A stretch of 64,000 nt of DNA, taken from sequence record MH791411.1; one strand, given 5' to 3'. The stretch comes from Escherichia phage Ecwhy_1. The number at the start of each line of letters is the position of its first letter. Within the stretch, counting starts at the first letter, position 1. The notes under the pieces are model-generated. The model did no database searches and was not told the origin of the DNA. It saw only the letters and a list, made by a program, of their open reading frames with translations. Position numbers and translations under genes: made by a program. Positions 1-64,000 of this stretch are shown piece after piece.

Positions 1-195
1 AAAAATACAATGATAGCAATATGATAGACATACATCCACTTATTGTGTCCATGTTTATTACCATTCCTGAATTCTCGGTATAAACATTTAGTATGATTGT
101 ATAACACCACACAAATAAACACAACTATGAAACAAAAAATCCACTCGTAAACTATGTATGCCATCAGATATACTCTCTCTTTATAATTATTATTC

Positions 196-789
196 TCAGT
201 ATTTCAAAATATCAAACTCTGGACTAACACTTGTTACATTATCACTGACAATTTTGAAAATAGACTCAACACGTTCATGTAACTGAACATTGGTTTCTTC
301 TTGAACTTCAATATACGCTGACATGGATGCAATTGCATGATAAGTCCCACTTCCGACAGCAGTAATTTGTGTTTTAGGTTGCAGTACTGAAAAGTCTTCT
401 TGAACTTCATAAATCGTATGATTATGAAGAATAATGAACTGACCACCACCAACGTCTTGTGATGCATCACGAGCACCCCATTCATCTTTAAACATTTGAC
501 GAATGATAGGAATAACTTTCAGTACTAGATACTGTGAAAAGGTTTCCCCTGCAACTTGTTCTGGTAGAGTTAGGTTGTAATTCAACAACTGTCCCATGCG
601 GAACGAGGTAGTATACCCCAACGCCATTACTTCTTTAGTGCGAGAAAGACCATCCTCATTGAGTTTAATGAACTCTTTCTCAAATACTTTAGGCTCAGTT
701 TGAACTGCTTTAGTGAAACCATTGCTTCCTAATTTATCACCAGCGATGAAGGAAGATGTGCCATTTGTGTGAGCGATAATACAAGTCAT
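196..789 (-). CDS. HslV-like N-terminal-nucleophile (proteasome-type) peptidase
   Basis: Track ORF 196..858 trimmed to internal ATG at 787-789 so product begins M-T-C-I-I-A (Thr right after Met as in HslV); AVGSGT motif; revcomp upstream has AGGAG RBS. Confidence 0.7.
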   Translation of the reverse strand: MTCIIAHTNGTSSFIAGDKLGSNGFTKAVQTEPKVFEKEFIKLNEDGLSRTKEVMALGYTTSFRMGQLLNYNLTLPEQVAGETFSQYLVLKVIPIIRQMFKDEWGARDASQDVGGGQFIILHNHTIYEVQEDFSVLQPKTQITAVGSGTYHAIASMSAYIEVQEETNVQLHERVESIFKIVSDNVTSVSPEFDILKY

Positions 790-1046
790 GAAATAACTCC
801 TTGTGCAAAAAGGGCCGTATACAACCAGTATATCAACAACCCTAGTGTAAGTAAACATGCTCCATAAGAAATTGATAGAACATAGTAAATTCCTGCTTCT
901 AACTTGGATGAAAATTTGTGTGTACTGGAATCCATAAAACCACGTTTGTAGTCTTTATAGATGAAACATGTTAAAACTAATGTAATGCAATATACAATAG
1001 TTGTTGCATAAAAAACAAGAGATGTTAAGTTTTGTAAATTTGTCAT
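786..1046 (-). CDS. small hydrophobic (membrane) protein
   Basis: 86 aa ORF with two hydrophobic stretches; AGGAG 8 nt upstream of ATG; 4-nt overlap with downstream gene. Confidence 0.45.
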   Translation of the reverse strand: MTNLQNLTSLVFYATTIVYCITLVLTCFIYKDYKRGFMDSSTHKFSSKLEAGIYYVLSISYGACLLTLGLLIYWLYTALFAQGVIS

Positions 1047-1138
1047 AGTTTATACACTCCTAGTGTATGTGAACTTATAACAAAGGATGTACCACTTTAT
1101 CATCCTCTTATTATAATATTATTATTTTGTATCTAATA

Positions 1139-1747
1139 CTAATGAATGATACTACCTAATTCGAGCAACTGATCTGGTGTAAGTCTTACAACTTCATTAC
1201 CACGAACCTTACTAACCTCCACTAACAATTCTGGAGGAATACCATTCGCTGCATATAACGCAAATAGAACACCAACCTTAGTTGATAGCTGTTCAGCAAA
1301 AATAGTCATTTGGCGAACTGATATGTATGTGTCATCACTATTTCGTGCTTTACTTTCGATTGACACATTATGTAGACCTAGAATTGAGTCCTTCATCATG
1401 TATCTGTTTTCTATATTAGCACTAAAGAATGCGATAGTGCAAGAAGAATTACAATATCTTTCAACAATAATTGTTAAATTGTTATCATTGACAAAATTTC
1501 CTAGTGCCACTCCCGCATCAAAATCACCACCTGGTGACGTAATGATGATCGTGTCAAATGGGTGTGTTTCTCTAAAAACCATCAAACGGTTTACAGTATT
1601 TTCAGTTAAAGTTGAAATGAACTGAACTGTCTGTTTAGATTCATCATATCTAATGATACTTTTTCTTTCAACACCTGCACTTGCAGGAAAGTTAATTAAG
1701 AAAATAATAATAATAGATTGGATGATTTCTTTACATAATCGTACCAC
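1139..1747 (-). CDS. Clp-protease-superfamily (ClpP/SppA-like) serine peptidase with signal-peptide-like N-terminus
   Basis: 202 aa; ITSPGGDFDAG motif typical of ClpP/S49 fold; hydrophobic N-term ending ASAG; GTG start with AGAGGG RBS. Confidence 0.55.
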   Translation of the reverse strand: MVRLCKEIIQSIIIIFLINFPASAGVERKSIIRYDESKQTVQFISTLTENTVNRLMVFRETHPFDTIIITSPGGDFDAGVALGNFVNDNNLTIIVERYCNSSCTIAFFSANIENRYMMKDSILGLHNVSIESKARNSDDTYISVRQMTIFAEQLSTKVGVLFALYAANGIPPELLVEVSKVRGNEVVRLTPDQLLELGSIIH

Positions 1748-1787
1748 TGGTTAACCCTCTTAGTTGATTGTTGATTACATAAATAAT

Positions 1788-1814
1788 ATTATAGGAAGAT
1801 TTAACTTAAGTCAA
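1788..1814 (-). promoter_or_regulatory. sigma70-like promoter (TTGACT-N15-TATAAT on minus strand)
   Basis: Revcomp of 1788-1814 reads TTGACTtaagttaaatcttccTATAAT about 40 nt upstream of the 1747 start. Confidence 0.4.
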
Positions 1815-1882
1815 ATTGTTTTTTATATCACTTCACAAATTCCCTCGCAGAATCACCCCGCCTTTTTACCTTCTTTGGAATG

Positions 1883-1893
1883 ATTATATCACA
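1883..1893 (-). promoter_or_regulatory. extended -10 element TGTGATATAAT
   Basis: Revcomp of 1883-1893 is TGTGATATAAT; same 11-mer recurs upstream of clpP at 5409-5419. Confidence 0.3.
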
Positions 1894-2007
1894 CTAATGT
1901 ATAATGTCTATGCTTTTGTCAACAAATAACGTGGTAGTACTGAACTCGTTGTTGGTTCTAAGAGTTTTCCTGAAATTCAAACAAGTTGTGTACTAACAAA
2001 AGAAAAA

Positions 2008-2023
2008 GGAGCCTTATGGCTCC
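2008..2023. terminator. bidirectional intrinsic terminator hairpin
   Basis: GGAGCC-ttat-GGCTCC flanked by A-run (2002-2007) and T-run (2024-2030); immediately after stop of 2029..2295 gene. Confidence 0.55.
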
Positions 2024-2028
2024 TTTTT

Positions 2029-2295
2029 TTATTCTACCGTATTAAGTTTCTGACAAATCATGTCAGCTTCAACACGGTCTTTATAATAAATGGTAAAACC
2101 AAATTTACCAGTTACTTTATACTCTTTACAAGTTAAACAATTTACAATGTAGTACTTGTTGTTTTGTGCTGAAAATCGTACTTCATGATTACGCATCACT
2201 GGTGGAGTAGTATTATCATTTAATACCATCATCACTAAAAGTACAAGAATCACAACTGCAAATGGAATACCTAAAATCAAGAAAGTCAAAGTCAC
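2029..2295 (-). CDS. small membrane protein
   Basis: 88 aa; N-terminal 25-residue hydrophobic helix. Confidence 0.45.
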   Translation of the reverse strand: MTLTFLILGIPFAVVILVLLVMMVLNDNTTPPVMRNHEVRFSAQNNKYYIVNCLTCKEYKVTGKFGFTIYYKDRVEADMICQKLNTVE

Positions 2296-2768
2296 AACCC
2301 CTTATCATAAATGCAATTTACAATAATCCCAGCATCTTCCAGTACTTTAATAGCTTCTGGTGGAGTGCGAGGATAACTTTTGTGATAAATCACACGAGCA
2401 ATACCACTTCCCGCGATCAACTTAGAACAAGTATAGCATGGTTGTAGCGTTGTGTAAAGTGTTGCTCCCTGACGTTCAGTAGGTGAACTGTATAACAATG
2501 CATTCATTTCAGCATGGATTTCATGGATATTACTCCATTCATGGTGTTCATGCTTTGCGTCATCGCTAACCCAGTCTTGGAAACGTCCACCATTAACTAA
2601 GTGCTCATTAGCGTCACAGCAGTTAGGTTGTTTAGATGGAGTGCCATTATAACCAGTACTCAATACTCGGTTATTTTTAACAATAACACAACCAACTTTC
2701 TGTGAAATGCATTTACTCTCTTCAGCCACGACTTCGGCTATCTTCAACCACGTCAAGTGTTTCATCAT
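2292..2768 (-). CDS. dCMP deaminase (cytidine/deoxycytidylate deaminase family)
   Basis: 158 aa; zinc-binding H-A-E-x-N-A-L and P-C-x-x-C motifs. Confidence 0.85.
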   Translation of the reverse strand: MMKHLTWLKIAEVVAEESKCISQKVGCVIVKNNRVLSTGYNGTPSKQPNCCDANEHLVNGGRFQDWVSDDAKHEHHEWSNIHEIHAEMNALLYSSPTERQGATLYTTLQPCYTCSKLIAGSGIARVIYHKSYPRTPPEAIKVLEDAGIIVNCIYDKGL

Positions 2769-3249
2769 ATACTCCTAGGGATTGTAATTTGGCTTTACAG
2801 TTCGAATGTATTTTAAGAATACGAAGGTAGTTTAGCACATCTGATTCTTCAATGTCAAATGGTTTCGCTGCATAAACGTCCCATGCTCCCATTAATTCTG
2901 TACAGAACTTGATATCACCCGAACCCAGCAACTTGTCACGGAATTGTTTAAACTCGATTTCTTCATCGGATAATGAAAAACCCAAATCCATAAAGCACAT
3001 ACCACCAGCACTGAAGCATGACCCAGATGATGTACCAATTAAAATATCATCCATCCCATATAAGCCGTAAAAAATATTGGAGTACCAAGTACTAAGTTTA
3101 CTTCGGTGATGATATTTAAGAACATTCTTCTTGATATTTACATCTAATGAATTAGCTGTTGATATCACTTTTTTGGTTAAAATAATAGTTTTGTTCAAAT
3201 TACTCAACCATACTTTAGTATCAGTTGGGCTAAGAGCAGTGTATTTCAT
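2722..3249 (-). CDS. hypothetical protein
   Basis: 175 aa ORF in co-directional chain; GTSSGS motif only; 47-nt overlap with downstream gene. Confidence 0.45.
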   Translation of the reverse strand: MKYTALSPTDTKVWLSNLNKTIILTKKVISTANSLDVNIKKNVLKYHHRSKLSTWYSNIFYGLYGMDDILIGTSSGSCFSAGGMCFMDLGFSLSDEEIEFKQFRDKLLGSGDIKFCTELMGAWDVYAAKPFDIEESDVLNYLRILKIHSNCKAKLQSLGVYDETLDVVEDSRSRG

Positions 3250-3250
3250 G

Positions 3251-3775
3251 TTAATCCTCTAAATTCCATTCATCAACCATAGTTGAGCATAATTCCATGT
3301 GTCGGAAATATTTCTCATTAAGTGAATATGGACTCTTATAAAATTGTCGTACATCAGTGAATATATCATAGTTTCTATATATAAATGACATATTTTTATT
3401 CATGAATTCTATAATCTTCCATAACTTTTCTGTATCGTTTTGTATAGTTTCTGCACTCAATCCCGTCAATTTCATTAGACGCTTGATTTTGAAGCCTGAC
3501 TCTATTGACGTATTATTATGCTTAGTTAAGTAACTATAGCCGATAGAACTCTGTATTAGTTCGATACTATCAGTACTAGTTATTGTTCCTAGAAATGATT
3601 TTAAATTTCTATTCAACCAATACCATTTTTTGTTCTTGTTATAGCAAGAATACCACTTTTTAACTATAGCTATTGCCTCTGAATTTAAACTTTCGGCAAA
3701 TTCATCAATTAAAAACATGTGATTGAAAAATAAATCACTTTGATCTTCAGATAATTTATATTGCTGCATATCCAC
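3251..3775 (-). CDS. hypothetical protein
   Basis: 174 aa ORF in co-directional chain. Confidence 0.5.
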   Translation of the reverse strand: MDMQQYKLSEDQSDLFFNHMFLIDEFAESLNSEAIAIVKKWYSCYNKNKKWYWLNRNLKSFLGTITSTDSIELIQSSIGYSYLTKHNNTSIESGFKIKRLMKLTGLSAETIQNDTEKLWKIIEFMNKNMSFIYRNYDIFTDVRQFYKSPYSLNEKYFRHMELCSTMVDEWNLED

Positions 3776-3850
3776 CTACCCTATTAACAATTACACCTTG
3801 GGTATTTACCTCGTATGGATCAATTTTTGATCAATAATTTTTGATATGCA

Positions 3851-3881
3851 GCAAATAAAATGGGAATCATGAAAGATTCCC
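3851..3881 (-). terminator. intrinsic terminator
   Basis: Minus-strand hairpin GGGAATC-tttcat-GATTCCC followed by ATTTTATTTGC; directly after stop of 3889..4335. Confidence 0.45.
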
Positions 3882-3888
3882 TAAGTAA

Positions 3889-4335
3889 TTATTTCTGGAA
3901 TGGAGTGTACTGGTACTGCTCACAATCAGATACAGTTAGTACACCTTCATCATAACCGTACTGGAGAATAAGATCAAATGCTTTATCAACCATAGCTACA
4001 ACGTCTTTGTAACGAACGATGGTATGTGCCTGTTTCTCAACTGCTTTCATAATACCCATCAACATCCAGCGACCTTCATCAGTGTGAAGTTTAGCAAAAC
4101 GAGGACGTTTAGTTGCTGCCATAATGTCAGTCCATTCTGCTTTAAACACTGATGGACGTTTAGGAATATCATACAGAGTTGTTGGGAATGTTACGTTGTT
4201 TTTCTTCATAGCTTCAGCTTGTGCAGCACGATAACCTTGACGGAATAGTGGGTGCTGTGATTTTAGCTGTTCATTGTTAAAAACTACTTTGTTTTTAAAC
4301 GCGGCAGAACCTTCTTTGTATTGTGCATTAGACAT
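3889..4335 (-). CDS. hypothetical protein
   Basis: Track ORF trimmed to ATG at 4333-4335 (MSNAQYKEG) preceded by GAGGGGAAAGAATAAT. Confidence 0.5.
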   Translation of the reverse strand: MSNAQYKEGSAAFKNKVVFNNEQLKSQHPLFRQGYRAAQAEAMKKNNVTFPTTLYDIPKRPSVFKAEWTDIMAATKRPRFAKLHTDEGRWMLMGIMKAVEKQAHTIVRYKDVVAMVDKAFDLILQYGYDEGVLTVSDCEQYQYTPFQK

Positions 4336-4336
4336 A

Positions 4337-4666
4337 TTATTCTTTCCCCTCGTCAGTACTGATGAATTTTTTATCTGAGAATGTGCCATGTTCTTGACGC
4401 ATAGCTTCTGCGTGTTGAACTGCGTTAATTGGATTAATGTTCTTTTTAATAAGAACTTCTTGCATTAGTTCGAGAACAATAGAAAAACCATTGAGTACTC
4501 GTTCTGCCTCGTCAACACCTTTCAATTCAATAGCCACTGCACTAATCTGATCTAATGCGGTATTAATAAACTCTGAATCATCTAACACATCATTGACTTC
4601 AGTATTATTACGTACAAGAACTTTCATATAATCTCCAGAAATAAGATGCCCCAAATGAGGCATCAA
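4337..4666 (-). CDS. hypothetical protein
   Basis: 109 aa ORF in chain. Confidence 0.5.
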   Translation of the reverse strand: MMPHLGHLISGDYMKVLVRNNTEVNDVLDDSEFINTALDQISAVAIELKGVDEAERVLNGFSIVLELMQEVLIKKNINPINAVQHAEAMRQEHGTFSDKKFISTDEGKE

Positions 4667-4678
4667 ATGAAATTCAAA

Positions 4679-5374
4679 TTAGACCCACTCTTCCACGCCA
4701 CCGCGACGTTTGACGAGATACTTACCTTCTTCGTTGCGTGGACCAAGGATGATACCATCAATGAAACCATGTTCACCGTATTCGAGTGCTTCTTCAGCGT
4801 TCAACCACAGGTCACGATCCGCATCTTTCAGTAGTTGTTCGTGTGATACACCAACTGCTTCAGCAATTTCTTTAGTCAGTAGTGTGTTCAATGCATCAGA
4901 GTGTTTCAAGGAAATCTTCTGATCAGTAATCAGACCCTGAGTACCGGAACTTACTTGGTGACACATGAAGTAAGAACGCTTCCCGCCTAGACGGAAACCT
5001 TTAGTACCAACTACTGATTGTGTATAGCAACCCATTGATGCTGCATAACCCATTACTACTGTACGGATAGGAGATACACAAGACTTAGCAATGTCAGCGA
5101 TACCTAAACCTGCGTGTACTGAACCACCAGGAGAACTAATGTAGAAGGTAATTGGTTCAGAACCCTGAGAATCCAACCACACCAATTGTTGCTTGATGAT
5201 ATGTGCCATTTGGTCATTGAAGTCAGTATCAAGGAAAATGATACGGTCTTGCATCATACGAGATGCTAGATCATAAGTACGTTCTGCACCATTAACTTTT
5301 TCAACTACATAAGGAATAGAAATGTCGCGAACTTCACCACCAGCATAACCACCAAAATTGAATTGTTCAACCAT
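4679..5374 (-). CDS. clpP: ATP-dependent Clp protease proteolytic subunit ClpP
   Basis: 231 aa; YISSPGGSV, MGYAASMG (Ser nucleophile), downstream His and Asp; collinear with bacterial ClpP; AGAGGAAAATAACA RBS. Confidence 0.9.
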   Translation of the reverse strand: MVEQFNFGGYAGGEVRDISIPYVVEKVNGAERTYDLASRMMQDRIIFLDTDFNDQMAHIIKQQLVWLDSQGSEPITFYISSPGGSVHAGLGIADIAKSCVSPIRTVVMGYAASMGCYTQSVVGTKGFRLGGKRSYFMCHQVSSGTQGLITDQKISLKHSDALNTLLTKEIAEAVGVSHEQLLKDADRDLWLNAEEALEYGEHGFIDGIILGPRNEEGKYLVKRRGGVEEWV

Positions 5375-5408
5375 TGTTATTTTCCTCTATTGTTTCATTG
5401 ATGTGAGT

Positions 5409-5440
5409 ATTATATCACAGTGTTCGTATTTGTCTACAAG
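5409..5440 (-). promoter_or_regulatory. sigma70-like promoter with extended -10 (CTTGTAG ... TGTGATATAAT)
   Basis: Revcomp of 5409-5440 = cttgtagacaaatacgaacacTGTGATATAAT, about 35 nt upstream of clpP start. Confidence 0.4.
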
Positions 5441-5817
5441 TTTCTTAAAAAATCGAGTAAACCGCAAATTGTATGTTTATTAAACATATCGTGGTCAATC
5501 TTTAACAACTTAACCATAGCATTATCATACACCGTAGAGTCGGTAATGTCAAACAAAGAATTTGTGTAATAACGTTCATTTTCTACATAAATGTATAATT
5601 CATTTGATTTGTCAAGATCTTCATAGAAGTTAGCATCAAAGTACTCTGCATTTCCATCAATCCAAACCTCAACTGAATCATCATCTAAGCAGTAGTTTCT
5701 TGCTTCTTTTGAATATATTTCCAGCTTTCTGGCTGCACTGGAGTAATGTTTATAACCATTAATTACGTACTTTATTTCATCATTGTACTCAATTACATAC
5801 ACAACGATATTTTCCAT
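5434..5817 (-). CDS. hypothetical protein
   Basis: 127 aa ORF. Confidence 0.5.
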   Translation of the reverse strand: MENIVVYVIEYNDEIKYVINGYKHYSSAARKLEIYSKEARNYCLDDDSVEVWIDGNAEYFDANFYEDLDKSNELYIYVENERYYTNSLFDITDSTVYDNAMVKLLKIDHDMFNKHTICGLLDFLRNL

Positions 5818-6212
5818 CAGTACACCCCTATTGACGCAAGAGCATGAAGAAATTCATATCGTATACCAACTGGGATGTCATCAAAATCAATCTCAATCAT
5901 TCTTAGTGAATTTGAAAATTGTTCGTATTTAAAGAACGTATTAATTGATAAAGTACTGAATGGTAACACATCACCACGACTATCATCATGTACAAGAACA
6001 TACACCTTTCCCACAAATGAATCCAAATCGTCTGCTTGTCTTACATCACTGGTGAAGTTATACCTATCTTTCATCACAGTGCCAGTACCATCAGGATTGT
6101 AGTATTGGGTTTTATCACAAGAGTATAGTATACGCATACCCCATCGTCGATACAAATGACAGCTACCCAATATAACAAGCATTTTGTCTTTTATATGCAA
6201 TGTATATATCAT
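5817..6212 (-). CDS. hypothetical protein
   Basis: 131 aa ORF. Confidence 0.5.
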   Translation of the reverse strand: MIYTLHIKDKMLVILGSCHLYRRWGMRILYSCDKTQYYNPDGTGTVMKDRYNFTSDVRQADDLDSFVGKVYVLVHDDSRGDVLPFSTLSINTFFKYEQFSNSLRMIEIDFDDIPVGIRYEFLHALASIGVY

Positions 6213-6221
6213 AGTAATTCC

Positions 6222-7013
6222 TTAGATTTCAAATACAAATTTAGGATCGTAATCGAAGTTCTCACATGCACCACTGTAAGATTCATAACCTCTTGGATTA
6301 CAAATGATACGAGTTTTCCCAATGTTGTAGTCAAAGCTACTATGAACGTGACCATGAATCCAAACATCAGCACCCAAATCTTCGATGTACTGGTCCATAT
6401 CAGAACAATAACATCCATTCAGTGAGTCATTCTTGTATCTCGGAGATACACTCTGATAACTTGGTGCATGATGTGTTACCACCACAACCTTGAAATCATT
6501 ATCATTCATTAGACGAACTGTGTTAACTGAATTTTTGATAAATTGTTTATCCTGATGATGCATGAACTCAACATCATCAGGTTTGAGCTTACGTTTCCAC
6601 GGTTCTGATGTTGTTCCATGACGAATGTGTTTATAATCATTCATCTTTTGTTGAGCATCAAACTTAACCAGTGCGTTGCCTTTATCAAAGTCAGTCCACA
6701 GTGTACTACCAACCAGCAGTACACCATCCAGCCATACAAATTTGTTTTGCAAAAAGATGAAATTTGGAATCTCATCTTGCATATCGGACAGTACTTTATT
6801 AGTCTTGTGAATGTTTGAACCGTAGTACTCATGATTACCAGGAACCAGTACTACATTCTTGAACTGCTTGCACAGGGATTCGATGCCAGTACGATAACGA
6901 CTACGTTTAACTTCATCAAAATCCCCAGCAATAATCAGTACTGTATCACTGTAATCACCACTATGGAGGTAATCAGTGCCACCGTGTACGTCTGACGTTA
7001 CAACAAATTTCAT
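6222..7013 (-). CDS. calcineurin-like metallophosphoesterase
   Basis: 263 aa; D-V-H-G, G-D-F-D and G-N-H-E metal-binding motifs in canonical order. Confidence 0.75.
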   Translation of the reverse strand: MKFVVTSDVHGGTDYLHSGDYSDTVLIIAGDFDEVKRSRYRTGIESLCKQFKNVVLVPGNHEYYGSNIHKTNKVLSDMQDEIPNFIFLQNKFVWLDGVLLVGSTLWTDFDKGNALVKFDAQQKMNDYKHIRHGTTSEPWKRKLKPDDVEFMHHQDKQFIKNSVNTVRLMNDNDFKVVVVTHHAPSYQSVSPRYKNDSLNGCYCSDMDQYIEDLGADVWIHGHVHSSFDYNIGKTRIICNPRGYESYSGACENFDYDPKFVFEI

Positions 7014-7032
7014 AATTACCTCCTATAAATGA

Positions 7033-8451
7033 TTAACCGAGTGATTCAAGAATACTATTAGAGAACACCTCAACAGCACTATCACGAATTTCTAAGATAC
7101 GAGTATAGTCGTCACAGGTGTTTTTGTCAAATCTAAATTCAATAAACACTGGTAAAAATAGTGATGGCTCGCCAGTTCGCTTATCGAACACAATATCATT
7201 GCACTCTACTGTCACTACTTGACCAATGAGTTCTTGCATTCTTTCCCAAATGGTTTTAAACGTCCATTCTGCGTCTTTCTCTTTAATTCCAGTGCCTACA
7301 TTAACTTTCAATGTACCACAAGCACTTTCCAGTTGTAAAGAACCAAGGCTACCTTTACGCTTACCTTCACCTTCATTGAAACCAACAATACGCAAGTCCA
7401 ATTGCATTTTAAGTTTCATTTTCAACTGCTTAGGAGAAGTGTGAGATTTCCAGATACCATCTTCACATTTCAGTACTGAACCCTCTTCACCTTCGTTCAT
7501 TAGTTCACTATTGTACTCAAATGCTTCTTTGATGTTTAGAACTTTACGGAATCCAACCATACGAACAAAATCACTACCGAGTTCGTTAATTGCATCTACT
7601 AAGATCTCGCGGCGTTCTTTGCGTTTTACATTCCATACACCTTCACAAAATGCATCATATGGAACAACATCCCAGAGAACGAATACAGTACGCATTGCTT
7701 CATTCTGACTGATGCTATCTTTACCAGCTTTCTGAATGATACCGTTACCAGTAGTGCGTGGGAGAATGGTTTCTCCATCATTGTCCAGTACTACACCTTC
7801 ACCCATAAAGACTACACCACTACTAAAACGTTCATCTTTACTTTGGATAATGTGAGCAAGACCTGCCATCTCACCATCACGACAACCTAGGAAGTCGTAT
7901 AGTTTACCATTACGGGATGTAGAAGTTAATGAACCATTAATGACAACGTGGTTCAAGTACTGACCATCCATTTTAACTTCTGATATAGCATAACCATAAT
8001 CTTTGAAGTTAATGTTCTTTGCAGTCTTTTTGTCAATCAAAGAACAACGCATGTATGGTTCGTCTTTGATGAAACCTTTCCCGAACACATCATTACAGTT
8101 CTTTTCTTGGATACCACAATCAAGGTTCTTCGTGAGCATTTTACGAAGAACTTCTTGGTCATCTTCTGATACAGAACCCAGTACTGAAGCAATGAAGTCA
8201 CGTCCAGCATTTCCGGTCACACCACGTTTGTAAATGCATTCTAGCTTATCAATTGCTTCGTCTAATGTCATATGTTGGTATAGATCATCAGCTTGTGGTA
8301 GCTTTTTATATCCACTTACAATTGAAGGGTCTAGTGTATATTTCAGTACTTTTTGTAATGTTTGATTATCTTTGTTTTGTTCAAGGATAGCTTTTTTACC
8401 CAGAGTACTGCTAGTATTTTTAATGCTTTCAAGAATTGCTAAAATGCTCAT
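7033..8451 (-). CDS. ATP-dependent DNA ligase
   Basis: 472 aa; adenylation motif I K-M-D-G, later G-E-G-V-V-L motif; size matches T4-type DNA ligase. Confidence 0.8.
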   Translation of the reverse strand: MSILAILESIKNTSSTLGKKAILEQNKDNQTLQKVLKYTLDPSIVSGYKKLPQADDLYQHMTLDEAIDKLECIYKRGVTGNAGRDFIASVLGSVSEDDQEVLRKMLTKNLDCGIQEKNCNDVFGKGFIKDEPYMRCSLIDKKTAKNINFKDYGYAISEVKMDGQYLNHVVINGSLTSTSRNGKLYDFLGCRDGEMAGLAHIIQSKDERFSSGVVFMGEGVVLDNDGETILPRTTGNGIIQKAGKDSISQNEAMRTVFVLWDVVPYDAFCEGVWNVKRKERREILVDAINELGSDFVRMVGFRKVLNIKEAFEYNSELMNEGEEGSVLKCEDGIWKSHTSPKQLKMKLKMQLDLRIVGFNEGEGKRKGSLGSLQLESACGTLKVNVGTGIKEKDAEWTFKTIWERMQELIGQVVTVECNDIVFDKRTGEPSLFLPVFIEFRFDKNTCDDYTRILEIRDSAVEVFSNSILESLG

Positions 8452-8462
8452 TGTATATTCCC

Positions 8463-9665
8463 TTATAGATAATACTTTCCAATGTAAAGTTTATTACTTA
8501 GTGATAGCTGGACGTGACAAGGTTTTTCTTGGTAGTAACGAGTTGATGCTGTTTTATTTTCAGTTGGTGGGAAGAAAGGAGAACGGTATCCATTCCATGT
8601 ACCAAATGATACATGTTCGTTTAAATCCACATCCATTGTCATAATACCATTAGCATCAATTTCAACTGGATACGCACTGTATCGTTCAAATACATCAGTG
8701 TATTGAAGAATATAATCACCATTGCGACCATAATAACTTCTGGTTGTATTGTTCTTTACACCAAAGAAAACACGATATGCCTGTTCATCAACTTTACACA
8801 TGAACGGTACGTTCTCATTGAATCGTCCATTACTCATTATATCATCAGGATTGATTTCTTCGTACTTTACTTTCAAATCTTGTGCTTTAAACGACTTATC
8901 ACTTATCAGTACTGGAATATTGCTTTCACATAATGGGTTACTGCGATTTCGTTGGATATTTTGCCAAAATGCATTAGCTTTAACAATTTCATCTTGAACT
9001 GTAGTTTTTACATTCAGTGCAGCACTTGGTTCTAACGCATAAGTTTCAAGACGAGCATTAAGAGCATATGTCCCACGAGTAGTATTATATACTAAGTGAT
9101 ACTTGGAACTCTTATCAGAAAATGAAAACTCTTTAGTTTTCTTGATACAAATAGCATTTACTTTACCACAATAATAGTAATCTTCCTTATTGTGTCTAAA
9201 ACCATCACCCACTTTCAATTTAGAAACAACTTCTTTTTGATGTTCTTTCTTATTCTCCTTCTCAACCAATTTAGCAAAGGTTTTAGTTTTACCGTTAATT
9301 AGTTCTAAACTATTATTAAAGAACATAGGTTCAACAAATACACCCTTAACAATATCATTGTTGATGATAAGGTCGTTCATGTTTTTAGCACTCACCAAGA
9401 ACTCGAAACCTTCAGGGTGACGTATGGTGAAGTATGTTTCGCGAGCATGAACAGTGAGCTTATGTACCACAGAAAACCCAATTGTAGGCACATTATCAAT
9501 CCATAGTGAAGGTAGATTGTTTTTCTTAGCCCAGTACTCGGCCTTTTCTTTTTTAGTCTCAAACGCTTTTGTGTGTGATTTTGTGGCATCTATAATGTAA
9601 CCAGTAACTTGGTTATGATTTACATATGAACGAGCCACAAATAACTTCTCTGGAAAATCCATCAA
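8463..9665 (-). CDS. hypothetical protein (400 aa)
   Basis: Long uninterrupted ORF; no motif recognised. Confidence 0.55.
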   Translation of the reverse strand: MMDFPEKLFVARSYVNHNQVTGYIIDATKSHTKAFETKKEKAEYWAKKNNLPSLWIDNVPTIGFSVVHKLTVHARETYFTIRHPEGFEFLVSAKNMNDLIINNDIVKGVFVEPMFFNNSLELINGKTKTFAKLVEKENKKEHQKEVVSKLKVGDGFRHNKEDYYYCGKVNAICIKKTKEFSFSDKSSKYHLVYNTTRGTYALNARLETYALEPSAALNVKTTVQDEIVKANAFWQNIQRNRSNPLCESNIPVLISDKSFKAQDLKVKYEEINPDDIMSNGRFNENVPFMCKVDEQAYRVFFGVKNNTTRSYYGRNGDYILQYTDVFERYSAYPVEIDANGIMTMDVDLNEHVSFGTWNGYRSPFFPPTENKTASTRYYQEKPCHVQLSLSNKLYIGKYYL

Positions 9666-10081
9666 ACAGTCCTCATTGTGCTAATTGCTTTTAATGTGTT
9701 AAACAATGCACCATATTTTACTTGCATTAGTTGATCCCCAGCAGGAAGATTCATACGCATAACAGACATGTCTTCAACCATTTCAGATGTACATAGTACT
9801 GCTACACATGTAGTTGCATCATTTAATCCGGCTTCATTGAATTTAGCGAATGGCACTTTTCCCTGCTTACAAAGGTCATCATAATAAGAATTTAACTTAT
9901 CATGACCACCAGCATTTAGTACTACAATAGTTTCGTGGTCATAATACCATTCATCAATAATAGTACTGAAAGCAGTACCTTCATATTCTTTAATTAGTTT
10001 TATGCCAGCATGAAATGCTTGAATGCCAGCTTGGACACCTTGACAGTACATGTTTGTTAAGCAATATAATTTCATTTCCAT
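9662..10081 (-). CDS. hypothetical protein (weak resemblance to PTH2-type peptidyl-tRNA hydrolase)
   Basis: 139 aa; pattern K-x-hydrophobic ... Q-x-x-H-A followed by hydrophobic strand resembles PTH2, by eye only. Confidence 0.45.
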   Translation of the reverse strand: MEMKLYCLTNMYCQGVQAGIQAFHAGIKLIKEYEGTAFSTIIDEWYYDHETIVVLNAGGHDKLNSYYDDLCKQGKVPFAKFNEAGLNDATTCVAVLCTSEMVEDMSVMRMNLPAGDQLMQVKYGALFNTLKAISTMRTV

Positions 10082-10299
10082 ACCTCTTGTTTTTCTACAA
10101 ACCCTTTACCATCACAATGTGGACAAGCATAATAACTGCGATAGTCTTCAGATGGAACTTGTTGTGTACCATTACATGTAGGGCACACTTTACGTGCTCC
10201 AGAAATAATACGTTCATGGTGTTCAGCTTGTTTTGCTGAATCAAAAATACGACCATCTTCAGTTTGGTATTTTTCTACCATAACTTGAATTACTTTCAT
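10072..10299 (-). CDS. zinc-ribbon protein
   Basis: 75 aa; C-P-T-C ... C-P-H-C pair. Confidence 0.45.
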   Translation of the reverse strand: MKVIQVMVEKYQTEDGRIFDSAKQAEHHERIISGARKVCPTCNGTQQVPSEDYRSYYACPHCDGKGFVEKQEVWK

Positions 10300-10309
10300 T
10301 TCTATTTCC

Positions 10310-10615
10310 TTATAAAAATGTTAAATCTTCAGTACTTAATTGTAATAATTTACCATCATATTCAATTTCAACATATACATTTTGGTCATAAACAGCAACT
10401 ACACGACTAATAACTCCACTCTTCACCACATTCTTTTTGTAGTTGAATTCAACTGAGCAACCAATAAGTTTCTTTGATAGAATCTCACGTATTTGATTAG
10501 CATGGTCTTTTAGGATAGAATTAATAGATTTTTTCACAACATATCTATCATTTAAGTATTTTTTAACTACATCATGCATATTATTACCTTTTGAAGCGGT
10601 TAAATGAGTACTCAT
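10310..10615 (-). CDS. hypothetical protein
   Basis: 101 aa ORF. Confidence 0.45.
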   Translation of the reverse strand: MSTHLTASKGNNMHDVVKKYLNDRYVVKKSINSILKDHANQIREILSKKLIGCSVEFNYKKNVVKSGVISRVVAVYDQNVYVEIEYDGKLLQLSTEDLTFL

Positions 10616-11342
10616 CTTTTTCTTTACGTAAGTATCTCATCCCACCACTTTGGGGAGTTGCAAGAGTCAAATCACCAGTTAAGAACTGACTATCAATCCA
10701 GATACGATTACCATAAATGAGTGGGTCGGATACTGCGGTATGACCACTAAAGACGCAATGGATACCATCAAGTCTAGGGACGTAATATGTGTTATTTTTC
10801 TTGCAGTAGTCGAATGTATCACGGTCCCACAAGCACTTCTCAATTATATCAGCACTAAGTGATTTTGTCCCACTAACGAAACGTTCCCATGTGGTATATT
10901 CCAAAGGAACACCAGCATGAACCAGTCCAATCTTCAATCCTCGGTGATTGATTTGGATAATCATAGGGAGATCCTTTAAGTACTGACGGAAGAACTGTAT
11001 ACCTGTCTCACCAACTTCATCAATGAACTTATCTCCACCATTTTGTACCCAACAGTGATGCCAGTCACGGTGAGTTTCAGAATCAACGCACATGATCTCG
11101 TGGTTACCAGCAATCATAAAACGGTTTTCACCGAAAAGGAATTCAAACAGTAGTTTGGAATTCTGGTCACCACGGTCAATAACATCACCTACACAAAAAA
11201 CATAGTCATTATTGGTGATACCAAATTCTTTCTTGGTAGCATCCCACAGTTTTCCATTGCCGTGTAAATCACCAACGATATATAAATCTTTATCATCCGG
11301 TACTGTAACTTCCAAAAAATGTTTCATTATTGTTCCAACCAT
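10584..11342 (-). CDS. Ser/Thr protein phosphatase (lambda PPase / PPP family)
   Basis: 252 aa; G-D-L-H-G, G-D-V-I-D-R-G, G-N-H-E motifs. Confidence 0.8.
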   Translation of the reverse strand: MVGTIMKHFLEVTVPDDKDLYIVGDLHGNGKLWDATKKEFGITNNDYVFCVGDVIDRGDQNSKLLFEFLFGENRFMIAGNHEIMCVDSETHRDWHHCWVQNGGDKFIDEVGETGIQFFRQYLKDLPMIIQINHRGLKIGLVHAGVPLEYTTWERFVSGTKSLSADIIEKCLWDRDTFDYCKKNNTYYVPRLDGIHCVFSGHTAVSDPLIYGNRIWIDSQFLTGDLTLATPQSGGMRYLRKEKDEYSFNRFKR

Positions 11343-11581
11343 ATAATGTTAGTGTGTTTTGTAACTTGTGTACCTGCAAAAGAACCATCTTTAAGATACG
11401 TATTAACTTTGAAACGCCATTCACCACCGCTAATATACATATCAGCGATAATGTACTTCCCATAACCCCTTGAGTTTATCAAACGTACTTCTTGTCCAAT
11501 ATACTTCGGCTTCAAATCATTAATAAAATCATCAGCCAAAGACATAAGATATCGCAAATGTGAATAGTCGGTGTTGAACAT
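11327..11581 (-). CDS. hypothetical protein
   Basis: Track ORF trimmed to ATG at 11579-11581 (MFNTDY) giving TAATG overlap with upstream gene. Confidence 0.4.
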   Translation of the reverse strand: MFNTDYSHLRYLMSLADDFINDLKPKYIGQEVRLINSRGYGKYIIADMYISGGEWRFKVNTYLKDGSFAGTQVTKHTNIIWLEQ

Positions 11582-11796
11582 TATTTCTTTCTCTTGAAGT
11601 GGGATATGATATCTTTTGTTATTGAGATAAAAAGATACACCATAGTTACAGGCCAAATTATAGCCATTAGTGCTGCTGATTGTAGACTCATTGCAGTTAT
11701 GATTTCATCTTTGAAACATTTCCAATTCAGTACTAGAAAGTTACATATAAATGAGCAAAACGCAACAAATCCATATATTGCAAAAAAGGTAGTCAT
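11581..11796 (-). CDS. small membrane protein
   Basis: 71 aa, two hydrophobic segments. Confidence 0.4.
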   Translation of the reverse strand: MTTFFAIYGFVAFCSFICNFLVLNWKCFKDEIITAMSLQSAALMAIIWPVTMVYLFISITKDIISHFKRKK

Positions 11797-11798
11797 TA

Positions 11799-12131
11799 TT
11801 ATTCCTCATCAACTTGAATAAGATATTCTAAACTTATTTCATCACCAAAGGCAGCGGCATCAATTGCATCGTGATTGATGTATTCTACTTGTGCAATTAA
11901 ACGTATACCGTATTTTAGAATTTCAATAATTCTCATTCTTGTATTGGAATTTATGTACTGGTAGTATGATTCATACTCTGGATCATCGTCCATTTCCGCA
12001 TATCGGTTGATGTACTCGTCAGTAAATTTTACTATCTTACCGACGAGTTCTGTTTCTGCACTTTTATAGAAATCATCTTTCATTTGATGCAACGCAATCA
12101 AGTACTGATTATATTGTGCAAGATGTTTCAT
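11799..12131 (-). CDS. hypothetical acidic protein
   Basis: 110 aa ORF. Confidence 0.45.
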   Translation of the reverse strand: MKHLAQYNQYLIALHQMKDDFYKSAETELVGKIVKFTDEYINRYAEMDDDPEYESYYQYINSNTRMRIIEILKYGIRLIAQVEYINHDAIDAAAFGDEISLEYLIQVDEE

Positions 12132-12133
12132 TG

Positions 12134-12730
12134 TTAATCACAGCTACCGGAACTTGAACTAGAGCTTGAATCACAGCTAGAGCTATCATATGAACCAGTA
12201 TCAGCAGAAGAGATATATGGCGTTACGATTGCTGCGGTGGTGGCTGCTGTAATAATATGGGAAGTATGGTCGTGTGTACCTTGTTGTGGTTCATCTTGGA
12301 CTTTGTTTTTATTCTTCCCTTTAGTATAGCGAGCTTTCTTTGTAGTTTTGGTGTTCTTTGGTGCTTTAGTACTTTTCGGTGCTGCTTTAGGCTTTACTTC
12401 ATTAACTACAGGAACAACAGTAACATTAACTTTAGGGTCAGATTCATCAAGTGCATTGTGAACATTCACTTGCATTTGAACTTCAACTTTAAGTTCTTCT
12501 TGTTCTTCAGGAATAACTTTTTCAGGTTCTGGTGTAACCTGATCACGTTTATCATTAATCATGAAGTTGATATTACGTTCACCTAGCACTAATAAAGTAA
12601 CGATGGTGAGTACTGGGGTTAGTACTAGACTAAGTAGTACATAGCCGATAACACTACGATTGTAATTGTATGCAAGCATACCTGCAATAACTACACCAAG
12701 TACACTAATAACTGCTGCGATTGTTAACAT
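12134..12730 (-). CDS. membrane protein with Lys-rich linker and Ser/Cys-rich tail
   Basis: 198 aa; two N-terminal TM helices, KPKAAPKSTKAPKNTKTTKK segment, C-terminal SSCDSSSSSSSGSCD. Confidence 0.5.
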   Translation of the reverse strand: MLTIAAVISVLGVVIAGMLAYNYNRSVIGYVLLSLVLTPVLTIVTLLVLGERNINFMINDKRDQVTPEPEKVIPEEQEELKVEVQMQVNVHNALDESDPKVNVTVVPVVNEVKPKAAPKSTKAPKNTKTTKKARYTKGKNKNKVQDEPQQGTHDHTSHIITAATTAAIVTPYISSADTGSYDSSSCDSSSSSSSGSCD

Positions 12731-13034
12731 ATTCTACTCCTTTGTATATAAATTTACCAATATCTTCGATGTATAAACAGATTCCACCTCGATCATTTAA
12801 CACAAGCCAATCACCAAAACCACAACTGATGTTGCATATATTAAATTCTTCAATACCATCCGGTGAATACGCAATGAATGGACATATTTCATCTGATATA
12901 CCATTTACATAGTTATTACATATTAAATCAAATATATGTGAACTATAAGAATTATCAGTACTGAAAATGTGCATTAATGAACTAGATAGAATTACTATTG
13001 TTTTTTCCCACATTTTTAAAAAATCGTTATTCAC
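12705..13034 (-). CDS. hypothetical protein
   Basis: 109 aa ORF. Confidence 0.35.
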   Translation of the reverse strand: MNNDFLKMWEKTIVILSSSLMHIFSTDNSYSSHIFDLICNNYVNGISDEICPFIAYSPDGIEEFNICNISCGFGDWLVLNDRGGICLYIEDIGKFIYKGVEYVNNRSSY

Positions 13035-13091
13035 AACAACTACTCCATGTCAGTGTTGTAATGAAATTATATCACCGAATCAAGATATGTC

Positions 13092-13397
13092 TCATGAGAT
13101 TCGCATTTCATCCAGATATAAACTACATGCTTCGAAATTGTTGTCAGCACTTAAACCTAAATCAACCATCAGACCACAATGCGTTCCACAGAATTTCTTT
13201 ATGTATAGTTTCTTATTGTTTGTACCTAAGTCGTATACATATTCATTTTCGAAAATAGTTTTTAAATCATTACAAATACTTTTTACTATCTTCATTACAT
13301 CATTATGATACTCATATGGTATTCCATCTAGTTCATCAATGATAATAGCAAAACCATTGTCATAGTACTTTAGTTTATTGAATGTTTGTATATCCAT
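13092..13397 (-). CDS. hypothetical protein
   Basis: 101 aa ORF. Confidence 0.45.
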   Translation of the reverse strand: MDIQTFNKLKYYDNGFAIIIDELDGIPYEYHNDVMKIVKSICNDLKTIFENEYVYDLGTNNKKLYIKKFCGTHCGLMVDLGLSADNNFEACSLYLDEMRIS

Positions 13398-13694
13398 TTA
13401 ATATATAATCTCACTTACTTCTATGGTGTAGACACCATCATCAGTCATTAATCTAACTGCAACTTTAATATTACTAGACATTCGTGTAACTATCAATCCA
13501 ATAATTATACCATTCTTTAAAGTACCATTATGGTATCTAACTTTTACTTCAGTTTTATTATCAATTAAGTATCTTCTAATTATGTGTATTTCCGTTCTAA
13601 ACAGTTCTAAATAAACTTCACTATACTCCTTATCAGAACCATCAGCACAGCTATACAATAAATGTACCTGTTCTAACAAAAGTTTTAAATTCAT
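13398..13694 (-). CDS. hypothetical protein
   Basis: 98 aa ORF. Confidence 0.45.
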   Translation of the reverse strand: MNLKLLLEQVHLLYSCADGSDKEYSEVYLELFRTEIHIIRRYLIDNKTEVKVRYHNGTLKNGIIIGLIVTRMSSNIKVAVRLMTDDGVYTIEVSEIIY

Positions 13695-14050
13695 AAGAAC
13701 CTCACAGATTTAATATTACTTGTTACATGTTTAAACACAGTGTTATCGAACTTGTAAACAATTGTATTAAGTGATTTATGAAAATTAACCTCGCACACTA
13801 ATGCCTTGGAACCATTGATTGTACAGACCGTGGATGGTAAGTTGTTTGCTAATATCTCTTTTTCATCTAAACATAGTGAACTAATACAATCATAATAGAG
13901 AGGTTCAAGAACTTTTTCAGTACTAAGAAAATCGAAAGCAAGATCATCTATTTGTTTTATGTAATTGAATAAATTTTGATAGTACTCATTCATGGTCGAT
14001 CCTCTTGAATTTAGCATTATTCGAATAAGTATATGAATGTCCAAAATCAT
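13691..14050 (-). CDS. hypothetical protein
   Basis: 119 aa ORF, ATGA-type overlap. Confidence 0.45.
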   Translation of the reverse strand: MILDIHILIRIMLNSRGSTMNEYYQNLFNYIKQIDDLAFDFLSTEKVLEPLYYDCISSLCLDEKEILANNLPSTVCTINGSKALVCEVNFHKSLNTIVYKFDNTVFKHVTSNIKSVRFL

Positions 14051-14240
14051 TTACACCATGCACATTCAATACACCGTCAATGAAATAGATTCGGTCGATT
14101 GTTAGTTCACGTTTATAATCCGAATCATCATACCAGCACAGAACACGAATACCTTTATACTTTGTAGTTAGCTCTTTTTCTAATGTAACTAAGTACTCGA
14201 TATAACTTTTGAATAGCTCTAAGTCCTGCTCAAACATCAT
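13986..14240 (-). CDS. hypothetical protein
   Basis: 84 aa ORF. Confidence 0.4.
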   Translation of the reverse strand: MMFEQDLELFKSYIEYLVTLEKELTTKYKGIRVLCWYDDSDYKRELTIDRIYFIDGVLNVHGVNDFGHSYTYSNNAKFKRIDHE

Positions 14241-14497
14241 TGTTCCTCGTATAATTCCATGTCATCAACTCCAACTTGGCGAATTGCAGTACTTCTTTTA
14301 AATGTACCTTTTTCATATAAACATACAGTTAAACGTATTTCACACTTCAATGCACTGTAATAAATCATATCAATAACACCATATGTTTCATACATTTCTA
14401 AGTATACATTTCGTCCTAAGTACTTTTCTTCTAAATCAGTAATTAGACTATTGATAAGATTACCTATCTGTGATATATCTGTGTGAAATTTATCCAT
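14237..14497 (-). CDS. hypothetical protein
   Basis: 86 aa ORF. Confidence 0.45.
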   Translation of the reverse strand: MDKFHTDISQIGNLINSLITDLEEKYLGRNVYLEMYETYGVIDMIYYSALKCEIRLTVCLYEKGTFKRSTAIRQVGVDDMELYEEQ

Positions 14498-14742
14498 TAC
14501 AATAATCCTCTCACATAAAACATTGATGAAAATAGATAATCTTCAGTACTAGAATTTAGTAGTTTATCAAAACTATATTTTTTATGCTTATTTTTATACA
14601 AAGACATTCTATAGAATCTTTCTATATTTTCTAAGTATTCATTTCGTAATAACATCTGTGTTGTTACATTCACTATAATGTACCTTAAAAGAAAAAGGGA
14701 CCAATATATGATCCCTTTTGTATTAGAAATTACCTTCAGCAA
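14497..14742 (-). CDS. hypothetical protein (start uncertain)
   Basis: 81 aa ORF overlapping 3' end of the kinase gene. Confidence 0.3.
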   Translation of the reverse strand: MLKVISNTKGIIYWSLFLLRYIIVNVTTQMLLRNEYLENIERFYRMSLYKNKHKKYSFDKLLNSSTEDYLFSSMFYVRGLL

Positions 14743-15655
14743 CTTGCATTACTTTCAACCCAAGTAGCTTACGCCACATGAATACAACTTGTGATCTATC
14801 ATCATAAACCTTTTTAACATCGTAATGATCAACCACATTTTTCATGTACAGGTCGAATTTTACAACATCATCAGGACGTTTGTCATCGATGCCTCGCATA
14901 AACAACGCATCATAAGGAACACCCCAATTCTTAAGCCACTGTTCGGTATCAGCACGACACCCTTCAGTACGCCCACTCATGACGATAATCTTGCGTTTAT
15001 GAAAAACTGCTTCAGCGATAACAGATAAAATAACTTCTTCGTCTGGTGTATCCTGGAGTACAGTACTTTCATCGAACGGGTTACGTCCCCATTTATGAGC
15101 AAGAGTACCGTCGATATCAACGATAATAGCAGCTTCTCGTGAATTACCATAGTAACCAATGTGTAATGCCTTACTATAATAGTACGTATCTGCCATAGTG
15201 TCAATGATATTATCTTGTACTGAACGCTCACGCTGGAGGTTATATTTCTTACAAAGTTTTACGAACTCTTTAATCTTAAAGAATTCATGAACATCTGCAC
15301 CACGGTCTTCATTAGGTACAAAATCATCATAGAAGTTCTTTTCTTTGTAATCATAACCATTATCTATAGCCCATACTTTCCATAGATTACGGAAATGTTG
15401 TTTAAGGTTCGTATCGGATATGATGATGTTCCAACCATTCTCTGCTGCTGAATTTGCTGCACTGAACTGTAAATTAGTTACGTACTGCTCATTAGCATCG
15501 TTGAATTTGTAAGCATCATGTGACCCAGCCATAGATTCACGAATATCATCACGGTTGATGTTGATAGTCTTGGATTTGGCTTTTTTAATCTCTTGCACTG
15601 CCCATGTAGTTTTACCACACCCAGGCAATCCAACTGTTAGTGTGATAGTTGGCAT
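14723..15655 (-). CDS. polynucleotide 5'-kinase/3'-phosphatase (T4 Pnk-like)
   Basis: 310 aa; N-terminal Walker A G-L-P-G-C-G-K-T-T, C-terminal HAD motif V-D-I-D-G-T-L. Confidence 0.85.
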   Translation of the reverse strand: MPTITLTVGLPGCGKTTWAVQEIKKAKSKTININRDDIRESMAGSHDAYKFNDANEQYVTNLQFSAANSAAENGWNIIISDTNLKQHFRNLWKVWAIDNGYDYKEKNFYDDFVPNEDRGADVHEFFKIKEFVKLCKKYNLQRERSVQDNIIDTMADTYYYSKALHIGYYGNSREAAIIVDIDGTLAHKWGRNPFDESTVLQDTPDEEVILSVIAEAVFHKRKIIVMSGRTEGCRADTEQWLKNWGVPYDALFMRGIDDKRPDDVVKFDLYMKNVVDHYDVKKVYDDRSQVVFMWRKLLGLKVMQVAEGNF

Positions 15656-15658
15656 CCA

Positions 15659-15988
15659 TTAATCCTCTAAAAATTTAACATGCTCTATATTATGATAGGT
15701 GAGCCATTCCTGTGGTGTTCCCTTGCGTATTAAAACACCAATATACGCAATACCATTAATTAGACCATTACTATCAGTATTCACATCAACTTTCACAATC
15801 TCGGAATCGTACCAGTGTTTGAATGTGTAATCCCAACATCTGACTTTCTTTCCAATAAGATTGCTCTTGTATTTGTCAATCATTTCATCGACGATAGTTT
15901 GTACTGAATTTTTAATTTCAGCTTCTACTGACTTTATATATAGTAAATTACTTTGTGCATTGTTTATCATTGTATTTCCCAATCCCAA
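15659..15988 (-). CDS. hypothetical protein
   Basis: 109 aa ORF. Confidence 0.45.
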   Translation of the reverse strand: MGLGNTMINNAQSNLLYIKSVEAEIKNSVQTIVDEMIDKYKSNLIGKKVRCWDYTFKHWYDSEIVKVDVNTDSNGLINGIAYIGVLIRKGTPQEWLTYHNIEHVKFLED

Positions 15989-16184
15989 ATCGCTTGGAGA
16001 TTTTCACAAGTACAGATTCATCACAACGAATACTAGCAGTATCATTGGATGAACTGTACTTTAATGGGGTCCACTGTAATTGAGATTCTTCTAGGAACTT
16101 GATACATCTGAAATAATCTTTCAAGGAAAGAAATTTAACTACTGACATATCCTGAACAATACTATGCTGAACTTCAACTTTCAT
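15948..16184 (-). CDS. hypothetical protein
   Basis: 78 aa ORF. Confidence 0.4.
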   Translation of the reverse strand: MKVEVQHSIVQDMSVVKFLSLKDYFRCIKFLEESQLQWTPLKYSSSNDTASIRCDESVLVKISKRFGIGKYNDKQCTK

Positions 16185-16193
16185 ATGAACTCC

Positions 16194-16451
16194 TTATAGT
16201 GGGTCGAATTTATTTTCACGTTTTGATGTATAGCGAGTTACATCATGTATTCTCGGCTTAACACCTTTTGGTTTCCTTTTCTTCTTGTATTCAGTACTAC
16301 TACACCCGAAAGTATTCTCGATTCGTTTCTTACTAATCTTCACACCTTTCTTAGAGCGTTTGTGCTGTAATTCATCGATTTCTTCTTGTATTTTCCTGAA
16401 TTCTGTCGGAGAAAGGGAACCGTCATTTTTATACTTAGGTTTAGCCATCAC
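16194..16451 (-). CDS. small basic protein
   Basis: 85 aa, Lys/Arg-rich (KKKRKPKGVKPR). Confidence 0.45.
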   Translation of the reverse strand: MMAKPKYKNDGSLSPTEFRKIQEEIDELQHKRSKKGVKISKKRIENTFGCSSTEYKKKRKPKGVKPRIHDVTRYTSKRENKFDPL

Positions 16452-16477
16452 TTCTCCTTGTGCTAGGCTAGATAGTA

Positions 16478-17620
16478 CTAAAAATCCTTTAGTACAATTT
16501 TCATGTACTTAATAAGAGTCTCTTTGTAATCGACTTTCTTATTGTTGTACATTGCAAAGGCCAAGCCCTGACGATTCAGTTCATTAGTTAAACACTCCTG
16601 AACCTTCTTAGCGAATTCCTTTCGCTCCAAGTGCTTGTGTTCCTTGACGAAGCTTTCAACTTCATCTTGTAAAGCATTATAGCACGAAAAGACTAGTTGT
16701 TCCATTCTTAATATCTTTTGGGTAGCATATTCGTCAGTACTGAACAACTGTTTTAAATCATCACTCGAACCATTTAATACAGCTTCATATAAATGGGAAT
16801 CGAATATAATACTGTCTTTCGTTAAATGCAAAGAACAATACCAGTCGGTTTTGATTTTGCACATTGTACCATTATTTAGGATGCACACAAAACCTTCAAT
16901 GTCAAGCATTTTCTTAACTTCTTCAACACTTTCTTTGAATGTAGCACGAACAGGGAAAGTGTAATGAATATCTTTACCTGTCATGTTAGTACTGTACTGT
17001 GCAAGGCATGGAAACTTGTTACGTAATGCAGAACCACATAATAGTTCACCACTCTTGCGATGGCGAACGTTTAGTACAAATATTTGTTCAACCTGGTATG
17101 GTAATACAATACGGTACTCTGGACTTGTATACTCCAGATTAACAGTATAGCCCAAACGGTCTGCTTCGTCAATGTATTGATACAAATTTTGGTTCTCATT
17201 GAGAAGACGAGTACTGTTAATCGCATGGTCTGAATACAATGCAGTATGTGATTTACAACGAATTACACCATCATTATCACGGTAAGTACTGATTACTGAA
17301 CCATCCAACTTAGGCATCACTACTGCAATGTCATCGAATGTGGTATCAGCAGGGAACATTGTAGCAGGATTTTCGTAAGCATTGAAGAACTTTTTCATAG
17401 TACGAGCAGCACAACGAATCATATCACCGTCTTCATCAATTTCCCACATAGAACCACGGGTTTCTAATGCATTGGGTTGCATGAAATCGGTATATGATGC
17501 TAGACGATAACTGAATACACGATATGTTCCACCAGCAGGACTTTTATGATCCACATAAAAGAAAGCCTCACGAGTATTACATAAGTGCATTAAATCTTCA
17601 TATATTTGTAAAAGGGTCAT
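16478..17620 (-). CDS. rnlA: RNA ligase 1 (T4 Rnl1-like)
   Basis: 380 aa; collinear with T4 Rnl1 as I recall it: FFY-x-D, TYR-x-FSY-x-x-ASY, adenylation motif K-L-D-G-S-V-I-S-T-Y, IEGFV, K-I-K-T-D-W-Y-x-S-L-H, G-S-S-D-D-L-K. Confidence 0.88.
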   Translation of the reverse strand: MTLLQIYEDLMHLCNTREAFFYVDHKSPAGGTYRVFSYRLASYTDFMQPNALETRGSMWEIDEDGDMIRCAARTMKKFFNAYENPATMFPADTTFDDIAVVMPKLDGSVISTYRDNDGVIRCKSHTALYSDHAINSTRLLNENQNLYQYIDEADRLGYTVNLEYTSPEYRIVLPYQVEQIFVLNVRHRKSGELLCGSALRNKFPCLAQYSTNMTGKDIHYTFPVRATFKESVEEVKKMLDIEGFVCILNNGTMCKIKTDWYCSLHLTKDSIIFDSHLYEAVLNGSSDDLKQLFSTDEYATQKILRMEQLVFSCYNALQDEVESFVKEHKHLERKEFAKKVQECLTNELNRQGLAFAMYNNKKVDYKETLIKYMKIVLKDF

Positions 17621-17925
17621 TTTATTACCTCTATATCTACATCTGTGCCATAGTAGGAAACGTAACCATTATCTGAATTACATTGAATTGATAACTCTGA
17701 TTCATAGTATGTTACTTTGATCACTGTTAGAACTTTTTCATCAATTTTTCCCGTTAAATAATCCATTTCACGAACACGAACTTTGGTTCCTTTTGGGAGT
17801 TCTTGTGCAATTTTATTAACAAGTTCAAAAGCAGCTTCTTCAAGTGTGTGCAACAATTGCAATCTATCTTGGATATTCATATTATTTCCACCAAGTTGTA
17901 TCACGACCACCAGACAAAGATTCAT
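17617..17925 (-). CDS. hypothetical protein
   Basis: 102 aa ORF. Confidence 0.45.
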   Translation of the reverse strand: MNLCLVVVIQLGGNNMNIQDRLQLLHTLEEAAFELVNKIAQELPKGTKVRVREMDYLTGKIDEKVLTVIKVTYYESELSIQCNSDNGYVSYYGTDVDIEVIK

Positions 17926-18571
17926 TGTACTGATGCCTGAAATTAGTATTTGGATTATTTGTCATTGTACTAATAAAATCAAATTTAACATTCTCTTGAA
18001 TGTAATTAATAACATTATCTTTAAATTTAATAGTACTGAAATCTAAATCCAAATGTTCATACAATACCGGATGACAAAACTCATGTGTACGCAACGATGG
18101 CATGGTATCCTTAATGTATTGCACAGTGTTAATCATTGCATTGTATTCAGGCATAGCACGCATCATCATTAGCTGAAAGTGTTCTTCCTCTGACATTGAC
18201 TCATCCAAATCAATAACGACTTCATCATTTTTAGAGTCATATACTTTAATGGAACTCTTGGTTGGATCAAGCATAGCCCACTCTGGATACAGGCATGTTT
18301 TCCAAAAAGGATTATTGCACTGAAACATACTAATTAGATTTTGATTTTTATCAAAAATAGCAAACCCAAGATCCGAACTTGGCTGTACTTCACATACACA
18401 AATATCATAAGGGGAGTCTTCAGTACTGAATGAACCAACTACATTTGATATATGTGAATATGGAGTTTCTCTTGATTTTAATTCAAAGGCTCTCTCCATA
18501 CGATTAACCTGTGGTTGTAATGTAATTACACCCCTCAGTACATATAAAATTCTATCTAAATCTTTAATCAA
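17882..18571 (-). CDS. hypothetical protein with family-A-like EEEHFQLMMM segment
   Basis: 229 aa; S-E-E-E-H-F-Q-L resembles the family A core. Confidence 0.5.
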   Translation of the reverse strand: MIKDLDRILYVLRGVITLQPQVNRMERAFELKSRETPYSHISNVVGSFSTEDSPYDICVCEVQPSSDLGFAIFDKNQNLISMFQCNNPFWKTCLYPEWAMLDPTKSSIKVYDSKNDEVVIDLDESMSEEEHFQLMMMRAMPEYNAMINTVQYIKDTMPSLRTHEFCHPVLYEHLDLDFSTIKFKDNVINYIQENVKFDFISTMTNNPNTNFRHQYNESLSGGRDTTWWK

Positions 18572-18575
18572 AATT

Positions 18576-18875
18576 CTATCCTCTTAGTTTAATAGTACTG
18601 GCTGGATAATCTACCATAGTACTATCTGGTAATCCTATACAGTAATAAGGAAAATATCCCATCATATTAATACCAATTAACATTCCTGTTTTATATGAAG
18701 TATTAATTTCATAGTGGTCGTCTATATCAACCGCCAGTCCATATAAGGATATGTTACAATCCTTGATGTATCGTTCAAAGATTTTATACATTGATGGGTA
18801 TACAGTTCCATTGGATTCTCTCACTACATCAGCCAACAACTTTATAGTACTGTTAATTAAATCTATACTAATCAT
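18576..18875 (-). CDS. hypothetical protein
   Basis: 99 aa ORF. Confidence 0.45.
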   Translation of the reverse strand: MISIDLINSTIKLLADVVRESNGTVYPSMYKIFERYIKDCNISLYGLAVDIDDHYEINTSYKTGMLIGINMMGYFPYYCIGLPDSTMVDYPASTIKLRG

Positions 18876-18919
18876 CTTTGTACCTGCGAAAAAAGACCAG
18901 CAAACGCTGGCCTAAAAAT

Positions 18920-19201
18920 TTAAATTATTTCATATAGACAATATACACCATCAACGCCATCACAAGGAAAATCAACATAGAAATTCACACTAACAGTATC
19001 ATAATCAATCTCAGTGATGCGTCCGGTTTTACCTACACTCTTCACGAATAGGTCAGAGCCAAGATATACAAACTCAAACTCATCTGCATACTCTTTTATA
19101 ATATCAGCAAAATCACAACCATATCTGGGATCAGTATTAATAATCTCAAGATATAATGTAATGTATTGTTCGTATGACCATGTGTGTAGGTAAAAATCCA
19201 T
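18920..19201 (-). CDS. hypothetical acidic protein
   Basis: 93 aa ORF. Confidence 0.45.
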   Translation of the reverse strand: MDFYLHTWSYEQYITLYLEIINTDPRYGCDFADIIKEYADEFEFVYLGSDLFVKSVGKTGRITEIDYDTVSVNFYVDFPCDGVDGVYCLYEII

Positions 19202-19210
19202 AACAGTTCC

Positions 19211-19948
19211 TTAGAAATATACCATACCCATCAATTCTGAATCTTCAGGGCGAGTATAGCCTTGTTTCTTAACTTTAAAGTAGAAGGATTCATTGTCTTC
19301 TAAATTATAACGTTTCTTCAAGCAACGGGTATATGTCTGGCAATTAGGATGAACCCATTCATATATATGAACACCATCTTCATTATAACCATTTATACTA
19401 CAACGGTTGCCTTCATGTTTCTTGTAGTTCTTGCTTTTCTCGGTAAATTCTTTTACAGCAGTAGTACTTGGTGATTTATATTCAAAAGGAACTTCAGTCA
19501 TACGGAAATAATAATATTGATCGTCTTCATCATATCCCAAGAGCACTGTGTTAGTTTCACGTACATTGTAATGATTCTTACTTTTCAATTCATTTTCATA
19601 TATATCTTGAAGTACTTCTGCAAATACTGTAGTACTGTCAGCATTTGGGTTGGATACACCTGATACTCTTCGTTCAATAATAAAATCAGTATATTTGCGG
19701 TCTTCTGCAATGTCTTCATTCATATAAAGACTAACGAACTTATCCTTGTACGTCTTTACACTGTATTGTTTACTTTGAACTTCGCTATATACATCTGCTA
19801 ACATATTCTCCTGACCGCACTGCACACCACTTACAGAATAAGCACATGCATGTTCAGCCATCACTGATGTTAACATTTGAAAATTTGCCATGTTTAATTC
19901 ATTCGCCATCTCTGTAGCGAAACGGATACGGTCAAGCACTTTACACAC
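19211..19948 (-). CDS. hypothetical protein
   Basis: 245 aa ORF. Confidence 0.5.
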   Translation of the reverse strand: MCKVLDRIRFATEMANELNMANFQMLTSVMAEHACAYSVSGVQCGQENMLADVYSEVQSKQYSVKTYKDKFVSLYMNEDIAEDRKYTDFIIERRVSGVSNPNADSTTVFAEVLQDIYENELKSKNHYNVRETNTVLLGYDEDDQYYYFRMTEVPFEYKSPSTTAVKEFTEKSKNYKKHEGNRCSINGYNEDGVHIYEWVHPNCQTYTRCLKKRYNLEDNESFYFKVKKQGYTRPEDSELMGMVYF

Positions 19949-19997
19949 TCCTTGTGTTAGTTATTGTTCCTCATCCAATATTATATCACTACTTGAG

Positions 19998-20282
19998 CTA
20001 TTGTCCCGCTTTGTAACAATAAAGATTCTCAAATTTAAAGTTCTCTATATCACATTCCTCACGAACTCGGTTCTTGTTCCAGAACAGAATACGAATCCTT
20101 TCATAATCACGATAAACACTAATAATACTTTTGTGTTTAGATTTGTAGTACTGCTGTATAACCTGAAGAGTTATATCCCTCAACTTGGACTTAATTGGGT
20201 AAGACAAATCATTACTAGTTGTTATGGCATAAACCATCTTCATTGTTTCAGCAACAAGTACTTCATTCGATTTATTTGCCAT
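19998..20282 (-). CDS. hypothetical protein
   Basis: Track ORF (GTG at 20300) trimmed to ATG 20280-20282 (MANKSNEV) with AAGGA RBS. Confidence 0.45.
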   Translation of the reverse strand: MANKSNEVLVAETMKMVYAITTSNDLSYPIKSKLRDITLQVIQQYYKSKHKSIISVYRDYERIRILFWNKNRVREECDIENFKFENLYCYKAGQ

Positions 20283-20445
20283 TAAAATCCTTACAAACAC
20301 TATGTAAAGTAAATCCTAAACCAACACCTACGAATGGGAATAGTAAATTAATGTACCAGACATTCATTGTCGAAAGGAAACAAATCCCACTTACTGTCAG
20401 TACTGCTAGTGAGAAAAGACTCCAGATAAAAAATAATGCTCTCAT
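20272..20445 (-). CDS. small two-helix membrane protein (below track size cut-off)
   Basis: Hand-translated 57 aa MRALFFIWSLFSLAVLTVSG...; ATGA overlap with upstream stop; GAGGT upstream. Confidence 0.3.
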   Translation of the reverse strand: MRALFFIWSLFSLAVLTVSGICFLSTMNVWYINLLFPFVGVGLGFTLHSVCKDFNGK

Positions 20446-20732
20446 AAAAATGTTACCTCGTTAGATGGGTAGTTACGATATATTTGTGAATTATGTTCCA
20501 CACCATGAATTGTTATATGCCCGTTGTAGAAAAAAGTAATATCTACAACTTTGAGTTCTTTACGTTTTTTAGTACTGAAATATCTACCCACTAACGCAGC
20601 ATATATATAATCCCTGTACTCTTGAGTAATGAATTTATACATATTATGATTTGCACTACACTTTTCATCATAAGTATTAGTATATTCTTTCATCAGTATA
20701 GCATATGTTTTTTGTATCAATATAATATTCAT
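20442..20732 (-). CDS. hypothetical protein
   Basis: 96 aa ORF. Confidence 0.45.
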   Translation of the reverse strand: MNIILIQKTYAILMKEYTNTYDEKCSANHNMYKFITQEYRDYIYAALVGRYFSTKKRKELKVVDITFFYNGHITIHGVEHNSQIYRNYPSNEVTFL

Positions 20733-21115
20733 CTATAGTTTAATATTGAAATGGGTAGACTATATATATGTACGTAAAGTTTATCAACTCTTTCCATATT
20801 CACTTTTAAAGTACTTCCAAGACGACTGATGCTATCTATGCGATAAAGCACGTCATTCAGCATCATTACGGTATCGGTGTAATCTTCACTAAGAGATTCA
20901 ATGTAGATATCTTCAAGTTTCACATCCGTGCGTGGGATATCTAAATCCCTCAATAAACGCAGTGTTTGCACGATCAGTTCAGCTTTAGTCATGGATACGC
21001 TCACAATTAAGGCAATAAATGCACTCAATGTCAGGTCGCCATGATTTATCAAAATCTTTGTGCTGTTCTTCAGTGTATTCCGAATCATCATTGATGGGAA
21101 AGAAATCACCAGCAC
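20729..21115 (-). CDS. hypothetical protein (start uncertain, possibly ATG at 20992)
   Basis: 128 aa ORF; 5' part overlaps zinc-ribbon ORF in another frame. Confidence 0.4.
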   Translation of the reverse strand: MLVISFPSMMIRNTLKNSTKILINHGDLTLSAFIALIVSVSMTKAELIVQTLRLLRDLDIPRTDVKLEDIYIESLSEDYTDTVMMLNDVLYRIDSISRLGSTLKVNMERVDKLYVHIYSLPISILNYR

Positions 21116-21185
21116 CAGTGGCCCAGTCTGAATCTAAACGGAAACGAGCTAATTGAGTACTGTTGCAATATGGACATTTATTCAA
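20985..21185 (-). CDS. zinc-ribbon protein
   Basis: 66 aa; C-P-Y-C ... C-I-Y-C-L-N-C. Confidence 0.35.
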   Translation of the reverse strand: MNKCPYCNSTQLARFRLDSDWATGAGDFFPINDDSEYTEEQHKDFDKSWRPDIECIYCLNCERIHD

Positions 21186-21462
21186 AATTTATTCCTTCTA
21201 ACTGATATACGTTTAATGAAAATGACCCACTATTATTATCGCATCTGAAACACAGTGTTAAAGAACCATTAAAACTAACAACATCAGTACATATACATTT
21301 TTCACCATTGGATATGATAGATTTTCCTATATATAAATCTCTTACTATAGTACGGTAATGTTGCCATAAAAAATAATACACACTTTCATAGTACTCATCT
21401 TTTACATATGACAAGTATAAGAATTTATAAAATACTTGTATTTCCTTTAAGTTGTTTTTCAT
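21178..21462 (-). CDS. family C paralog
   Basis: 94 aa; N-term M-K-N-N-L-K-E-I-Q-V-F-Y-K-F-L-Y; one of five tandem paralogs. Confidence 0.5.
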   Translation of the reverse strand: MKNNLKEIQVFYKFLYLSYVKDEYYESVYYFLWQHYRTIVRDLYIGKSIISNGEKCICTDVVSFNGSLTLCFRCDNNSGSFSLNVYQLEGINFE

Positions 21463-21736
21463 TCTCCAACTCCAGTAAATTTACACCAATCCAATCAACA
21501 TCACTATCAGTACTTAATTCCAATCGTAGCTTACCGCTATGACTAACAATATCGCGGAATTTGTATATTTTATTATCACGAACTATACACAAATCATGGT
21601 AATATTCATGTAATTCATCCAAAAACTTTATCCATACCGAACGATAGATTTCACCGTAGAGATATTCTCCAGCATCAACCGTAGCGTATTGGATATACAA
21701 AAATTTGTATGTGAATTGTATATCATTAAGATTCAT
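21425..21736 (-). CDS. family C paralog
   Basis: 103 aa; N-term M-N-L-N-D-I-Q-F-T-Y-K-F-L-Y. Confidence 0.5.
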   Translation of the reverse strand: MNLNDIQFTYKFLYIQYATVDAGEYLYGEIYRSVWIKFLDELHEYYHDLCIVRDNKIYKFRDIVSHSGKLRLELSTDSDVDWIGVNLLELENEKQLKGNTSIL

Positions 21737-21746
21737 ATGTCAATCC

Positions 21747-22058
21747 TTATAGGTCCGTTAACTTCAAAACTTTGATCTCCATAAATTCCCTATCAGTTTT
21801 TTCAAGAAATTCTACATGGATAATACCTTGATAAGATTTGACACCTGAATATTCGAATATATCATCTCCATCAGTGTAAGTACTGTAATTCTTTTTTATA
21901 TATTCAGCAATAGAATCTAAGTAATCATAGTAATTATGAATAAATGGTGATTCTTTTGATTCTACATGTTCACCAATCTTCCCACTAAAAAGATACATGT
22001 CATACAAACCGTATATATTTTTATATGTGAATTGAACATCATTCAAATTTAATTTCAA
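21747..22058 (-). CDS. family C paralog
   Basis: 103 aa; N-term M-K-L-N-L-N-D-V-Q-F-T-Y-K. Confidence 0.5.
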   Translation of the reverse strand: MKLNLNDVQFTYKNIYGLYDMYLFSGKIGEHVESKESPFIHNYYDYLDSIAEYIKKNYSTYTDGDDIFEYSGVKSYQGIIHVEFLEKTDREFMEIKVLKLTDL

Positions 22059-22315
22059 GGGAATATCTCCAGAGGAACACTCGTAAATCCAAAATCTGTG
22101 AAGAACTGTACCTCAACTTTACCATCGAGCTTAATGATTATATCTGAAAATTCTGCATGATCGTTATTAATAATTACAGTACTGAATTTTTCTTTAATCC
22201 TCTCACGCACAGTATTAATCATTTCATTACATGTATCTTCTAAAAATATACTATTATTTTTATTTGCTAGGTCACGAATGCACTTGAATGTTAATTGGAA
22301 ATCTTTATAATTCAT
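22055..22315 (-). CDS. family C paralog
   Basis: 86 aa; N-term M-N-Y-K-D-F-Q-L-T-F-K. Confidence 0.5.
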   Translation of the reverse strand: MNYKDFQLTFKCIRDLANKNNSIFLEDTCNEMINTVRERIKEKFSTVIINNDHAEFSDIIIKLDGKVEVQFFTDFGFTSVPLEIFP

Positions 22316-22581
22316 ATATTCACCAAATCCACAGAGAATAGGTCGTTATCAAATTTATATGAAAGTACTAATCTACCACCGAAACTATCTACTCTAAGTA
22401 TCTTTCGTTTTTTTCCATTAATGACAATTTCAGTATTAACAAAATACTCACGTAATTCTTCTAGATAATTTGACCATATTTTATGGGTAAACGCATTTTT
22501 ATTAATTGTGTTAGTACTTCGGTGATTGTGGTGTAATTTAAATAATTCCATATAAGTGAATTGTATATGTTTGTAATTCAT
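22312..22581 (-). CDS. family C paralog
   Basis: 89 aa; N-term M-N-Y-K-H-I-Q-F-T-Y-M; AAGGGGAAAT RBS. Confidence 0.5.
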   Translation of the reverse strand: MNYKHIQFTYMELFKLHHNHRSTNTINKNAFTHKIWSNYLEELREYFVNTEIVINGKKRKILRVDSFGGRLVLSYKFDNDLFSVDLVNI

Positions 22582-22591
22582 ATTTCCCCTT

Positions 22592-22620
22592 ACAAAAATA
22601 GCCCGAACTTATGTCGGGCT
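22592..22620 (-). terminator. intrinsic terminator
   Basis: Minus-strand hairpin AGCCCGA-cataagt-TCGGGCT followed by ATTTTTGT; just after stop of 22628..23287. Confidence 0.4.
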
Positions 22621-22627
22621 ATATGTA

Positions 22628-23287
22628 TTATTCATCGTCATCATCGTCGTCGAGATCTAGGTAAATGTCACTATCACCATCATCGAAGTACTCAACCACT
22701 ACACCAGGAATGTTCAGTGCTGTGAACATCGCATCATATTTTTCATCAGATGGGATAAGAACAAACTCATCAATGCTTTGAATTTCAGGCATACGATCTT
22801 CAGGAATACCCATTTGCAATAAGGATTGGATGATTTTTTCTTTGTATTCTTGGAACTTCTCTTCTGATTCAAAATCCATAATAAGTTGTGCTACATAACC
22901 ATCTTCGTTACCAAATGCGATTGACATTTGTGCATCAGTACCGACATATGACCATGTACGCTTGCCAGTATTTTTCTCAATGAAGTTCTGAATTTCAAGA
23001 ACGATTTCATGACGAGAACTATTGGCAATGTTGTTAAGGTTAGCAACACCAGCAATAATTTCTGAACTGTCATTGGATTCTTCGAATGTGCCATAGTCAC
23101 CTAATACATATTGAACACCATCACAATGTAATGCATATGCATAATCCAAATCAGCAAGTGAATCACACTTACCACGGATTGGGCGTAGGGAAAGCCCTAG
23201 GCGAAGATAACGAAAATATGTATTAGTATTTGTATTTGTCAACGTAATGCTCCTTAACAATATAAAAGTAGTTGCTGTTGTTGTCAA
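22628..23287 (-). CDS. hypothetical protein with poly-Asp C-terminus (start uncertain)
   Basis: 219 aa ORF; N-terminal 40 aa low-complexity and probably not translated; C-term DLDDDDDDE. Confidence 0.4.
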   Translation of the reverse strand: MTTTATTFILLRSITLTNTNTNTYFRYLRLGLSLRPIRGKCDSLADLDYAYALHCDGVQYVLGDYGTFEESNDSSEIIAGVANLNNIANSSRHEIVLEIQNFIEKNTGKRTWSYVGTDAQMSIAFGNEDGYVAQLIMDFESEEKFQEYKEKIIQSLLQMGIPEDRMPEIQSIDEFVLIPSDEKYDAMFTALNIPGVVVEYFDDGDSDIYLDLDDDDDDE

Positions 23288-23531
23288 AAAAGATGACTAA
23301 TCCTTTGTAGACATTTACACCAATCTTGATTTGGCATATTTTATTCGATTTACAAGCCTCAGTCAATAACATTTTGTGCTCTTTACTGAAAGTGTGGAAG
23401 AGTGGTTTTACATGCCACATCTCCACACCATCTAGTACTGGAAAATGTTCACTGAATTTGATCATTGATTCTTGCAAAAAATAACCTGTTAGATTTGAAT
23501 CATCAGACATGTAAGTTCGCCAGGAAGTCAA
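23223..23531 (-). CDS. hypothetical protein
   Basis: 102 aa ORF. Confidence 0.4.
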   Translation of the reverse strand: MTSWRTYMSDDSNLTGYFLQESMIKFSEHFPVLDGVEMWHVKPLFHTFSKEHKMLLTEACKSNKICQIKIGVNVYKGLVIFFDNNSNYFYIVKEHYVDKYKY

Positions 23532-23796
23532 TTACTTCGTCATGTGTTAACTTATCACTACGCTCTAGAACATTGATGATGAATGGTGTTTGACTATATA
23601 ATTCAGCCAGAAACGCAACTTCATCAGATGTATAAGAATATCCCATAGGAACAACTTGTGCAGTCCAGTTTCCTAAAGTTTTGTTTGCAATGATTGCAAC
23701 CACCGTATTACCTTTGAATTCAACATGGATTGAACGGAAACCCGAATCCTCATTCTGATCCCAAAGTACTGGGTTAGTTTTAAACAGTACTGACAT
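23503..23796 (-). CDS. hypothetical protein
   Basis: 97 aa ORF. Confidence 0.45.
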   Translation of the reverse strand: MSVLFKTNPVLWDQNEDSGFRSIHVEFKGNTVVAIIANKTLGNWTAQVVPMGYSYTSDEVAFLAELYSQTPFIINVLERSDKLTHDEVIDFLANLHV

Positions 23797-23798
23797 AG

Positions 23799-24332
23799 TT
23801 ATTTCCTCATGTATTTTATTACATCTTCAAATAGTTTAGTTTTCAGTGCATCATCATTACCAGGTAGAAAAGTACTGAAGCTATTAAAATCTTCATTCTT
23901 GGCAAACTCACGCATCTGTGTGGAACTGTAGCGACTTATATTTCGGTCAATTCCAGCTTGAACTGCCTTGATTGAACAAAAATTATATAACTTCCCATTG
24001 TACGTGTCAAGTGTTTTTTGGAATGGTTCAAGTCTATCTGAACCACATATGAAAAGAACATCTAAGTACTTTCCATCCAGTTCTCTCATTATATCAAACA
24101 GATTATCTTCTGTATAGATATTTTCTTGTACAGATGGGTAAAATCCTTCTGTATAGTACATTTTCAGTTCAGGAGGTAATGGGTTTTTGATGGCATCAGT
24201 ACTGGTACTAAGGAATATTTTCAAATCAGCATTGTACTGTTCTTGTAGTGCTTGAGCTTTTTCAAACACTAAACCATGACCTCGATGTACAGGGTTAATT
24301 CTTCCGAATGTCACTACGCATGTTTCTTTCAT
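23799..24332 (-). CDS. HxGH-motif nucleotidyltransferase (cytidylyltransferase-like; possibly NMN adenylyltransferase type)
   Basis: 177 aa; N-terminal T-F-G-R-I-N-P-V-H-R-G-H. Confidence 0.65.
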   Translation of the reverse strand: MKETCVVTFGRINPVHRGHGLVFEKAQALQEQYNADLKIFLSTSTDAIKNPLPPELKMYYTEGFYPSVQENIYTEDNLFDIMRELDGKYLDVLFICGSDRLEPFQKTLDTYNGKLYNFCSIKAVQAGIDRNISRYSSTQMREFAKNEDFNSFSTFLPGNDDALKTKLFEDVIKYMRK

Positions 24333-24853
24333 ATGTTCTTCATCACCTGACCAATAGATTTAAGATGGTTGATTTTAGCTGGAGTCAAATACTTATCCAG
24401 TACTATTAAACAACTAGGGAATGGAGCACTGTCAGTCTTTTTATCTGGTTCTTCAGGGATACCGAACTTTAAGCGACCTTTTATAAAACAAATACAATCA
24501 CAAACTTTCGCAGCATAATCCTGAAAGGCTATAGTATCAGTTCTTGATGGTACGAGAATCAGTACTGTAGCACCTTTGTTATATGCATCAACTGCCTTAG
24601 ATAACCACGTTTTCAAATCACTGTACGGTGGGTTGAGCCACACGATATTGTTTCCCCAGTCCTGTTCAAGTGAATTGTCTTCTGGTGTAAAGAAATTATC
24701 ACACAATGCTGTTTCTTTAACACATGCTGCATCTAGTGTAAATCCCCAGAGTTCATCCAAATCTTCAAAGAAATCCTTTGGAGTAGTCCAGTTATCTTTC
24801 CCAGTACTGAAATGTACTGATTGTTTTTTCTTCGAAGCATCCTTCTTCGACAT
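24329..24853 (-). CDS. phage Dam-type DNA N6-adenine methyltransferase
   Basis: 174 aa; D-N-W-T-T-P-K-D-F-F and W-L-N-P-P-Y-S catalytic motif. Confidence 0.8.
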   Translation of the reverse strand: MSKKDASKKKQSVHFSTGKDNWTTPKDFFEDLDELWGFTLDAACVKETALCDNFFTPEDNSLEQDWGNNIVWLNPPYSDLKTWLSKAVDAYNKGATVLILVPSRTDTIAFQDYAAKVCDCICFIKGRLKFGIPEEPDKKTDSAPFPSCLIVLDKYLTPAKINHLKSIGQVMKNI

Positions 24854-24869
24854 ACATAATTTCCTTTGA

Positions 24870-25415
24870 TTATAGACAGTTAAGTACTATGTCATCAAAA
24901 GTACTACTGTCAATGTTGTATTCATATAAAAATTTAAAATGTGATCCATAACGCATCATCAGATTAAACTCTTCTTCAGTATTAAATTTGTAATCATGAA
25001 GAGTTTCAAGGGTACATGTTAAACCTAAAAACTCAATAATTTCTGATGTTACATCATTTCCTGAATTGAAGTATTTAACCCAAACACATTTTCCTTGTGG
25101 GTTGAATTTTCTATATTCTCCTTCTAGTTCTCCATTGACGATATGTGCTTTCGCACTGATTAGATTATTACTATAACGCTCTTCGTAGTAGTTCCCATAA
25201 CGAGCTTTAAGAATTGTAGGCTTCTTGGTTGGGAATAACTTAATGGAAGTTAATTCAAAACCGCACTGCAACTCTTTGATGTACGAAATACATCCCTTTT
25301 CTTTAATCACAACAAAACCAGTAAAATTCTCTTGGTCTTGGTTCTGATTGTCTGAATCAACAAATTCTAGTGTTTTATAAGTGACGCTTTTAGATTTTTT
25401 AATAAATGACATCAT
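24870..25415 (-). CDS. hypothetical protein (family-A-like TEEEFNLMMRYG segment)
   Basis: 181 aa ORF. Confidence 0.5.
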   Translation of the reverse strand: MMSFIKKSKSVTYKTLEFVDSDNQNQDQENFTGFVVIKEKGCISYIKELQCGFELTSIKLFPTKKPTILKARYGNYYEERYSNNLISAKAHIVNGELEGEYRKFNPQGKCVWVKYFNSGNDVTSEIIEFLGLTCTLETLHDYKFNTEEEFNLMMRYGSHFKFLYEYNIDSSTFDDIVLNCL

Positions 25416-26097
25416 TATTCCTATGGAAACATCAATGACTGTACATGGCGTTGACTACATCAACACCAGTCGAATTATACACGCTTCGCATGTCTAATTC
25501 GACGAAAGTACTATGATTTGTTTTAATTAATATTGACGGGGTTTGCTTGAGCATATTTCATCCCCCCCGCAGGGGAAAGAACAAAAAAAGTTTGACGCTG
25601 GTGGCCTTCACATAGTTCATATCACGAATTCTCTTACGAGGCGAAAGCGGGTTGCTCTGTTTCTCTCTATCGCGGTTCTTGTAGCAACGGTCGTCGGTCT
25701 TAAACATCCCGACACATAATACAAATACCATATGACCAGTACTTGTATTTGATTTCACGAATTTTGGACGCAACTATATTGTATAAATTACGACCGCAAA
25801 TTTCTCATGAAATCTCCCTTAGATAATTGGTAAGGTGCGATCCTTATATGTCTATCGAGGAACTCTCTTTATCCTATTGGAGTTCTTTATACAGCCGCAT
25901 TGCCGTGAGTGGTTCAAACTATGCCATCATCTAACGGGTTTCATTTGCTGTTCGTACTGAAAGGACTACTCATCTACCCTCTACTTTTCGAGTGGATTAG
26001 GCTTTAATCATTTCCATATGGAACCTTTCAGGATTAAAAAAAGGCGACAACATATTCTGCTGTCACCTTACATTATATCATAAACTTATGGTATGTC
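25416..26097. other. ORF-free island, apparently G+C-richer than flanks; candidate structured RNA / regulatory region
   Basis: About 680 bp with no credible ORF on either strand; 9-bp inverted repeat 25469-25477/25495-25503; direct repeat TCACGAATT at 25622 and 25755; runs such as tcccccccgcagggg. Confidence 0.4.
26034..26067 (-). terminator. intrinsic terminator
   Basis: Minus-strand hairpin GGTGACA-n11-TGTCGCC (one G-U) followed by TTTTTTTAA; directly after stop of 26098..26946. Confidence 0.5.
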
Positions 26098-26946
26098 TCA
26101 GTTGTATTCTGTTTTTTCAGTGAAATTAGTTAAGATATCTGCACTTAAGCTTCTCATAACCTCAATCTTACTTGGCATGAACCTGTGCTTGTTTTTTACA
26201 TACAACTCATCATCTTCAATGAAAGATGTGAACATGAATACCATATCTTCACGTGGAATTGAGAGAATATTACAGTTTTCATTTTCAGCAACAGGGGAAT
26301 CATTGTAGTACTTAGAGAATGCAGTACTTTGACGACCGATTATGATAGAATTTCGGATTAGAAAATTACTACAGTACTGAAAATCTTTGTAGTACTTGTC
26401 AAGGATATATGGCATTATCGCTTCTTTCACTTCTTCATATCCATTGGTACTATCAATTTCAGTACAATAATCTTCTCGGTCTTTTTTCCCTCGATGATTA
26501 TCAAACTCGTACTCAAAGAATAAATTTTTATTTAATGAATCATTTGAACCAACTGATCCACTATAGTATGATTTTCTATCATTCATTCGATCATCCGGGC
26601 ATGATGCATACATAGAAATGTCATGTGTTGACGTACCGATATAAATTTTCTTAGTAATGTGATTGTACGCGATGTAATCATAATCTTGTACTCCAGTTAG
26701 CATTAACTGGAACATCAATTCATCAGGAACATCAATTAACGGGTACTCAAACTTCGAATATCTACTACGACAGAAATTCTTTTCAAATGCTCGATATGCG
26801 ATGAAATCTTTTAGGTTTGTAATAGATTCATGCTCATGTGTACTACTGGTGCGTACATTGACATTAGTAGACGAGCAATACCCTTCAGATTCTTCTGCGT
26901 AGTCATAATAACCCTTACTGTAGTCAACGATTAGATAAAGTTTCAT
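26098..26946 (-). CDS. hypothetical protein (282 aa)
   Basis: Long ORF; no motif recognised. Confidence 0.55.
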   Translation of the reverse strand: MKLYLIVDYSKGYYDYAEESEGYCSSTNVNVRTSSTHEHESITNLKDFIAYRAFEKNFCRSRYSKFEYPLIDVPDELMFQLMLTGVQDYDYIAYNHITKKIYIGTSTHDISMYASCPDDRMNDRKSYYSGSVGSNDSLNKNLFFEYEFDNHRGKKDREDYCTEIDSTNGYEEVKEAIMPYILDKYYKDFQYCSNFLIRNSIIIGRQSTAFSKYYNDSPVAENENCNILSIPREDMVFMFTSFIEDDELYVKNKHRFMPSKIEVMRSLSADILTNFTEKTEYN

Positions 26947-26997
26947 ATATCTCCAGACAAAAAAAAGACGAGATATTATATCCCGTCCTTTGGTTTA

Positions 26998-27303
26998 TTA
27001 GTGGCTTGCCCAGCAGTAAACAGGACGTAGATTTTCCATTGGGTTTACTTCAGGCTTCAGTACTGTAACACGAACTTCATACGGAGTACCATCTGCATGA
27101 TGGAACGTTTCGTAATGAATACTCTCAATGAAGGTTTCATATTCTTCTTGAGAACGTGAACGAACTGATGGGGAATATTTCTTTTTGGTATCTGATTTTA
27201 GTGTAACACTTACTAGTTCTGATTCTTCACCATTTTCAAGTTTATTGAAATCGAACTCTGGTACACCTTCAAACATATCAAATTTCATTCCGTTGTCTTC
27301 CAT
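26998..27303 (-). CDS. hypothetical protein
   Basis: 101 aa ORF. Confidence 0.5.
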   Translation of the reverse strand: MEDNGMKFDMFEGVPEFDFNKLENGEESELVSVTLKSDTKKKYSPSVRSRSQEEYETFIESIHYETFHHADGTPYEVRVTVLKPEVNPMENLRPVYCWASH

Positions 27304-27354
27304 TTTAAATTCCTTTTTATATAATGTTAGTTAGATAGTTTTTAATAAATCAGA

Positions 27355-27741
27355 TTAGATTACGTCATACGGTAGAGTACCGTGACGGAATTTATCAAGT
27401 TGTGCTAGAACTTCTTTACGTTCGATAATCTCTGGCACATCTTCTTGCAGTTGGTCACATACTTCAACGATGAAATCCCAATCGCTCTCACAACTCACAC
27501 GTACTGCTTCAATTGTTTTCCAATCAGCACTAATTTCACCTTCAGGATTTACATACGAAGGCCATACCTTTCCATAGTCTTGTACTGATTTGTCGTTAAG
27601 AACACGAATAGCATTGAAAATCTGTCCAGTACTGAAGTGTTTAGTATTCTTCATGTCTTCTAAGCAACATAGCTTAGGTTCACCCTGGACTTCAATCAGA
27701 AGTACACCACCAATAGCTTTTAGAACAGAACTTGTATTCAT
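27355..27741 (-). CDS. hypothetical protein
   Basis: 128 aa ORF. Confidence 0.5.
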   Translation of the reverse strand: MNTSSVLKAIGGVLLIEVQGEPKLCCLEDMKNTKHFSTGQIFNAIRVLNDKSVQDYGKVWPSYVNPEGEISADWKTIEAVRVSCESDWDFIVEVCDQLQEDVPEIIERKEVLAQLDKFRHGTLPYDVI

Positions 27742-27812
27742 CTATATCTCCATTTATCAAAAAAAGATGTGAACATTATATCACAAGGAATTGTCATGTC
27801 CACAATATTTTA

Positions 27813-28106
27813 TCAAATAGTCAAACTTTCGTGCCAGTTATTGAAATCGTTAATAGCCAGCATAAACATATTCTCATCATTAAATTCTAGAATATGTTCA
27901 TTGTATAAGTAGCTAATGTACTTATTACTACAGTGTTTGCTATTCATAATTAGCATTTCAACTGCACGTTCATACGAACATGGGCTGAGATACAATTTTG
28001 TTCCATCAGGATGCTCAATCTCCACTGCACCAGGTGGAATAAAACGTTCACCAGTATAAGGGATATACGGCTCTGTTTTGAAAATAAGTTTGAATTTAGT
28101 ATCCAT
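27813..28106 (-). CDS. hypothetical protein
   Basis: 97 aa ORF. Confidence 0.5.
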   Translation of the reverse strand: MDTKFKLIFKTEPYIPYTGERFIPPGAVEIEHPDGTKLYLSPCSYERAVEMLIMNSKHCSNKYISYLYNEHILEFNDENMFMLAINDFNNWHESLTI

Positions 28107-28122
28107 ACCAAATCCTCCATAA

Positions 28123-28971
28123 TTACATTGTTTCTTTTATGTTGCGTAACATAGTATTAACTATGTTCATCTTCCCACCTAACTTGAAGTAATATTCCAA
28201 TTTATTAATAATATTACTTTTTAATATCTCAAATATTTGATATTCATTTGTTTCGAAACCAAGTTCGAATTGGAAAGTATATAAATTGTTGAATAGATGT
28301 ACCAACGATGCATCAGGTGATTCCATTGTAAATGTGTAGTTGGTACGATAACCAGTACTAATCACCACTTCCGATGATTCACCTTTCATGAATATGTCAA
28401 TATTATACATCATTGGGCGACCAGTTGCAATATCTTTCATTCGGAAGAATGCAGTACTACGATACACAACACCATCTTCGGTAACCTTTTCTTGTATAGT
28501 GATATTTGAAACTTCACTCTCTTTGAATTTGGATTCGAATGAATGAATACGATTTGATTTTTCATCATCCGTATACATAGTGCATGTATATTTTCCAAAA
28601 TCATCTCTAGATGTATATGATTTATCGCTGGCGGTTTTATAAAACGAAACCCCATTGATGTGTTCTTCTTTGTACATCATTGTGTCATTGGATTTGTAGT
28701 ATGAACAATTAGGTGTTGAAAGAGATTCAAAATTGTTCACATCATGACAGTAAGAAATAGAAGAATCGCTATACAGTACTACATCACGAATTGCAACTTC
28801 TTTTGAAGTACCTTTTTTGACAGAAATTTGAAAGTCATTGCATGGGAAGATTCTATATCCATCGTATGTATCTGATGTACTGATACCAAATGGTGTTGGG
28901 GAATTCAGAAATTCGTTGATATGTTCAAGTACTGAATACTTTTTGAAATTACGAAAATCTGTTGTATCCAT
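28123..28971 (-). CDS. hypothetical protein (282 aa)
   Basis: Long ORF. Confidence 0.55.
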   Translation of the reverse strand: MDTTDFRNFKKYSVLEHINEFLNSPTPFGISTSDTYDGYRIFPCNDFQISVKKGTSKEVAIRDVVLYSDSSISYCHDVNNFESLSTPNCSYYKSNDTMMYKEEHINGVSFYKTASDKSYTSRDDFGKYTCTMYTDDEKSNRIHSFESKFKESEVSNITIQEKVTEDGVVYRSTAFFRMKDIATGRPMMYNIDIFMKGESSEVVISTGYRTNYTFTMESPDASLVHLFNNLYTFQFELGFETNEYQIFEILKSNIINKLEYYFKLGGKMNIVNTMLRNIKETM

Positions 28972-28990
28972 AGTAATACAATCTCCTAAA

Positions 28991-29027
28991 TTTCGGACAA
29001 AAAATTAGTCGAGAATAAATCTCGACT
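28991..29027 (-). terminator. intrinsic terminator
   Basis: 8-bp stem AGTCGAGA/TCTCGACT (29007-29027) followed on minus strand by AATTTTTTGT. Confidence 0.45.
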
Positions 29028-29136
29028 TGTGTTTTACTTTACCATTCTTCATTGCTTTTTTACGGTCCACATGTGTTTGAGGTTTATTAAACTCATTCAT
29101 ATGCTTTTGTACAAAGTTGTTTACATTTTTAGCCAT
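29005..29136 (-). CDS. small basic protein (43 aa, below track cut-off)
   Basis: Hand-translated MAKNVNNFVQKHMNEFNKPQTHVDRKKAMKNGKVKHKSRFILD; GGAG RBS before ATG at 29134-29136. Confidence 0.35.
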   Translation of the reverse strand: MAKNVNNFVQKHMNEFNKPQTHVDRKKAMKNGKVKHKSRFILD

Positions 29137-29138
29137 AC

Positions 29139-29612
29139 TTACTCCAAATCGGGATCTTTAACTGTTAGGCTTTCAATATCACTTGCGTAAAGAACTACAT
29201 TAGTTTGTGTCTCTGATACTTTAAAATCATGATAACTATCTTTCACTTTAAAATTATCCAAAATAAACCCTTTACTACAACACATCATGATTTTATCATC
29301 TTTGATGGTGTATGTATTCTTTTTCTTACGTACTTCAGATTGTGGGGTAATATTATCATTGTTACGAATAACACAATCAATGTACTCGTCATTTGTACTC
29401 ATAGGCATACCCATGATAAACGAATTACTAGTACTGATTGTTAGTATGAAAACATTAGTATTTGGATTGTGAAAGAAGTCGTGCATAGTTTTACTGCATA
29501 AAAACAAGCACTGAATTATGTCCTTTACATTGAACATTATATCATGAACTTTGAATGCGTCCAACTCTAAAATGTCATCTATCTTTCCATTCTCAACAGT
29601 TTTAATCTCCAT
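29139..29612 (-). CDS. hypothetical protein
   Basis: 157 aa ORF. Confidence 0.5.
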   Translation of the reverse strand: MEIKTVENGKIDDILELDAFKVHDIMFNVKDIIQCLFLCSKTMHDFFHNPNTNVFILTISTSNSFIMGMPMSTNDEYIDCVIRNNDNITPQSEVRKKKNTYTIKDDKIMMCCSKGFILDNFKVKDSYHDFKVSETQTNVVLYASDIESLTVKDPDLE

Positions 29613-29654
29613 GATCTATCCTTGATCTTCAAAGGCACTCCATGTGCACATATA

Positions 29655-30155
29655 TTAGGTCACAGCTTTGTATTTCTCCATTGCTTCGGTGATATTCAAT
29701 ACTGCTTGCGGTACGTCACTTTTGTTGTATGCAATGGTTAGTTTTTCCATGTTATTGAGAAGACTTAGAAACAATGGAAGTACTTCTGCATTGTCACTGA
29801 AGTTACAATCATTGACAGTACTCAATTGAAATAACTCACCAGCATCAACATTGAGTGTGTTGTATTCTTTAACAATGTTTTCTTCAGTATTGAAGATGTA
29901 GAATACAGTCCCCATGTGGTGTAAGTATACACCAGTATCATTCTGAATATGACATGGGGTGATTACAATTGCTGTGTTATCAATATTATTTACTATTGTC
30001 AAACGCAGACTATGTAACCCAAAGATTACAGTACAATCCTTTGTACTGTGTTGGATCTGGTCACTAGTAAAGGAAGACCCACTATGATTTTTAGATCCAT
30101 TTAGTATTTCTTTGATAATTTTAAATGAATACTTCATCGAATTAGTTAAAAGCAT
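29655..30155 (-). CDS. hypothetical protein
   Basis: 166 aa ORF. Confidence 0.5.
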   Translation of the reverse strand: MLLTNSMKYSFKIIKEILNGSKNHSGSSFTSDQIQHSTKDCTVIFGLHSLRLTIVNNIDNTAIVITPCHIQNDTGVYLHHMGTVFYIFNTEENIVKEYNTLNVDAGELFQLSTVNDCNFSDNAEVLPLFLSLLNNMEKLTIAYNKSDVPQAVLNITEAMEKYKAVT

Positions 30156-30555
30156 GAACTTTACCTTTAAGTAAATTAATTAATGATCGCATAGATTCAG
30201 TACTGACAGTACCAAAATCAACACCTAAGCACTCGTATTGAAAGAACTCAATAGAATCAATTGAGTCCAAAGGAATCTCAACAACCTGATTCCCTATACC
30301 AGACATAGTAACATTGCTTTTATTAATCGTCAAGAAGTTTTTTGAATAAGTATTAAATTTTAGTGAAATCGCATCGGGGTGCTTTGTAACAATGCAGTAC
30401 TGGGAGCCATACACATATAGTACTTTACTTTCACTAAGATCCGTTTTAAAAAAATGAATCCCATTGAAGTATTTCTCATTGGCTCCCATCGCCGCGATTA
30501 GTTCATCTGTTGTTGTTAACCTTGTTTCGTTCTTCGTTAAACTGTTGAAAAGCAT
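30142..30555 (-). CDS. family A-like paralog
   Basis: 137 aa; S-I-E-F-F-Q-Y-E. Confidence 0.5.
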   Translation of the reverse strand: MLFNSLTKNETRLTTTDELIAAMGANEKYFNGIHFFKTDLSESKVLYVYGSQYCIVTKHPDAISLKFNTYSKNFLTINKSNVTMSGIGNQVVEIPLDSIDSIEFFQYECLGVDFGTVSTESMRSLINLLKGKVHAFN

Positions 30556-30976
30556 AGAATACTACCTTAACCATTTGTAGTGTTTCAGACATTACTTCTG
30601 ATGAAAATTCAACATCATTGAATTTCAGCATAGTGTTCTGTGTAAAGAAAGTTGCTTCTAAGTCTTCCAGATTGAAGGGTTCATCAAACAAATTAGTACT
30701 GAACATGTCAGTCTTCTTCTTGTATGTGAACAAGAATTTGGAATTATAACGAAGAACTATTTCATCTTTATTAACCAAAATACGTGCAATGTTTTGACGT
30801 GTCAATGTGGTAATGTTTAAATTGAACACGTTCTTGCGTGTTTCAGTGATATCAACAAAATACCCATCTCCCTGATGGATATTACATCGTACATCCAACC
30901 CTTTCTGTACTGTATTGAACAGTGCATCTTGAATAAAATAATTTGCTGTATCGATGTTTCCTAAAATGTCTAACAT
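30503..30976 (-). CDS. hypothetical protein
   Basis: 157 aa ORF. Confidence 0.45.
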   Translation of the reverse strand: MLDILGNIDTANYFIQDALFNTVQKGLDVRCNIHQGDGYFVDITETRKNVFNLNITTLTRQNIARILVNKDEIVLRYNSKFLFTYKKKTDMFSTNLFDEPFNLEDLEATFFTQNTMLKFNDVEFSSEVMSETLQMVKVVFYAFQQFNEERNKVNNNR

Positions 30977-31488
30977 AACTTCTCCTTGATTGCTGTCATA
31001 TTTAGAAGAAATTCTTCAAGCAATTCCTCTGTAACATACTCAACATACCAGAATATCACAATATCTTTTGAAAGTCGAGTATTCTTAAAAATATCTACTA
31101 ACTCTTTGTAGTACTCAAGATCATATACATCTTTTATAATTAGTGAGTACTGAAATAGTGATTCTTCAGTTAACTTAAATTCTGGATATAGTAAGTCATT
31201 AAATTCTAATGATTCTGATTGTACTTTTATTTTAGTGAAGTCATTTGTTAATCCACCATTACATCCATATAATGCAGCGTAATTCACGAACTTGGCTTTT
31301 GGATTAAAATCAAGAACAGTTTCACCATTATATGACAATCGGTGGAACGCCGTGAACTTTGTAATTTGCCACGGTTGCTTAATATCTAAGTCATTTATGT
31401 CTTTATTATTGTACATAAGAACAGTGAATATTTCAGCAATCTTCAATAATAATTTAGTACGTGCTAGTACTGTCATAGGTTCAATCAT
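30970..31488 (-). CDS. family A paralog
   Basis: 172 aa; T-E-E-S-L-F-Q-Y-S-L-I. Confidence 0.55.
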   Translation of the reverse strand: MIEPMTVLARTKLLLKIAEIFTVLMYNNKDINDLDIKQPWQITKFTAFHRLSYNGETVLDFNPKAKFVNYAALYGCNGGLTNDFTKIKVQSESLEFNDLLYPEFKLTEESLFQYSLIIKDVYDLEYYKELVDIFKNTRLSKDIVIFWYVEYVTEELLEEFLLNMTAIKEKLC

Positions 31489-31901
31489 TATACACCTTCA
31501 TATTCATCAAGGAAATCTTCGATGATCATTTCTGCGTCATCCATGTGCATAGCATCAACTTCGACAATGCGAACCTTAGACGTATCCCAAATCATATAGC
31601 TAGAAACTGTATCTGGTTCGTAATCGTTTTTGTACTGAACTGCATCATAGCCGTTAATTTCGCAGTACTCAATCACTCCACGCCATTCGTCATCACTGCC
31701 CATATCCGTCCACAGAAGCACGTTATCAACATCAACTTCTAAGGTATGTAAGTATACTGTATCAGCGTCAACAACGTTCAGTGGGCTTCTAAGCTTGCGT
31801 AATGCAGCTTCTAAAGCACTGTGTTTACCTCCCATATGAAGACCACCATACGGGATATAAAAGTTATCAATTTTTACAGTACTCGCATGATACAGTTTCA
31901 T
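31488..31901 (-). CDS. hypothetical protein
   Basis: 137 aa ORF, no family motif. Confidence 0.5.
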   Translation of the reverse strand: MKLYHASTVKIDNFYIPYGGLHMGGKHSALEAALRKLRSPLNVVDADTVYLHTLEVDVDNVLLWTDMGSDDEWRGVIEYCEINGYDAVQYKNDYEPDTVSSYMIWDTSKVRIVEVDAMHMDDAEMIIEDFLDEYEGV

Positions 31902-31910
31902 AATTCATTC

Positions 31911-32495
31911 CTATTTCAGTACTTTGACCAGGGCTTTAACCGCTGTTTCAAGTTGTGCAAAGTCGTTGATTGTAAGATAATGAATACCCAATGTACTCAT
32001 TTCTGAATCTATTTTACTATACAAATCGAACATGTCAAGTAGATATTGATATGTATATGACTCCGATGACACACATGATTCTTGAAATAGACGTTCTTCC
32101 ATATCATTTACTACTTCATCATTTGCGTCTCGAATCACACCATCTTTGTATGTGTAGTAAATCTCATCCCATTCATCTGATAAGCGGAATAGTAAAGGTT
32201 TACCATTAAACATCTCAAGGTCATATGCATTGACTTCACTCAATAACATATCATCAGGATCAGGTGTGAAATCGAATTGAGCGAGTGAAGAACCATCATA
32301 ATCCTTAAGGAATACACCAATAGCATTCAATTTAACTTCGCCATAATTGCCATTCTTGAACTTTACACGAATATTAATATCAATGTTTTGAACAGTATCA
32401 TCATCTTGGAATTGATAATCAATTTTATACTTTTCCCAAAGTTTTTTAATATCTTTAAAGTACTTAATTTTACTTTCTATTTCTTTAAAGTTCAT
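31911..32495 (-). CDS. family A paralog
   Basis: 194 aa; E-E-R-L-F-Q-E-S-C-V. Confidence 0.55.
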   Translation of the reverse strand: MNFKEIESKIKYFKDIKKLWEKYKIDYQFQDDDTVQNIDINIRVKFKNGNYGEVKLNAIGVFLKDYDGSSLAQFDFTPDPDDMLLSEVNAYDLEMFNGKPLLFRLSDEWDEIYYTYKDGVIRDANDEVVNDMEERLFQESCVSSESYTYQYLLDMFDLYSKIDSEMSTLGIHYLTINDFAQLETAVKALVKVLK

Positions 32496-33123
32496 CTGGA
32501 ACCGCCATCTCTTGTATGTTCTTGCATTTTATCATTGCACAATTAGTATGTAAAATGATAGCGTACTTGTGTAATGATTTAATTTTATAACACTCATTAA
32601 GTACTGAAATGATGCCCCATAACTCTTCTACATCAATAGTGATAGGTTCACTAGTACTAAGTTGCATTAGTGCTGCTTCCACATCATCTTTGTTATTGAT
32701 TTTGAACTGCATACCACGTTTCAGTATTTTGGTTTTTGGGTTATACTCTGCCATTACATCACCTTCAGGGTAACCCTCGTGTAATAATAATGTAGTCTCA
32801 TAATCTCCACAATTGAAATTAATTTCATCATAGTCAGGAACACAAATCATTCCTTCACCATATTGATTATCTACTGATTCGATTGTTAAAATACGCTGAT
32901 GTTCATTACTCAGGATAATAGAATCATGCCAGTACTGCGTAGTGAATTTACTACGTTTCTTTTGACAGCACATACTTGACATGGGACCATACTTTTTATA
33001 TAGGGACTTCTTGAATGCTATCGCATCAGGAGCCACCTTAATAACTTCTCGAATTAGGTCAATAGCTTCTTGATAACTTTTTCTCATTTGTCGTACCCAT
33101 ATAAAATATGATCTAGTGTGCAT
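32485..33123 (-). CDS. hypothetical protein
   Basis: 212 aa ORF. Confidence 0.5.
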   Translation of the reverse strand: MHTRSYFIWVRQMRKSYQEAIDLIREVIKVAPDAIAFKKSLYKKYGPMSSMCCQKKRSKFTTQYWHDSIILSNEHQRILTIESVDNQYGEGMICVPDYDEINFNCGDYETTLLLHEGYPEGDVMAEYNPKTKILKRGMQFKINNKDDVEAALMQLSTSEPITIDVEELWGIISVLNECYKIKSLHKYAIILHTNCAMIKCKNIQEMAVPDEL

Positions 33124-33635
33124 TGTACTTCTTCATGGAAGAACAGTGGGTAAATTTGTATCAATTTTTCTTTAAGTTCAAGTGAATGGCATAATTCTAA
33201 TGCTTTGATACAATCTTCATATTGAACTAAGCTATGTATTGTACTTAACTGGAAATGTTGTTCTTCAGAGTAAGCTAAATCATATACCAAATTATCATCT
33301 AAAAGGTTTGATTTCTTTGAAGGATCAAGTACTGTGTTGCTATGACCTACCCAGAAAAAAGCATTGGTGTTCATATTATTACAACCCCAACCTGCCCCCA
33401 TTTTCTGGTGAATAGCAAAGACACAACTATCATAGAGATTAATACCAAGACGTTCTTCGTTGACATAAATCGTAACACCATCGATTGTCATGGTTATTTG
33501 GAAACGCATTGAACCTTCACTTCGTGAACGTGCACAGAAGCCAAGATAACGGTTAATAATTGTATTGATTTTATCTGCCCATCCTTCCACATCTTTGGAT
33601 GCACATAATTTAAAAAGATCATGACTTTGATTCAT
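33084..33635 (-). CDS. family A paralog
   Basis: 183 aa; E-E-Q-H-F-Q-L-S-T-I-H. Confidence 0.55.
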   Translation of the reverse strand: MNQSHDLFKLCASKDVEGWADKINTIINRYLGFCARSRSEGSMRFQITMTIDGVTIYVNEERLGINLYDSCVFAIHQKMGAGWGCNNMNTNAFFWVGHSNTVLDPSKKSNLLDDNLVYDLAYSEEQHFQLSTIHSLVQYEDCIKALELCHSLELKEKLIQIYPLFFHEEVQCTLDHILYGYDK

Positions 33636-33646
33636 GTAGTTCTCCG

Positions 33647-34228
33647 TTAATCAAGCATAAGTGGCATCATCGCCCATATCTTTTTCATAATCATATCTTC
33701 AGTAAAAACAAACGTTTTAGGTGCAGTATATGATATTGACAACCCAAATGGAAGTACGATTGCATCATCAATTATATTATGAATATCAAACCATGTTTTT
33801 ACACAATCATATGGTGGAAGTTCATGTATTGTACTTAACTGAAAGTATTGTTCTTCACCAAATGTACTGCAATCAATATCACAAATTTTAGTGAATTGAT
33901 GATTCCATTTAGATATAATACTGTTTTTATTATTGAACATATTAGTTCTATGCATGAAACCATTTCTGCTAATATGATTTGATATTGCGTTTTCTTCAAT
34001 ATCATTGCTTATTTTAAAATTCATGTCAAAGTTGTAGTGCGAACTCGACGATTCTTTGAATTTTAAATGAAAATAACGATTGTTATTAATTTCCATTTCA
34101 ATACAAAACACATCCGAATCAAAACGATTAAACTTGTAATCGTTGTCTTCAGGTAGAGTCTGTAGTTTTTTCATAACACCAAGCATAGGGTGCACTAAGC
34201 TTCTAATAAAATCATTAGTTATTTTCAT
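33647..34228 (-). CDS. family A paralog
   Basis: 193 aa; E-E-Q-Y-F-Q-L-S-T-I-H. Confidence 0.55.
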   Translation of the reverse strand: MKITNDFIRSLVHPMLGVMKKLQTLPEDNDYKFNRFDSDVFCIEMEINNNRYFHLKFKESSSSHYNFDMNFKISNDIEENAISNHISRNGFMHRTNMFNNKNSIISKWNHQFTKICDIDCSTFGEEQYFQLSTIHELPPYDCVKTWFDIHNIIDDAIVLPFGLSISYTAPKTFVFTEDMIMKKIWAMMPLMLD

Positions 34229-34721
34229 AGTATTCCTTTAGAACTTTAAATGATTCAACAATACAATCTTGTGTGTAATTAGAACTATATACAATTGCAT
34301 TTGATTTGATTGACCACAGATATGACATAAAGGTTATAACACTACTACATGAACTTAATGTATTGTTTTGGAATTCATTTTCTTCAATGTTATCAGTACT
34401 GGTATTGATGAATTGGATAGTATCTTGTTTCTGATTAGACATTGAAACTAAAGTACAATCAGTATAAGGAGTGTACAAAAACGTCTCATTACTAATTGAA
34501 CTATCATTAGTATATGATGGTTTGGTAATATAAATCAAACGCATGATATCACGCTCAATACCCGATTTACGACTTTCCACTAAAGAAATCATATCTATAT
34601 TTTTCATATGATCAACATTGACATGGAACTTTTTGTTTAGAATTACATCTTTTGGGGAATTTTTATATGAAGATAAGATCTCATACATCTCAACTAATTC
34701 TCGTGCATTTAATAAACTCAT
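34215..34721 (-). CDS. family A-like paralog
   Basis: 168 aa; E-E-N-E-F-Q-N-N-T-L. Confidence 0.5.
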   Translation of the reverse strand: MSLLNARELVEMYEILSSYKNSPKDVILNKKFHVNVDHMKNIDMISLVESRKSGIERDIMRLIYITKPSYTNDSSISNETFLYTPYTDCTLVSMSNQKQDTIQFINTSTDNIEENEFQNNTLSSCSSVITFMSYLWSIKSNAIVYSSNYTQDCIVESFKVLKEYYENN

Positions 34722-35146
34722 GTTTTGTCTCTTAATGAAAGAATATCCTTAGTATAAACTGAAACTGAAATATGATTATATTTCATCATTAATTTATACA
34801 CATAAGAAGCTAGTACTAAATCGTAAATTAATTTAGTATCATACAGTACTCCGTATTGTAAAGCAAGTGAATCAATATCATCTTTACTTTCAATATCCAG
34901 AAATGTGCCGAAATATGTAGTACCGTAGAGATGAAAATTGGAATTAATGCAATCAATGCATTCATTGTCCAACAGAGTAGATGATGATGCCCTCGGTGAA
35001 TCCCAAATAGTCACTGCGTGTATGCCCTCAACGAACAAATCTATCCATATTTTGTGTCGTTGTCTTTTTTTTGTTTTATAATTTTCTGGATTTGAAAGTG
35101 TAGTTTCAATTATATCCCATATGTATAAGCATTCATCTCTTGTCAT
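34718..35146 (-). CDS. family A-like paralog (degenerate)
   Basis: 142 aa; L-A-L-Q-Y-G-V-L-Y-D. Confidence 0.45.
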   Translation of the reverse strand: MTRDECLYIWDIIETTLSNPENYKTKKRQRHKIWIDLFVEGIHAVTIWDSPRASSSTLLDNECIDCINSNFHLYGTTYFGTFLDIESKDDIDSLALQYGVLYDTKLIYDLVLASYVYKLMMKYNHISVSVYTKDILSLRDKT

Positions 35147-35724
35147 TATAGCACCTTATCCATTGCTGCATTTAATGCTTTTAAACGATCAACATTCAAA
35201 GTATTGAAGATGTACGTTCCTAAAATGTGGAAATCGAACTGGTACTTTTTGTATGTGTGATAAATTAAACTACAAAAAATAACAGTACTAAGAACCTCTT
35301 CAGGTATAACGGTGCTCATCTGAAACAGTTCTTCATCAACTGTACTTGATTCTGGATTGATAGCTTTTAACTCATACTCTTTATCACCGAATAGTACTTT
35401 AATATTATATAAAACACCAACAGTACTAATATGAAATGGATGGTGTGAAAAACTTCCATCATCATTAATTTGGATATCGGATCTAATCTCGCACTCTTCA
35501 TTACTTTTACTATTATTTTTTACAATACAAATATTCCTGGCACCAGAAATAGTAAGAATACCGTGATCGTAATATTCTTTGGACATACATTTAGATGAAA
35601 ATGACACATCACGAATGAGGTAATGTTTGTTAATTTCTTTGGCACTACCAACAATGTGTAGCATCTTTGTACTGATATCATATAGCTGTTGGTGTCGGGC
35701 TGTCATATAACTATAAGCGTTCAT
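35146..35724 (-). CDS. family A paralog
   Basis: 192 aa; D-E-E-L-F-Q-M-S-T-V. Confidence 0.55.
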   Translation of the reverse strand: MNAYSYMTARHQQLYDISTKMLHIVGSAKEINKHYLIRDVSFSSKCMSKEYYDHGILTISGARNICIVKNNSKSNEECEIRSDIQINDDGSFSHHPFHISTVGVLYNIKVLFGDKEYELKAINPESSTVDEELFQMSTVIPEEVLSTVIFCSLIYHTYKKYQFDFHILGTYIFNTLNVDRLKALNAAMDKVL

Positions 35725-36295
35725 ATGTATCCTTGATGTTTTTGATTGCCGTGTGTAGCTCTTTTAATGTATCGGATTCACAGTTAATGAACTTACTATA
35801 CATTACCAATTCACCAGTGTCAATAGCTTTTGCAGTTTCATAGCAAAGCATCATGTACTCAAACTCCTTGAAGTTGTCAAGTACTGATCTCTGGAAAATG
35901 TATGCTTCACGAATGTCTTCACTTTGATCTAGTTCTGGTGGAATTTCCAAATATGTATCATTCTCTACGTCATCAAAATTAGATTCAACAATTCGATTAA
36001 TATCTTCGTGTAAAGCATTGACAAATATCATGTTTGGAGTAATGGAACCAATTCGCTCACTATGCCTTGATGTACGGATATACATTGCCATAGTATCCCA
36101 TGAACCTTTTTTTGTCGTTCCATAATCGTAAACTTTATAAGACTCCAGTACTACTGAACCAAAACGATATGGTGATTTGCATTCAACTTTAAGACGATAA
36201 TTTCCAATAGGCTCATGTTCAGTAATGTTGTGCTTTTCAGATAGTTCTGCAATGTCATGCATCAATTTCATAATTTGAATGTGTTCAGCTTGCAT
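35711..36295 (-). CDS. family A paralog
   Basis: 194 aa; E-A-Y-I-F-Q-R-S-V-L-D. Confidence 0.55.
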   Translation of the reverse strand: MQAEHIQIMKLMHDIAELSEKHNITEHEPIGNYRLKVECKSPYRFGSVVLESYKVYDYGTTKKGSWDTMAMYIRTSRHSERIGSITPNMIFVNALHEDINRIVESNFDDVENDTYLEIPPELDQSEDIREAYIFQRSVLDNFKEFEYMMLCYETAKAIDTGELVMYSKFINCESDTLKELHTAIKNIKDTYERL

Positions 36296-36858
36296 TATAA
36301 GTCCTCTAATTTAACAGGTACATGTTCATTGATGAACGTCTTAAGAGCCAGTACTAGATCTTCTAATTCTTCTGTACTGAATTTTAATATAGTTTTAAAG
36401 ATTATCAATTCATTTCTTTCTATAATCTTTGGAATTTCATATGCTAACATAAGATTGCGAACAGTACCAGCGTTGTGTATGAGGTTCGCATTGAATAAAA
36501 GTACATCGTACTCGTCTTTTTTAATTTTATAATTGTACTCTTCAATTACTTCATGTGTGTATGTATTCTTATAAGCAATTTTATTTTTATGAAATTTATA
36601 ACCAACAGTAACACTATCATCATAAAATGTAGAACGATAATCTTGTTTTCTATCGCCGGACGAAATGATGTGTAATGCGGTGTATTTGTCCTCAACATCT
36701 AACTCAATGTTTGCATAACTGTTAACAGTTTCATTCTTTAGGACATTAATGTTATATTTCTCATTAACTTTAATGTACTGGCGTGCACCATTATCATCAA
36801 TGAACTTAAAACAATGCTTTATCAACAATGTGATTTCTTTAATTAATTCAGTGCTCAT
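36295..36858 (-). CDS. hypothetical protein
   Basis: 187 aa ORF; AGGAG RBS; first gene after internal promoter. Confidence 0.5.
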   Translation of the reverse strand: MSTELIKEITLLIKHCFKFIDDNGARQYIKVNEKYNINVLKNETVNSYANIELDVEDKYTALHIISSGDRKQDYRSTFYDDSVTVGYKFHKNKIAYKNTYTHEVIEEYNYKIKKDEYDVLLFNANLIHNAGTVRNLMLAYEIPKIIERNELIIFKTILKFSTEELEDLVLALKTFINEHVPVKLEDL

Positions 36859-36885
36859 ATCTTCTCCTGTACTCTGTTAAAAGCG

Positions 36886-36914
36886 ATTATAACACACCTG
36901 AATGCTCATGTAAA
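36886..36914 (-). promoter_or_regulatory. sigma70-like promoter TTTACA-N17-TATAAT with TG extension
   Basis: Revcomp of 36886-36914 = TTTACAtgagcattcaggtgtgtTATAAT; AGGAG RBS and ATG of 36295..36858 follow. Confidence 0.55.
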
Positions 36915-36920
36915 GCACTA

Positions 36921-36945
36921 AACACAAAAAGACCCATAAGGGTCT
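36921..36945. terminator. intrinsic terminator hairpin (usable on both strands)
   Basis: AGACCC-ataa-GGGTCT with A-run upstream and T-rich run downstream; abuts stop of 36946 gene. Confidence 0.5.
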
Positions 36946-37464
36946 TTATTTTGGTAAAACGCTGTCAATGTACGCTAGAGCCTCATCTCGGAGGTACGTT
37001 CCATCTATTGTTATGTAATAATTCTTAGGGATATCACTCCCAATCTTCTCGTAAATTTTCATACATGATATCACATCTTCATCACAAATGGTACTCAATT
37101 GAAACTGTACTTCATCAGTTAAAGGTACGATATCATGTTTAGATGGGGGGTTGGTATTTTCATTCAAAACAATATCAAACAAATTAGGAGTATTCTTTGA
37201 CGAAATGTAACGATGTTTACTACGAATTACCATTCTCGACAGAGAAATACTGGAACTCCATCTTTGGTCCACATCTTCGTATGTTAACGCAATTAACATT
37301 TCATAATAATCTTGGAATTTCATTGATGCATAATATGTTTTGTCCTCACCGTACATTCCAAATGATTTGAATTCAATGTCACCTACATTGTGTGTATCGC
37401 TATCACTATTCACGAATTTTAAAAGACTGTTGATTAGTCTGATTAGAATATCATCTTTATTCAT
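36946..37464 (-). CDS. family A paralog
   Basis: Track ORF (TTG at 37530) trimmed to ATG 37462-37464; E-V-Q-F-Q-L-S-T-I. Confidence 0.5.
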   Translation of the reverse strand: MNKDDILIRLINSLLKFVNSDSDTHNVGDIEFKSFGMYGEDKTYYASMKFQDYYEMLIALTYEDVDQRWSSSISLSRMVIRSKHRYISSKNTPNLFDIVLNENTNPPSKHDIVPLTDEVQFQLSTICDEDVISCMKIYEKIGSDIPKNYYITIDGTYLRDEALAYIDSVLPK

Positions 37465-38023
37465 TATCAGATAACTCCCTGTGCATGTTGTATAAATCTC
37501 TAAAGTCCTGATAGAAATCTTTTTCTTCAAGAATATCTTTTAAACTAGGAATCTCATCCATAATCTCATCGATATCAGTTTCAATAGTAAAACCTGATTT
37601 ATAATTTTGTAAGAGATAACTAAAAGCAACAAGATAAAGAATTTCATTTGGTTTATGAATTAACATGTGTTGGAACATAACTGATTCTAAATCAGATTCA
37701 GTACTAAGGTCAGCATAACATGTATCGTTGGTGTCAATTCGTACTGTACTTGAATTTGGATTCCATGTAAAGCAATGTGTTCCAACTGTTCCCAAACATC
37801 CTACTCTTGTACTATCATTTGTTCCCAAAAAGATATAAAAATACGTTTCATCTGTATAATCGTATTTTTGTACTTTACCTTTTTTAAGGCATAAATCATT
37901 ATCCTTTCGAAAAGTTTTAGATGATAGTGTATCAATGATGCACATTAATGTTTTTGCAAATGCAATACAATGACGTAATTCAAGTCTATGGAAATTATAA
38001 TTAGTAAAATTCATAAAATTCAT
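37457..38023 (-). CDS. family A paralog
   Basis: 188 aa; E-S-V-M-F-Q-H-M-L-I. Confidence 0.5.
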   Translation of the reverse strand: MNFMNFTNYNFHRLELRHCIAFAKTLMCIIDTLSSKTFRKDNDLCLKKGKVQKYDYTDETYFYIFLGTNDSTRVGCLGTVGTHCFTWNPNSSTVRIDTNDTCYADLSTESDLESVMFQHMLIHKPNEILYLVAFSYLLQNYKSGFTIETDIDEIMDEIPSLKDILEEKDFYQDFRDLYNMHRELSDNE

Positions 38024-38562
38024 AATTGTACCTTCAATATTTTATCAGCAATTGATATAACCTTATCACTGAATACATTACCAATCTCAATTCTTATATA
38101 CATCGCAGGTGGAATCTTTCCCTGAAGTGCATAATATGTTTGTATACCTAAGTACTCATTATTTGATAATGAAAATTTGATTCTCTCCATATCTATGTCT
38201 GATGTTGGTAAATCTAGTAGTTCATGGTTGTAGTCAACATTTTCAGTGTATATCTGTTCGACGTAATTTGAATGATCACTACTAATGTAGATACTATCAT
38301 CACGAATAATTACTTTATAATCAGAAGGTTCAAACTTATCTTTAGGAGAAAAGAAGACATCATCTATCTTCTCTTCTCGGACACCGAATAACAATTTACC
38401 ATCGTACTTTACATCAAGCATACTACCTAGAATAGTAATTACACAATGATCATCAATATTATGACGTAAAGAACGAGTCTTGTATTTTGGGTTAATGAAA
38501 ATTTTCATTAATTTTATACAAATGTCGGCAATGCATTTTACATTATCATTTTCTATGTACAT
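38020..38562 (-). CDS. hypothetical protein
   Basis: 180 aa ORF. Confidence 0.5.
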   Translation of the reverse strand: MYIENDNVKCIADICIKLMKIFINPKYKTRSLRHNIDDHCVITILGSMLDVKYDGKLLFGVREEKIDDVFFSPKDKFEPSDYKVIIRDDSIYISSDHSNYVEQIYTENVDYNHELLDLPTSDIDMERIKFSLSNNEYLGIQTYYALQGKIPPAMYIRIEIGNVFSDKVISIADKILKVQL

Positions 38563-39040
38563 CGTAAATCCTCTTTAATTCTTTTACATTTTTAATGAAT
38601 ACTTTCATTGCAGAGATCTCAAAAGCTAATGATTTAAATTTGCAGTACTTTTTAAAGTACGACATAATGAATAGCATTTTGAGTTCTTTTTCTGTGTAAA
38701 TTAAACTATTTTGAAAGTAACTTTCTTCTGATAAATCATCAAGAAAAGGATATACAACTCCATTTGGAGTCAAGAACATGACACGTTCACTCCAAGATCT
38801 AAATGAAATGTAATCAGTCTTACCACATTCATATAAGGAGTTTATCATGCCATCAATCATTAAGGAGAACTCAATACTGTATCCTAATCGTTGACACTTG
38901 TATCTCTTATCTTCTTTCTTTGTAATTACAAAGTGACGACCCAATGCGTCTTTGTTATCGAAAATGAAATCAACTGTCTCTAAACACTCCTTAGCGAACT
39001 TCATAGTTTCTCTGTACTTTCGGTTCATTAGTCTCTCCAA
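38546..39040 (-). CDS. family A paralog
   Basis: 164 aa; E-E-S-Y-F-Q-N-S-L-I-Y. Confidence 0.55.
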   Translation of the reverse strand: MERLMNRKYRETMKFAKECLETVDFIFDNKDALGRHFVITKKEDKRYKCQRLGYSIEFSLMIDGMINSLYECGKTDYISFRSWSERVMFLTPNGVVYPFLDDLSEESYFQNSLIYTEKELKMLFIMSYFKKYCKFKSLAFEISAMKVFIKNVKELKRIYDVHRK

Positions 39041-39441
39041 ACTTTACCAGGGAAGTGTTTCTCGTAGAACTCATCATCACTTAACATATAATCAGGTGTT
39101 TCTACTTCTATGGGTTTGTAGAATGTTTCTGGAATGTGTGTAATTTTATTGGGTAGTACTTTATGTTCGCGTAAAACCTTCTGTATAGCTCCTAGACGTT
39201 GTAAATCAATACAGCCCGGCAGAACTAAGCTGTACTGAAATAGCTCATCAGGGGTCATTATAGATACATCCTTGGCTTGTTTGATTTTATTGTTGGCATC
39301 AATGAATATATCAAATCCAAGTACTGCATTATAGCTTACATATGTTGTTTTGTTTTTGTCAATAGCTGCACTTAAACTATATCCATATATTCCATGTTGG
39401 TCAACAATGCATCGTTGCATAATTTTAATCATTTCGAACAT
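39028..39441 (-). CDS. family A paralog
   Basis: 137 aa; D-E-L-F-Q-Y-S-L-V. Confidence 0.55.
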   Translation of the reverse strand: MFEMIKIMQRCIVDQHGIYGYSLSAAIDKNKTTYVSYNAVLGFDIFIDANNKIKQAKDVSIMTPDELFQYSLVLPGCIDLQRLGAIQKVLREHKVLPNKITHIPETFYKPIEVETPDYMLSDDEFYEKHFPGKVWRD

Positions 39442-39784
39442 AATTTACCTCGTATGTGTTATAATTCCACGTTTTAACACTATCCATTTGTATATCCTGA
39501 ACTTCATGGAAATATTTAAGTACCTTCTGGTATTCCATTAGTTCGTACACATCTTCAGTATTGACAGTGCTCTCCTGAAACAATTCCTCTTCTGATAAAG
39601 TACTATAATCAGGGATTTTTATTTCAGAATATATCTCATTCATATATGAATCATTTTGGTAAATCTGTAGATAAAACTGATTATATTCAGGGATATAGGT
39701 TACGAAATGGTTCTTGATGAATTCATATCTTGAAGCAAAGCAATCATTGCCATCCGTCATGTACTGAATTGTTGTATTATGCAT
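39425..39784 (-). CDS. family A paralog
   Basis: 119 aa; S-E-E-E-L-F-Q-E-S-T-V. Confidence 0.55.
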   Translation of the reverse strand: MHNTTIQYMTDGNDCFASRYEFIKNHFVTYIPEYNQFYLQIYQNDSYMNEIYSEIKIPDYSTLSEEELFQESTVNTEDVYELMEYQKVLKYFHEVQDIQMDSVKTWNYNTYEVNYVRND

Positions 39785-40259
39785 TCAAATAATCCACACA
39801 TTTATAGTATACTGCTAAATCTAAAAAGAATCGTTGTTTGTATTTGTAATGATGAAGTAGTGCACCATAAAGTAATATAGCATTAAGTACTTTTGCATCA
39901 TGAATACAAGACCCTTGGAAGTACATTTCTTCTGTCATGAAAACTAACTCATTGTACGGGATAAGCACTGAATCTCTAAATGTATCAATGTTAATCTTCA
40001 AATCGGACCCTTGGCAATATGAAATATATTCACCTCGGTAATGAAAGTCATTATCGTCAAAGTACTCAGCATATACTTGATTGTCCCTATTATTTTTAAA
40101 GGCAAGTCTTCCTTTGGTTGAACTGAATTGGTCATATTGGAACATTCCACCAAAAGGCATTCCACCGAAAGGTTGGGGACTTCTGAACTCCTTTGCAATG
40201 CGATGAATGTTAGATGCAAATTCTAAAACACCATCGTAATCATATTCTGTTGTAATCAT
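39777..40259 (-). CDS. family A paralog
   Basis: 160 aa; E-E-M-Y-F-Q-G-S-C-I. Confidence 0.55.
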   Translation of the reverse strand: MITTEYDYDGVLEFASNIHRIAKEFRSPQPFGGMPFGGMFQYDQFSSTKGRLAFKNNRDNQVYAEYFDDNDFHYRGEYISYCQGSDLKINIDTFRDSVLIPYNELVFMTEEMYFQGSCIHDAKVLNAILLYGALLHHYKYKQRFFLDLAVYYKCVDYLNA

Positions 40260-40738
40260 AGACCATTTTTCTCCATGTACTCAATGATTTCATCTACGAA
40301 GTTTAAATCCATATAGAATCTATCATCTGCGTCATTGAGTTCATCTTTAAGTACTGTAAAAATTGTAGAACTAAACACGATTCTCTCATTGTACAAAGTA
40401 CTGTACTGGAAGAATTCTTCTTCTGATCTAACATTAAATGTGTCATATTCATATTCATCATCATTAAATCTAGGATGATAGTACTTAAAACTATCAGATG
40501 TATGGAAACAATATGAGATAAAATCCCCTGATGGTGCATCGTCAAGTACACGAATACCACAGAAATTCTCATCTGTAGTATGCAACAAATTGCTATTCAT
40601 TGACAAATAATTTTTGTACGCATAAAGTGTGCATCGTGGGAGAATTATATTCTCTTTAACTGTTACAAAGAACTTATGAAGTTTAATGATATTTTGTGCG
40701 ATTTTTTGTGCATTGCTAAATGATAGGTCTTTGGACAT
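40256..40738 (-). CDS. family A paralog
   Basis: 160 aa; E-E-E-F-F-Q-Y-S-T-L-Y. Confidence 0.55.
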   Translation of the reverse strand: MSKDLSFSNAQKIAQNIIKLHKFFVTVKENIILPRCTLYAYKNYLSMNSNLLHTTDENFCGIRVLDDAPSGDFISYCFHTSDSFKYYHPRFNDDEYEYDTFNVRSEEEFFQYSTLYNERIVFSSTIFTVLKDELNDADDRFYMDLNFVDEIIEYMEKNGL

Positions 40739-40797
40739 TGTGATATAACCCTTTACAATTAATATAAAGAGATTATATCACAAAGATTTGGAGGGTG

Positions 40798-41388
40798 TCA
40801 AGAGTTCTCACGAAGTTCTACCATTTCTTTCCATACTAAATGGTAATCTTCTAAGTCCAGATAGAAGTCTTCATTTAAGTGCTCATATAAGTACTTGTAC
40901 ATGAATAGTACACCTAAATTGTATTCAGTATTAAGTAATGATTGTTGGAAGTAGTTTTCTTCATTTAGTTCTATATCCATGAACTCAAATCTACCTAGAC
41001 CTTTTAATGTACGTATCTCAACATGTGAAGTATCTGTTTTACTGAAGCACATGAATCCACCTCTAAATTCGGGATCATATTCACATTCATACTGTCCACT
41101 GTTATTATAGAAATCTCTATTACCATCCTTATCTTTTGGCTTAACAACTGATACGTGAAGGTCGTCATCTTTGTACATTGTACGTTCTGGCGTTTTCACA
41201 CATTTTAACTTATTTTCTTTAATGTACTTGATAATATCAATTATATCTTGTGCAGTACTGATTGCTGCCTCGAACGTATCCAACTTAAGATGATTGTATT
41301 GTGTACCCTTGTTCTTTATTTTATCTAACATACTAACCTCATAATTCATACATCTTTGATTTGAATTGCATTGGTCCACCAACTTCAC
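40798..41388 (-). CDS. family A paralog
   Basis: 196 aa; E-E-N-Y-F-Q-Q-S-L-L. Confidence 0.55.
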   Translation of the reverse strand: MKLVDQCNSNQRCMNYEVSMLDKIKNKGTQYNHLKLDTFEAAISTAQDIIDIIKYIKENKLKCVKTPERTMYKDDDLHVSVVKPKDKDGNRDFYNNSGQYECEYDPEFRGGFMCFSKTDTSHVEIRTLKGLGRFEFMDIELNEENYFQQSLLNTEYNLGVLFMYKYLYEHLNEDFYLDLEDYHLVWKEMVELRENS

Positions 41389-41677
41389 ATGGATAATTTT
41401 CCATAATACGATTCAAAAGTATCTGGTACTGTTGTAGTACTTCAATTTCCAAATGTATACTACTATCCAGTACTAATGACTCCTGGAACAATTCACCTGT
41501 ATCTAAACATGAAAAATCATTTATAGTTAGCATTGGCTTATCATTGGTACGCAATGTAAATGATTCCTCATTTCGGATTAATGTACAGAATTCATTATGT
41601 TTTCTGTTATAATCCATTTTAACCAATAATAACTTAGTGTGAGTTGCGTACATTATTTTTACTAATTCAGTCTTCAT
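41339..41677 (-). CDS. family A paralog
   Basis: 112 aa; T-G-E-L-F-Q-E-S-L-V. Confidence 0.55.
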   Translation of the reverse strand: MKTELVKIMYATHTKLLLVKMDYNRKHNEFCTLIRNEESFTLRTNDKPMLTINDFSCLDTGELFQESLVLDSSIHLEIEVLQQYQILLNRIMENYPCEVGGPMQFKSKMYEL

Positions 41678-42026
41678 AACGGAATAAAATTCTCCTGTAC
41701 TGCTCCGGCTTAGTACTCAATCTCTTCACCGGATAATTGTCGAAGATCCTTTTCATTTCTTTCTGGATTAAACAAAGAAAATCAAAATCACAATAGTATT
41801 TTTTATCCCATACTAAACTTTCTTGAAATAACTCATCTTCTTGCATTAGCGTAGTATCAATTGTATCTTCACGTGTATTTGAGTACGCTTCATGACATTG
41901 AAAACCATCTTCTGATAATTCTAATGTATATGCCGCCATTTCAAACATATCATCATTTGTCTTTAACGAAAGTAAACAACAAACGTATTTTTTCGTTGTG
42001 TAGTACGTAATACTAATGGTATTCAT
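41667..42026 (-). CDS. family A paralog
   Basis: 119 aa; E-D-E-L-F-Q-E-S-L-V-W-D. Confidence 0.55.
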   Translation of the reverse strand: MNTISITYYTTKKYVCCLLSLKTNDDMFEMAAYTLELSEDGFQCHEAYSNTREDTIDTTLMQEDELFQESLVWDKKYYCDFDFLCLIQKEMKRIFDNYPVKRLSTKPEQYRRILFRYED

Positions 42027-42031
42027 GGCAT

Positions 42032-42634
42032 TTAAACCTCAGTATAAAGCTTACAATAGCTTTCATCGAAATCAAAAATACTTCTCAAGAACTGACAAAG
42101 GTCAGTAAAAATATTTACATTTGCTATATACACATTATCAAATTCTGTTCTTTCGAAGAATGTATGCATAGAATTTGTAATATATCTCATTGCAGATTCA
42201 CGCTGCATTGTTATATCATTTGTGAACATTGCATCTTCATCAGTACTGACTAATTCAATATCAAATGATTGCATATATGGGATACTCTTCCCTAGTGCAA
42301 AGCTATCACCGTATGATGCTTCAACTGCACCTTTAGAATACACCAATTGATATAAGTCCGAAATAGGGTTATAAAAAGTACGACATATTGATGAACATAA
42401 TTTATTATCTATCCAAAAGAAAACCCTATTTGTATTACCGTCAAATGCTATACGCAATCCATCACCATCTAACGATATATCACCATCGAGATTAAAAGAG
42501 AACTGAACTAATGCTTTTTCTAAGTCCATTCTTTTGTGATAAATGATTTCTTGCATATAGATAATATCATTTACTAATTTCTTAAAATACAAATGAACCT
42601 CAGTACTACAACATTTATTTGCATTTAATAACAT
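42032..42634 (-). CDS. family A-like paralog (degenerate)
   Basis: 200 aa; E-D-A-M-F-T-N-D-I. Confidence 0.5.
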   Translation of the reverse strand: MLLNANKCCSTEVHLYFKKLVNDIIYMQEIIYHKRMDLEKALVQFSFNLDGDISLDGDGLRIAFDGNTNRVFFWIDNKLCSSICRTFYNPISDLYQLVYSKGAVEASYGDSFALGKSIPYMQSFDIELVSTDEDAMFTNDITMQRESAMRYITNSMHTFFERTEFDNVYIANVNIFTDLCQFLRSIFDFDESYCKLYTEV

Positions 42635-43221
42635 AGTAGATCCTTATACATTGCATGTATTCTTACAATGTCTCTGTAATAACTCATATCTTCACGATTA
42701 TCATTAAAAACAGTAACACTGAATACAGCAGTACTAATTGAACTATCAACAATGTACTCTTTTAATTTATTATAAAGATATATGCACTTAGTAGATGTAT
42801 CATCCCACATAAGACTATTTTGAAAGATGTTTTCTTCTGTGTTAGGATATAAGTACTGCTCAATCTTGTACTCCAATGAACTATCACAGTTTTTATATAC
42901 AGAAATAGATGGGACATTCATATTGCACATAATACTAATAACATTATCATTGTATGTAGAAATTAAACTGGTACTGGATGCTACACTTTCATCATAATTC
43001 AGTACTGAAATTCTTGCATTATCTGTGCAGTACAGATGTTTCATTCCACCTCTCATAGCCATAGTAAGAAATTTATCAGTGAACCATATTCCTTTTGTTT
43101 TCAGTATAGTTTCATGCATAAGATAAGTTTCAATGAAGATTTTTACACGCTCAAATGCCAAGTCAAGTTCATTGTACATAACGGATATCCTTCTGTAAAG
43201 AATCAATATATTCTTTAACAA
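42625..43221 (-). CDS. family A paralog
   Basis: 198 aa; E-E-N-I-F-Q-N-S-L-M-W-D. Confidence 0.55.
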   Translation of the reverse strand: MLKNILILYRRISVMYNELDLAFERVKIFIETYLMHETILKTKGIWFTDKFLTMAMRGGMKHLYCTDNARISVLNYDESVASSTSLISTYNDNVISIMCNMNVPSISVYKNCDSSLEYKIEQYLYPNTEENIFQNSLMWDDTSTKCIYLYNKLKEYIVDSSISTAVFSVTVFNDNREDMSYYRDIVRIHAMYKDLLCY

Positions 43222-43360
43222 CTTGTTCCTGATACTGTGTGCCCAAATACATCAGTACTTTTAATTCTTTGAATTCAGTACTATATGAGTCAATTTGCAT
43301 CATTTTAGAAGAATATATATTGAATAGTTTAGCAATATCATCTTGGTCTATTATTTTCAT
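43169..43360 (-). CDS. family B paralog (interspersed copy)
   Basis: 63 aa; Y-L-G-T-Q-Y-Q-E-Q-V-V. Confidence 0.45.
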   Translation of the reverse strand: MKIIDQDDIAKLFNIYSSKMMQIDSYSTEFKELKVLMYLGTQYQEQVVKEYIDSLQKDIRYVQ

Positions 43361-43556
43361 ATATTCTCTTCTGGATTAGTTCCTGTAAGTGCTGAATATA
43401 ACCCTTCATTGCAACATCCTGTTTGTTAGAGCCAACGAAGAACAATAGCTTAAAGTCATGGTAATCCATTTTTGGTTTAGTAGTGAACCATATGTCCCAC
43501 ACTGCACTCACAGTTCTCATGTATTCAATTCGATTAAATGTTTTTGAATACTTCAT
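43338..43556 (-). CDS. family B paralog (interspersed copy)
   Basis: 72 aa; F-V-G-S-N-K-Q-D-V. Confidence 0.45.
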   Translation of the reverse strand: MKYSKTFNRIEYMRTVSAVWDIWFTTKPKMDYHDFKLLFFVGSNKQDVAMKGYIQHLQELIQKRIYENNRPR

Positions 43557-44070
43557 CGATGTTCATCGCCAATAAGTTAATATACAAATTACTGTTAAAT
43601 GCAATCTGCAATTCCATATAGAACTGAATGATAGCATAGTCAGGGTCAGTACACGATAGTTGAAAACACTGTTCGTCAAATGCATTGTAACTGTACTTAG
43701 GGATGTGAATTTCACGCTTCAAATCAGGTTGACCCCACTTCATCGCATACACACCAATGTTATTGTTCTTTTTCCTTTTCTTAAATGTTAATTGTTGAAT
43801 ATTTCCAGCGTTGTCTAGGAAAATAGTATTATTCGACACAGGTGCACCAATAGAAAACAATGATGTATCAATGACGTGTTTCTCACGTATCTCACACTTC
43901 TGGAATGCACCATTCCCTTGTAACAGTTTATGGAAATCGTACTTCTCATTAACAACAGTACTAGGATCAATTAATCCAGTACTGCATTTTTTCAGTACTG
44001 GTACGATAGTGCGAATCTTTTTTGATAAATCTTGTAATGCATCATAATCATTAATGTTAATTTTTCTCAA
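43534..44070 (-). CDS. family A paralog
   Basis: 178 aa; D-E-Q-C-F-Q-L-S-C-T. Confidence 0.55.
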   Translation of the reverse strand: MRKININDYDALQDLSKKIRTIVPVLKKCSTGLIDPSTVVNEKYDFHKLLQGNGAFQKCEIREKHVIDTSLFSIGAPVSNNTIFLDNAGNIQQLTFKKRKKNNNIGVYAMKWGQPDLKREIHIPKYSYNAFDEQCFQLSCTDPDYAIIQFYMELQIAFNSNLYINLLAMNIDEVFKNI

Positions 44071-44513
44071 AAGGATGCCTCTTCTATAGTAACGAAATCA
44101 ACTAACCTATCAAGTTTTTCAGTGTCTAGATAAAATATATCCAGTACTGACTTCTGATATAGTACACTAAATGTACATAGATTGTCAAGTGTTCCTTCAT
44201 TATAAACAGTACTTCCCTGGAAGTACCCTTCTTCTGTACTCAGAGATAAAATATCAGAAATTTTAAAAGATTCTTCATTCTCATGACGCTCTATCGTAAC
44301 TTCATCATATTTTCTGTTCAATGAAATATAATCGTATGCTAATTCAATAGTACTACAGTTGTTGTTGCTAGTGTCAAATAAAGAATCAATTGTAATCTTC
44401 GTACCATTAGAAACTTCTCTGCGTTCATCATCTACGTATTCAGGATTTTCTTTGAAGAACTTAACAACTTTTAGAATATCATTTGCTTTCTTGATTGCAC
44501 TTTCATAACTCAT
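44067..44513 (-). CDS. family A paralog
   Basis: 148 aa; E-E-G-Y-F-Q-G-S-T-V-Y. Confidence 0.6.
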   Translation of the reverse strand: MSYESAIKKANDILKVVKFFKENPEYVDDERREVSNGTKITIDSLFDTSNNNCSTIELAYDYISLNRKYDEVTIERHENEESFKISDILSLSTEEGYFQGSTVYNEGTLDNLCTFSVLYQKSVLDIFYLDTEKLDRLVDFVTIEEASF

Positions 44514-44952
44514 TTTTTCTGGACTCCATATATATCACCTGATTTAGTTCATATACATAATCTAAATCAATGAATATAGAATTATTAAAGTTCTCTTTCA
44601 GGAATGCATTAAAAACTACTAAAGCTCTTAACGCCCCATTTGGGTATATAGTACTGTACTGGAAGTAAGCATCTTCTGAATTTAAAAATAGTACTTCTTC
44701 TTCTGTGAATTCAAAATATTTGCCATCTTCCTCTATAGAATAGAAAGTTCCAGAATCCCATACGAAGTACTTGAATTCCAAATCATAATCATGGGACTCG
44801 TACTTATATTCATTACCTAATCCTAGTATATCTGTACCAACACTTATAGTACTAATATATGCCCCTTTATAGTCTAAGTACTTTACATTATTTTGAAAGA
44901 ACTTTACTATATTAACTAATTCTTCAGCGTGCTTAAGATCACTTTCGTACAT
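44503..44952 (-). CDS. family A paralog
   Basis: 149 aa; E-D-A-Y-F-Q-Y-S-T-I-Y. Confidence 0.6.
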   Translation of the reverse strand: MYESDLKHAEELVNIVKFFQNNVKYLDYKGAYISTISVGTDILGLGNEYKYESHDYDLEFKYFVWDSGTFYSIEEDGKYFEFTEEEVLFLNSEDAYFQYSTIYPNGALRALVVFNAFLKENFNNSIFIDLDYVYELNQVIYMESRKNEL

Positions 44953-45266
44953 TATATTTCAATCTCTATATATTTTTGGGTAATTAAGTAATCCCAGTAG
45001 TACTTCACTTGTTTTTGTATCTCAAGTAAAGCATAAAAATTAATTCTCTTATCCCATACAAGTGATTCCTGAAAAAGAAATGTTTCATGATCATCTCTGT
45101 AATCACATTCAAGGAAGTCAGGAATATAATCACAATCGTGAAGATATTCAATCATTAAAGATTCATTACATCTTCTAACGGCAAGGTGCTGGAAATTATC
45201 ATGATCGAAGAAATACATTAAACTAATTGTACCTGGAATGTACTGAATACTGTATAATAATTTCAT
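44952..45266 (-). CDS. family A paralog
   Basis: 104 aa; E-T-F-L-F-Q-E-S-L-V-W-D. Confidence 0.55.
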   Translation of the reverse strand: MKLLYSIQYIPGTISLMYFFDHDNFQHLAVRRCNESLMIEYLHDCDYIPDFLECDYRDDHETFLFQESLVWDKRINFYALLEIQKQVKYYWDYLITQKYIEIEI

Positions 45267-45706
45267 CGTTTACCCTTATGTGCTGCACGTACATATTCAT
45301 AATCCAAATAAAATCTTGTGCTATCAATACTTTTAAAGTACCACATAATAACTAAAGTATCTAGTACTTCATCATCATACAAAGTACTATTCTGAAAGTA
45401 ATACTCTTCACTATCCCACGGACCTTTCAGTACTTCAAAGTTCAATTTTAAAGGTCTGCTGCGATTATAAAAACGGATTTCACCACCATAAGCATAACTG
45501 ATAAATTCTGCATCTGGATTGTATTGTGAAAAATCTGCGGGACTTTTGGAATTCAGCCCAAGAATAACTGTAGTTGTGGTAAAATCACTATCCTTGTAGT
45601 AGTTACCATTCTCGGCTTTGTATACTTCTTCGAACTTCCCAGCCTTGATATCTTCAATATATACCTGTAGTTCTTTTGCTTTATCCAGAGCACTTTGTAA
45701 TGACAT
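45263..45706 (-). CDS. family A paralog (MSLxSAL subgroup)
   Basis: 147 aa; G-P-W-D-S-E-E-Y-Y-F-Q-N-S-T-L-Y-D. Confidence 0.6.
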   Translation of the reverse strand: MSLQSALDKAKELQVYIEDIKAGKFEEVYKAENGNYYKDSDFTTTTVILGLNSKSPADFSQYNPDAEFISYAYGGEIRFYNRSRPLKLNFEVLKGPWDSEEYYFQNSTLYDDEVLDTLVIMWYFKSIDSTRFYLDYEYVRAAHKGKR

Positions 45707-46172
45707 TATCTTCCCCTACAGTATTCTCTACGTATTCATAATCGAAATAGAAACTATCAGAACCAATACTTTTAAAGTACCACATAATTACAATAACATC
45801 TAATTCTTCTTCATTGTACACAGTACTGTTCTGGAAGTAATATTCTTCACTATCCCACGGACCTTCCAGTACTGAATACGGAATGATTGTGTCATAATCA
45901 TCGTAATCAGGACTGTAAATTATAATATCTTCATCTCTACAATAACTAATGTACTGATTGTACATATGATATTCACAGTCATCAGTATCACCCGTATCAG
46001 TGTGTAGTACTAACGTTTCTGCACATATCTCTGACTCATCATAATCGTCGCGGTCTTTTACAAAAAATTCAGTATCAGATGTTTTATACACACCAGGCAC
46101 TGAACCTTCTTGTACCATAATCATGTACTCATGAATCTTCTTTGCTTCTTTCAATGCACTTTCTAATGACAT
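45681..46172 (-). CDS. family A paralog (MSLxSAL subgroup)
   Basis: 163 aa; G-P-W-D-S-E-E-Y-Y-F-Q-N-S-T-V-Y. Confidence 0.6.
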   Translation of the reverse strand: MSLESALKEAKKIHEYMIMVQEGSVPGVYKTSDTEFFVKDRDDYDESEICAETLVLHTDTGDTDDCEYHMYNQYISYCRDEDIIIYSPDYDDYDTIIPYSVLEGPWDSEEYYFQNSTVYNEEELDVIVIMWYFKSIGSDSFYFDYEYVENTVGEDNVITKCSG

Positions 46173-46174
46173 TA

Positions 46175-46615
46175 CTAATCCCCTGTACTTAAATATTCAC
46201 ATGCTCCCCAGTCAAGGAAGAAGGGTTCAAAATTCAATTCCTTAAAGTACCACAAAACAACCAAGGAATCAAGCATTTCTTGGTTAAAAATAAGACTCTG
46301 TTGGAAGTAATACTCTTCAGTACCCCACGGCCCATCAAGTACCCCGAAGTCAACAGGTGTATTTGATGTGTCAAAAGTAATCTTAGTACCTGGAATATAT
46401 ACAAAAAAACTAGTATATTGACTACATGAAGAGTACTGTATAGTATTGTCTTTATCATGGCCCATAAGTAAAATATCATCAGAGTATGTCTTTATACCTG
46501 ATAGATAATACTCATTACCAAATGCACTTACTTTATCACCATAGAAACCACTTTTTATGTTATCGTGGAAGTGATGTATTTTGTGTGCCAGTTTAAGTGC
46601 ACTTGCTAAACTCAT
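46175..46615 (-). CDS. family A paralog (MSLxSAL subgroup)
   Basis: 146 aa; G-P-W-G-T-E-E-Y-Y-F-Q-Q-S-L-I. Confidence 0.6.
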   Translation of the reverse strand: MSLASALKLAHKIHHFHDNIKSGFYGDKVSAFGNEYYLSGIKTYSDDILLMGHDKDNTIQYSSCSQYTSFFVYIPGTKITFDTSNTPVDFGVLDGPWGTEEYYFQQSLIFNQEMLDSLVVLWYFKELNFEPFFLDWGACEYLSTGD

Positions 46616-47082
46616 ATATCCTCTTTAATAACTCGTAGTAGATCCAAGTCCAAATAGAAGCTAGGACAATCTGTATTATTAAAGTACCACAGAATGACAA
46701 GCTTGTCAAGCACATATTCCTCGTAGATAGTATTCTGCTGGAAGTAGAACTCTTCACTTCCCCAGTCATTATCCAGTACTGAATACGGAAGATGTTTCTC
46801 TGCTGCACCAGTTATAATGTCAGTATATTGTATTAAAATATCAGCATCACGACAGAAGTACATGTAATTATCTTCCAGATTAACATCACACCCAGTGAGT
46901 GTTGTTTCAGAAGAATCTAAGTTTTCTTCGTACATGTGAATGTACTCACTACTGTCATCGTATATCATTCGACAATAAGCTTTACCTTCCTTGAATAGAT
47001 ACCCATTGAGTTGATTGAGTACTATTTCCTTTTTACATAAATCAATTAACTTAGCAATTTCTAATGCTCTTTCTAAACTCAT
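46612..47082 (-). CDS. family A paralog (MSLxSAL subgroup)
   Basis: 156 aa; W-G-S-E-E-F-Y-F-Q-Q-N-T-I-Y. Confidence 0.6.
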   Translation of the reverse strand: MSLERALEIAKLIDLCKKEIVLNQLNGYLFKEGKAYCRMIYDDSSEYIHMYEENLDSSETTLTGCDVNLEDNYMYFCRDADILIQYTDIITGAAEKHLPYSVLDNDWGSEEFYFQQNTIYEEYVLDKLVILWYFNNTDCPSFYLDLDLLRVIKEDI

Positions 47083-47083
47083 T

Positions 47084-47575
47084 TTAACCCCTGTTAATAC
47101 CGTTATCTACAGTTTTCTTTACGTATTTGTAATCGAAATAGAAGTTCCCAGAACCAATACTTTTAAAGTACCACATAATTATAATAACATCAAGTACTTC
47201 ATCATCGTAAACAGTACTTTGTTGGAAGTAATACTCTTCACTATCCCACGGACCTTCCAGTACTTCACTCGGAATTATAATGTCATCGGAATCGCTATCA
47301 GTACTGTAGATGGTATCTGTATCATTAATATAGACCATGTACTCATTATGCATATTAATGAAGCATTCATAATCATTAGGGTCGGTATCCAGTACACACG
47401 TTTCTGTATCCAGTACGCACGTTTCTGTATCTGAGTCGTCATTATTAAGGAGGTTATCCGGTACATAATATTGAGTACTTGTGTCTTTGAAAACACCGTA
47501 AACTGAACCTTCTTTTGCCATATTCATGTACTCATGAATCTTCTTTGCTTTTTCCAATGAACTCTGTAATGTCAT
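47084..47575 (-). CDS. family A paralog (MSLxSAL subgroup)
   Basis: 163 aa; G-P-W-D-S-E-E-Y-Y-F-Q-Q-S-T-V-Y-D. Confidence 0.6.
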   Translation of the reverse strand: MTLQSSLEKAKKIHEYMNMAKEGSVYGVFKDTSTQYYVPDNLLNNDDSDTETCVLDTETCVLDTDPNDYECFINMHNEYMVYINDTDTIYSTDSDSDDIIIPSEVLEGPWDSEEYYFQQSTVYDDEVLDVIIIMWYFKSIGSGNFYFDYKYVKKTVDNGINRG

Positions 47576-47584
47576 TTTATAATC

Positions 47585-47944
47585 TCATATATTGAAATAA
47601 TAATTACTTGTTGTTGGTGTAGATGTATCAAAGGTGTTTTCTTTAACATATCTCTTCATTTCATTTTGTATAAAAATCATATCTTCTATTGTACATGAGT
47701 ACTTATTCTTGTCAAACACCAAAGAAGCTTGAAATAGTTCAACATCATCCAGTACTGTATAATCTGTAATACTTTCAGAGTTATAGTCGAAGTCATCATG
47801 CAATACATCAATGAAATTAAAACACAAATCCGAGTACTGAATATATAAACTCAACTCATGTTCCGAGTCACCCTTGACAAGATTACAGCACAAATCCCAC
47901 CCCGTTCTGGACTTGCAAACGTACATCGAATAATCAAATGTCAT
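47585..47944 (-). CDS. family A paralog (short YTVLD subgroup)
   Basis: 119 aa; Y-T-V-L-D-D-V-E-L-F-Q-A-S-L-V-F-D-K. Confidence 0.6.
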   Translation of the reverse strand: MTFDYSMYVCKSRTGWDLCCNLVKGDSEHELSLYIQYSDLCFNFIDVLHDDFDYNSESITDYTVLDDVELFQASLVFDKNKYSCTIEDMIFIQNEMKRYVKENTFDTSTPTTSNYYFNI

Positions 47945-48300
47945 TCTGGAATTCCTATATTGAATTTGTATTCTTGATTAATACTGACATTGCCTTTATT
48001 CAAAGCAGCATACTCTTTCATTTCATTTTGTATTGCAATAACTTCTTCAAATGTACACAAGTACTTCTTATCAAATACTAATGACTCCTGAAATAGTTCA
48101 GCCTCATCAAGTACTGTATAATCCGGCATATCCTGATGCGGATACTGTAATGAATTGTAATCAATGAATGTAAATTTACCCTGAGTGAAATGAATATACT
48201 CATTTGCACTGTGCATTAAATCACCTTTGTTTAAATTACAAAAGTACTGAAAACTGTTCTTAAAAGAATGTACTGATATTACAAAATCAAATTCCATCAC
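47941..48300 (-). CDS. family A paralog (short YTVLD subgroup)
   Basis: 119 aa; Y-T-V-L-D-E-A-E-L-F-Q-E-S-L-V-F-D-K-K. Confidence 0.6.
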   Translation of the reverse strand: MMEFDFVISVHSFKNSFQYFCNLNKGDLMHSANEYIHFTQGKFTFIDYNSLQYPHQDMPDYTVLDEAELFQESLVFDKKYLCTFEEVIAIQNEMKEYAALNKGNVSINQEYKFNIGIPE

Positions 48301-48710
48301 TCTTCCCCTAGATTGAAATGATTACAAAAATCAACTTCACCAGTACTGCACCAGATATCTATACATTCCCTGTGAATACATTTAATTCTACGCTGTAATT
48401 CAATCATCTCTTCTAATGTACAGATGTACTTCTTATCAAATACTAATGCCTCCTGAAACAGTGCAGCATCATCAAGTACTGTATAGTCCAACATCTCGGT
48501 TGCTTTACCCCTAAACCCAGTATTAAAATCCATCAAATAAAAGTCAGCATTTTCGTATTTTATAAGCTTGTCCCTTGTGTAGTTTAAATCACCCTTGTAT
48601 AAGTTAGAGTGCGTAACTAACTCACCAGTGTACATCCATGTCCTTGCACAAAATTCATTATATTTTATTTCCATCTTAATCTCTACTATAATTAATAAGG
48701 TAAACTCCAA
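48297..48710 (-). CDS. family A paralog (short YTVLD subgroup)
   Basis: 137 aa; Y-T-V-L-D-D-A-A-L-F-Q-E-A-L-V-F-D-K-K. Confidence 0.6.
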   Translation of the reverse strand: MEFTLLIIVEIKMEIKYNEFCARTWMYTGELVTHSNLYKGDLNYTRDKLIKYENADFYLMDFNTGFRGKATEMLDYTVLDDAALFQEALVFDKKYICTLEEMIELQRRIKCIHRECIDIWCSTGEVDFCNHFNLGEE

Positions 48711-48868
48711 TATAAGGAGAACGTTCGCGGCGGGGTATTTTTTGTTTCAGGAAACATGAACTGTACTCTGAAAACACATTTTAAAACTTTATATTAAACA
48801 TATACCTTAACATGTTTTTCAGCGAAAATTTTTTTGACCCCCCAGCGGCCTGTGAAAATGAAACGTCT

Positions 48869-49084
48869 CTATTTATTCAGCCTAGAAAGCTTGATTTCTT
48901 CAATCCTTTTCATCGCACAAAGCCTTCGACTCGTCTTCTCGTATATATTCAATACTCGTTGTACTGCATCATCTGCAACTGCAATCTGAACCAAATATGT
49001 ATCCTTCAAAATCGAATCCATCATGTATTCAAAACCTTTCACACTATAACAATATACCACTTCCGGCTCTTCAAACGTAATCAT
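48869..49084 (-). CDS. hypothetical small protein
   Basis: 71 aa ORF. Confidence 0.4.
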   Translation of the reverse strand: MITFEEPEVVYCYSVKGFEYMMDSILKDTYLVQIAVADDAVQRVLNIYEKTSRRLCAMKRIEEIKLSRLNK

Positions 49085-49274
49085 AACTCCAATCCCCTAT
49101 TCCATCTAACCTTCTAAGATATCTTGCGTAAATTATTTCGAAATATCTGTGCAACGAAATTACGGATTGCTCATAATCATCATTCCTGTACATTGTGCAT
49201 GTAAGAAAATCATTTAAACCGTAATCTAAACTGCACTTGAACTTCTCCTTTGCAACATCTCTAAAATTATCCAT
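49071..49274 (-). CDS. hypothetical small protein
   Basis: 67 aa ORF; AGAGGA RBS. Confidence 0.4.
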   Translation of the reverse strand: MDNFRDVAKEKFKCSLDYGLNDFLTCTMYRNDDYEQSVISLHRYFEIIYARYLRRLDGIGDWSYDYV

Positions 49275-49437
49275 AATATGTCCTCTGCACAGCGTAGGTG
49301 TACTGTGAACTCAGCACCGTTAATAGGTAATCTATGTTGTAAGCACGATTTCCTCGTTGACTAGCACGACTAGAATAAAGAATATTATCCACATATGTAT
49401 CGAACTGTTCTTCAAATAACTCTTTCATCAGCACCCT

Positions 49438-50064
49438 TTAGCACCCTTTAACAACTTTTGAAATGTAATCTTCTAATGCACCAATGTTCTTTGTATTCGT
49501 TCGAACTAAAAGATAACTTAAATTCTCGAACTCCTGAACATAATGCTTAACAGCGTACATGCATCGTAATTCAAAATCTGTATGAACCGTTTTGTACTGA
49601 AATAACATCTCTTCTGAAGCCTCTAAAAGCTCTGTAGCTTGTTCTGTACTGAACTTAAAGGGATTCTGTACTCCTGAACTAAAACACTTTTGTTCGTTCG
49701 TCTGGACACCCTGTGATAGATATAATCCTGTACTACCATCTTGTGTTGATATCGAATTGAAACCATTACTTGCAACCATTAAATCTGAACTCAATACAAA
49801 TAATAATTTATCTTCCTTATGAATTAATAAATCTGACTTCAGGGATTTTATTCCTGTACTGGTTATATCACCTATACTAAGATTGTCACTGAACTTCTCA
49901 GCGTTGTTCGCAATGCTCTGGACAAGATTTTTTAATCTCTTAATGGCACTTCTGTCTTTTTCTAATGTATCTAATAAACTCATTGAACTCATTGTACTTT
50001 CCTTACATATTTGTACCGAACAAAACGGAACTTTGAATGCCATTAATCGACACTTCATGTACAT
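49438..50064 (-). CDS. family A paralog
   Basis: 208 aa; E-E-M-L-F-Q-Y-K-T-V. Confidence 0.55.
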   Translation of the reverse strand: MYMKCRLMAFKVPFCSVQICKESTMSSMSLLDTLEKDRSAIKRLKNLVQSIANNAEKFSDNLSIGDITSTGIKSLKSDLLIHKEDKLLFVLSSDLMVASNGFNSISTQDGSTGLYLSQGVQTNEQKCFSSGVQNPFKFSTEQATELLEASEEMLFQYKTVHTDFELRCMYAVKHYVQEFENLSYLLVRTNTKNIGALEDYISKVVKGC

Positions 50065-50347
50065 ATATATTTTGTCTGAATACCTGAAGCAATTGAACTA
50101 AACTCTGTTGCATAATAATATGCATCGCTAAATTATCAAAGGCCGTTTCGTGTTGGAATCGTGCAGCTTCATCTTCTATGAAATTCGGAACTTGGACTGG
50201 ATTCTCAAAATTTGTCCTTGTACTGAACTGTACATCATTGTCCTGTACCTTAATACCATATGAATTATCATTGTTATCAACTACATCAAATTCAATTAAA
50301 CTACCATCTTTACTGACGTTTACTATATAAACTGAAAATCTACTCAT
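50003..50347 (-). CDS. family A paralog
   Basis: 114 aa; E-A-A-R-F-Q-H-E-T-A. Confidence 0.5.
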   Translation of the reverse strand: MSRFSVYIVNVSKDGSLIEFDVVDNNDNSYGIKVQDNDVQFSTRTNFENPVQVPNFIEDEAARFQHETAFDNLAMHIIMQQSLVQLLQVFRQNIYVHEVSINGIQSSVLFGTNM

Positions 50348-50862
50348 AATCCTATTTCCTTTAAATCTTCCAAAAATGTTTCATAATCACTTAAGGAAAA
50401 AAAGATATCCGTATCGATGTTCGCATCTAATACATTATACAAATTCTGCATCTGTAACACATCAGGAGCATCAATCAATGATTGCTGGAAATATGCAGCT
50501 TCATCTTCTAAAATATCCCTGAATGTTCTCTCTCGTACTCTGTGGTGTACTGAATTGAATATTGATTTCTCATCCTTAAGCATTGGTAGGTATCGAATGT
50601 ACATGTGTTCTCTTAGCTCAGGACTGATGGAACCCCTGAACTGTAACACGTATTCGAAGCACATAGCAACATCCTGAAGGTAATTGGCACTGTAATTATT
50701 GCTGTAAACAATCTTATGACTTCTGAACTCATCATCATTTCTGAACCAATTGTCACCTACTTTGGTGTACTTATGACTAAGCAATCCACCCTCTAACGCT
50801 TTGATGATCTTCAAAATGTTGTGTGCAAATGCATATGATGTATTGTACTTGGCCTGATACAT
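50344..50862 (-). CDS. family A paralog
   Basis: Track ORF trimmed to ATG 50860-50862 (MYQAKYN) with GAGG RBS; E-A-A-Y-F-Q-Q-S-L-I. Confidence 0.5.
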   Translation of the reverse strand: MYQAKYNTSYAFAHNILKIIKALEGGLLSHKYTKVGDNWFRNDDEFRSHKIVYSNNYSANYLQDVAMCFEYVLQFRGSISPELREHMYIRYLPMLKDEKSIFNSVHHRVRERTFRDILEDEAAYFQQSLIDAPDVLQMQNLYNVLDANIDTDIFFSLSDYETFLEDLKEIGL

Positions 50863-50875
50863 GTGTGCCTCAACC

Positions 50876-51070
50876 TTATCTTGTGTTAAAATATTCACTG
50901 AAATGATTATAACACAAAAGCACCACGATGTTAAGCACTCTGTTGTCAAAATCATCTTGTGATGTAGGATGCAATGACGCATTGATGTTAAAATTCACTA
51001 TATCATTGTGGAATTGGTATGTGAACAAATCAAACTTCGTATGCCTTTGTTTGATATCATAGGCGGTCAT
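50876..51070 (-). CDS. hypothetical small protein
   Basis: 64 aa ORF between two family A genes. Confidence 0.3.
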   Translation of the reverse strand: MTAYDIKQRHTKFDLFTYQFHNDIVNFNINASLHPTSQDDFDNRVLNIVVLLCYNHFSEYFNTR

Positions 51071-51071
51071 A

Positions 51072-51680
51072 TTATATATTCAACCCTTTAACAATGGAAA
51101 TAAATTCTTTGTAAACATTTTCAGGTAAAGCTCTACTACCATAAAGAACACTAAATTCAGGTAACATATCCGAAATCTCTTTCGCTAAATTTATTTCATC
51201 CCTGAACATTTGCACAGGCATGATATCCTGTACCAATGATAACTGAAAGAAAAATGATTCAATATCTTCATGCACCTCTGAATTTAAATAAATCTCTTCT
51301 GGAAACTGGGCTGTACTGTAATAATAAAATACGTCAATTCTTTTTTCATTATTTTGTACAAGAGGTAAATTTCTTTCGTCTCTCTTATTAATATTTGTTT
51401 TCCATGACTCAATGTTATTCGGAACCCAAAACTCATAAGGTGTCTTCTCTCCTGAAATATTATCCAGCTTCAATCCATAATATTCACTTTCGCCGTACTT
51501 TTGCTTCAAAACAATACCTGTACTACTAATGTTTACAATGTACGTATCAACAATCCCTTCTGTGGTAAAAGGAATATTTAACTCTGAACCTTCAGGGTAC
51601 TTAGCATTGAATGCATCTAATGCTTTACTTAGCACTGGAATTGCACTTGCACTGTACTTCATTAATTGGTCTATGTTCAT
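51072..51680 (-). CDS. family A paralog
   Basis: 202 aa; E-S-F-F-F-Q-L-S-L-V. Confidence 0.55.
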   Translation of the reverse strand: MNIDQLMKYSASAIPVLSKALDAFNAKYPEGSELNIPFTTEGIVDTYIVNISSTGIVLKQKYGESEYYGLKLDNISGEKTPYEFWVPNNIESWKTNINKRDERNLPLVQNNEKRIDVFYYYSTAQFPEEIYLNSEVHEDIESFFFQLSLVQDIMPVQMFRDEINLAKEISDMLPEFSVLYGSRALPENVYKEFISIVKGLNI

Positions 51681-52321
51681 TTTAATTCCCCTGTAATCAC
51701 TGCATTTACTGCACTTGATGCAAATAAACTGATATTTGAACGATACATATCGTACACTGTACTTTCTTTCTTGTGCACAATGAAATCATAAAGATCAACA
51801 AATGCAGGAATAATAATCTTGAATGATTTATTTGGGTACGTCCCAAAATCAACTGTACTCAATTTTGCAACGAGCATAACAACAAAGATTTCTTCTGGAC
51901 TATACACTGTACTGTACTGAAAATAATCCTCTGCACTCATGGCACTCATTGCATTTATATCTTGTGTTTGTAATGTAATATTAAGACAATCAAAAATATA
52001 ATAAAACTCTGATTTGTTTTGTATTTTGTATTTGTCAATTGGGGTATCTCTCATGAACCATAAACGATCTTGTCCATAAAAAGGAATGATTGAATTTGGG
52101 GAAGCCAGAAATACTTCTTCTCTATCAATATCCTTTAACTCAATTTGCATACCGGATGAATTGGCAATAATTAATTCATTAAAAATATAATGAACCTTGT
52201 GTACAATCTCTTGTACTGAATTGAAATCATCTGGTATTTTAAAATTTTCCATAGGTATCTCCTTAAAATGATTACACATTGTACCATGCATTTGTACTCG
52301 TGTCAAACAAAAAAAGCCCAT
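51677..52321 (-). CDS. family A paralog (start uncertain)
   Basis: 214 aa; A-E-D-Y-F-Q-Y-S-T-V-Y. Confidence 0.55.
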   Translation of the reverse strand: MGFFCLTRVQMHGTMCNHFKEIPMENFKIPDDFNSVQEIVHKVHYIFNELIIANSSGMQIELKDIDREEVFLASPNSIIPFYGQDRLWFMRDTPIDKYKIQNKSEFYYIFDCLNITLQTQDINAMSAMSAEDYFQYSTVYSPEEIFVVMLVAKLSTVDFGTYPNKSFKIIIPAFVDLYDFIVHKKESTVYDMYRSNISLFASSAVNAVITGELK

Positions 52322-52324
52322 ATC

Positions 52325-52822
52325 TTACGATACAGGCATGTTTATTTGAATTTCATTGTACAAATCATCAATATATAGACATGAAAACGATAAACTTTCT
52401 TTAACTATATTGTTGTGATAAAGCATTTTAAATGCAATATAGAAAAATAAATCAATATCATCATGTACTAAATTCTGCTGGAACCACCACTCTTCTGTTA
52501 AATCTTGTGCATTAAAATCATCAGGAACTACAATTGACGACATATCAGCATCTTCTTTGTACTCAAACCACATGTCGTCATTTGGATAACGTTCATGCTT
52601 CTCTGGGTAACAATTGCTGGGATTAAATGCTAAAATATAAAATGCCGTCGCAGAATGTTCTTTATTATAAAATGAATTATTCCACACCTGATACCTTTCA
52701 CCAACATCAAACTCTTTTGATACTGATGTTATTGCACATAATGTACGATATATTGTTTCTATTTTGTGAACAAATTTAAAGGCTGCATCTAAACTGAACT
52801 CTAAATCAGACATGCGGTGCAT
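52325..52822 (-). CDS. family A paralog
   Basis: 165 aa; T-E-E-W-W-F-Q-Q-N-L-V. Confidence 0.55.
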   Translation of the reverse strand: MHRMSDLEFSLDAAFKFVHKIETIYRTLCAITSVSKEFDVGERYQVWNNSFYNKEHSATAFYILAFNPSNCYPEKHERYPNDDMWFEYKEDADMSSIVVPDDFNAQDLTEEWWFQQNLVHDDIDLFFYIAFKMLYHNNIVKESLSFSCLYIDDLYNEIQINMPVS

Positions 52823-53142
52823 AAAATTACCTCAACTAAAATAAGAACGGTATTGAATTCGATGCAACCTTTGATACCTTGATTGTACATGTACTTTGCT
52901 ACTACATATTTCTGTACTAAATTATAATTATTAAATTCCTCAAAATTGTAATTTAGAATGAAATTTGTACTCAAAAATAACTTATGCATCTCTAATGCAC
53001 TCTGATAATATTTGTACAACTCTCTGATATCAATACTTTGTAAATCACTTTGTTCATATCTATGATAAGGAATGGCTTCAATTTCAATACTATAAAACCA
53101 TTCTCTTAACTTCTTAATATCAAATGTATTATTCAGCTTCAT
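52801..53142 (-). CDS. hypothetical protein
   Basis: 113 aa ORF, no family motif. Confidence 0.45.
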   Translation of the reverse strand: MKLNNTFDIKKLREWFYSIEIEAIPYHRYEQSDLQSIDIRELYKYYQSALEMHKLFLSTNFILNYNFEEFNNYNLVQKYVVAKYMYNQGIKGCIEFNTVLILVEVILCTACLI

Positions 53143-53698
53143 AACTCAATACCTCCATTAAGCACTCATAAACACCATCAATCGCATAAGCACAAAAACT
53201 GAAATTAATTTTGTTATTCTTGTGTAATGGACTATTGTATACTGTACTCAACATAACACTATAAAACAAAGAACGTTCATGTGTAAATAATGATTCCTGA
53301 AAAAATGCTTCCTCTGATTTAATTTTATTATATTCAATCGATTGATCATTAGAATAAAATGAATCTTGATTTGAATTGTACCATGTGTAATCCAAATCAT
53401 TCTTTGATATAACTGGTGTTGGATTAAACTGTAAAAGACTAATAACACTACGGGCATTTGGGGTATCAGGTGTATTGAATCGTTTGTCAAAATAACTTGT
53501 GCACGCAATATGTGAATCAAAATCAGATGGTTTAAACCCCATGAATGCGTTAATGATTCTTGTATATGGTTTTTTATTATGTGCTGCTTTCTGTACATTA
53601 TATAAGGCTGCAACAATACAAGCTAACTTTTGTCCCATTAGGATTGCATTAGCGTAGGTGTACTGAATTTCATTGCTGGTACGGTACTTCGAGATCAT
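53129..53698 (-). CDS. family A paralog
   Basis: 189 aa; S-E-E-A-F-F-Q-E-S-L-F. Confidence 0.55.
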   Translation of the reverse strand: MISKYRTSNEIQYTYANAILMGQKLACIVAALYNVQKAAHNKKPYTRIINAFMGFKPSDFDSHIACTSYFDKRFNTPDTPNARSVISLLQFNPTPVISKNDLDYTWYNSNQDSFYSNDQSIEYNKIKSEEAFFQESLFTHERSLFYSVMLSTVYNSPLHKNNKINFSFCAYAIDGVYECLMEVLSYEAE

Positions 53699-53996
53699 GG
53701 AACAGCCTCACTTTGCCTAACTCGTCATTGGATATTAATTCGTTAACAGCTTTCTGTATATTCTTTAATAATAGCACATCAAATCCTTTTGTGTCAAGCA
53801 CACATTGCATTTGGAAGAATTCTTCTTCTGATAATGTATTAAAATCCACAAAATTGTCTAATATTACGTCATTATCCAAATGTGCCATGTACCATGTATT
53901 TCTTTCGGAGCGTTTGATAAAATTCCATCCATCTGGATAATCGGGTTCTAATTCTACATATATCCCTGATAATGTATAAAGCATTTTATACTTCAT
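53670..53996 (-). CDS. family A paralog (MKYKMLYTL pair)
   Basis: Track ORF (GTG at 54020) trimmed to ATG 53994-53996 by paralog comparison; S-E-E-E-F-F-Q-M-Q-C-V. Confidence 0.5.
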   Translation of the reverse strand: MKYKMLYTLSGIYVELEPDYPDGWNFIKRSERNTWYMAHLDNDVILDNFVDFNTLSEEEFFQMQCVLDTKGFDVLLLKNIQKAVNELISNDELGKVRLFHDLEVPYQQ

Positions 53997-54016
53997 AACT
54001 ATTGTACTCATTGCTT

Positions 54017-54328
54017 TCACTGTACGTCGATGTCATAATACGCTCCTACCTCATAATCTTTCTTGCTTTGGAATTCATTAACGGCTTTCTGTATATTTCT
54101 TAATGTTACCATGTCATGTCCGTACATGTCAACCACCAATTGCATTTGGAAAAATTCTTCTTCAGATAATGTATTAAAATCTATAAAATAATCCGTAACA
54201 ACCTGTGCGTCTAAATTTGCCATGTACCATTGATTGGTATCGACCTCTTTAACCAAATTCCATGCATCTGAATCGGATTCTAATTCTACATATATTAATG
54301 TTAATGTATACAGCATTTTATACTTCAT
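54017..54328 (-). CDS. family A paralog (MKYKMLYTL pair)
   Basis: 103 aa; S-E-E-E-F-F-Q-M-Q-L-V; AAGGA RBS. Confidence 0.55.
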   Translation of the reverse strand: MKYKMLYTLTLIYVELESDSDAWNLVKEVDTNQWYMANLDAQVVTDYFIDFNTLSEEEFFQMQLVVDMYGHDMVTLRNIQKAVNEFQSKKDYEVGAYYDIDVQ

Positions 54329-54878
54329 AACTATATCCTTGCATTAAAAGATCATAAGCAATATCAACTAATTCTAAACGAATGAAAAATTTTAAATTAT
54401 CTTTCAATGGATTCAAATGCATTGTACTAAACAACATAAGATACTTCATTTGATTTGTATTGTATATTAGGGATGTCTGAAATACTTCTGCTTCATTGTA
54501 AGGATCAATGAATTTTATACCTTCTTCACTATAATCCGTTTTGGAATTCTGATATATAAAATAATCATCACCATAATTGTACCACAAATAACCTTCAAAA
54601 CTGGAATCAAATTCTGAATTTTCATTTCGCATTAAAGGTGATACTGAAATTGGATTTGAACCAACTGTTGCACAAACCTCAATGAAAGCATCTTCATTTC
54701 CCTTAACTTCTTCTTTGATTTTATCATTGTACTGTCCTGCAAAACCAGCTTTTACTTCCAAATATAAACTACTCCCAACTTTATTAATTCTTAAAAGGGA
54801 ACTCTGTACTGTATTCGCATTGTCCAGCACTAACGATATTGTGCAAATCTTATGTACCAATAACTCAATATCATTCAT
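54318..54878 (-). CDS. family A paralog
   Basis: 186 aa; E-A-E-V-F-Q-T-S-L-I-Y. Confidence 0.55.
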   Translation of the reverse strand: MNDIELLVHKICTISLVLDNANTVQSSLLRINKVGSSLYLEVKAGFAGQYNDKIKEEVKGNEDAFIEVCATVGSNPISVSPLMRNENSEFDSSFEGYLWYNYGDDYFIYQNSKTDYSEEGIKFIDPYNEAEVFQTSLIYNTNQMKYLMLFSTMHLNPLKDNLKFFIRLELVDIAYDLLMQGYSYEV

Positions 54879-54889
54879 ATTGGTATTCC

Positions 54890-55072
54890 TTAATTTGGTG
54901 GATTTGGATGTAATAACTGATCTATATAATTTAAATGTTCTATTGTAACTAATGAAAGATAATAATTGTAATTATCTATACCACCCTTTAAATGTATATT
55001 GTAATACATCTTGATACTTACTAATAAAGAATCATTTAAATCATTTATTGCTTTTGTATTAACGGTTTTCAT
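54890..55072 (-). CDS. hypothetical small protein
   Basis: 60 aa ORF. Confidence 0.35.
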   Translation of the reverse strand: MKTVNTKAINDLNDSLLVSIKMYYNIHLKGGIDNYNYYLSLVTIEHLNYIDQLLHPNPPN

Positions 55073-55211
55073 TAATGTTCTTCTCTTAAAAAACGCTTAA
55101 TGGCACAATCTAAATAAAAATCATAATACATCATATCTCTATTCTTAACCCATACACAATAATCTGCATTAATATTTCTTAATAATATATTCATATTATA
55201 ATCTTCACACC

Positions 55212-55622
55212 CTAATCGTGCCATTTAATAGGATACTCCGTTCCATTTATTGTATAAGATATAATCCATCCGTAATGAATAGGATGATTTTTGTCTGAAA
55301 CAGGAATAAAATATAAAGATGTACTGGGGTTATAACTGAATAAATCGTTGTTACCAATTGTAAAATGTGATAACTCAATCTTCCTTGTACCTGTACTTGG
55401 ACGAAGAACATTCTTAACACCGAAGACTGTACCTTGATATTTCTCGGAAAATTCAAACAATGCATCTGCAATTAAATCACGAAACTCCGCATGTATGGTT
55501 TCAAAAAAATCTATATTACACGATGTTTTAATATCCTTGAACTCCTTATATAAAGAGCTTCTTGTATTCAAAAGAAATATTACTTTTTTAAGATCCTGAA
55601 CTATTTCTGGATTCATATTCAT
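55212..55622 (-). CDS. hypothetical protein
   Basis: 136 aa ORF. Confidence 0.5.
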   Translation of the reverse strand: MNMNPEIVQDLKKVIFLLNTRSSLYKEFKDIKTSCNIDFFETIHAEFRDLIADALFEFSEKYQGTVFGVKNVLRPSTGTRKIELSHFTIGNNDLFSYNPSTSLYFIPVSDKNHPIHYGWIISYTINGTEYPIKWHD

Positions 55623-55872
55623 TTATCTCATTCTGTAACTTAAGCATCAAAATTTGCATATTAATTTTTTGTACAAGATGATTGAGAAATTTCTGTACTG
55701 TATCTTCTTGTTCTTTTGTACCAAGATAAAATAACATATTAAATTCAGATAATCTCAGAGCGAAATCTTCCTCTCCCCCTCGTAAACAAAAATCCCTGTA
55801 CTTTGAAGCATACAAATAAGCATCTATCTTTTTATACCTTTGGGTCTGCATTGTATCTCCTTTTTCATGCAC
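55588..55872 (-). CDS. family B paralog (interspersed copy)
   Basis: 94 aa; F-Y-L-G-T-K-E-Q-E-D-T-V. Confidence 0.5.
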   Translation of the reverse strand: MHEKGDTMQTQRYKKIDAYLYASKYRDFCLRGGEEDFALRLSEFNMLFYLGTKEQEDTVQKFLNHLVQKINMQILMLKLQNEINEYESRNSSGS

Positions 55873-56036
55873 CTTATTAGATTATCAACGTATTGATCCT
55901 GTACTATTGTCCCTAGATAAAATGATACTTCGAACTCTGATAATTTTATATTGAAAGGATCTACATATACATCTTTAATAAACTCTTTGTACTTCAACAT
56001 ATATGCATTAGGTATATTCTTATATATCGATTTCAA
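55824..56036 (-). CDS. family B paralog (interspersed copy)
   Basis: 70 aa; F-Y-L-G-T-I-V-Q-D-Q-Y-V. Confidence 0.5.
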   Translation of the reverse strand: MKSIYKNIPNAYMLKYKEFIKDVYVDPFNIKLSEFEVSFYLGTIVQDQYVDNLIRCMKKEIQCRPKGIKR

Positions 56037-56331
56037 TGATCCTCCCTGACATACCTTGTATTAGCTTATCATACATATCGAGCATCACTTTTTGAATACT
56101 AATTAATACTGGCATCGTGCAAATATCAATGTCGTATATTAAGCTGTACTGGAATAATTCCTCTTCCTGCATGTGTACTAAATTAGGTAAAAGATAATTG
56201 TCTGCCTCTTCATCCTGGTACTTGAAATGCATAACACCATCCTTTTTGTACAAAAGAATGTCAATATCACCTAACTCTTCTGCATAACCAAAAATACATA
56301 TACTCGATGTTTTTGCTATATTAAATTTCAT
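56020..56331 (-). CDS. family A paralog
   Basis: 103 aa; E-E-E-L-F-Q-Y-S-L-I-Y-D. Confidence 0.55.
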   Translation of the reverse strand: MKFNIAKTSSICIFGYAEELGDIDILLYKKDGVMHFKYQDEEADNYLLPNLVHMQEEELFQYSLIYDIDICTMPVLISIQKVMLDMYDKLIQGMSGRIIEIDI

Positions 56332-56340
56332 ATTCTTCTC

Positions 56341-56691
56341 TTATATGTAGAATTCACATACGCGTTGAACAAAATTCTTTGGAAGATGACAATGTGCAAT
56401 CATCTGCTTTTGTACTTCCTTCATGTCTTCGAATGTAAATCCTAAAGAATCATCATGTACTAACAAGTACTGAAACTCTTCTTCTTCAGAGATAGAACAT
56501 AAATTCGGTACTGAAATTGTTTTTGCTTTTCTTGCACCCAATTTCCAATGAAAAGAATTATTGCATTTTCTGTACTCAAATATCTTCAACCCAGAACCTG
56601 TATTAAAATCAGCTACTACAATGTAACATGAATTCTTACGTACAATACAATTGAACTTACGCATTATCTCCACCTCTCTCCGTCTGTACAA
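56341..56691 (-). CDS. family A paralog
   Basis: 116 aa; S-E-E-E-E-F-Q-Y-L-L-V-H-D. Confidence 0.55.
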   Translation of the reverse strand: MYRRREVEIMRKFNCIVRKNSCYIVVADFNTGSGLKIFEYRKCNNSFHWKLGARKAKTISVPNLCSISEEEEFQYLLVHDDSLGFTFEDMKEVQKQMIAHCHLPKNFVQRVCEFYI

Positions 56692-56909
56692 GAGTACTGG
56701 TACGTTGTCGTTAGGGTAGGGACCATGTTGGTAATGGGCATATTATTAACAATAACGGTAACAGGCATAAGTATCGTCTCTACTCTACTCTGTCCTGTCC
56801 TTGTGCAATTCATCTTTTGCATTTCATCGGACTCCATGAAATACAATACAAATGGTGCAATCCCAAGAACAATACACAAGACGATAAGGAAATTTAAAAA
56901 ATTCAACAT
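56664..56909 (-). CDS. hypothetical small membrane protein (strand ambiguous)
   Basis: 81 aa with hydrophobic N-term; a plus-strand ORF 56725..56931 with a TM helix covers the same DNA. Confidence 0.3.
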   Translation of the reverse strand: MLNFLNFLIVLCIVLGIAPFVLYFMESDEMQKMNCTRTGQSRVETILMPVTVIVNNMPITNMVPTLTTTYQYSCTDGERWR

Positions 56910-56970
56910 AATTTTCTACCCTAATGATTAACGTACAGGTACTATATCAGTAATGAAAAGTACTGTCAAG

Positions 56971-57345
56971 CTAGTATTGCACTGTTCTAATGAAAGTACC
57001 TTTACTCATGGATTTAAGCTTATGAACCTCTTCCTGTATACCCTTGATTAACCCTAAAGGTATAGGTACATCATGTACTAAGCTGTACTGAAAGTATTCT
57101 TCTTCAGATAAAGTACTAACATCTGGAATACCAATTTTAGTTATATAATCTTGATGTGTTGACCAATAAATTATATCTTCAGTACTATTGTACTCCCCAT
57201 ATACTGAACAATATTGATGAATATCTTTCATGTATCCTTGAGCAATAAAGAACTTATCTACTGCATTACCAGCATTAATAGAATTCACTTCGATTGTCAC
57301 AGTACTTGAGCTTGTTTTTCCTTTACTATGCATATTAATCCCCAA
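56971..57345 (-). CDS. family A paralog
   Basis: 124 aa; S-E-E-E-Y-F-Q-Y-S-L-V-H-D. Confidence 0.55.
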   Translation of the reverse strand: MGINMHSKGKTSSSTVTIEVNSINAGNAVDKFFIAQGYMKDIHQYCSVYGEYNSTEDIIYWSTHQDYITKIGIPDVSTLSEEEYFQYSLVHDVPIPLGLIKGIQEEVHKLKSMSKGTFIRTVQY

Positions 57346-57521
57346 ATTAGATATCGAACACTATCAGCTTGATAGTTAGTTCCTACTGTGTGTTTTAATA
57401 TTAACTCATCTTTCAGTACTGAACATTCTGCATTAGATATAGGAAGAGAATTAATTCTTTGAATTTCTGGTCGCAAAATACCGCGAAGCTTGCGGTAATC
57501 TTCGTATGATAATATTTTCAT
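57297..57521 (-). CDS. family B paralog (interspersed copy)
   Basis: 74 aa; V-G-T-N-Y-Q-A-D-S-V. Confidence 0.5.
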   Translation of the reverse strand: MKILSYEDYRKLRGILRPEIQRINSLPISNAECSVLKDELILKHTVGTNYQADSVRYLIWGLICIVKEKQAQVL

Positions 57522-57524
57522 TGT

Positions 57525-57866
57525 TTAGTACTCAACGATGTGTTCTTCATAACCATTAAACTCCGGTTTAGTTTCTTTCATTAGGACTACCATTTTATGT
57601 ACTAATGGCATAGGAAATTCTAAATCCCATACTAATGATTCTTGAAAGTATTCTTCTTCAGATAAAGTACTTAAATCTTTAATATCAACGTGCTTGTATA
57701 TTTTATTTTCGTAATTAAGAAATGATATATATAAATCATTAACATCAGAATCATAAGTAATTGTGAATGGCTTACCCTTGTAGTCCATTACATCTTTACA
57801 TAGACTGCATTTGATATATGTATGTTCTTCTGAACTGTATACATTGAGTTGTATATTAGTTTTCAT
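57525..57866 (-). CDS. family A paralog
   Basis: 113 aa; S-E-E-E-Y-F-Q-E-S-L-V-W-D. Confidence 0.55.
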   Translation of the reverse strand: MKTNIQLNVYSSEEHTYIKCSLCKDVMDYKGKPFTITYDSDVNDLYISFLNYENKIYKHVDIKDLSTLSEEEYFQESLVWDLEFPMPLVHKMVVLMKETKPEFNGYEEHIVEY

Positions 57867-58140
57867 ATTTCTCTTTATTAGCTTGTTTAGATTGTGTGGT
57901 TTTATAGTGAATTAAATCTATTAATGTAATCAAGTACAACGTCAAATAGTACTCTTGTTGATCTGTACCTAATGATACAAAGAACTTGTGCTCATAGATT
58001 AAAACCTGTTTCTCATAACAAGAACACTTAATCCTATGTATAGGTTTCAGTAAATGTGAGTACTTATTAAATCTCATACCCATTTCTATTTCAGATAGTA
58101 CTTTCATATTAAACATGTACTCCATTAGCTGTAGCATCAC
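57856..58140 (-). CDS. family B paralog
   Basis: 94 aa; S-L-G-T-D-Q-Q-E-Y-Y-L. Confidence 0.5.
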   Translation of the reverse strand: MMLQLMEYMFNMKVLSEIEMGMRFNKYSHLLKPIHRIKCSCYEKQVLIYEHKFFVSLGTDQQEYYLTLYLITLIDLIHYKTTQSKQANKEKYEN

Positions 58141-58330
58141 GTAAAGCTCTCAAATACTTCTGTACTGCTTGCTCTTGATGATCTGTACCTAAAAGTATAT
58201 ACATCCATAATTCACTGTAATGTACATCTTGTGTATAAGGGTTGTTGTAACTTTTTGATAATATAGCATCAAATTCAGATGCATGAACCCTTGCGAACTT
58301 AAGCATATCTTGTTGTGTTATGATTCTCAT
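58109..58330 (-). CDS. family B paralog
   Basis: 73 aa; L-G-T-D-H-Q-E-Q-A-V. Confidence 0.55.
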   Translation of the reverse strand: MRIITQQDMLKFARVHASEFDAILSKSYNNPYTQDVHYSELWMYILLGTDHQEQAVQKYLRALRDATANGVHV

Positions 58331-58542
58331 ATCTTTTCCTGTACTATCTGCATAAGAATCTCTATGTGTGAATTAACAGTTCTCTCTTGATGCTGTGTTC
58401 CTAAGAGTGTCAGTACTATCATATCTGAACGCAAAAGATTTTTTTCAAGTTCACTTATATCAGTTCTTGAATCAAGTGCCATATATTTGTGATTATTCTT
58501 CCTGAATAGTGCCAAGTACTCTTGATTTGATATTTCCTTCAT
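58327..58542 (-). CDS. family B paralog
   Basis: 71 aa; L-G-T-Q-H-Q-E-R-T-V. Confidence 0.55.
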   Translation of the reverse strand: MKEISNQEYLALFRKNNHKYMALDSRTDISELEKNLLRSDMIVLTLLGTQHQERTVNSHIEILMQIVQEKI

Positions 58543-58778
58543 AGTTTATCCCTGATGCCATTTAAAAGTGCTCTAATATGCTCCTGTACGAATTTGTACT
58601 GACTGTCTGTTCCTAGAGTGAGTAGTAATCTTAAATCTGAACTTTTGATATGATATTCTAAATCATTATTTGATTCTTGCATCAGTTTCTTAAAGGATGA
58701 GAAGTTTGCAGCCATTAGTTCAATGTATTCTGCTGTTCCTAGGGGTTTGTGTATTGGCTGTTTGTGCTGTCTGTGCAT
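58539..58778 (-). CDS. family B paralog
   Basis: 79 aa; L-G-T-D-S-Q-Y-K-F-V. Confidence 0.55.
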   Translation of the reverse strand: MHRQHKQPIHKPLGTAEYIELMAANFSSFKKLMQESNNDLEYHIKSSDLRLLLTLGTDSQYKFVQEHIRALLNGIRDKL

Positions 58779-58990
58779 TTTAATTTTATTACCCTTTTGA
58801 GTGTATTAATGTAATTATACACATTGGCTTCTTGATAGTTTGTTCCTAGAGTAGCTTGAACGTAGATTTCATTTAACTTAATAATTTTATCAGTATCTGG
58901 AAGTTTTGATGTGTTAATGGCAAATAACTTCGAAAACAGTCCATTTATGATTGTTAGGTATTCTTCGTCGGTAATGATTCGCATTTGCAT
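58739..58990 (-). CDS. family B paralog
   Basis: 83 aa; L-G-T-N-Y-Q-E-A-N-V. Confidence 0.55.
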   Translation of the reverse strand: MQMRIITDEEYLTIINGLFSKLFAINTSKLPDTDKIIKLNEIYVQATLGTNYQEANVYNYINTLKRVIKLKCTDSTNSQYTNP

Positions 58991-59196
58991 TGGATAAACC
59001 TTTTTAGTTCTTTGATGTAATCATTAATATTACATTCTTGATAGTTAGTCCCTAGGGTAGAATTAACATAGATTTCACTCATTAGAATATTTTTTTCTTC
59101 ATCAGGTAAATCTGTGGTCTTTGCTATATACAATTTTAGAATTAAACTACTTAATAGTTCGTGGTATTCACTTGGTGAAAGGATTTTCATTTGCAT
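58954..59196 (-). CDS. family B paralog
   Basis: 80 aa; L-G-T-N-Y-Q-E-C-N-I. Confidence 0.55.
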   Translation of the reverse strand: MQMKILSPSEYHELLSSLILKLYIAKTTDLPDEEKNILMSEIYVNSTLGTNYQECNINDYIKELKRFIQCKCESLPTKNT

Positions 59197-59402
59197 GTTC
59201 TCAGTACAGATTCTTTAAGTTCATCGATGTAGTCCTCAACGAATTGCTCTTGGAAGTTAGTTCCAACATATAAAAGAACTCTTAAATCTGCTCTAAGTAA
59301 CTCTTTTTCATCCTCATCTATATCAGACAATGTTATGTTTAAGAATTTACTTGTATTAAAGATTAACAATTCTGTTTGTTCACTGTGGCTTAAAATTTTC
59401 AT
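59187..59402 (-). CDS. family B paralog
   Basis: 71 aa; V-G-T-N-F-Q-E-Q-F-V. Confidence 0.55.
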   Translation of the reverse strand: MKILSHSEQTELLIFNTSKFLNITLSDIDEDEKELLRADLRVLLYVGTNFQEQFVEDYIDELKESVLRTCK

Positions 59403-59610
59403 AATCTCTTTTTGCTTTCCTCGACAGTAGGTACAAATACGATTCTTCGTATTGTGCTTGGAAGTTTGTGTTTAAGAGTCGAAACAACTTCTGTTCTGCT
59501 AGAACGAGTTGCTTATCTTCATAACAACGGTAGCGTATCAACTTTTTGTATTCGATGTTGATTACATCCATTACTATAAGCCCATGTTCATCATCTGTCA
59601 AGTGCTTCAT
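59380..59610 (-). CDS. family B paralog
   Basis: 76 aa; L-N-T-N-F-Q-A-Q-Y. Confidence 0.5.
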   Translation of the reverse strand: MKHLTDDEHGLIVMDVINIEYKKLIRYRCYEDKQLVLAEQKLFRLLNTNFQAQYEESYLYLLSRKAKRDYENFKPQ

Positions 59611-59848
59611 GCTTTTTTCTTTTCCTGATGTGTTTAGTTAAAAGGTATATTAGTTTTCTGATGTATTCTTCTTGATAGTTTGTTCCTAGGAGTGCCAGAA
59701 GTTTTGCTTCAACTAAAGCTAATTGACGTTCTTCAAATGTGTGTTCCAGTATGTACTTTGGGTTTGATTTTTTAGATATTGCACTATTAGTTTTCATTAC
59801 AATCTTATGATATTCATTAACTGTTAGGATTTTTAAATTCTTGAGCAT
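59591..59848 (-). CDS. family B paralog
   Basis: 85 aa; L-G-T-N-Y-Q-E-E-Y-I. Confidence 0.55.
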   Translation of the reverse strand: MLKNLKILTVNEYHKIVMKTNSAISKKSNPKYILEHTFEERQLALVEAKLLALLGTNYQEEYIRKLIYLLTKHIRKRKKHEALDR

Positions 59849-60074
59849 GTACCTTTTCCTTTATAGAGAATTTAAGATATCGAAGCATACTTTCAATGTA
59901 ATACTCTTGTCTGTCAGTGCCAAGAAAGTACATGAGTTGAATGTATAAAACTTCTGCACTCCTTTCGGCATGTGACTTGTTTGTGTCGTTTGGAAGTTGA
60001 TTTGTAAGTTTTCTGGATTTAATTAGTCGTTCTTTTAACTCATCGTCTGTTAAGTATTTCATTTCATTTTGCAT
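59817..60074 (-). CDS. family B paralog (MQNEM trio)
   Basis: 85 aa; F-L-G-T-D-R-Q-E-Y-Y-I. Confidence 0.55.
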   Translation of the reverse strand: MQNEMKYLTDDELKERLIKSRKLTNQLPNDTNKSHAERSAEVLYIQLMYFLGTDRQEYYIESMLRYLKFSIKEKVHAQEFKNPNS

Positions 60075-60294
60075 TTACTTTTTCCTTAATACTCATTACA
60101 AGATGTTCAATCATATTTTGAACCATAAATTCTTGTTTATCAGTTCCAAGAACGTATGGTAGCTTCTGAAACAATACATTCGCAGACATTTCATATATTG
60201 ATTGATTTGGAACGAACTTAAGAGTAATGTTATTGGCTTTTAACATCTTCTCTTGAAATTCTTCATTCGTTAAGTATATCATTTCACTTTGCAT
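60064..60294 (-). CDS. family B paralog (MQNEM trio)
   Basis: 76 aa; V-L-G-T-D-K-Q-E-F-M-V. Confidence 0.55.
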   Translation of the reverse strand: MQSEMIYLTNEEFQEKMLKANNITLKFVPNQSIYEMSANVLFQKLPYVLGTDKQEFMVQNMIEHLVMSIKEKVNAK

Positions 60295-60520
60295 TTACTT
60301 TTTCCATAATAGTAATTTTGAGATATTTAATTATACGTTCAATGTGATACTCTTGCCTATCAGTTCCAAGAATGTATGGTAATCTTTGGAATAAAACTTC
60401 TGCACTCCTTTCCGCTGGGGTTTGGTTTGGGTTGTGTGGAAGATATTTTGTAAGTTTTTTGGATTTATCTAGTCTTTCTGTTAACTCATCATGTGTTAAG
60501 TATATCATTTCATTTTGCAT
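60284..60520 (-). CDS. family B paralog (MQNEM trio)
   Basis: 78 aa; I-L-G-T-D-R-Q-E-Y-H-I. Confidence 0.55.
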   Translation of the reverse strand: MQNEMIYLTHDELTERLDKSKKLTKYLPHNPNQTPAERSAEVLFQRLPYILGTDRQEYHIERIIKYLKITIMEKVNAK

Positions 60521-60756
60521 TTAATGTTCCTTACGTAAATTGTCTGGATTAAACAATCAATCCAAGTTTGAATATATTGGTTTTGATACTGTGTGCCTAA
60601 GAGACTCTGCATTTTAAACTCTGCTTCAAGTTCATATCTCTTTTCTATAGAAAAGCTCAAATGACCATATTCTTTATCGTATCTTCTCAGTGCTTCCCCA
60701 ATTCTATCAAATCTTTCTGCTAATCTGATGTTATTCACAATATTCATCGCATTCAT
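60505..60756 (-). CDS. family B paralog
   Basis: 83 aa; L-G-T-Q-Y-Q-N-Q-Y-I. Confidence 0.55.
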   Translation of the reverse strand: MNAMNIVNNIRLAERFDRIGEALRRYDKEYGHLSFSIEKRYELEAEFKMQSLLGTQYQNQYIQTWIDCLIQTIYVRNIKCKMK

Positions 60757-61031
60757 CGATCAGTACACCTCAGTGGTTGGGTCATTTGATGAAAGTACAG
60801 CTTACCTCTGATTTCCAGTAGTAACTCAGCAATTAAGCGATTTACTTCTGGCTCTTGATAGTTTGTTCCTAAGAATACACCCATCTTTAACTCACGCATC
60901 ATAATCATTTTCTTACTGTGTTGAATTTCTGGGTTGTGATAGATTGTATTACGTTTGTGCGTAATTTTTGTCATACGCTCGGTATATTCATCTTTACTTA
61001 AATTGATCATTTGCATGTTCATCAACCTCAC
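60753..61031 (-). CDS. family B paralog
   Basis: 92 aa; L-G-T-N-Y-Q-E-P-E-V. Confidence 0.55.
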   Translation of the reverse strand: MRLMNMQMINLSKDEYTERMTKITHKRNTIYHNPEIQHSKKMIMMRELKMGVFLGTNYQEPEVNRLIAELLLEIRGKLYFHQMTQPLRCTDR

Positions 61032-61242
61032 ATTTATTTTCGATACAAATCATGAGTTCTCTAAGATAGTTTTTTACCTTACCTGCCTGATAGTTCGTCC
61101 CCAGGAAGTTGCATAACTCTGCTTCTATCATTTTGATTCTTCTGTTATCAGGTTTCAATTTTTTGTTATTGAAGATTTGAATCCTTATATCCCTTGATGC
61201 ATTTAAACGTTTTTGATATTCATGGAAAGATAAATTAATCAT
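60994..61242 (-). CDS. family B paralog
   Basis: 82 aa; L-G-T-N-Y-Q-A-G-K-V. Confidence 0.55.
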   Translation of the reverse strand: MINLSFHEYQKRLNASRDIRIQIFNNKKLKPDNRRIKMIEAELCNFLGTNYQAGKVKNYLRELMICIENKCEVDEHANDQFK

Positions 61243-61457
61243 TTACTTTGTATCTCTCTCTTGAGGGCATCAATTAACAACAGTACAGCATTCTCTTGAT
61301 AGTTTGTTCCTAAGACTGAAAGCATCTTAATCTCATTTACTACGATCAACTTCTTTGAGCGTTCAATAATGTTACTATTATAAACGGCGTTACGTGCTGG
61401 ATAAGTTTTTGCAAGACGTTCATAATATTCATCTTTACTTAAATTAATCATTTGCAT
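61239..61457 (-). CDS. family B paralog
   Basis: 72 aa; L-G-T-N-Y-Q-E-N-A-V. Confidence 0.55.
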   Translation of the reverse strand: MQMINLSKDEYYERLAKTYPARNAVYNSNIIERSKKLIVVNEIKMLSVLGTNYQENAVLLLIDALKREIQSK

Positions 61458-61666
61458 TTACTTTTGACCTCCTTGACTAATGCATCAACCCACATGTCTA
61501 TATACATTTGTTGATAGTTTGTCCCTATGAGTGCCCCTGCATAGAGTTCAGCTATCAATGCATGTTTTAGGTTGGCAGGGATGCTCTTATCAGATTGAAT
61601 CTTTACTCTTCTGTTGGCACATGTTTTCAGGAGTCTGATGTATTCAAAGCCTTGTAATTTTCTCAT
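61448..61666 (-). CDS. family B paralog
   Basis: 72 aa; I-G-T-N-Y-Q-Q-M-Y-I. Confidence 0.55.
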   Translation of the reverse strand: MRKLQGFEYIRLLKTCANRRVKIQSDKSIPANLKHALIAELYAGALIGTNYQQMYIDMWVDALVKEVKSKCK

Positions 61667-61878
61667 TCTTTTGATATCACCTTGTTACGTAAGGCACTTA
61701 ACAATACGTCAGTGTAGATGTTTTGATAGTTTGTTCCTACGAATACACCCAACTTCATTTCAGCTATTATAACACATTTGTCCTCTTGTGCAATAGACTT
61801 GTCTAAAGAAATACTAACAACTTTCCTTCTTATAGCTTGTAACCTCCAATGATACTGAAACTCATTTAGGGTTATCAT
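61663..61878 (-). CDS. family B paralog
   Basis: 71 aa; V-G-T-N-Y-Q-N-I-Y. Confidence 0.55.
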   Translation of the reverse strand: MITLNEFQYHWRLQAIRRKVVSISLDKSIAQEDKCVIIAEMKLGVFVGTNYQNIYTDVLLSALRNKVISKE

Positions 61879-62113
61879 TCTCTCGCCTCCATATCTCGGT
61901 TCTAATGTGTTGACATTGTGCTTCGATGAACATATCTATTGATTTGGCAATTGCTTTTTTATCAGTGCCTGTCATCAGTACAAGCATCTCGGCCTCACAG
62001 TGAAGTAAACGCATGATATCATAGGGTAATATTCCAGATACCGTGTCATAGTGTTTCTGTGCCAGTGTCTGTAATAGTTTACAATACATTTTGTGATTTA
62101 GTCTTTGTCGCAT
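61862..62113 (-). CDS. family B paralog (degenerate core)
   Basis: 83 aa; M-T-G-T-D-K-K-A-I. Confidence 0.45.
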   Translation of the reverse strand: MRQRLNHKMYCKLLQTLAQKHYDTVSGILPYDIMRLLHCEAEMLVLMTGTDKKAIAKSIDMFIEAQCQHIRTEIWRRENDNPK

Positions 62114-62370
62114 TGTCTATTCCATTCTTTTTTGGCCTTGATGGTTTTATATTGGATTTGGTTTCTTAATGCTGATAAGTATCGTTGAATGAACAGATCT
62201 TGATAGTTTGTTCCAATGAATTTCATAAGATAAAGTTCACCGTTGATAACATCCACTTCAGGTGCACCATATAAGGCATTGTTTTTTCTAAGGGCATGGA
62301 TTAAAGAGAATAGGGCAGTTTGATACTCAACTCCTGATAAAGTCTTCATGTTTTGTGAGCCAATAATCAT
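62098..62370 (-). CDS. family B paralog
   Basis: 90 aa; I-G-T-N-Y-Q-D-L-F-I. Confidence 0.55.
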   Translation of the reverse strand: MIIGSQNMKTLSGVEYQTALFSLIHALRKNNALYGAPEVDVINGELYLMKFIGTNYQDLFIQRYLSALRNQIQYKTIKAKKEWNRQCDKD

Positions 62371-62590
62371 CTAGTTTATCCTGTATAACATTCATTAATT
62401 GTTCGACATATTCTGTGCAAAACTTATCTTGATATTGAGTCCCCATAAAGTACAGCAACCATAGCTCATTAACTTTAGCTCGCATTTGGTTCCATGTAAG
62501 GCTGGGGTCATCGTAGACTATCCTTGCTATAGGGGTTAGTTTACGGACTATAGTTTCATATTCATCTAGTGTTAAGTGTTTCATTTGCAT
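62327..62590 (-). CDS. family B paralog
   Basis: 87 aa; M-G-T-Q-Y-Q-D-K-F. Confidence 0.55.
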   Translation of the reverse strand: MQMKHLTLDEYETIVRKLTPIARIVYDDPSLTWNQMRAKVNELWLLYFMGTQYQDKFCTEYVEQLMNVIQDKLDDYWLTKHEDFIRS

Positions 62591-62799
62591 TTGTCCCTTA
62601 TTAAATCAGTGAGGGCAACTATGTGTGCAACAACATACTCTTCCTGAAAGTTCGTCCCCAGTACAGCCATCATGCGTATATCGGTGGTGTTTATTCTGTG
62701 TTCCCTTACACATAAACCTTCTGTGTGAGGAAGTGTAAAATATTTGTTTATTGCAGCAACGATAATTTTATTCTTCTCGTAATTACTTAAATGTTTCAT
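62581..62799 (-). CDS. family B paralog
   Basis: 72 aa; L-G-T-N-F-Q-E-E-Y-V. Confidence 0.55.
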   Translation of the reverse strand: MKHLSNYEKNKIIVAAINKYFTLPHTEGLCVREHRINTTDIRMMAVLGTNFQEEYVVAHIVALTDLIRDKCK

Positions 62800-63008
62800 A
62801 GTTTGCTCTTAATGTATTTCTGGAGTGCAATTATATACTCATTCAAGAAGTGCTCCTGATAATCTGTGCCGAGGAATGCACCCAATAGTATATCATTTTC
62901 CAATACTAATGCTAAGTTTAAATCATCAGTCTCTTCATATACTATGAGAATTTCAAGTTGTCTGGCAGCGACGCGTTCGGTATATAGATTTGAGTTAATG
63001 CTATTCAT
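62796..63008 (-). CDS. family B paralog (near-identical pair)
   Basis: 70 aa; L-G-T-D-Y-Q-E-H-F-L; C-term Y-I-I-A-L-Q-K-Y-I-K-S-K-L. Confidence 0.55.
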   Translation of the reverse strand: MNSINSNLYTERVAARQLEILIVYEETDDLNLALVLENDILLGAFLGTDYQEHFLNEYIIALQKYIKSKL

Positions 63009-63217
63009 AGTTTACTCTTAATGTAATTCTGGAGTGCAATTAAGTATTCCCCTACATAATACACCTGAAAGTCTGTATCCAAAAATGCACCCATAAGTAA
63101 ATCTTTTTCTAATACCCTTGATAAGTTAAGGTCTGCATTTGAATTGTATATAATTAAGATTTTATTCTGGACAGAAACAAAACGTATCTTATATTCTTCT
63201 GGTGTTAAAAAAATCAT
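63005..63217 (-). CDS. family B paralog (near-identical pair)
   Basis: 70 aa; L-D-T-D-F-Q-V-Y-Y-V; C-term Y-L-I-A-L-Q-N-Y-I-K-S-K-L. Confidence 0.55.
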   Translation of the reverse strand: MIFLTPEEYKIRFVSVQNKILIIYNSNADLNLSRVLEKDLLMGAFLDTDFQVYYVGEYLIALQNYIKSKL

Positions 63218-63423
63218 AGTTTACTCTTAATATCTTCTATTAAAAAATGAATCCAATCATCAACATACTCTTCCTGATGGTTTGTGTTCAGTACAGCCAA
63301 CATGCGGATCTCTGCTCTTGCAACTTGGATTTCAGTTTTAGAAAGGTCTTTGCTGATATCAAACATTAAGTCCATGTATTTCAAGATAAGACCGAATGAT
63401 TGGGTTCGTGTTATAGTTTTCAT
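63214..63423 (-). CDS. family B paralog
   Basis: 69 aa; L-N-T-N-H-Q-E-E-Y-V. Confidence 0.55.
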   Translation of the reverse strand: MKTITRTQSFGLILKYMDLMFDISKDLSKTEIQVARAEIRMLAVLNTNHQEEYVDDWIHFLIEDIKSKL

Positions 63424-63620
63424 TGTTTCCTCGTGGACAATATTTCATTTTTCAATGCATCCATATATTGAATCACCCATCTTCCCTGATAGCTTGTACC
63501 CAATGTAATCAAAAGGTATAACTCAATTCGTTCTAAGTTTGTGTCTGTGTTATAAATCTTTACCATGTTTTTACGTAACAGTTCTTGATAATCTTCTTTA
63601 TTTAAAATACGCATTTTCAT
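63420..63620 (-). CDS. family B paralog
   Basis: 66 aa; L-G-T-S-Y-Q-G-R-W-V. Confidence 0.55.
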   Translation of the reverse strand: MKMRILNKEDYQELLRKNMVKIYNTDTNLERIELYLLITLGTSYQGRWVIQYMDALKNEILSTRKQ

Positions 63621-63814
63621 AGTCTACCTTTTATGTCCCTTCGTAATTCTTGTAAGTATAGTTCGATATACTTTTCTTGATAGTTAGTTCCTATGAAAAG
63701 TTTCATAACCAATTCACGCTTATATGCAATACCACGGATATGTGACATATGTAAGATATATGCCATGTTGGATATGAGTGTGTGGTTGTGCTCTTCTTGA
63801 GTTAAAATACGCAT
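63617..63814 (-). CDS. family B paralog (first gene of array)
   Basis: 65 aa; I-G-T-N-Y-Q-E-K-Y-I; GGAG RBS 7 nt before ATG at 63812-63814. Confidence 0.55.
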   Translation of the reverse strand: MRILTQEEHNHTLISNMAYILHMSHIRGIAYKRELVMKLFIGTNYQEKYIELYLQELRRDIKGRL

Positions 63815-63844
63815 AGGGACTCCATTAAAAATAATATCAATCCA

Positions 63845-63872
63845 ATAATATACGATTCATATAAAAAGTCAA
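63845..63872 (-). promoter_or_regulatory. sigma70-like promoter TTGACT-N16-TATTAT heading the family B array
   Basis: Revcomp of 63845-63872 = TTGACTttttatatgaatcgtaTATTAT, about 30 nt upstream of the first family B start. Confidence 0.45.
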
Positions 63873-64000
63873 TAACATTTTATAAGTAATACCCCTTTAT
63901 CGAAGTCGCTAAGGTTACCCGCCCTTTAGCCCCCTACGCATTTTGCCATAGTCCAATCCCTTTTTATTCATAAAAGTCAAGGGATTACCTATGCATTTTT

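What the first reader, a model, noticed from the sequence alone, without database searches (positions are those of the whole stretch)
36886..36945. Canonical terminator-promoter punctuation inside the family A array
Within 60 bp a hairpin terminator (36921-36945) that ends the upstream gene is followed by a near-consensus sigma70 promoter (TTTACA-N17-TATAAT with TG extension, 36886-36914) and an AGGAG RBS for 36295-36858. Similar host-type promoters occur at 1788-1814, 5409-5440 and 63845-63872. The arrays are therefore split into separately controllable host-RNA-polymerase units, consistent with early expression.
Basis: seen in the sequence. Interest (0 to 1): 0.35.

Follow-up and report, generated by a model that had tools for sequence, protein, structure and literature searches.

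The report
Terminator-promoter junction in jumbo-phage gene array
A short gap between two genes of an E. coli jumbo phage holds a textbook transcription stop signal followed at once by a textbook host-type start signal; related phages keep both, so they are very likely real, but this is ordinary gene punctuation of a kind already known from T4-like phages.

Summary
On the minus strand, the stop codon of gene 36946-37464 runs into an 8-bp hairpin (36947-36928, -11.6 kcal/mol) with a U-tract. Then come TTTACA-N17-TATAAT (36914-36886) with a TGTG extended -10, AGGAG, and ATG 36858.

It is not chance. Sites scoring at least 11/12 with TG occur 9 times on the coding strand, 0 on the other, against 0.21 expected. 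Across 10 Asteriusvirus genomes the stem, U-tract, -35, TG and -10 barely vary (6 of 39 columns). The loop, linker, spacer and leader vary almost everywhere (39 of 41). In phages whose flanking proteins are 26-33% identical or undetectably similar, the module survives and the spacer stays exactly 17 nt.

I found a second such module at 52337-52278, with a compensatory stem change in phage Turkey5. The array also has stand-alone promoters at 40801, 50934 and 56969.

"Host-polymerase, early" is a reasonable inference but untested. "Separately controllable" is unsupported, because all promoters belong to one class and only 2 terminators break a 43-gene array. The architecture equals a T4-type PeSL, but the module is single-copy per genome, so it is not a PeSL-type repeat. 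This is an ordinary new member of a known kind.

The parts
36946..37464 (-). Upstream gene, a family A paralogue of 172 aa. Relatives annotate the ATG at 37464; the longest ORF runs to the TTG at 37530. Its TAA stop is at 36948..36946.
   Evidence: matches phrog_35776, unknown function
36928..36947 (-). Terminator hairpin AAAGACCC-TTAT-GGGTCTTT: 8 bp, 4 of them G-C, overlapping the stop codon
   Evidence: -11.6 kcal/mol, z -4.15. The stem is invariant except for one first-base change in JNE01, and the loop varies, across 10 genomes. The G17 record annotates it as an ARNold terminator.
36920..36927 (-). U-rich tail TTGTGTTT. Together with the last Ts of the stem it reads TTTTTGTGTTT.
   Evidence: 2 of 8 columns vary across the genus
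36909..36914 (-). -35 hexamer TTTACA. Phage A4 has TTGACA here.
   Evidence: 1 of 6 columns varies
36892..36908 (-). 17-nt spacer. Its 3' end, TGTGT (36896..36892), is the extended -10 (TRTGn).
   Evidence: The spacer sequence varies at 14 of 14 columns outside TGn, but its length is 17 in all 10 genomes, including JNE01 and A4.
36886..36891 (-). -10 hexamer TATAAT. Variants in relatives are TATACT and TAGAAT. T-12, A-11 and T-7 are invariant.
36877..36879 (-). Predicted transcription start, 7-8 nt after the -10, giving a leader of about 20 nt
   Evidence: inference from sigma70 geometry; not measured
36864..36868 (-). Shine-Dalgarno AGGAG, 5 nt before the ATG
36295..36858 (-). Downstream gene of 187 aa, first gene of the unit started by this promoter. 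It matches phrog_36809 (unknown function) and the family A HMM does not detect it.
29007..29027 (-). Next strong intergenic terminator downstream; likely end of the unit that starts at 36886-36914 (about 7.9 kb)
   Evidence: -12.0 kcal/mol, z -5.5; conserved in PBECO4 and Turkey5
52278..52337 (-). Second terminator-promoter module. Hairpin GCCTGTATC-GTAA-GATATGGGC (52337..52316) holds the stop codon in its loop. It is followed by T7 (52315..52309), TTGACA (52306..52301), a 17-nt spacer and TACAAT (52283..52278) with TG. AAGGAG lies at 52264..52259 and the true ATG at 52252.
   Evidence: -12.6 kcal/mol, z -4.7. Turkey5 has a compensatory A-T to G-C change in the stem. TTGACA is invariant. The three spacers are unrelated in sequence but all 17 nt.
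40772..40801 (-). Stand-alone promoter inside the array: TTGACA-18-TATAAT with TGTGA, 33 nt before ATG 40738, with no terminator
   Evidence: conserved in PBECO4 and, at element level, in Turkey5
50906..50934 (-). Stand-alone promoter TTAACA-17-TATAAT with TGTGT, 43 nt before the likely true start ATG 50862. The ORF call to 50982 is an over-extension.
   Evidence: the family alignment begins at MYQAKY
56941..56969 (-). Promoter TTGACA-17-TATAGT with TG, at the upstream end of the array unit that ends at 52337
   Evidence: Identical in PBECO4. In Turkey5 the hexamers are kept and the spacer has diverged.

Best explanation
The 87-bp gap at 36859-36945 is a composite regulatory junction in the presumed early region of an Asteriusvirus (PBECO4/121Q-like) jumbo coliphage.

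Transcripts coming from upstream start at the promoters at 52306, 50934 and 40801. They meet an intrinsic, Rho-independent terminator whose hairpin begins inside the stop codon of gene 36946-37464, and part or most of them end in the U-tract around 36921-36927.

Fourteen bases further on, a near-consensus sigma70-type promoter re-initiates transcription at about 36878. Its elements are TTTACA, a 17-nt spacer, a TGTG extended -10 and TATAAT. It most likely uses unmodified host E-sigma70 straight after DNA entry. The resulting mRNA has a short leader with AGGAG, and it covers gene 36295-36858 and about 14 further genes down to the terminator at 29027.

The junction therefore resets transcript level between two long operons of a hyper-variable paralogue array.

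Shown: the sequence elements, their statistical excess, their strand and position bias, and their selective conservation. Inferred: that termination and initiation actually occur, that the host sigma is used, and that timing is early.
For: (1) Exact elements and geometry. The hairpin folds at -11.6 kcal/mol, z -4.15.

(2) Stringent promoter sites are about 40-fold over-represented and strand-specific: 9 on the minus strand, 0 on the plus strand, 0.21 expected. Eight of the nine lie in true intergenic sequence upstream of start codons. For eight of ten curated promoters the -10 lies 25-34 nt before the start codon.

(3) In a 10-genome alignment the functional columns (stem, tail, -35, TGn, -10) vary at 6 of 39. 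The loop, linker, spacer and leader vary at 39 of 41. Fisher P = 6e-14. The invariant -10 positions are T-12, A-11 and T-7, which by established sigma70 knowledge are the bases it reads most stringently.

(4) Against Turkey5/JNE01, 13.4 kb of the array (31.9-45.3 kb) cannot be aligned, except for one HSP of 88.6% at exactly 36886..36953 plus a 110-nt one. The flanking proteins there are 33% identical or undetectable.

(5) In phage A4, whose flanks are 26-27% identical, the stem is identical, the -35 is TTGACA, the spacer sequence is unrelated but 17 nt long, TG is kept and the -10 is TAGAAT.

(6) A second module at 52337-52278 shows a compensatory stem substitution and a length-conserved, sequence-randomised spacer.

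(7) No T4-type late motif occurs in the window. Relatives depend on host RNAP or have sigma70-like promoters predicted in equivalent arrays (PMC7318152; PMC5259590).
Against: There are no transcript 5' or 3' ends for any Asteriusvirus, so function is inferred only.

The hairpin of module 1 shows no covariation. Its stem is simply invariant, which says nothing about structure as opposed to sequence.

The U-tract is interrupted (UUUUUGUGUUU), so termination may be partial.

These phages encode their own sigma70-family sigma factor (fEgEco12 Gp519, PMC13070987; CBB_513). That factor could read similar hexamers.

Two Salmonella-phage records (SD-15_S21, SD-2_S15) lack the promoter and RBS but keep the hairpin. 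Either the promoter is dispensable there or those assemblies are faulty.
Confidence: 0.75

Rival explanations
1. The elements are as described, but the promoter is read by the phage-encoded sigma70-family sigma factor as a delayed-early or middle class, not by host sigma70. The unit is then not immediate-early.
For: The genus encodes an RpoD-like sigma with regions 2-4. The window's promoters share a motif tighter than sigma70 strictly needs, TGTG[A/T]TATAAT. TGTGATATAAT occurs 4 times and all 4 are intergenic.
Against: TRTGnTATAAT is also the E. coli extended -10 consensus (my own knowledge). The -35 toggles between TTTACA and TTGACA, both good sigma70 -35 hexamers. In CBB a divergent -35 (TGAAACG) marks the second promoter class. 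That motif is absent from intergenic DNA here.
Confidence: 0.12
2. Besides regulating transcription, the module acts as a PeSL-like recombination linker. It is a conserved patch of homology at which array genes are swapped between co-infecting phages, which would explain an island of identity between unrelated-looking flanks.
For: The architecture (stop codon, stem-loop, Pe, SD, ATG) and the TTTACW-N17-TAYWAT promoter match T4/PST PeSLs (PMC4122927). It sits in a hyper-variable array of unknown-function genes. It is an island of 88.6% identity inside 13 kb of unalignable sequence. The stem sequence is invariant without covariation, even in A4. Identity between the window and PBECO4 is mosaic, from 65% to 99%.
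Against: The module is single-copy in the window and in every genome. It occurs nowhere else in IMG/VR. Modules 1 and 2 share only consensus elements. The flanking proteins are distant homologues of equal length, which fits in-place divergence. Mosaic boundaries are everywhere rather than concentrated at the modules. The module's 88.6% identity is only modestly above the 75-82% of conserved neighbouring genes.
Confidence: 0.12
3. The hairpin mainly protects the 3' end of a processed upstream mRNA, or is an RNase target, rather than stopping RNA polymerase. Transcription reads through and the promoter merely adds to it.
For: The U-tract is interrupted by G residues. Most array promoters (40801, 50934, 56969) have no terminator in front of them.
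Against: An 8-bp stem with a GC-rich core, a 4-nt loop and five Us right after the stem is canonical for intrinsic terminators. The tail is as conserved as the stem. ARNold calls it a terminator in G17.
Confidence: 0.08
4. This is a chance match in AT-rich DNA.
For: Loose sigma70 matches are as common as in shuffled sequence (83 against 93).
Against: Stringent matches are 9 against 0.21 expected, strand-specific and intergenic. Conservation is element-specific, P = 6e-14.
Confidence: 0.01

Closest known systems
PeSL (promoter-early stem-loop) cassettes of T4-type phages (Arbiol et al. 2010, PMC2839356; Comeau et al. 2014, PMC4122927)
   Same: The order of parts is the same: upstream stop codon, stem-loop terminator, sigma70-like early promoter, SD, ATG, all within an intergenic gap under 100 bp. 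The promoter form TTTACA-N17-TATAAT equals the T4/PST PeSL consensus TTTACW-N17-TAYWAT. The stem is of the A3-G/C-core-T3 type, like phage nt-1. Both sit in plastic regions full of unknown-function genes.
   Different: PeSLs number about 50 per genome and share sequence over about 100 bp, which is what makes them recombination substrates. Here the module is single-copy per genome, only 2 composite modules occur in 64 kb, and these share no sequence beyond consensus elements. No mini-circle or indel association is shown. The host phage is an Asteriusvirus jumbo phage, not a T4-like phage of the group (Tquatrovirinae) in which PeSLs were described.
Predicted RpoD-like promoters in the presumed early region of RaK2-like jumbo phage CBB (Buttimer et al. 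2017, PMC5259590) and sigma70-like promoters and terminators of PA5oct (Lood et al. 2020, PMC7318152)
   Same: Sigma70-consensus promoters are concentrated in long one-directional arrays of short hypothetical genes in related jumbo phages. PA5oct depends on host RNAP.
   Different: Those are motif predictions, RNA-seq-guided for PA5oct, in other genera. This particular junction, its conservation pattern and the second module have not been described. The G17 GenBank record annotates only the hairpin.
E. coli extended -10 (TGn) sigma70 promoters and intrinsic terminators
   Same: All defining sequence features are present.
   Different: None in sequence. Only the genomic setting differs (a phage paralogue array).

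Membership tests
Intrinsic (Rho-independent) terminator | Stable GC-containing stem-loop directly followed by a U-rich tract | tested here: met
   8-bp stem with 4 G-C pairs and a 4-nt loop, -11.6 kcal/mol, z -4.15, followed by UUGUGUUU
Intrinsic (Rho-independent) terminator | Located at the 3' end of a gene, on the coding strand | tested here: met
   The stem begins inside the TAA stop codon of gene 36946-37464
Intrinsic (Rho-independent) terminator | Structure maintained in evolution (covariation) | tested here: inconclusive
   In module 1 the stem is invariant and the loop varies, with no compensatory pairs. The sister module at 52337 has one compensatory A-T to G-C change in Turkey5.
Intrinsic (Rho-independent) terminator | RNA 3' ends form in the U-tract | not testable with these tools
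   No transcript data are available
Sigma70 extended -10 promoter | -35 and -10 hexamers close to TTGACA and TATAAT, spaced 17 +/- 1 | tested here: met
   TTTACA-17-TATAAT, 11 of 12 matches
Sigma70 extended -10 promoter | TG at -15/-14 | tested here: met
   TGTGT precedes TATAAT. TGn is invariant in 10 genomes.
Sigma70 extended -10 promoter | Selective constraint on hexamers and spacer length, but not on spacer sequence | tested here: met
   6 of 39 functional columns vary against 39 of 41 non-functional ones. The spacer is 17 nt in all genomes, including A4 and JNE01 where its sequence differs.
Sigma70 extended -10 promoter | Correct orientation and distance to a gene start with an RBS | tested here: met
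   The -10 ends 27 nt before ATG 36858, with AGGAG between them. The same 25-34 nt distance holds at 8 of 10 curated window promoters.
Sigma70 extended -10 promoter | Initiation by E-sigma70 at about +1 | not testable with these tools
   Needs TSS mapping or in-vitro transcription
PeSL cassette (T4-type) | Composite stem-loop plus sigma70-like early promoter plus SD between a stop codon and the next ATG | tested here: met
PeSL cassette (T4-type) | Many dispersed copies per genome with shared sequence over about 100 bp | tested here: not met
   One copy in the window at up to 3 mismatches. One place per record in all Asteriusvirus genomes holding the module. One IMG/VR hit, which is 121Q itself. 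The second module shares no sequence with the first.
PeSL cassette (T4-type) | Preferential location in hyperplastic regions, next to ORFans | tested here: met
   The module lies inside a 43-member array of unknown-function paralogues. Only 12% of the array aligns to Turkey5, against 61% for neighbouring DNA.
PeSL cassette (T4-type) | Coincidence with indel or replacement breakpoints between close relatives | tested here: inconclusive
   Identity to PBECO4 is mosaic everywhere and is not focused on the modules. A promoter-only deletion occurs in two Salmonella-phage records.
PeSL cassette (T4-type) | Formation of mini-circles by recombination between cassettes | not testable with these tools
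   Needs inverse PCR on infected cells

The most novel reading that the evidence does not exclude
The two terminator-promoter modules and the stand-alone promoters are the only sequences held constant in an otherwise hyper-diverging 28-kb paralogue array. They may serve as homology anchors for cassette exchange between co-infecting Asteriusvirus genomes. That would be a low-copy, jumbo-phage version of PeSL-mediated modular shuffling, and it would explain how the array diversifies so fast without losing expression.
Probability: 0.12. Interest if true: 0.45.

Novelty: new member of a known kind. Interest (0 to 1): 0.2.

Why it matters
The result gives a concrete, testable operon map for the presumed early region of PBECO4/121Q-like jumbo coliphages, a group with no transcript data:
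- P56969 to T52337
- P52306, P50934 and P40801 to T36947
- P36914 to T29027

It corrects two over-extended gene starts. It also shows that regulatory signals are islands of conservation in an extremely fast-evolving 43-gene paralogue array. That helps anyone annotating these genomes, building reporters, or asking what the array does. Conceptually it adds little, because terminator-promoter junctions driven by host sigma70 are standard in large virulent phages.

Tried and rejected
(1) The loose sigma70 scan is uninformative: 83 found against 93 expected. I replaced it with stringent criteria and shuffles.

(2) The PeSL-type dispersed repeat was rejected. No second copy occurs in the window, in any genome or in IMG/VR.

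(3) Rfam finds nothing at gathering threshold across the whole window.

(4) The terminator-like hit at 44227..44208 was rejected. It falls on the DNA repeat that encodes the family's FQ motif.

(5) The candidate promoter at 51025..50997 (TTCACA-17-TATAGT) was down-weighted because PBECO4 does not conserve it. The real promoter of that gap is more likely 50934..50906.

(6) The recombination-junction test, an identity profile against PBECO4, was inconclusive.

(7) The literature holds no transcriptomics for Asteriusvirus. The fEgEco12 and phAPEC6 papers do not mention promoters or terminators.

(8) Side trip on family A. There are no Pfam hits, and PHROGs lists only families of unknown function. 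The AF2 model (pLDDT 73, pTM 0.70) has no PDB fold match, and its BFVD matches with E below 0.1 are uncharacterised proteins, the named ones from PBECO4/121Q- and RaK2-like jumbo phages. The TEV-site-like motif EExYFQxS lies in a confidently modelled helix, so I did not pursue a protease-site reading.

Full report
**What the window is.** The 64-kb window is 99% identical to Escherichia phages fEgEco12 and vB_Ec-M-J. It is 83-88% identical to PBECO4, 121Q, UB, G17 and other members of the genus Asteriusvirus, which are 350-385-kb RaK2-like jumbo myophages. About 95% of it is coding, and 147 of 153 gene-sized ORFs lie on the minus strand. All coordinates below are therefore read on the minus strand, with transcription running towards lower numbers.

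**Checking the observation.** The sequence reads ...CCA AAA TAA AGACCC TTAT GGGTCTTT TTGTGTTT AGTGC TTTACA (17 nt) TATAAT ...AGGAG AAGAT ATG.
- The stop codon is at 36948..36946.
- The hairpin AAAGACCC/GGGTCTTT spans 36947..36928.
- The U-rich tail runs to 36920.
- The -35 is at 36914..36909 and the -10 at 36891..36886.
- The spacer ends in TGTGT, so TG sits at -15/-14 and the longer TRTGn form of the extended -10 is present.
- AGGAG lies at 36868..36864 and the ATG at 36858.

The consensus scanner reports the same promoter (11 of 12 matches, spacer 17, TG yes) and the same terminator (8 pairs, 4 G-C). The hairpin folds at -11.6 kcal/mol against -3.35 +/- 1.99 for shuffles (z -4.15, 0 of 200 as good).

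**Is it more than chance?** Loose sigma70 matches are not enriched (83 against 93 +/- 10), so the test needs stringency.
- TGnTATAAT occurs 17 times on the minus strand (5.1 +/- 2.0 in dinucleotide shuffles) and twice on the plus strand. Six of the 17 fall in the 4.7% of the window that is noncoding.
- Full sites scoring at least 11/12 with TG occur 9 times on the minus strand and never on the plus strand, against 0.21 +/- 0.46 expected (Poisson P about 2e-12).
- After correcting two over-extended ORF starts, eight of these nine lie in intergenic DNA just upstream of a start codon.
- For eight of ten curated promoters the -10 ends 25-34 nt before the start codon.
- The promoters share a recognisable house style, xxGACA or TTTACA, N16-18, TGTG[A/T]TATAAT.

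**Comparative evidence.** I collected the junction from ten distinct genomes and aligned them (A1).
- Stem, tail, -35, TGn and -10 together vary at 6 of 39 columns.
- Loop, linker, spacer and leader vary at 39 of 41 columns (Fisher P = 6e-14).
- In the -10, the invariant positions are T-12, A-11 and T-7. The variants are TATACT (G17, ph0011, UE-S1) and TAGAAT (A4). From established knowledge of sigma70, those invariant bases are the ones it reads most stringently.
- The -35 is TTTACA everywhere except A4, which has TTGACA.

The most telling cases are the distant lineages. Against Turkey5/JNE01, the window between 31.9 and 45.3 kb cannot be aligned by blastn, apart from one 110-nt patch and one HSP of 88.6% that spans exactly 36886..36953, from hairpin to the last base of the -10. 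The flanking proteins there are 33% identical or undetectably similar. In A4 the flanking proteins are 26-27% identical. Even so, the stem is identical, TG is kept, and a completely different spacer is still exactly 17 nt. Selection on a sigma70-type promoter and an intrinsic terminator predicts exactly this pattern.

**A second module and the operon map.** Scanning the rest of the window revealed a second junction that the longest-ORF call had hidden.
- The hairpin GCCTGTATC-GTAA-GATATGGGC (52337..52316; -12.6 kcal/mol, z -4.7) carries the upstream stop codon in its loop.
- It is followed by T7, then TTGACA-17-TACAAT with TG (52306..52278), AAGGAG, and the true ATG at 52252.
- In Turkey5 the stem carries a compensatory A-T to G-C change.
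- TTGACA is invariant in the window, PBECO4 and Turkey5.
- The three spacers are unrelated in sequence but all 17 nt long.

Stand-alone promoters with no terminator lie at 56969, 50934 and 40801. Those at 56969 and 40801 are kept at element level in PBECO4 and Turkey5. The one at 50934 was not checked in relatives. The next strong intergenic terminator below 36947 is at 29027. The array therefore reads as three units:
- P56969 to T52337
- P52306 (reinforced by P50934 and P40801) to T36947
- P36914 to T29027

**What is being expressed.** A local HMM iteration finds 43 paralogues between 57866 and 29655. They are extremely diverged, with 13% mean column identity. Only F and Q are invariant, and S is 90% conserved, within the motif [ED][ED]x[YFL]FQxS[TL]. 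Pfam finds nothing, and PHROGs lists only unknown-function families. An AlphaFold model (pLDDT 73, pTM 0.70) has no PDB match and its BFVD matches with E below 0.1 are uncharacterised proteins, the named ones from PBECO4/121Q- and RaK2-like jumbo phages.

**Interpretation.** The best-supported mechanism is an intrinsic terminator that ends or attenuates the upstream unit. Fourteen bases later, a strong extended -10 promoter restarts transcription at about 36878.

Use of host sigma70 and early timing are inferences, with three points in favour:
- These are the only recognisable promoters in the window. The T4-type late box TATAAATA is absent, and the CBB-type middle -35 TGAAACG occurs only inside genes.
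- CBB's RpoD-like promoter predictions cluster in the equivalent array, which its authors suspect is early (PMC5259590).
- PA5oct is rifampicin-sensitive and uses sigma70-like promoters (PMC7318152).

Against certainty, the genus encodes its own sigma70-family sigma factor, and no Asteriusvirus transcriptome was found in the library. "Separately controllable" goes beyond the evidence. All promoters are of one class, so they should fire together, and only two terminators break the array.

**Comparison with known systems.** The closest described entity is the PeSL of T4-type phages: a stop codon, stem-loop terminator, sigma70-like early promoter, SD and ATG, sitting in hyperplastic regions upstream of ORFans. 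The T4/PST promoter consensus is TTTACW-N17-TAYWAT (PMC4122927; PMC2839356). Architecture, promoter form and genomic setting all match.

The property that makes PeSLs mobile is not met. PeSLs have about 50 copies per genome that share sequence over about 100 bp. Here the module is single-copy in the window, in every Asteriusvirus record holding it and in IMG/VR. The two modules share only consensus elements. A test for recombination breakpoints at the modules was inconclusive, because identity to PBECO4 is mosaic (65-99%) everywhere. So the junction works like a PeSL as a regulatory element, but I do not file it as a PeSL-type shuffling cassette.

**Verdict.** This is ordinary, well-conserved transcriptional punctuation and a new member of a known kind. 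Interest is low, at 0.2. The residual novel reading, that these conserved junctions are homology anchors for array shuffling, has a probability of about 0.12.

Noticed in passing
window 29655-57866 (- strand): An array of 43 paralogous genes of 100-215 aa. Mean column identity is 13%, and the only near-invariant feature is the motif [ED][ED]x[YFL]FQxS[TL] about two-thirds of the way along each protein. It resembles a TEV-type site (ExxYxQ|S). In an AF2 model (pLDDT 73) it lies in a confident helix. There are no Pfam or PDB matches, and related folds (BFVD hits with E below 0.1) are uncharacterised proteins, the named ones from PBECO4/121Q- and RaK2-like jumbo phages.
   Followed up: partly
window 25416-26099 (- strand): Candidate non-coding RNA. 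The promoter GAGACA-16-TGaTATAAT (26099..26072) runs straight into a 12-bp hairpin with U7 (-17.6 kcal/mol, z -6.6). About 600 nt follow with no credible ORF. GC is 0.38-0.455 against about 0.33 nearby, and the fold z-score is -2.65. The stretch is 97-99% identical to PBECO4, where the flanks are about 80-89%. PBECO4 and Turkey5 also leave it unannotated. Rfam has no hit even at E up to 1.
   Followed up: partly
window 52278-52337 and 50862-50982 (- strand): Two longest-ORF starts are over-extensions that hide regulatory DNA. The true starts are ATG 52252 (not 52321) and probably ATG 50862 (not 50982). The first hides a full terminator-promoter module and the second a promoter (TTAACA-17-TGtTATAAT).
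   Followed up: yes
window 58000-64000 (- strand): A second family of very small tandem genes about 70 aa long, spaced about 210-230 nt apart, sharing an L-G-T-N-Y-Q-E motif (DNA repeats D7, D9 and D10). AT skew shifts to about -0.2 in this stretch.
   Followed up: no
window 26963-26991 (- strand): A strong terminator hairpin of 13 pairs plus T8 whose stem and loop carry GATATAAT, the house -10 sequence. It is conserved in PBECO4.
   Followed up: no
window 1748-2028 (- strand): After the terminator at 2028..2003 (-16.3 kcal/mol) there are two tandem promoters: TAGACA-16-TGaTATAAT (1910..1883) and TTGACT-15-TATAAT (1814..1788). This 280-bp gap cannot be aligned to PBECO4, which has a plus-strand 'structural protein' gene in the corresponding region.
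   Followed up: partly
L007 (Salmonella phage SD-15_S21) 600-640; also SD-2_S15: In these Salmonella-host Asteriusvirus records the hairpin and U-tract are intact, but the promoter, leader and SD are deleted, so GTGTTT abuts the ATG of the next gene. These genomes are 310-326 kb with many fragmented CDSs, so this could be a real deletion or an assembly artefact.
   Followed up: partly
whole window vs PBECO4 (L014, L016): Nucleotide identity is mosaic at sub-kb scale, from 65% to 99%. This indicates pervasive recombination or very uneven rates. The array region is only 12% alignable to Turkey5, against 61% for 15-30 kb.
   Followed up: partly
window 13066-13093 and 19980-20007 (- strand): Promoter-like sites of the house type (GAGACA or GGGACA, N16, TGaTATAAT) lie inside the 3' ends of genes, each with its -10 ending 31 nt before the next start codon. 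PBECO4, and Turkey5 for the second site, conserve the extended -10 while the spacer varies.
   Followed up: partly

What the first reader, a model, noticed from the sequence alone, without database searches (positions are those of the whole stretch)
45263..48710. Blocks of very recent tandem duplication inside the arrays
Five consecutive genes at 45263-47575 share both N-terminus (M-S-L-x-S-A-L-x-K-A-K-x-I-H-E-Y) and C-terminus (G-P-W-D-S-E-E-Y-Y-F-Q-x-S-T-V-Y ... M-W-Y-F-K-S-I-G-S ... F-Y-F-D-Y-E-Y-V). Three at 47585-48710 share Y-T-V-L-D-x-x-E-L-F-Q-E-S-L-V-F-D-K-K-Y. The pair 53670-54328 shares M-K-Y-K-M-L-Y-T-L...Y-V-E-L-E. In family B, 59817-60520 is a trio (M-Q-N-E-M-x-Y-L-T ... S-A-E-V-L-F-Q-R-L-P-Y-I-L-G-T-D-R-Q-E-Y) and 62796-63217 a pair. 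Recent duplicates next to old diverged copies indicate ongoing amplification and diversification.
Basis: seen in the sequence. Interest (0 to 1): 0.55.

Follow-up and report, generated by a model that had tools for sequence, protein, structure and literature searches.

The report
Old tandem gene copies, jumbo phage
The flagged blocks are the youngest branches of two large families of small unknown-function genes in an E. coli jumbo phage; the copies are old, intact and conserved, not freshly duplicated, and relatives still gain and lose whole copies at repeated gene-boundary sequences.

Summary
The window comes from an Asteriusvirus (PBECO4/121Q-type) E. coli jumbo phage. All flagged blocks exist and are exactly the strongest internal DNA repeats of the window.

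They are not "very recent":
- The best pairs are 73-78% identical in DNA (51-64% in protein), with synonymous divergence 0.56-0.71. The other pairs are at or near saturation.
- Each of the eight genes at 45263-48710 has its own positional ortholog in PBECO4, 121Q and EC.P1.
- The nearest sequenced relatives differ from the window by dS of only 0.02-0.05.
- All copies are intact and under purifying selection (ortholog dN/dS 0.08-0.58). Assembly artefact and decay are therefore excluded.

The blocks belong to two multigene families:
- Family A: at least 40 copies, invariant F-Q in an EExxFQxS motif, confident predicted fold with no PDB match.
- Family B: at least 31 copies, LGTNYQE motif, three-helix bundle.
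- Both also occur in a Klebsiella RaK2-like phage, but most copies are lineage-specific.

Turnover does continue in the genus. Relatives differ by whole-gene cassettes at these very blocks, and each indel is bounded by an 8-36 nt direct repeat at a gene junction (85 nt in Turkey3). This points to unequal recombination at conserved gene boundaries. Function is inferred only: non-virion, probably early host-interaction proteins.

The parts
45263..45706 (-). Family A, 'MSL' subfamily, copy 1 (147 aa)
   Evidence: ORF. It is 42-44% identical to copies 2 and 5. Orthologs in EC.P1, Turkey3, PBECO4 and 121Q form one clade. phrog_9317/12674-type.
45681..46172 (-). Family A, MSL subfamily, copy 2 (163 aa); closest paralog of copy 5
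   Evidence: 60% aa and 73% nt identity to 47084-47575, dS 0.71. phrog_9317, E 1.4e-62. Ortholog dN/dS is 0.08 against PBECO4.
46175..46615 (-). Family A, MSL subfamily, copy 3 (146 aa)
   Evidence: The ortholog is 95% identical in PBECO4, with dN/dS 0.16.
46612..47082 (-). Family A, MSL subfamily, copy 4 (156 aa); the only copy with a clear ortholog in divergent phage JNE01
   Evidence: The NJ tree groups JNE01_13700_14137 with this copy.
47084..47575 (-). Family A, MSL subfamily, copy 5 (163 aa); absent from Turkey3-type relatives
   Evidence: 99% identical in PBECO4. In about eight records the best match is only 55-58%, which is the copy-2 paralog. In Turkey3 it is replaced by a 61-aa ORF plus a short-form A gene. 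AF2 model pLDDT 90.1, pTM 0.84.
47382..47423 (-). 21-nt x2 internal tandem repeat inside copy 5 (DTETCVL DTETCVL)
   Evidence: the repeat finder family D20, 90% identity. Present in the PBECO4, 121Q and EC.P1 orthologs.
47585..47944 (-). Family A short form, trio member 1 (119 aa); mosaic allele
   Evidence: 46% identical to member 2. This allele is 93-96% nt identical in the CMSTMSU/fEgEco12/Turkey3 group but 82% in the EC.P1 group.
47941..48300 (-). Family A short form, trio member 2 (119 aa)
   Evidence: phrog_15629, E 1e-54. In Turkey3 its first 28 codons are duplicated: an 85-nt direct repeat at 94% identity flanks a 529-nt insertion at window position 48215.
48297..48710 (-). Family A short form, trio member 3 (ORF 137 aa; likely start near 48674)
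   Evidence: The PBECO4 annotation is shorter. 94-95% identical in PBECO4 and 121Q, 77-78% in EC.P1 and Turkey3.
53670..54328 (-). Family A short-form pair (53670-54020 and 54017-54328)
   Evidence: 59% aa and 73% nt identity, dS 0.56. A single gene in PBECO4 and 121Q. Both copies are present in 7 of 35 records.
59817..60520 (-). Family B trio (59817-60074, 60064-60294, 60284-60520)
   Evidence: 47-64% aa identity; the best pair is 77% nt with dS 0.56. Two genes in PBECO4 and 121Q, three in EC.P1, three in a different order in Turkey3. phrog_4148.
62796..63217 (-). Family B pair (62796-63008 and 63005-63217)
   Evidence: 51% aa identity, dS 1.5. The order is swapped in PBECO4 and the same in 121Q, EC.P1 and Turkey3.
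17882..57866 (-). Span of family A (at least 40 members, EExxFQxS motif, 103-229 aa, median pI 4.8)
   Evidence: BLASTP clustering and HMM iteration. F and Q are invariant in all 40. pI.
43169..63814 (-). Span of family B (at least 31 members, LGTNYQE motif, 63-94 aa, median pI 8.7)
   Evidence: AF2 model pLDDT 92.2, three helices.
54312..54312 (.). Junction where EC.P1 and Turkey3 carry an extra 583-nt cassette (168-aa family A gene)
   Evidence: Flanks are 99.5% identical. The cassette is bounded by a 36-nt perfect direct repeat in EC.P1.
57852..57852 (.). Junction where EC.P1 and Turkey3 carry an extra 353-nt cassette (112-aa copy, 72-74% identical to g57525)
   Evidence: Bounded by a 16-nt perfect direct repeat plus extended homology.
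61434..61434 (.). Junction where EC.P1 carries an extra 235-nt family B cassette
   Evidence: Bounded by a 26-nt perfect direct repeat.
62579..62579 (.). Junction where EC.P1 and Turkey3 carry an extra 215-nt cassette (74-aa gene)
   Evidence: Bounded by an 8-nt direct repeat at the overlapping stop/start.

Best explanation
The blocks are the youngest surviving branches of two large multigene families of an Asteriusvirus jumbo phage, evolving by birth and death. Family A has at least 40 copies and family B at least 31. Shown: copies arise and disappear as whole-gene cassettes by unequal recombination between short sequences repeated at gene boundaries. These are the overlapping stop/start and the first or last codons that neighbouring paralogs share. 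After duplication each copy diverged, mainly in the middle of the protein, and was then held by purifying selection. As a result every copy now has its own ortholog across the genus. The duplications that gave the flagged blocks date from about the radiation of the PBECO4/121Q/EC.P1 lineages (paralog dS 0.56-0.71 at best), not from the recent past. Gain, loss, replacement and re-ordering of cassettes continue among circulating relatives. Inferred: the proteins are non-virion and probably early-expressed. They would be small binding proteins built on a conserved scaffold with variable surfaces, each copy specialised for a different host or defence target. The arrays begin just inside the left 21-kb terminal repeat and are transcribed inward as tightly coupled operons.
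For: Identity of the phage: 35 Asteriusvirus records match at 88-96%.

Families.

Age of the copies:
- Paralog nt identity is at most 78% and dS at least 0.56.
- The NJ tree gives ortholog clades per copy, and the copy 2/5 split postdates JNE01.
- N-terminal and C-terminal nucleotide trees also group by copy, not by genome.
- Window-EC.P1 median dS is 0.024 and window-Turkey3 0.049.

Selection: ortholog dN/dS medians are 0.25 (A), 0.39 (B) and 0.20 (other genes), with none above 1 in A. It is uniform at 0.18-0.24 along the protein.

Turnover in relatives.

Mechanism:
- Four gene-sized indels lie in flanks that are 97-99.5% identical.
- Each is bounded by a direct repeat of 16, 36, 26 or 8 nt at a gene junction.
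- Turkey3 has a 529-nt insertion flanked by an 85-nt repeat at 94% identity, leaving a truncated 54-aa duplicate.
- Neighbours are more alike than random.
- 18 junctions are 4-nt overlaps.

Lineage-specific expansion: 28 of 40 A members and 30 of 31 B members have their best match inside their own genome rather than in Klebsiella phage RCIP0023. That phage has at least 28 A and at least 14 B members in the syntenic region.

Function-related evidence:
- No protein between gp347 and gp549 appears in the phAPEC6 virion proteome table (PMC7247149); the 47084 ortholog is gp442c.
- fEgEco12 has mapped ends with a 20,993-bp terminal repeat (PMC13070987). Its arrays lie at about 24-40 kb and the RNA ligase at 68 kb.
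- Fold matches are only to uncharacterised proteins of RaK2-type phages.
Against: Function is not demonstrated:
- There is no transcript, interaction or phenotype data.
- Sigma-70-like sites are not enriched (92 found against 88.8 expected).
- 'Early' rests on genome position and on analogy with phage CBB (PMC5259590).

The direction of each indel (gain or loss) is mostly unresolved. The second copies are about as far from their neighbour as from the single-copy orthologs of 121Q and PBECO4. Some 'extra' copies may therefore be old genes lost elsewhere, or imported by recombination between phages.

Nei-Gojobori dS above about 1 is saturated and unreliable. The uneven pS along paralogs may partly be misalignment of the variable middle.
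Confidence: 0.72

Rival explanations
1. One reading: the blocks are very recent in-situ tandem duplications, showing amplification now under way in this genome.
For: The blocks are the most similar paralogs in the window. They sit head to tail with a period of one gene.
Against: Nucleotide identity is at most 78% over whole genes, and dS is at least 0.56. Every copy of the 45263-48710 block has an ortholog in PBECO4, 121Q and EC.P1. The closest relatives differ by dS 0.02-0.05. The closest pair (copies 2 and 5) is not even adjacent.
Confidence: 0.04
2. Assembly artefact: the repeat units were expanded or collapsed by the assembler.
For: None beyond the general risk that comes with tandem repeats.
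Against: Copies differ at 22-50% of nucleotides, so reads map uniquely. The same gene order is found in 26 of 35 independently assembled genomes that cover at least 80% of the region.
Confidence: 0.01
3. Decaying redundant copies: relaxed selection on the way to pseudogenes.
For: Relatives contain one truncated 54-aa duplicate (Turkey3). Copies are lost in some lineages.
Against: All window copies are intact. Ortholog dN/dS is 0.08-0.58 in the eight genes at 45263-48710 and the family median is 0.25, like neighbouring non-family genes at 0.20. The constraint is uniform along the protein.
Confidence: 0.03
4. Copy differences come mainly from exchange of diverged cassettes between co-infecting relatives (mosaicism), not from duplication within a lineage.
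For: Ortholog dS jumps from 0.02 to above 1 between adjacent genes. The window's 47585 allele matches the Turkey3/CMSTMSU group, while its flanks match EC.P1. Extra copies are equally distant from the neighbour and from single-copy orthologs.
Against: Exchange alone cannot create paralogs. Neighbours are significantly more alike. 28 of 40 A members and 30 of 31 B members are closest to a paralog in their own genome. Unequal exchange between two genomes at the junction repeats is in effect the same mechanism.
Confidence: 0.3
5. Old copies look younger at their ends because partial gene conversion homogenised the N-terminal and C-terminal segments.
For: Between copies 2 and 5, pS is 0.22-0.31 at both ends and 0.65-0.83 in the middle. 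Copy 1 against copies 2 and 5 gives 0.35-0.44 in the C-terminal part and 0.8-0.95 elsewhere. Among orthologs dS is uniform at 0.32-0.34, so mutation rate or codon constraint does not explain the pattern.
Against: The end-segment trees still group by orthologous copy, so any conversion predates the split of the isolates. The middle aligns poorly (17-47% aa), which inflates pS.
Confidence: 0.2
6. The invariant EExx[YF]FQ|x motif is a cleavage site for a 3C/TEV-like protease, and the family are processed precursors.
For: E-x-x-Y-x-Q matches the TEV consensus at P6, P3 and P1 (own knowledge). F and Q are invariant in 40 paralogs.
Against: The residue after Q is N, Q, Y, E, L, M or G rather than a small one. 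The motif lies in a confidently modelled short helix with an S-x-E-E capping box (residues 113-119). No 3C-like protease was found or looked for.
Confidence: 0.02

Closest known systems
Hyperplastic regions of T4-type phages, with modular shuffling by PeSL cassettes (PMC2839356, PMC4122927)
   Same: Both are blocks of small genes of unknown function between conserved core genes. Near-identical phages differ by insertion, deletion or replacement of whole genes bounded by short repeated sequences.
   Different: Here the genes are mostly members of two huge paralogous families rather than unrelated ORFans. The recombination substrates are the coding gene junctions themselves (overlapping stop/start plus shared terminal codons), not intergenic promoter-stem-loop cassettes. 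There is almost no intergenic DNA.
Poxvirus genomic accordions (e.g. PMC3953438, PMC9724558)
   Same: Both involve tandem copy-number change of host-interaction genes by recombination, and both occur in a large dsDNA virus.
   Different: Accordions are transient arrays of near-identical copies seen within populations. Here the copies are 22-50% diverged in DNA, fixed, and individually conserved across species.
African swine fever virus multigene families (MGF110/360/505; PMC8875878)
   Same: Both have dozens of diverged paralogs clustered next to a genome end. Copy number varies between isolates, and a host-interaction role is presumed or shown.
   Different: This is a phage rather than a eukaryotic virus, the proteins are unrelated, and function here is unknown.
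Lineage-specific expansions noted in other jumbo phages: about 35 zinc-ribbon copies in Bacillus phage G (PMC7824862), 'nearly 10% paralogues' in RaK2 (PMC3622015), 22 paralogous ORFs in CBB (PMC5259590)
   Same: It is the same phenomenon, and for RaK2 and CBB the same phage group. Families A and B are present in the RaK2-like phage RCIP0023.
   Different: Those papers mention paralogs only in general terms. In the papers read, the two families, their motifs, folds, size and turnover mechanism were not described.
PHROG families phrog_9317, 12674, 15629, 13866, 33987, 19795 (A) and phrog_4148 (B)
   Same: Direct sequence membership, with E values from 1e-13 to 1e-64.
   Different: All are 'unknown function'. 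PHROGs splits family A into several groups that the HMM and motif analysis unite.

Membership tests
Recent tandem amplification (genomic-accordion type) | Copies near-identical in DNA (roughly 95% or more) | tested here: not met
   The best whole-gene pairs are 73-78% identical. No repeat of 80 nt or more exceeds 87%.
Recent tandem amplification (genomic-accordion type) | Head-to-tail units with a period of one gene | tested here: met
   Five copies spaced 437-484 nt apart.
Recent tandem amplification (genomic-accordion type) | Copy number differs between closely related isolates | tested here: met
Birth-and-death multigene family | Many paralogs with graded divergence, neighbours more similar than distant copies | tested here: met
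   There are 40 A copies and 31 B copies. Adjacent copies are more alike than all pairs (28.4% vs 25.4% for A, 31.7% vs 27.9% for B, p<=0.0005).
Birth-and-death multigene family | Individual copies conserved as orthologs under purifying selection | tested here: met
   Ortholog clades per copy. dN/dS medians are 0.25 (A) and 0.39 (B).
Birth-and-death multigene family | Lineage-specific gains and losses, and occasional truncated remnants | tested here: met
   Cassette indels. A 54-aa truncated duplicate in Turkey3. 28 of 40 A members and 30 of 31 B members are closest to a paralog in their own genome.
T4-type hyperplastic region with PeSL-mediated shuffling | Variable small genes whose indels are bounded by short repeats | tested here: met
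   Direct repeats of 8-36 nt, and 85 nt in Turkey3, at all five junctions examined.
T4-type hyperplastic region with PeSL-mediated shuffling | The repeats are intergenic early-promoter plus stem-loop cassettes | tested here: not met
   The repeats are coding junctions. Most genes overlap by 4-17 nt. Promoter-like and terminator-like sites are not enriched.
T4-type hyperplastic region with PeSL-mediated shuffling | Early transcription | not testable with these tools
   No expression data are available. The only support is position next to the left terminal repeat.
PHROG phrog_9317 / phrog_15629 / phrog_4148 | Significant full-length HMM match | tested here: met
   E values of 2e-64, 1e-54 and 3e-23.
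Pfam / NCBIfam / PDB-represented families | Any curated family or solved relative, by sequence or by fold | tested here: not met
Virion (structural or injected) proteins | Detected in purified particles | tested here: not met
   The phAPEC6 virion proteome table lists nothing between gp347 and gp549 (PMC7247149). The 47084 ortholog is gp442c. Absence from mass spectrometry is not proof.
3C/TEV-type protease substrates | E-x-x-Y-x-Q followed by a small residue in an exposed segment | tested here: not met
   The residue after Q is variable and mostly large or polar. The motif lies inside a confident helix.

The most novel reading that the evidence does not exclude
Families A and B together form a phage 'multigene family' arsenal of more than 70 genes, roughly one gene in eight of the genome. 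It sits at the leading end of the chromosome. Each copy would be a specialised binder built on a previously unseen fold, neutralising a different host factor or defence system. The repertoire would be re-dealt between phages as cassettes by recombination at the conserved gene junctions. That would make it a bacterial-virus counterpart of the ASFV and poxvirus host-range families.
Probability: 0.3. Interest if true: 0.7.

Novelty: new member of a known kind. Interest (0 to 1): 0.38.

Why it matters
The finding as stated, that duplication is happening now, is not what the data show. Its correction is ordinary gene-family evolution.

What is worth keeping is the wider picture. A 350-kb coliphage devotes about 46 kb to two families of small proteins with no known relatives. 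One of them has a confidently predicted fold that is absent from the PDB. Close relatives swap, lose and gain these genes as precise cassettes.

If these proteins are host-takeover or anti-defence factors, the arrays are a ready-made library of diversified binders. They would also be a tractable system for studying how large phages expand their genomes. For phage-therapy candidates of this genus, they mark the part of the genome most likely to differ between otherwise near-identical isolates.

Tried and rejected
- Pfam, NCBIfam and PHROGs gave no function.
- PDB sequence searches with both family profiles gave nothing useful.
- The afdb50 fold library was unavailable.
- A profile-profile comparison showed that A and B are unrelated.
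- The word-indexed 5.8-billion-protein search suggested a genus-restricted family (43 hits). This was corrected by the scan of the syntenic RaK2-like region and by BFVD fold hits. The exhaustive search still finds only 158 clusters.
- The promoter/terminator scan showed no enrichment over shuffles, and intergenic gaps gave no shared promoter.
- There are no tRNAs or Rfam families in the window.
- Concerted evolution since the isolates split is rejected by the end-segment trees.
- Ongoing diversifying selection in the variable middle is rejected by the uniform ortholog dN/dS.
- One literature search with generic terms returned only irrelevant papers.

Full report
**What the window is.** The region 45263-48710 matches 35 phage records at 88-96% nucleotide identity. 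All are Escherichia or Salmonella phages of the PBECO4/121Q type (genus Asteriusvirus), and 26 of them cover at least 80% of the region in the same arrangement. The window is 93% coding on the minus strand. Its lower-coordinate part encodes T4-like enzymes such as DNA ligase, RNA ligase and polynucleotide kinase. From about 17.9 kb to its end it is dominated by small genes annotated everywhere as hypothetical proteins.

**Checking the observation.**
They are 45716-46195 vs 47107-47599 (73.0%), 53737-54002 vs 54072-54334 (77.6%), 59845-60088 vs 60291-60533 (78.3%), and then shorter segments of the same blocks.
- The repeat finder recovers a five-copy family with a period of 437-484 nt, which is one gene.
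- Protein identities are 31-60% in the five-gene block, 35-46% in the trio, 59% in the A pair, 47-64% in the B trio and 51% in the B pair.
- The closest pair of the five, 45681 and 47084, is separated by two other copies.
However, no repeat of at least 80 nt exceeds 87% identity.

**The families.**
- BLASTP clustering and HMM iteration give family A with 40 members (17882-57866) and family B with 31 members (43169-63814). A third small family has six members at 20442-22581.
- In family A, the F and Q of an [ST]xEExxFQxS motif are invariant in all 40 copies, although mean column identity is only 13%.
- Family B shares MKxL..EY and LGTNYQE.
- A is acidic (median pI 4.8) and B basic (median pI 8.7). 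The two are unrelated by profile comparison.
- Adjacent members are more alike than randomly ordered members (p<=0.0005), as expected if copies arise next to their parents.

**How old the copies are.**
- Nei-Gojobori estimates give dS of 0.71 (45681/47084), 0.56 (53670/54017) and 0.56 (59817/60284). The remaining pairs range from 0.77 to saturation.
- Median ortholog dS between the window and EC.P1 is 0.024. To Turkey3 it is 0.049. To PBECO4 and 121Q it is about 0.2-0.6, depending on the gene class.
- Each of the eight genes at 45263-48710 has a positional ortholog of 69-100% identity in EC.P1, PBECO4 and 121Q, whereas paralogs are 30-60% identical.
- An NJ tree places every copy in its own ortholog clade. 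The divergent phage JNE01 has only three or four copies of this subfamily, one of them the clear ortholog of copy 4 and one sister to copies 2+5.
- The youngest duplication in the block therefore postdates the JNE01 split but predates the PBECO4/121Q/EC.P1 radiation. 'Very recent' is not supported.

**Selection.**
- Between orthologs, dN/dS medians are 0.25 (A), 0.39 (B) and 0.20 (other genes). No family A gene exceeds 1, and the eight focal genes range from 0.08 to 0.58.
- Splitting the five MSL genes into N-terminal, middle and C-terminal parts gives dN/dS of 0.19, 0.24 and 0.18, with uniform dS of 0.32-0.34.
- The variable middle is thus as constrained today as the conserved ends. The copies diverged and were then fixed.
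- Between paralogs, synonymous difference is uneven: 0.22-0.31 at the ends of copies 2 and 5, against 0.65-0.83 in the middle.
- Since ortholog dS is uniform, this points to old partial gene conversion, or to misalignment of the middle. Trees of the end segments alone still group by copy, so nothing of the kind has happened since the isolates diverged.

**Turnover among relatives.**
- About eight relatives (Turkey3, fEgEco12, WPEC3/5, vB_Ec-M-J, ph0011, TH47, CMSTMSU) lack copy 47084. In Turkey3 a 61-aa ORF and a short-form A gene occupy its place.
- PBECO4 and 121Q have one gene at the position of the pair 53670/54017, and two at the B trio. PBECO4 has the B pair in reversed order.
- Both copies of the A pair occur in only 7 of 35 records.
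- Conversely, EC.P1 and Turkey3 carry genes the window lacks. These are a 168-aa A gene next to 54318, a 112-aa copy 72-74% identical to 57525, and extra small genes in the B array.
- Ortholog dS changes from 0.02 to above 1 between adjacent genes. The window's 47585 allele belongs to the Turkey3/CMSTMSU group while its neighbours match EC.P1. The arrays are therefore also mosaics of exchanged alleles.

**Mechanism of gain and loss.**
- Four indels between the window and EC.P1 are 353, 583, 235 and 215 nt long. They lie in flanks 97-99.5% identical and break at gene boundaries.
- In EC.P1 each cassette is bounded by a perfect direct repeat of 16, 36, 26 or 8 nt. The repeat consists of the stop/start overlap plus the first or last codons shared by neighbouring paralogs.
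- In Turkey3 a 529-nt insertion is flanked by an 85-nt repeat at 94% identity, which leaves a truncated 54-aa duplicate of the 47941 gene.
- Most genes overlap their neighbour, most often by 4 nt.
- Unequal recombination at these conserved junctions explains why units are whole genes.

**What the proteins might be.**
- Curated libraries give nothing, and PHROGs gives only 'unknown function' families.
- The AlphaFold2 model of the 47084 protein, using the 40 paralogs as alignment, is confident (pLDDT 90.1, pTM 0.84). It has an N-terminal helix, a six-stranded sheet region and a C-terminal helical part. The FQ motif sits in a short helix at residues 113-119.
- Foldseek against viral models finds only uncharacterised proteins of RaK2, GAP32, Serratia BF, Yersinia fHe-Yen9 and 121Q.
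- Scanning the region upstream of the RNA ligase in Klebsiella phage RCIP0023 with the window-derived HMMs finds at least 28 A members with the same motif and at least 14 B members. Even so, 28 of 40 A copies and 30 of 31 B copies of the window are closest to a paralog in their own genome.
- An exhaustive profile search of 1.84 billion representative proteins finds only 158 clusters.
- Family B models as a three-helix bundle (pLDDT 92) with only generic matches.
- The phAPEC6 virion proteome lists no protein from this part of the genome (PMC7247149).
- In fEgEco12, whose ends were mapped and which has a 20,993-bp terminal repeat (PMC13070987), the B array lies at about 24 kb, the five-gene block at 37-40 kb and the RNA ligase at 68 kb. 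All read inward from the left end.
- For the related phage CBB the equivalent region was suggested to be early (PMC5259590).
- From these points I infer, but cannot show, that the arrays encode early, non-structural host-interaction proteins.

**Comparison with what is known.** The pattern is that of a birth-and-death multigene family. The nearest phage precedent is the hyperplastic regions of T4-type phages, where whole genes are shuffled at short repeated cassettes (PMC2839356, PMC4122927). Here, however, the repeats are coding junctions and the genes are paralogs. Poxvirus accordions share the recombination logic but not the divergence of copies. ASFV multigene families share the architecture. 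Paralogs in RaK2-type phages have been noted only in passing (PMC3622015, PMC5259590, PMC7247149).

**Verdict.** The finding is a new, well-documented member of a known kind. As formulated (very recent duplication) it is not supported. The wider arrays deserve moderate interest.

Noticed in passing
window 47382-47423: A 21-nt unit repeated twice (90% identical) inside gene 47084-47575 encodes DTETCVL-DTETCVL. It is conserved in the PBECO4, 121Q and EC.P1 orthologs, so it is not new either.
   Followed up: yes
family A motif, e.g. window 47210-47240 and all 40 members: The invariant core EExx[YF]FQ resembles the TEV/3C protease recognition pattern E-x-x-Y-x-Q (own knowledge). The variable residue after Q and its place inside a confident helix argue for a structural role.
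   Followed up: partly
window 20442-22581: A third tandem family of six genes of about 90-100 aa (20442, 21178, 21425, 21747, 22055, 22312) was found by BLASTP and HMM iteration.
   Followed up: partly
window 10310-17925: Several proteins of about 100 aa lie scattered between enzyme genes (10310, 11327, 13398, 15659, 17617). By eye they share an N-terminal helix plus a beta-rich C-terminal half. An HMM built from them did not recruit more members.
   Followed up: partly
window 43000-63500 compared with PBECO4 (L005): The mosaic is extreme. Ortholog dS jumps between adjacent genes from about 0.02 (47084) to 0.56 (45681) to saturation (44952, 60505). 44503-44952 has no ortholog in PBECO4 or 121Q, which have an unrelated 102-aa gene at that position.
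   Followed up: partly
window about 63800-64000: The last family B gene ends at 63814. By coordinate transfer this corresponds to about 21 kb in fEgEco12, close to the inner edge of its 20,993-bp direct terminal repeat. The arrays therefore start right after the terminal repeat.
   Followed up: partly
window 17882-18571: This is an outlying family A member (229 aa) next to the RNA ligase gene, about 11 kb from the next member at 29655. It has a conserved counterpart at the same place in PBECO4 and 121Q.
   Followed up: no
window 58001-62000: AT skew drops to about -0.20 to -0.22 across the family B array, against -0.03 to -0.09 elsewhere. GC skew there is near zero.
   Followed up: no
EC.P1 locus L008 7000-7809 (between the equivalents of window 56331 and 56341): EC.P1 carries a 269-aa gene with no counterpart in the window, Turkey3, PBECO4, 121Q or JNE01.
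   Followed up: no
JNE01 locus L007 (reverse-complement coordinates 12178-15418): In this divergent Asteriusvirus, long MSL-type and short trio-type family A genes alternate (long, short, long, short) instead of forming separate blocks. This hints that the ancestral duplicated unit may have been a long+short pair.
   Followed up: no
window 48297-48710 and 53670-54020: The mechanical ORF starts (TTG at 48710, GTG at 54020) are probably too far upstream. Internal ATGs at about 48674 (MEIKYNEF) and 53996 (MKYKMLYTL) fit better. For 48297-48710 the PBECO4 annotation is shorter. For 53670-54020 the internal ATG gives the N-terminus shared with its paralog 54017-54328.
   Followed up: partly

What the first reader, a model, noticed from the sequence alone, without database searches (positions are those of the whole stretch)
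57856..63814. Promoter-proximal array of 27 back-to-back small paralogous genes (family B, LGTNYQE core) that I cannot assign to any known family
Every minus-strand ORF from 57856 to 63814 (63-94 aa, usually overlapping its neighbour by 1-40 nt) has the same architecture: N-terminal M-x-(K/R)-I-L-(S/T)-x-x-E-Y, about 25 variable residues, then a core (L/F)-(L/V)-G-T-(N/D/Q)-(Y/F/H)-Q-(E/D)-x-x-(V/I)-x-x-(Y/W)-(I/L)-x-x-L and a short basic tail. Five more copies sit inside the family A array (43169-43556, 55588-56036, 57297-57521). Outside the core the copies are strongly diverged, yet some neighbours are near-identical. The array begins right behind a sigma70-like promoter (63845-63872), so it would be the first thing transcribed from this end. 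Promoter-proximal, hyper-diversified batteries of tiny proteins are what host-takeover or anti-defence inhibitor sets look like, but that functional reading is inference.
Basis: partly seen in the sequence, partly recalled or inferred. Interest (0 to 1): 0.85.

Follow-up and report, generated by a model that had tools for sequence, protein, structure and literature searches.

The report
Jumbo-phage array of tiny paralogous genes
A giant E. coli phage carries, right after its terminal repeat, one operon of 27 diverged copies of a tiny protein of unknown function; it is probably a set of protein binders used early in infection, but no experiment has tested this.

Summary
Window 57856-63814 (minus strand) is a gap-free run of 27 ORFs of one family. 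26 are recovered at E<=2.5e-7 by an HMM built without them; 61862-62113 is degenerate. The five outlying copies are real.

The window comes from an Asteriusvirus (121Q/PBECO4-like jumbo coliphage; closest record fEgEco12). The array is the first gene block of the unique region: the 21-kb direct terminal repeat (DTR) ends at window 63912, 97 nt before the first ATG. One sigma70-like promoter precedes it, 25 of 26 junctions overlap, and there is no terminator.

The family has no Pfam, PDB, NCBIfam or PADLOC match. It is PHROG 4148, "unknown function". It occurs only in Asteriusvirus and, scattered, in Klebsiella phage RaK2. The alignment-based AlphaFold model is a three-helix bundle (pLDDT 93); an alignment-free model of another paralog disagrees.

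Conserved positions form the core and two capping motifs; the rest is hypervariable. Paralogs are old (mean 24%, maximum 64% identity), so "near-identical neighbours" is wrong. Orthologs are syntenic with dN/dS 0.35, against 0.12 for nearby genes. Cassettes come and go between almost identical phages. No family member is in the phAPEC6 virion proteome.

Best reading, at confidence about 0.42: a battery of early intracellular binders for host takeover or anti-defence. Function is untested.

The parts
63912..64000 (.). Last 89 nt of the ~21-kb direct terminal repeat (DTR); 63912 is the last repeated base
   Evidence: The last 500 nt of the fEgEco12 record equal its positions 20494-20993. The 40 nt on either side of the boundary map exactly to window 63951-63912 and 63911 onward. 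The DTR length of 20,993 bp was determined by PhageTerm and restriction digests (PMC13070987).
63845..63872 (-). Sigma70-like promoter TTGACT-16-TATTAT, 39 nt inside the unique region; putative start of the array transcript
   Evidence: Consensus scan, 10/12; sequence read. Function not tested.
63821..63824 (-). Shine-Dalgarno GGAG of the first array gene
   Evidence: Upstream 20 nt of the ATG at 63814.
57856..63814 (-). Contiguous array of 27 family-B ORFs (65-94 aa), one gap-free unit
   Evidence: ORFs in transcription order: 63617-63814, 63420-63620, 63214-63423, 63005-63217, 62796-63008, 62581-62799, 62327-62590, 62098-62370, 61862-62113, 61663-61878, 61448-61666, 61239-61457, 60994-61242, 60753-61031, 60505-60756, 60284-60520, 60064-60294, 59817-60074, 59591-59848, 59380-59610, 59187-59402, 58954-59196, 58739-58990, 58539-58778, 58327-58542, 58109-58330, 57856-58140. 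25 of 26 junctions overlap, nine of them as ATGA; one has a 5-nt gap.
61862..62113 (-). Degenerate member of the array: LMTGTDKK plus a 6-residue insertion, no conserved Q
   Evidence: Aligns by position and length but scores E=34 when left out of the HMM.
58954..59196 (-). Member used for the structure model (from MKIL...): helices at residues 6-25, 30-44 and 51-71
   Evidence: AlphaFold2 with the 28-paralog alignment: mean pLDDT 93.1, pTM 0.73.
62796..63008 (-). Acidic member (net charge -6) used for the alignment-free model
   Evidence: Single-sequence AlphaFold2 gave four strands plus a C-terminal helix at pLDDT 75.7; the other four models scored 56-70. This conflicts with the alignment-based fold.
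57297..57521 (-). Outlying family-B copy between two family-A genes, still inside the gap-free unit
   Evidence: HMM E=7.9e-10; it was not in the model.
55824..56036 (-). Outlying family-B copy inside the family-A array
   Evidence: HMM E=2.7e-8.
55588..55872 (-). Outlying family-B copy; only the C-terminal half matches
   Evidence: HMM E=7.7e-7, model positions 36-68.
43338..43556 (-). Outlying family-B copy; only the C-terminal half matches
   Evidence: HMM E=3.1e-6, model positions 38-71.
43169..43360 (-). Outlying family-B copy, full length
   Evidence: HMM E=4.3e-13.
56941..56969 (-). Consensus promoter TTGACA-17-TATAGT (with TG) in the first real intergenic gap (56910-56970) after the array; likely start of the next unit
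   Evidence: The genes from 57866 down to 56971 are separated by at most 3 nt.
59573..59601 (-). Internal promoter-like site TTGACA-17-TATAGT (11/12) inside coding sequence; significance unknown
   Evidence: Such matches are not enriched over shuffles.
29655..57866 (-). Context: family-A array of 35 paralogs (104-214 aa, core LSEEE-(Y/L)-FQ-x-S-x-V), unrelated to family B but interleaved with it
   Evidence: jackhmmer finds 35 members. hhalign A against B gives probability 0.3%. PHROGs list it as unknown; no Pfam or PDB match.

Best explanation
The array is a long-standing, individually maintained battery of about 30 small (roughly 8 kDa), soluble, non-virion proteins built on one mini-scaffold.

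How it is built. The conserved residues are the hydrophobic core plus two helix-capping motifs: L-(S/T)-x-x-E-Y at the N-terminus, and G-T-(N/D)-x-Q-E before the last helix. In an up-down three-helix bundle these two motifs sit at the same pole. The opposite pole (end of helix 1, the loop, start of helix 2) is hypervariable in both sequence and length.

How it is expressed. The genes are transcribed by host RNA polymerase from the sigma70-like promoter just inside the DTR/unique junction. They are translated as one coupled polycistron, so all members are made together soon after the DTR genes.

What it does. Each member uses its own variable surface to bind, and so block or redirect, a different target, most likely host proteins (takeover factors or strain-variable defence components). 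The set is renewed by whole-cassette gain, loss and allele replacement through recombination between related phages.

Status of each step:
- Shown: family membership, operon anatomy, position, conservation pattern, selection regime, cassette turnover, absence from virions.
- Inferred: early timing, protein-binding activity, host targets.
For: - Family and anatomy.
- Position: the DTR ends at window 63912, the promoter -35 is at 63872 and the first ATG at 63814. vB_Ec-M-J has the same layout: DTR 21,525 bp, array from 21,538.
- Upstream DTR genes carry consensus TTGACA-17-TATAAT cassettes. In the related phage CBB the equivalent short-ORF region was proposed to be early host-takeover genes (PMC5259590).
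- Same-strand downstream genes include PNKP and Rnl1. The phAPEC6 authors suggest their phage counters the Prr system; linking PNKP and Rnl1 to that anti-PrrC repair pathway is my own knowledge of T4.
- Not structural: none of phAPEC6 gp467c-gp489c is among the 62 virion proteins, although a 4.7-kDa protein was detected.
- Real, selected genes: intact ORFs in eight loci with conserved order; pooled omega 0.35-0.38.
- Scaffold versus surface: the 23 conserved columns are core and capping positions. Omega is about 0.2 there and 0.40-0.46 elsewhere. Ortholog-level changes fall in the same columns that vary among paralogs (rho=0.69).
- Accessory behaviour: omega is three times that of 25 neighbouring genes (0.117). 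dS between adjacent genes ranges from 0 to 1.17. Whole genes are present or absent, and the array is 95.8-99.2% identical, between phages that are 100.0% identical over 16 kb elsewhere. Turkey5 shares only 2 of its 18 clusters.
- Soluble proteins with heterogeneous charge, -7 to +9.
- The family predates the genus: at least 12 copies in RaK2.
Against: - No transcript, protein, toxicity or interaction data exist for any member.
- The promoter is only a consensus match, and such matches are not enriched in the region.
- No overall positive selection: omega is below 1 even at variable positions.
- The paralogs are ancient and syntenic, not a fast-moving 'accordion'.
- An alignment-free model of another paralog predicts a different N-terminal topology.
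- Every conserved residue can be explained by folding alone, so no common active or docking site is demonstrated.
- Conserved interleaving with family A could instead mean a phage-internal role.
Confidence: 0.42

Rival explanations
1. Phage-internal partner system. Family-B proteins are adaptors, chaperones or neutralisers for family-A proteins (or another phage machine), so the two expanded families work together rather than each B hitting a host target.
For: A and B are interleaved in this window: 5 B copies sit inside the A array, with 35 A and 32 B in total. They are interleaved again in a different genus, RaK2, with at least 25 A and at least 12 B in 43 kb. Both arrays are the variable part between near-identical phages.
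Against: 27 B genes stand in one block with no A gene, so there is no repeating A-B unit. The copy ratio differs in RaK2. No profile similarity or known pairing exists. Nothing is known about family A.
Confidence: 0.15
2. Small nucleic-acid-binding regulators or architectural proteins: an expanded set of transcription or RNA regulators, as proposed for the roughly 35-copy zinc-ribbon expansion of phage G.
For: 17 of 27 members have pI>7.8, and many end in a short basic tail. Phage G offers a precedent for an expanded small putative DNA binder (PMC7824862).
Against: Charge is heterogeneous, down to net -7 and pI 4.4. No helix-turn-helix or other DNA-binding fold appears among the listed hits. 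No Pfam DNA-binding match. The basic tail is at least partly the coding footprint of the next gene's ribosome-binding site: ATTAAGAGTAAACTATGA encodes I-K-S-K-L-stop.
Confidence: 0.12
3. Largely functionless products of tandem duplication, kept as genome 'filler' after capsid enlargement. This is the duplication ratchet suggested by Hua et al. 2017.
For: [quoted passage not shown] Constraint is weaker than on neighbouring genes. Individual cassettes are dispensable.
Against: All copies keep intact ORFs, start codons, overlaps and the fold signature in eight loci. Omega is 0.35 overall and 0.2 at scaffold sites, clearly below 1. Orthologs keep their own surfaces. The family persists across two genera. 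There are no recent duplicates.
Confidence: 0.1
4. Virion-packaged internal proteins injected with the DNA, like the T4 internal proteins.
For: Small size, diversification and paralogy resemble the T4 IP genes (my own knowledge).
Against: None of the array products is among the 62 phAPEC6 virion proteins, although proteins as small as 4.7 kDa were detected. They sit in an arm with sigma70-type promoters, not among late genes.
Confidence: 0.03

Closest known systems
Multigene families next to the terminal repeats of large eukaryotic DNA viruses (ASFV MGF110/360/505; poxvirus terminal host-range families). Comparison from my own knowledge, not tested here.
   Same: Tandem paralog families abut a terminal repeat. 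Order is conserved but copies are gained, lost or replaced between close isolates. Divergence among paralogs is deep, and the character is accessory or host-interaction.
   Different: No sequence or fold relationship. These proteins are far smaller (about 70 aa), sit in a bacteriophage, form a single translationally coupled operon, and their function is unproven.
Phage early host-takeover regions at genome ends: T5 pre-early genes in the left terminal repeat, the SPO1 host-takeover module in the terminal redundancy, T7 class I genes (own knowledge). Also the suspected early region of the RaK2-like phage CBB (PMC5259590).
   Same: Many small ORFs of unknown function, read by host sigma70-type promoters, at or next to the terminal repeat and co-directional with DNA entry.
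   Different: Those modules consist of unrelated single-copy genes, each with its own promoter. In this phage the DTR genes look like that. The array instead is 27 paralogs behind one promoter, and it lies just outside the repeat.
Lineage-specific expansion of about 35 zinc-ribbon proteins in Bacillus phage G (PMC7824862; PMC5646251)
   Same: A jumbo phage with about 30 or more tandem copies of a tiny protein of unknown role, read as the result of duplication.
   Different: A different fold (zinc ribbon, against a cysteine-poor helical domain), a different host and a different phage lineage. No homology.
Engineered three-helix-bundle binders (affibodies, from the protein A Z domain) and colicin immunity proteins (own knowledge). 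These are 'works like' analogies only.
   Same: A helical mini-domain of about 60-85 residues with a fixed core and variable surface positions that set binding specificity.
   Different: No sequence match and no specific structural match. Binding has not been shown, and the fold itself is provisional.
PHROG phrog_4148 (and phrog_28039)
   Same: Direct membership: 27 of 28 members match phrog_4148 at E down to 4e-26, and 13 of 28 match phrog_28039.
   Different: The PHROG has no name or functional category, so membership tells us nothing about function.

Membership tests
phrog_4148 (PHROGs v4, unknown function) | Significant match to the family HMM over most of its length | tested here: met
   27 of 28 members match, best E=4.4e-26; member 1 covers profile positions 1-71 of 74.
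Any Pfam-A / NCBIfam / PADLOC family | Match above the curated cut-off, shared by several members | tested here: not met
   Only single-member chance hits at E>=0.0015. The UniRef label 'DUF3885' on homolog P0013 is not reproduced by a Pfam scan.
Proteins with a solved structure (PDB) | Profile-sequence match or a specific fold match | tested here: not met
Helix-turn-helix or other small DNA-binding regulators | Recognisable DNA-binding fold and a uniformly basic surface | tested here: not met
   No such fold among the listed hits. Net charge runs from -7 to +9. Actual DNA binding cannot be tested here.
DNA-mimic anti-restriction proteins (Ocr / ArdA type) | Strongly acidic protein that mimics the DNA backbone | tested here: not met
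   Only 3 of 27 members have net charge <=-4, and 17 are basic. No sequence or fold match.
Virion internal (injected) proteins, T4 IP-like | Presence in purified virions | tested here: not met
   The phAPEC6 array gp467c-gp489c is absent from the 62-protein virion proteome.
Terminal multigene families of large DNA viruses (architectural class) | Tandem paralogs directly adjoining a terminal repeat | tested here: met
   The DTR ends at window 63912 and the first gene starts at 63814.
Terminal multigene families of large DNA viruses (architectural class) | Copy gain, loss or replacement between closely related isolates | tested here: met
   Ortholog map. Three segmental indels against fEgEco12, which is 100.0% identical over 16 kb elsewhere.
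Terminal multigene families of large DNA viruses (architectural class) | Role in host range or evasion of host immunity | not testable with these tools
   Needs deletion mutants and host panels.
Phage early host-takeover module (T5 pre-early / SPO1 type) | Located inside the terminal repeat, each gene with its own strong early promoter | tested here: not met
   The array lies just outside the DTR and has a single promoter-like site for 27 genes. The upstream DTR genes do fit this pattern.
Phage early host-takeover module (T5 pre-early / SPO1 type) | Transcription in the first minutes by host RNA polymerase; host shut-off activity | not testable with these tools
   No transcriptome of an Asteriusvirus was found.
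Recent adaptive gene amplification ('accordion') | Near-identical tandem copies with long DNA repeats | tested here: not met
   Highest protein identity 64%. Longest DNA repeat 138 nt at 83%.

The most novel reading that the evidence does not exclude
The array is a natural 'binder library'. One mini-scaffold has a fixed base and a hypervariable tip, and its roughly 30 co-expressed members each neutralise a different host defence or host factor. The set is reshuffled cassette by cassette between phages at the terminal-repeat junction. That would make it a bacteriophage counterpart of the terminal multigene families of ASFV and poxviruses, possibly working together with the interleaved family A.
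Probability: 0.3. Interest if true: 0.8.

Novelty: new variant of a known kind. Interest (0 to 1): 0.6.

Why it matters
If these proteins are target-specific inhibitors, a single 6-kb operon would supply about 30 new small modulators of E. coli and Salmonella proteins or defence systems, each marking a target. It would also explain part of the 83% 'unknown' gene content of these therapeutically used jumbo phages. It would show that phages, like large eukaryotic viruses, keep diversified multigene families at their genome termini. The compact scaffold could be useful for protein engineering. Even without a known function, the array and family A are where near-identical Asteriusvirus isolates differ, so they are candidate determinants of strain-level host range. 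At present the literature I could search treats such arrays only as evidence of genome growth by duplication.

Tried and rejected
- Searches that found no family match: Pfam, NCBIfam, PADLOC and PDB sequence searches.
- Relationship between families A and B, suggested by the shared 'LSxxEY'-like element: rejected by hhalign, probability 0.3%.
- Virion or internal-protein role: rejected on the phAPEC6 proteome.
- Recent-duplication 'accordion': rejected.
- Non-coding RNA in the window: no Rfam hit.
- The search for related loci could not use the alignment because no stretch was conserved enough. A first degenerate DNA pattern had too few fixed bases.
- tblastn with weak metagenomic homologs P0178 and P0174 found no cultured phage. 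P0178 sits on a 2.4-kb contig that gives little context.
- Chou-Fasman propensities could not decide between the helical and the beta-rich model.
- The first literature search was too broad to be useful. A narrow search for paralogous small anti-defence proteins in jumbo phages found nothing.
- The UniRef name 'DUF3885' for one homolog is unsupported.

Full report
**1. Source of the window**

The array region is 98% identical to Escherichia phages WPEC3, EC.P1 and fEgEco12, and 81-88% identical to UB, PBECO4, phAPEC6 and 121Q. All are genus Asteriusvirus, 121Q/PBECO4-like jumbo myoviruses of about 350 kb. Window 4000-20000 is 100.0% identical to fEgEco12. Every substantial ORF in the window is on the minus strand, and GC skew is negative throughout.

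**2. Checking the observation**

- The 27 minus-strand ORFs at 57856-63814 exist as described and align in register.
- In half-and-half cross-validation, 26 of 27 are recovered by an HMM that never saw them, at E 3e-19 to 2.5e-7. Shuffled copies reach at best E=0.14.
- ORF 61862-62113 fails that test (E=34). It is a degenerate copy.
- 'Near-identical neighbours' is wrong. Paralog identity averages 24% with a maximum of 64%. Adjacent genes average 30% and genes four or more apart 22%. DNA repeats are only footprints of the motif codons and of the gene junctions, the longest being 138 nt at 83%. These are old duplications.

**3. Anatomy**

- *Position.* fEgEco12 has experimentally supported direct terminal repeats (DTR) of 20,993 bp (PMC13070987). 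The last 500 nt of that record equal its positions 20494-20993, and the boundary maps to window 63912/63911.
- So 63912-64000 is the end of the DTR, the promoter-like TTGACT-16-TATTAT (63872-63845) lies 39 nt into unique sequence, and the first ATG (63814) lies 97 nt in.
- vB_Ec-M-J has the same layout: DTR 21,525 bp, array match from 21,538.
- *What lies upstream.* Beyond the window, the DTR genes each carry a stereotyped cassette: TTGACA/TTGCA, 17 nt, TATAAT, GTTTTACAT, a perfect GC hairpin, then a Shine-Dalgarno sequence. The array is therefore the first block after the repeat, not the first thing transcribed.
- *Junctions.* Within the array, 25 of 26 junctions overlap, nine as ATGA, and one has a 5-nt gap. 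There is no convincing terminator, and promoter-like matches are not enriched (41 found against 49 expected).
- The recurrent C-terminal I-K-S-K-L-stop (ATTAAGAGTAAACTATGA) carries the next gene's ribosome-binding site. Part of the 'basic tail' is therefore dual coding.
- *Extent of the unit.* The gap-free unit continues through one family-A gene, one B gene and another A gene to 56971. There a 61-nt gap holds a consensus TTGACA-17-TATAGT.
- *Downstream.* Further along the same strand lie family A, then PNKP, Rnl1, DNA ligase and a phosphoesterase.

**4. The protein**

- *Databases.* There is no Pfam, NCBIfam, PADLOC or PDB match. The family is phrog_4148, 'unknown function'.
- *Alignment-based model.* AlphaFold2 with the 28-paralog alignment gives three helices (residues 6-25, 30-44, 51-71) at pLDDT 93 and pTM 0.73.
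- *Conflicting model.* An alignment-free model of a different paralog predicts four strands plus the C-terminal helix, at pLDDT 76; the other four models scored 56-70.
- *Weighing the two.* Family-wide, Pro and Gly cluster at columns 27-31, 44 and 48, where the helical model has its loops. They are absent from columns 14-15 and 38-39, where the beta model needs turns. I favour the helical model but regard the fold as provisional.
- *Conserved columns.* There are 23: M2, L5, S/T6, E9, Y10, E40, L43, L47, G48, T49, N50, Y51, Q52, E53, V56, Y59, I60, L63, I67, K70 and a few more.
- I read these as heptad core positions plus two capping boxes, S/T-x-x-E and G-T-x-x-Q. By bundle topology the two boxes sit at the same pole. 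This is inference; I had no access to coordinates.
- *Variable columns.* Columns 11-39 are close to maximal entropy and hold the length variation.
- *Physical properties.* The proteins are soluble, with net charge from -7 to +9.

**5. Evolution**

- *Copy number.* The profile finds 32 copies in the window. In the fetched loci of other phages it finds 31 in WPEC3, 30 in fEgEco12, 30 in phAPEC6, 28 in SD-15_S21, 27 in UB, 25 in 121Q and 21 in Turkey5.
- *Orthologs.* They keep their order. Pooled dN/dS is 0.35-0.38, against 0.117 for 25 neighbouring genes in the same phage pair.
- Scaffold columns have omega of about 0.2 and variable columns 0.40-0.46. Recent replacements hit the same columns that vary among paralogs (rho=0.69).
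- Each paralog therefore keeps its own surface under moderate constraint. There is no overall positive selection.
- *Turnover by cassette.* dS between adjacent genes ranges from 0 to 1.17. Slot 1 has two alleles only 58% identical. Clusters 30 and 31 are present in fEgEco12 and WPEC3 but absent here. Turkey5 shares 2 of its 18 clusters.
- Against fEgEco12 the array is 95.8-99.2% identical with three indels, and the family-A region is 98.4% identical, while 16 kb elsewhere is identical.
- *Distribution.* An exhaustive profile search of 1.84 billion representative proteins finds only 83 clusters, all 52-121 aa.
- Among cultured phages, tblastn finds only the 35 Asteriusvirus records. The profile nevertheless detects at least 12 B copies interleaved with at least 25 A copies in Klebsiella phage RaK2, genus Alcyoneusvirus.
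- The family therefore predates Asteriusvirus. The contiguous 27-gene block is, as far as the loci I fetched show, peculiar to that genus.

**6. Function**

- None of the phAPEC6 array products (gp467c-gp489c) is among its 62 virion proteins.
[quoted passage not shown] A 2026 review repeats it. It is unclear whether this refers to family A or B.
- No transcriptome or functional study of these genes turned up.
- For the related phage CBB, the short-ORF region with RpoD-like promoters next to the terminal repeat was suspected to be early host-takeover genes.

*Best explanation (confidence about 0.42).* The array is a co-expressed battery of small intracellular binders on one scaffold, each with its own maintained specificity, aimed at host proteins (takeover or anti-defence), and renewed by cassette exchange.

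*Rivals:*
- a partner system with family A (0.15);
- nucleic-acid-binding regulators (0.12);
- near-neutral duplication 'filler' (0.10);
- virion proteins (0.03).

**7. Comparison and novelty**

Architecturally the closest things are the terminal multigene families of ASFV and poxviruses and the end-located early modules of T5 and SPO1 (my own knowledge; not tested here). The closest phage precedent is the roughly 35-copy zinc-ribbon expansion of phage G. None is homologous.

The existence of such arrays is already noted in the literature and the family is a PHROG. As far as I could find, these points have not been described:
- the family definition;
- its position at the DTR junction;
- the operon anatomy;
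- the split into scaffold and variable positions;
- the selection regime;
- the cassette turnover;
- the cross-genus interleaving with family A.

I rate it a new variant of a known kind, interest 0.6.

Noticed in passing
L001 15069-22905 (WPEC3; the DTR just beyond window 64000): About 14 small DTR genes are each preceded by a stereotyped cassette: (AAGTAC)TTGCA/TTGACA, 17 nt, TATAAT, GTTTTACAT(A/C)GAG, a perfect GC hairpin (GGGGGAAnnGTTCTCCCC), a Shine-Dalgarno sequence, then ATG. It looks like a repeated early promoter plus a 5'-UTR hairpin module of unknown role.
   Followed up: no
window 29655-57866 (minus strand): A second, unrelated paralog family ('A'): 35 members of 104-214 aa, with the core LSEEE-(Y/L)-FQ-x-S-x-V and invariant F-Q. 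It has no Pfam or PDB match and falls in several PHROGs of unknown function.
   Followed up: partly
L026 (RaK2 JQ513383 237435-280791) and window 43169-57866: Families A and B are interleaved in the window and also in Klebsiella phage RaK2, a different genus (at least 25 A and at least 12 B in 43 kb). This suggests an old association between the two families, possibly a functional one.
   Followed up: partly
window 57856-63814 versus 4000-20000, compared with phage UB (L004, L009): Synonymous divergence is lower in the array (dS 0.21) than in neighbouring enzyme genes (dS 0.52), although dN is higher (0.074 against 0.061). Either the array was exchanged between lineages more recently, or its synonymous sites are constrained.
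   Followed up: no
window 4000-20000 versus 30000-64000: Compared with fEgEco12, 16 kb is 100.0% identical, whereas both paralog arrays differ by 1-4% and by whole-gene indels. The arrays are where near-identical isolates differ.
   Followed up: yes
window 14723-15655, 16478-17620, 7033-8451, 6222-7013: PNKP (kinase plus HAD phosphatase), T4-type RNA ligase 1, an ATP-dependent DNA ligase and a calcineurin-like phosphoesterase lie on the same strand downstream. PNKP and Rnl1 form the classical tRNA-repair counter-defence against PrrC (the phAPEC6 paper also suggests Prr countering).
   Followed up: partly
L004 (phage UB) 1587-7492; CMSTMSU (H5): Public annotations miss many array genes. UB has 16 annotated features under the match where the profile finds 27 intact members; CMSTMSU has 13.
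   Followed up: partly
window 62796-63008: Alignment-free AlphaFold2 predicts a beta-rich N-terminal two-thirds for this paralog, unlike the alignment-based three-helix model of 58954-59196. Either it is a single-sequence artefact or the fold is marginal or ambiguous.
   Followed up: partly
protein P0013 (Ecwhy_1 homolog of the array): A UniRef label 'DUF3885 domain-containing protein' is attached to this 70-aa homolog, but a Pfam scan gives no such hit. It is probably a propagated mislabel.
   Followed up: yes
window 58001-62000: AT skew on the + strand is about -0.20 here, against -0.03 to -0.09 elsewhere, and GC skew is close to zero. The array's coding strand is unusually A-rich, presumably from its K/E/N/Q-rich composition.
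   Followed up: no
one search hit list: Several homologs are labelled as Escherichia coli proteins but lie on contigs of about 350 kb. These look like jumbo-phage genomes assembled within bacterial genome projects (carrier state or contamination).
   Followed up: no
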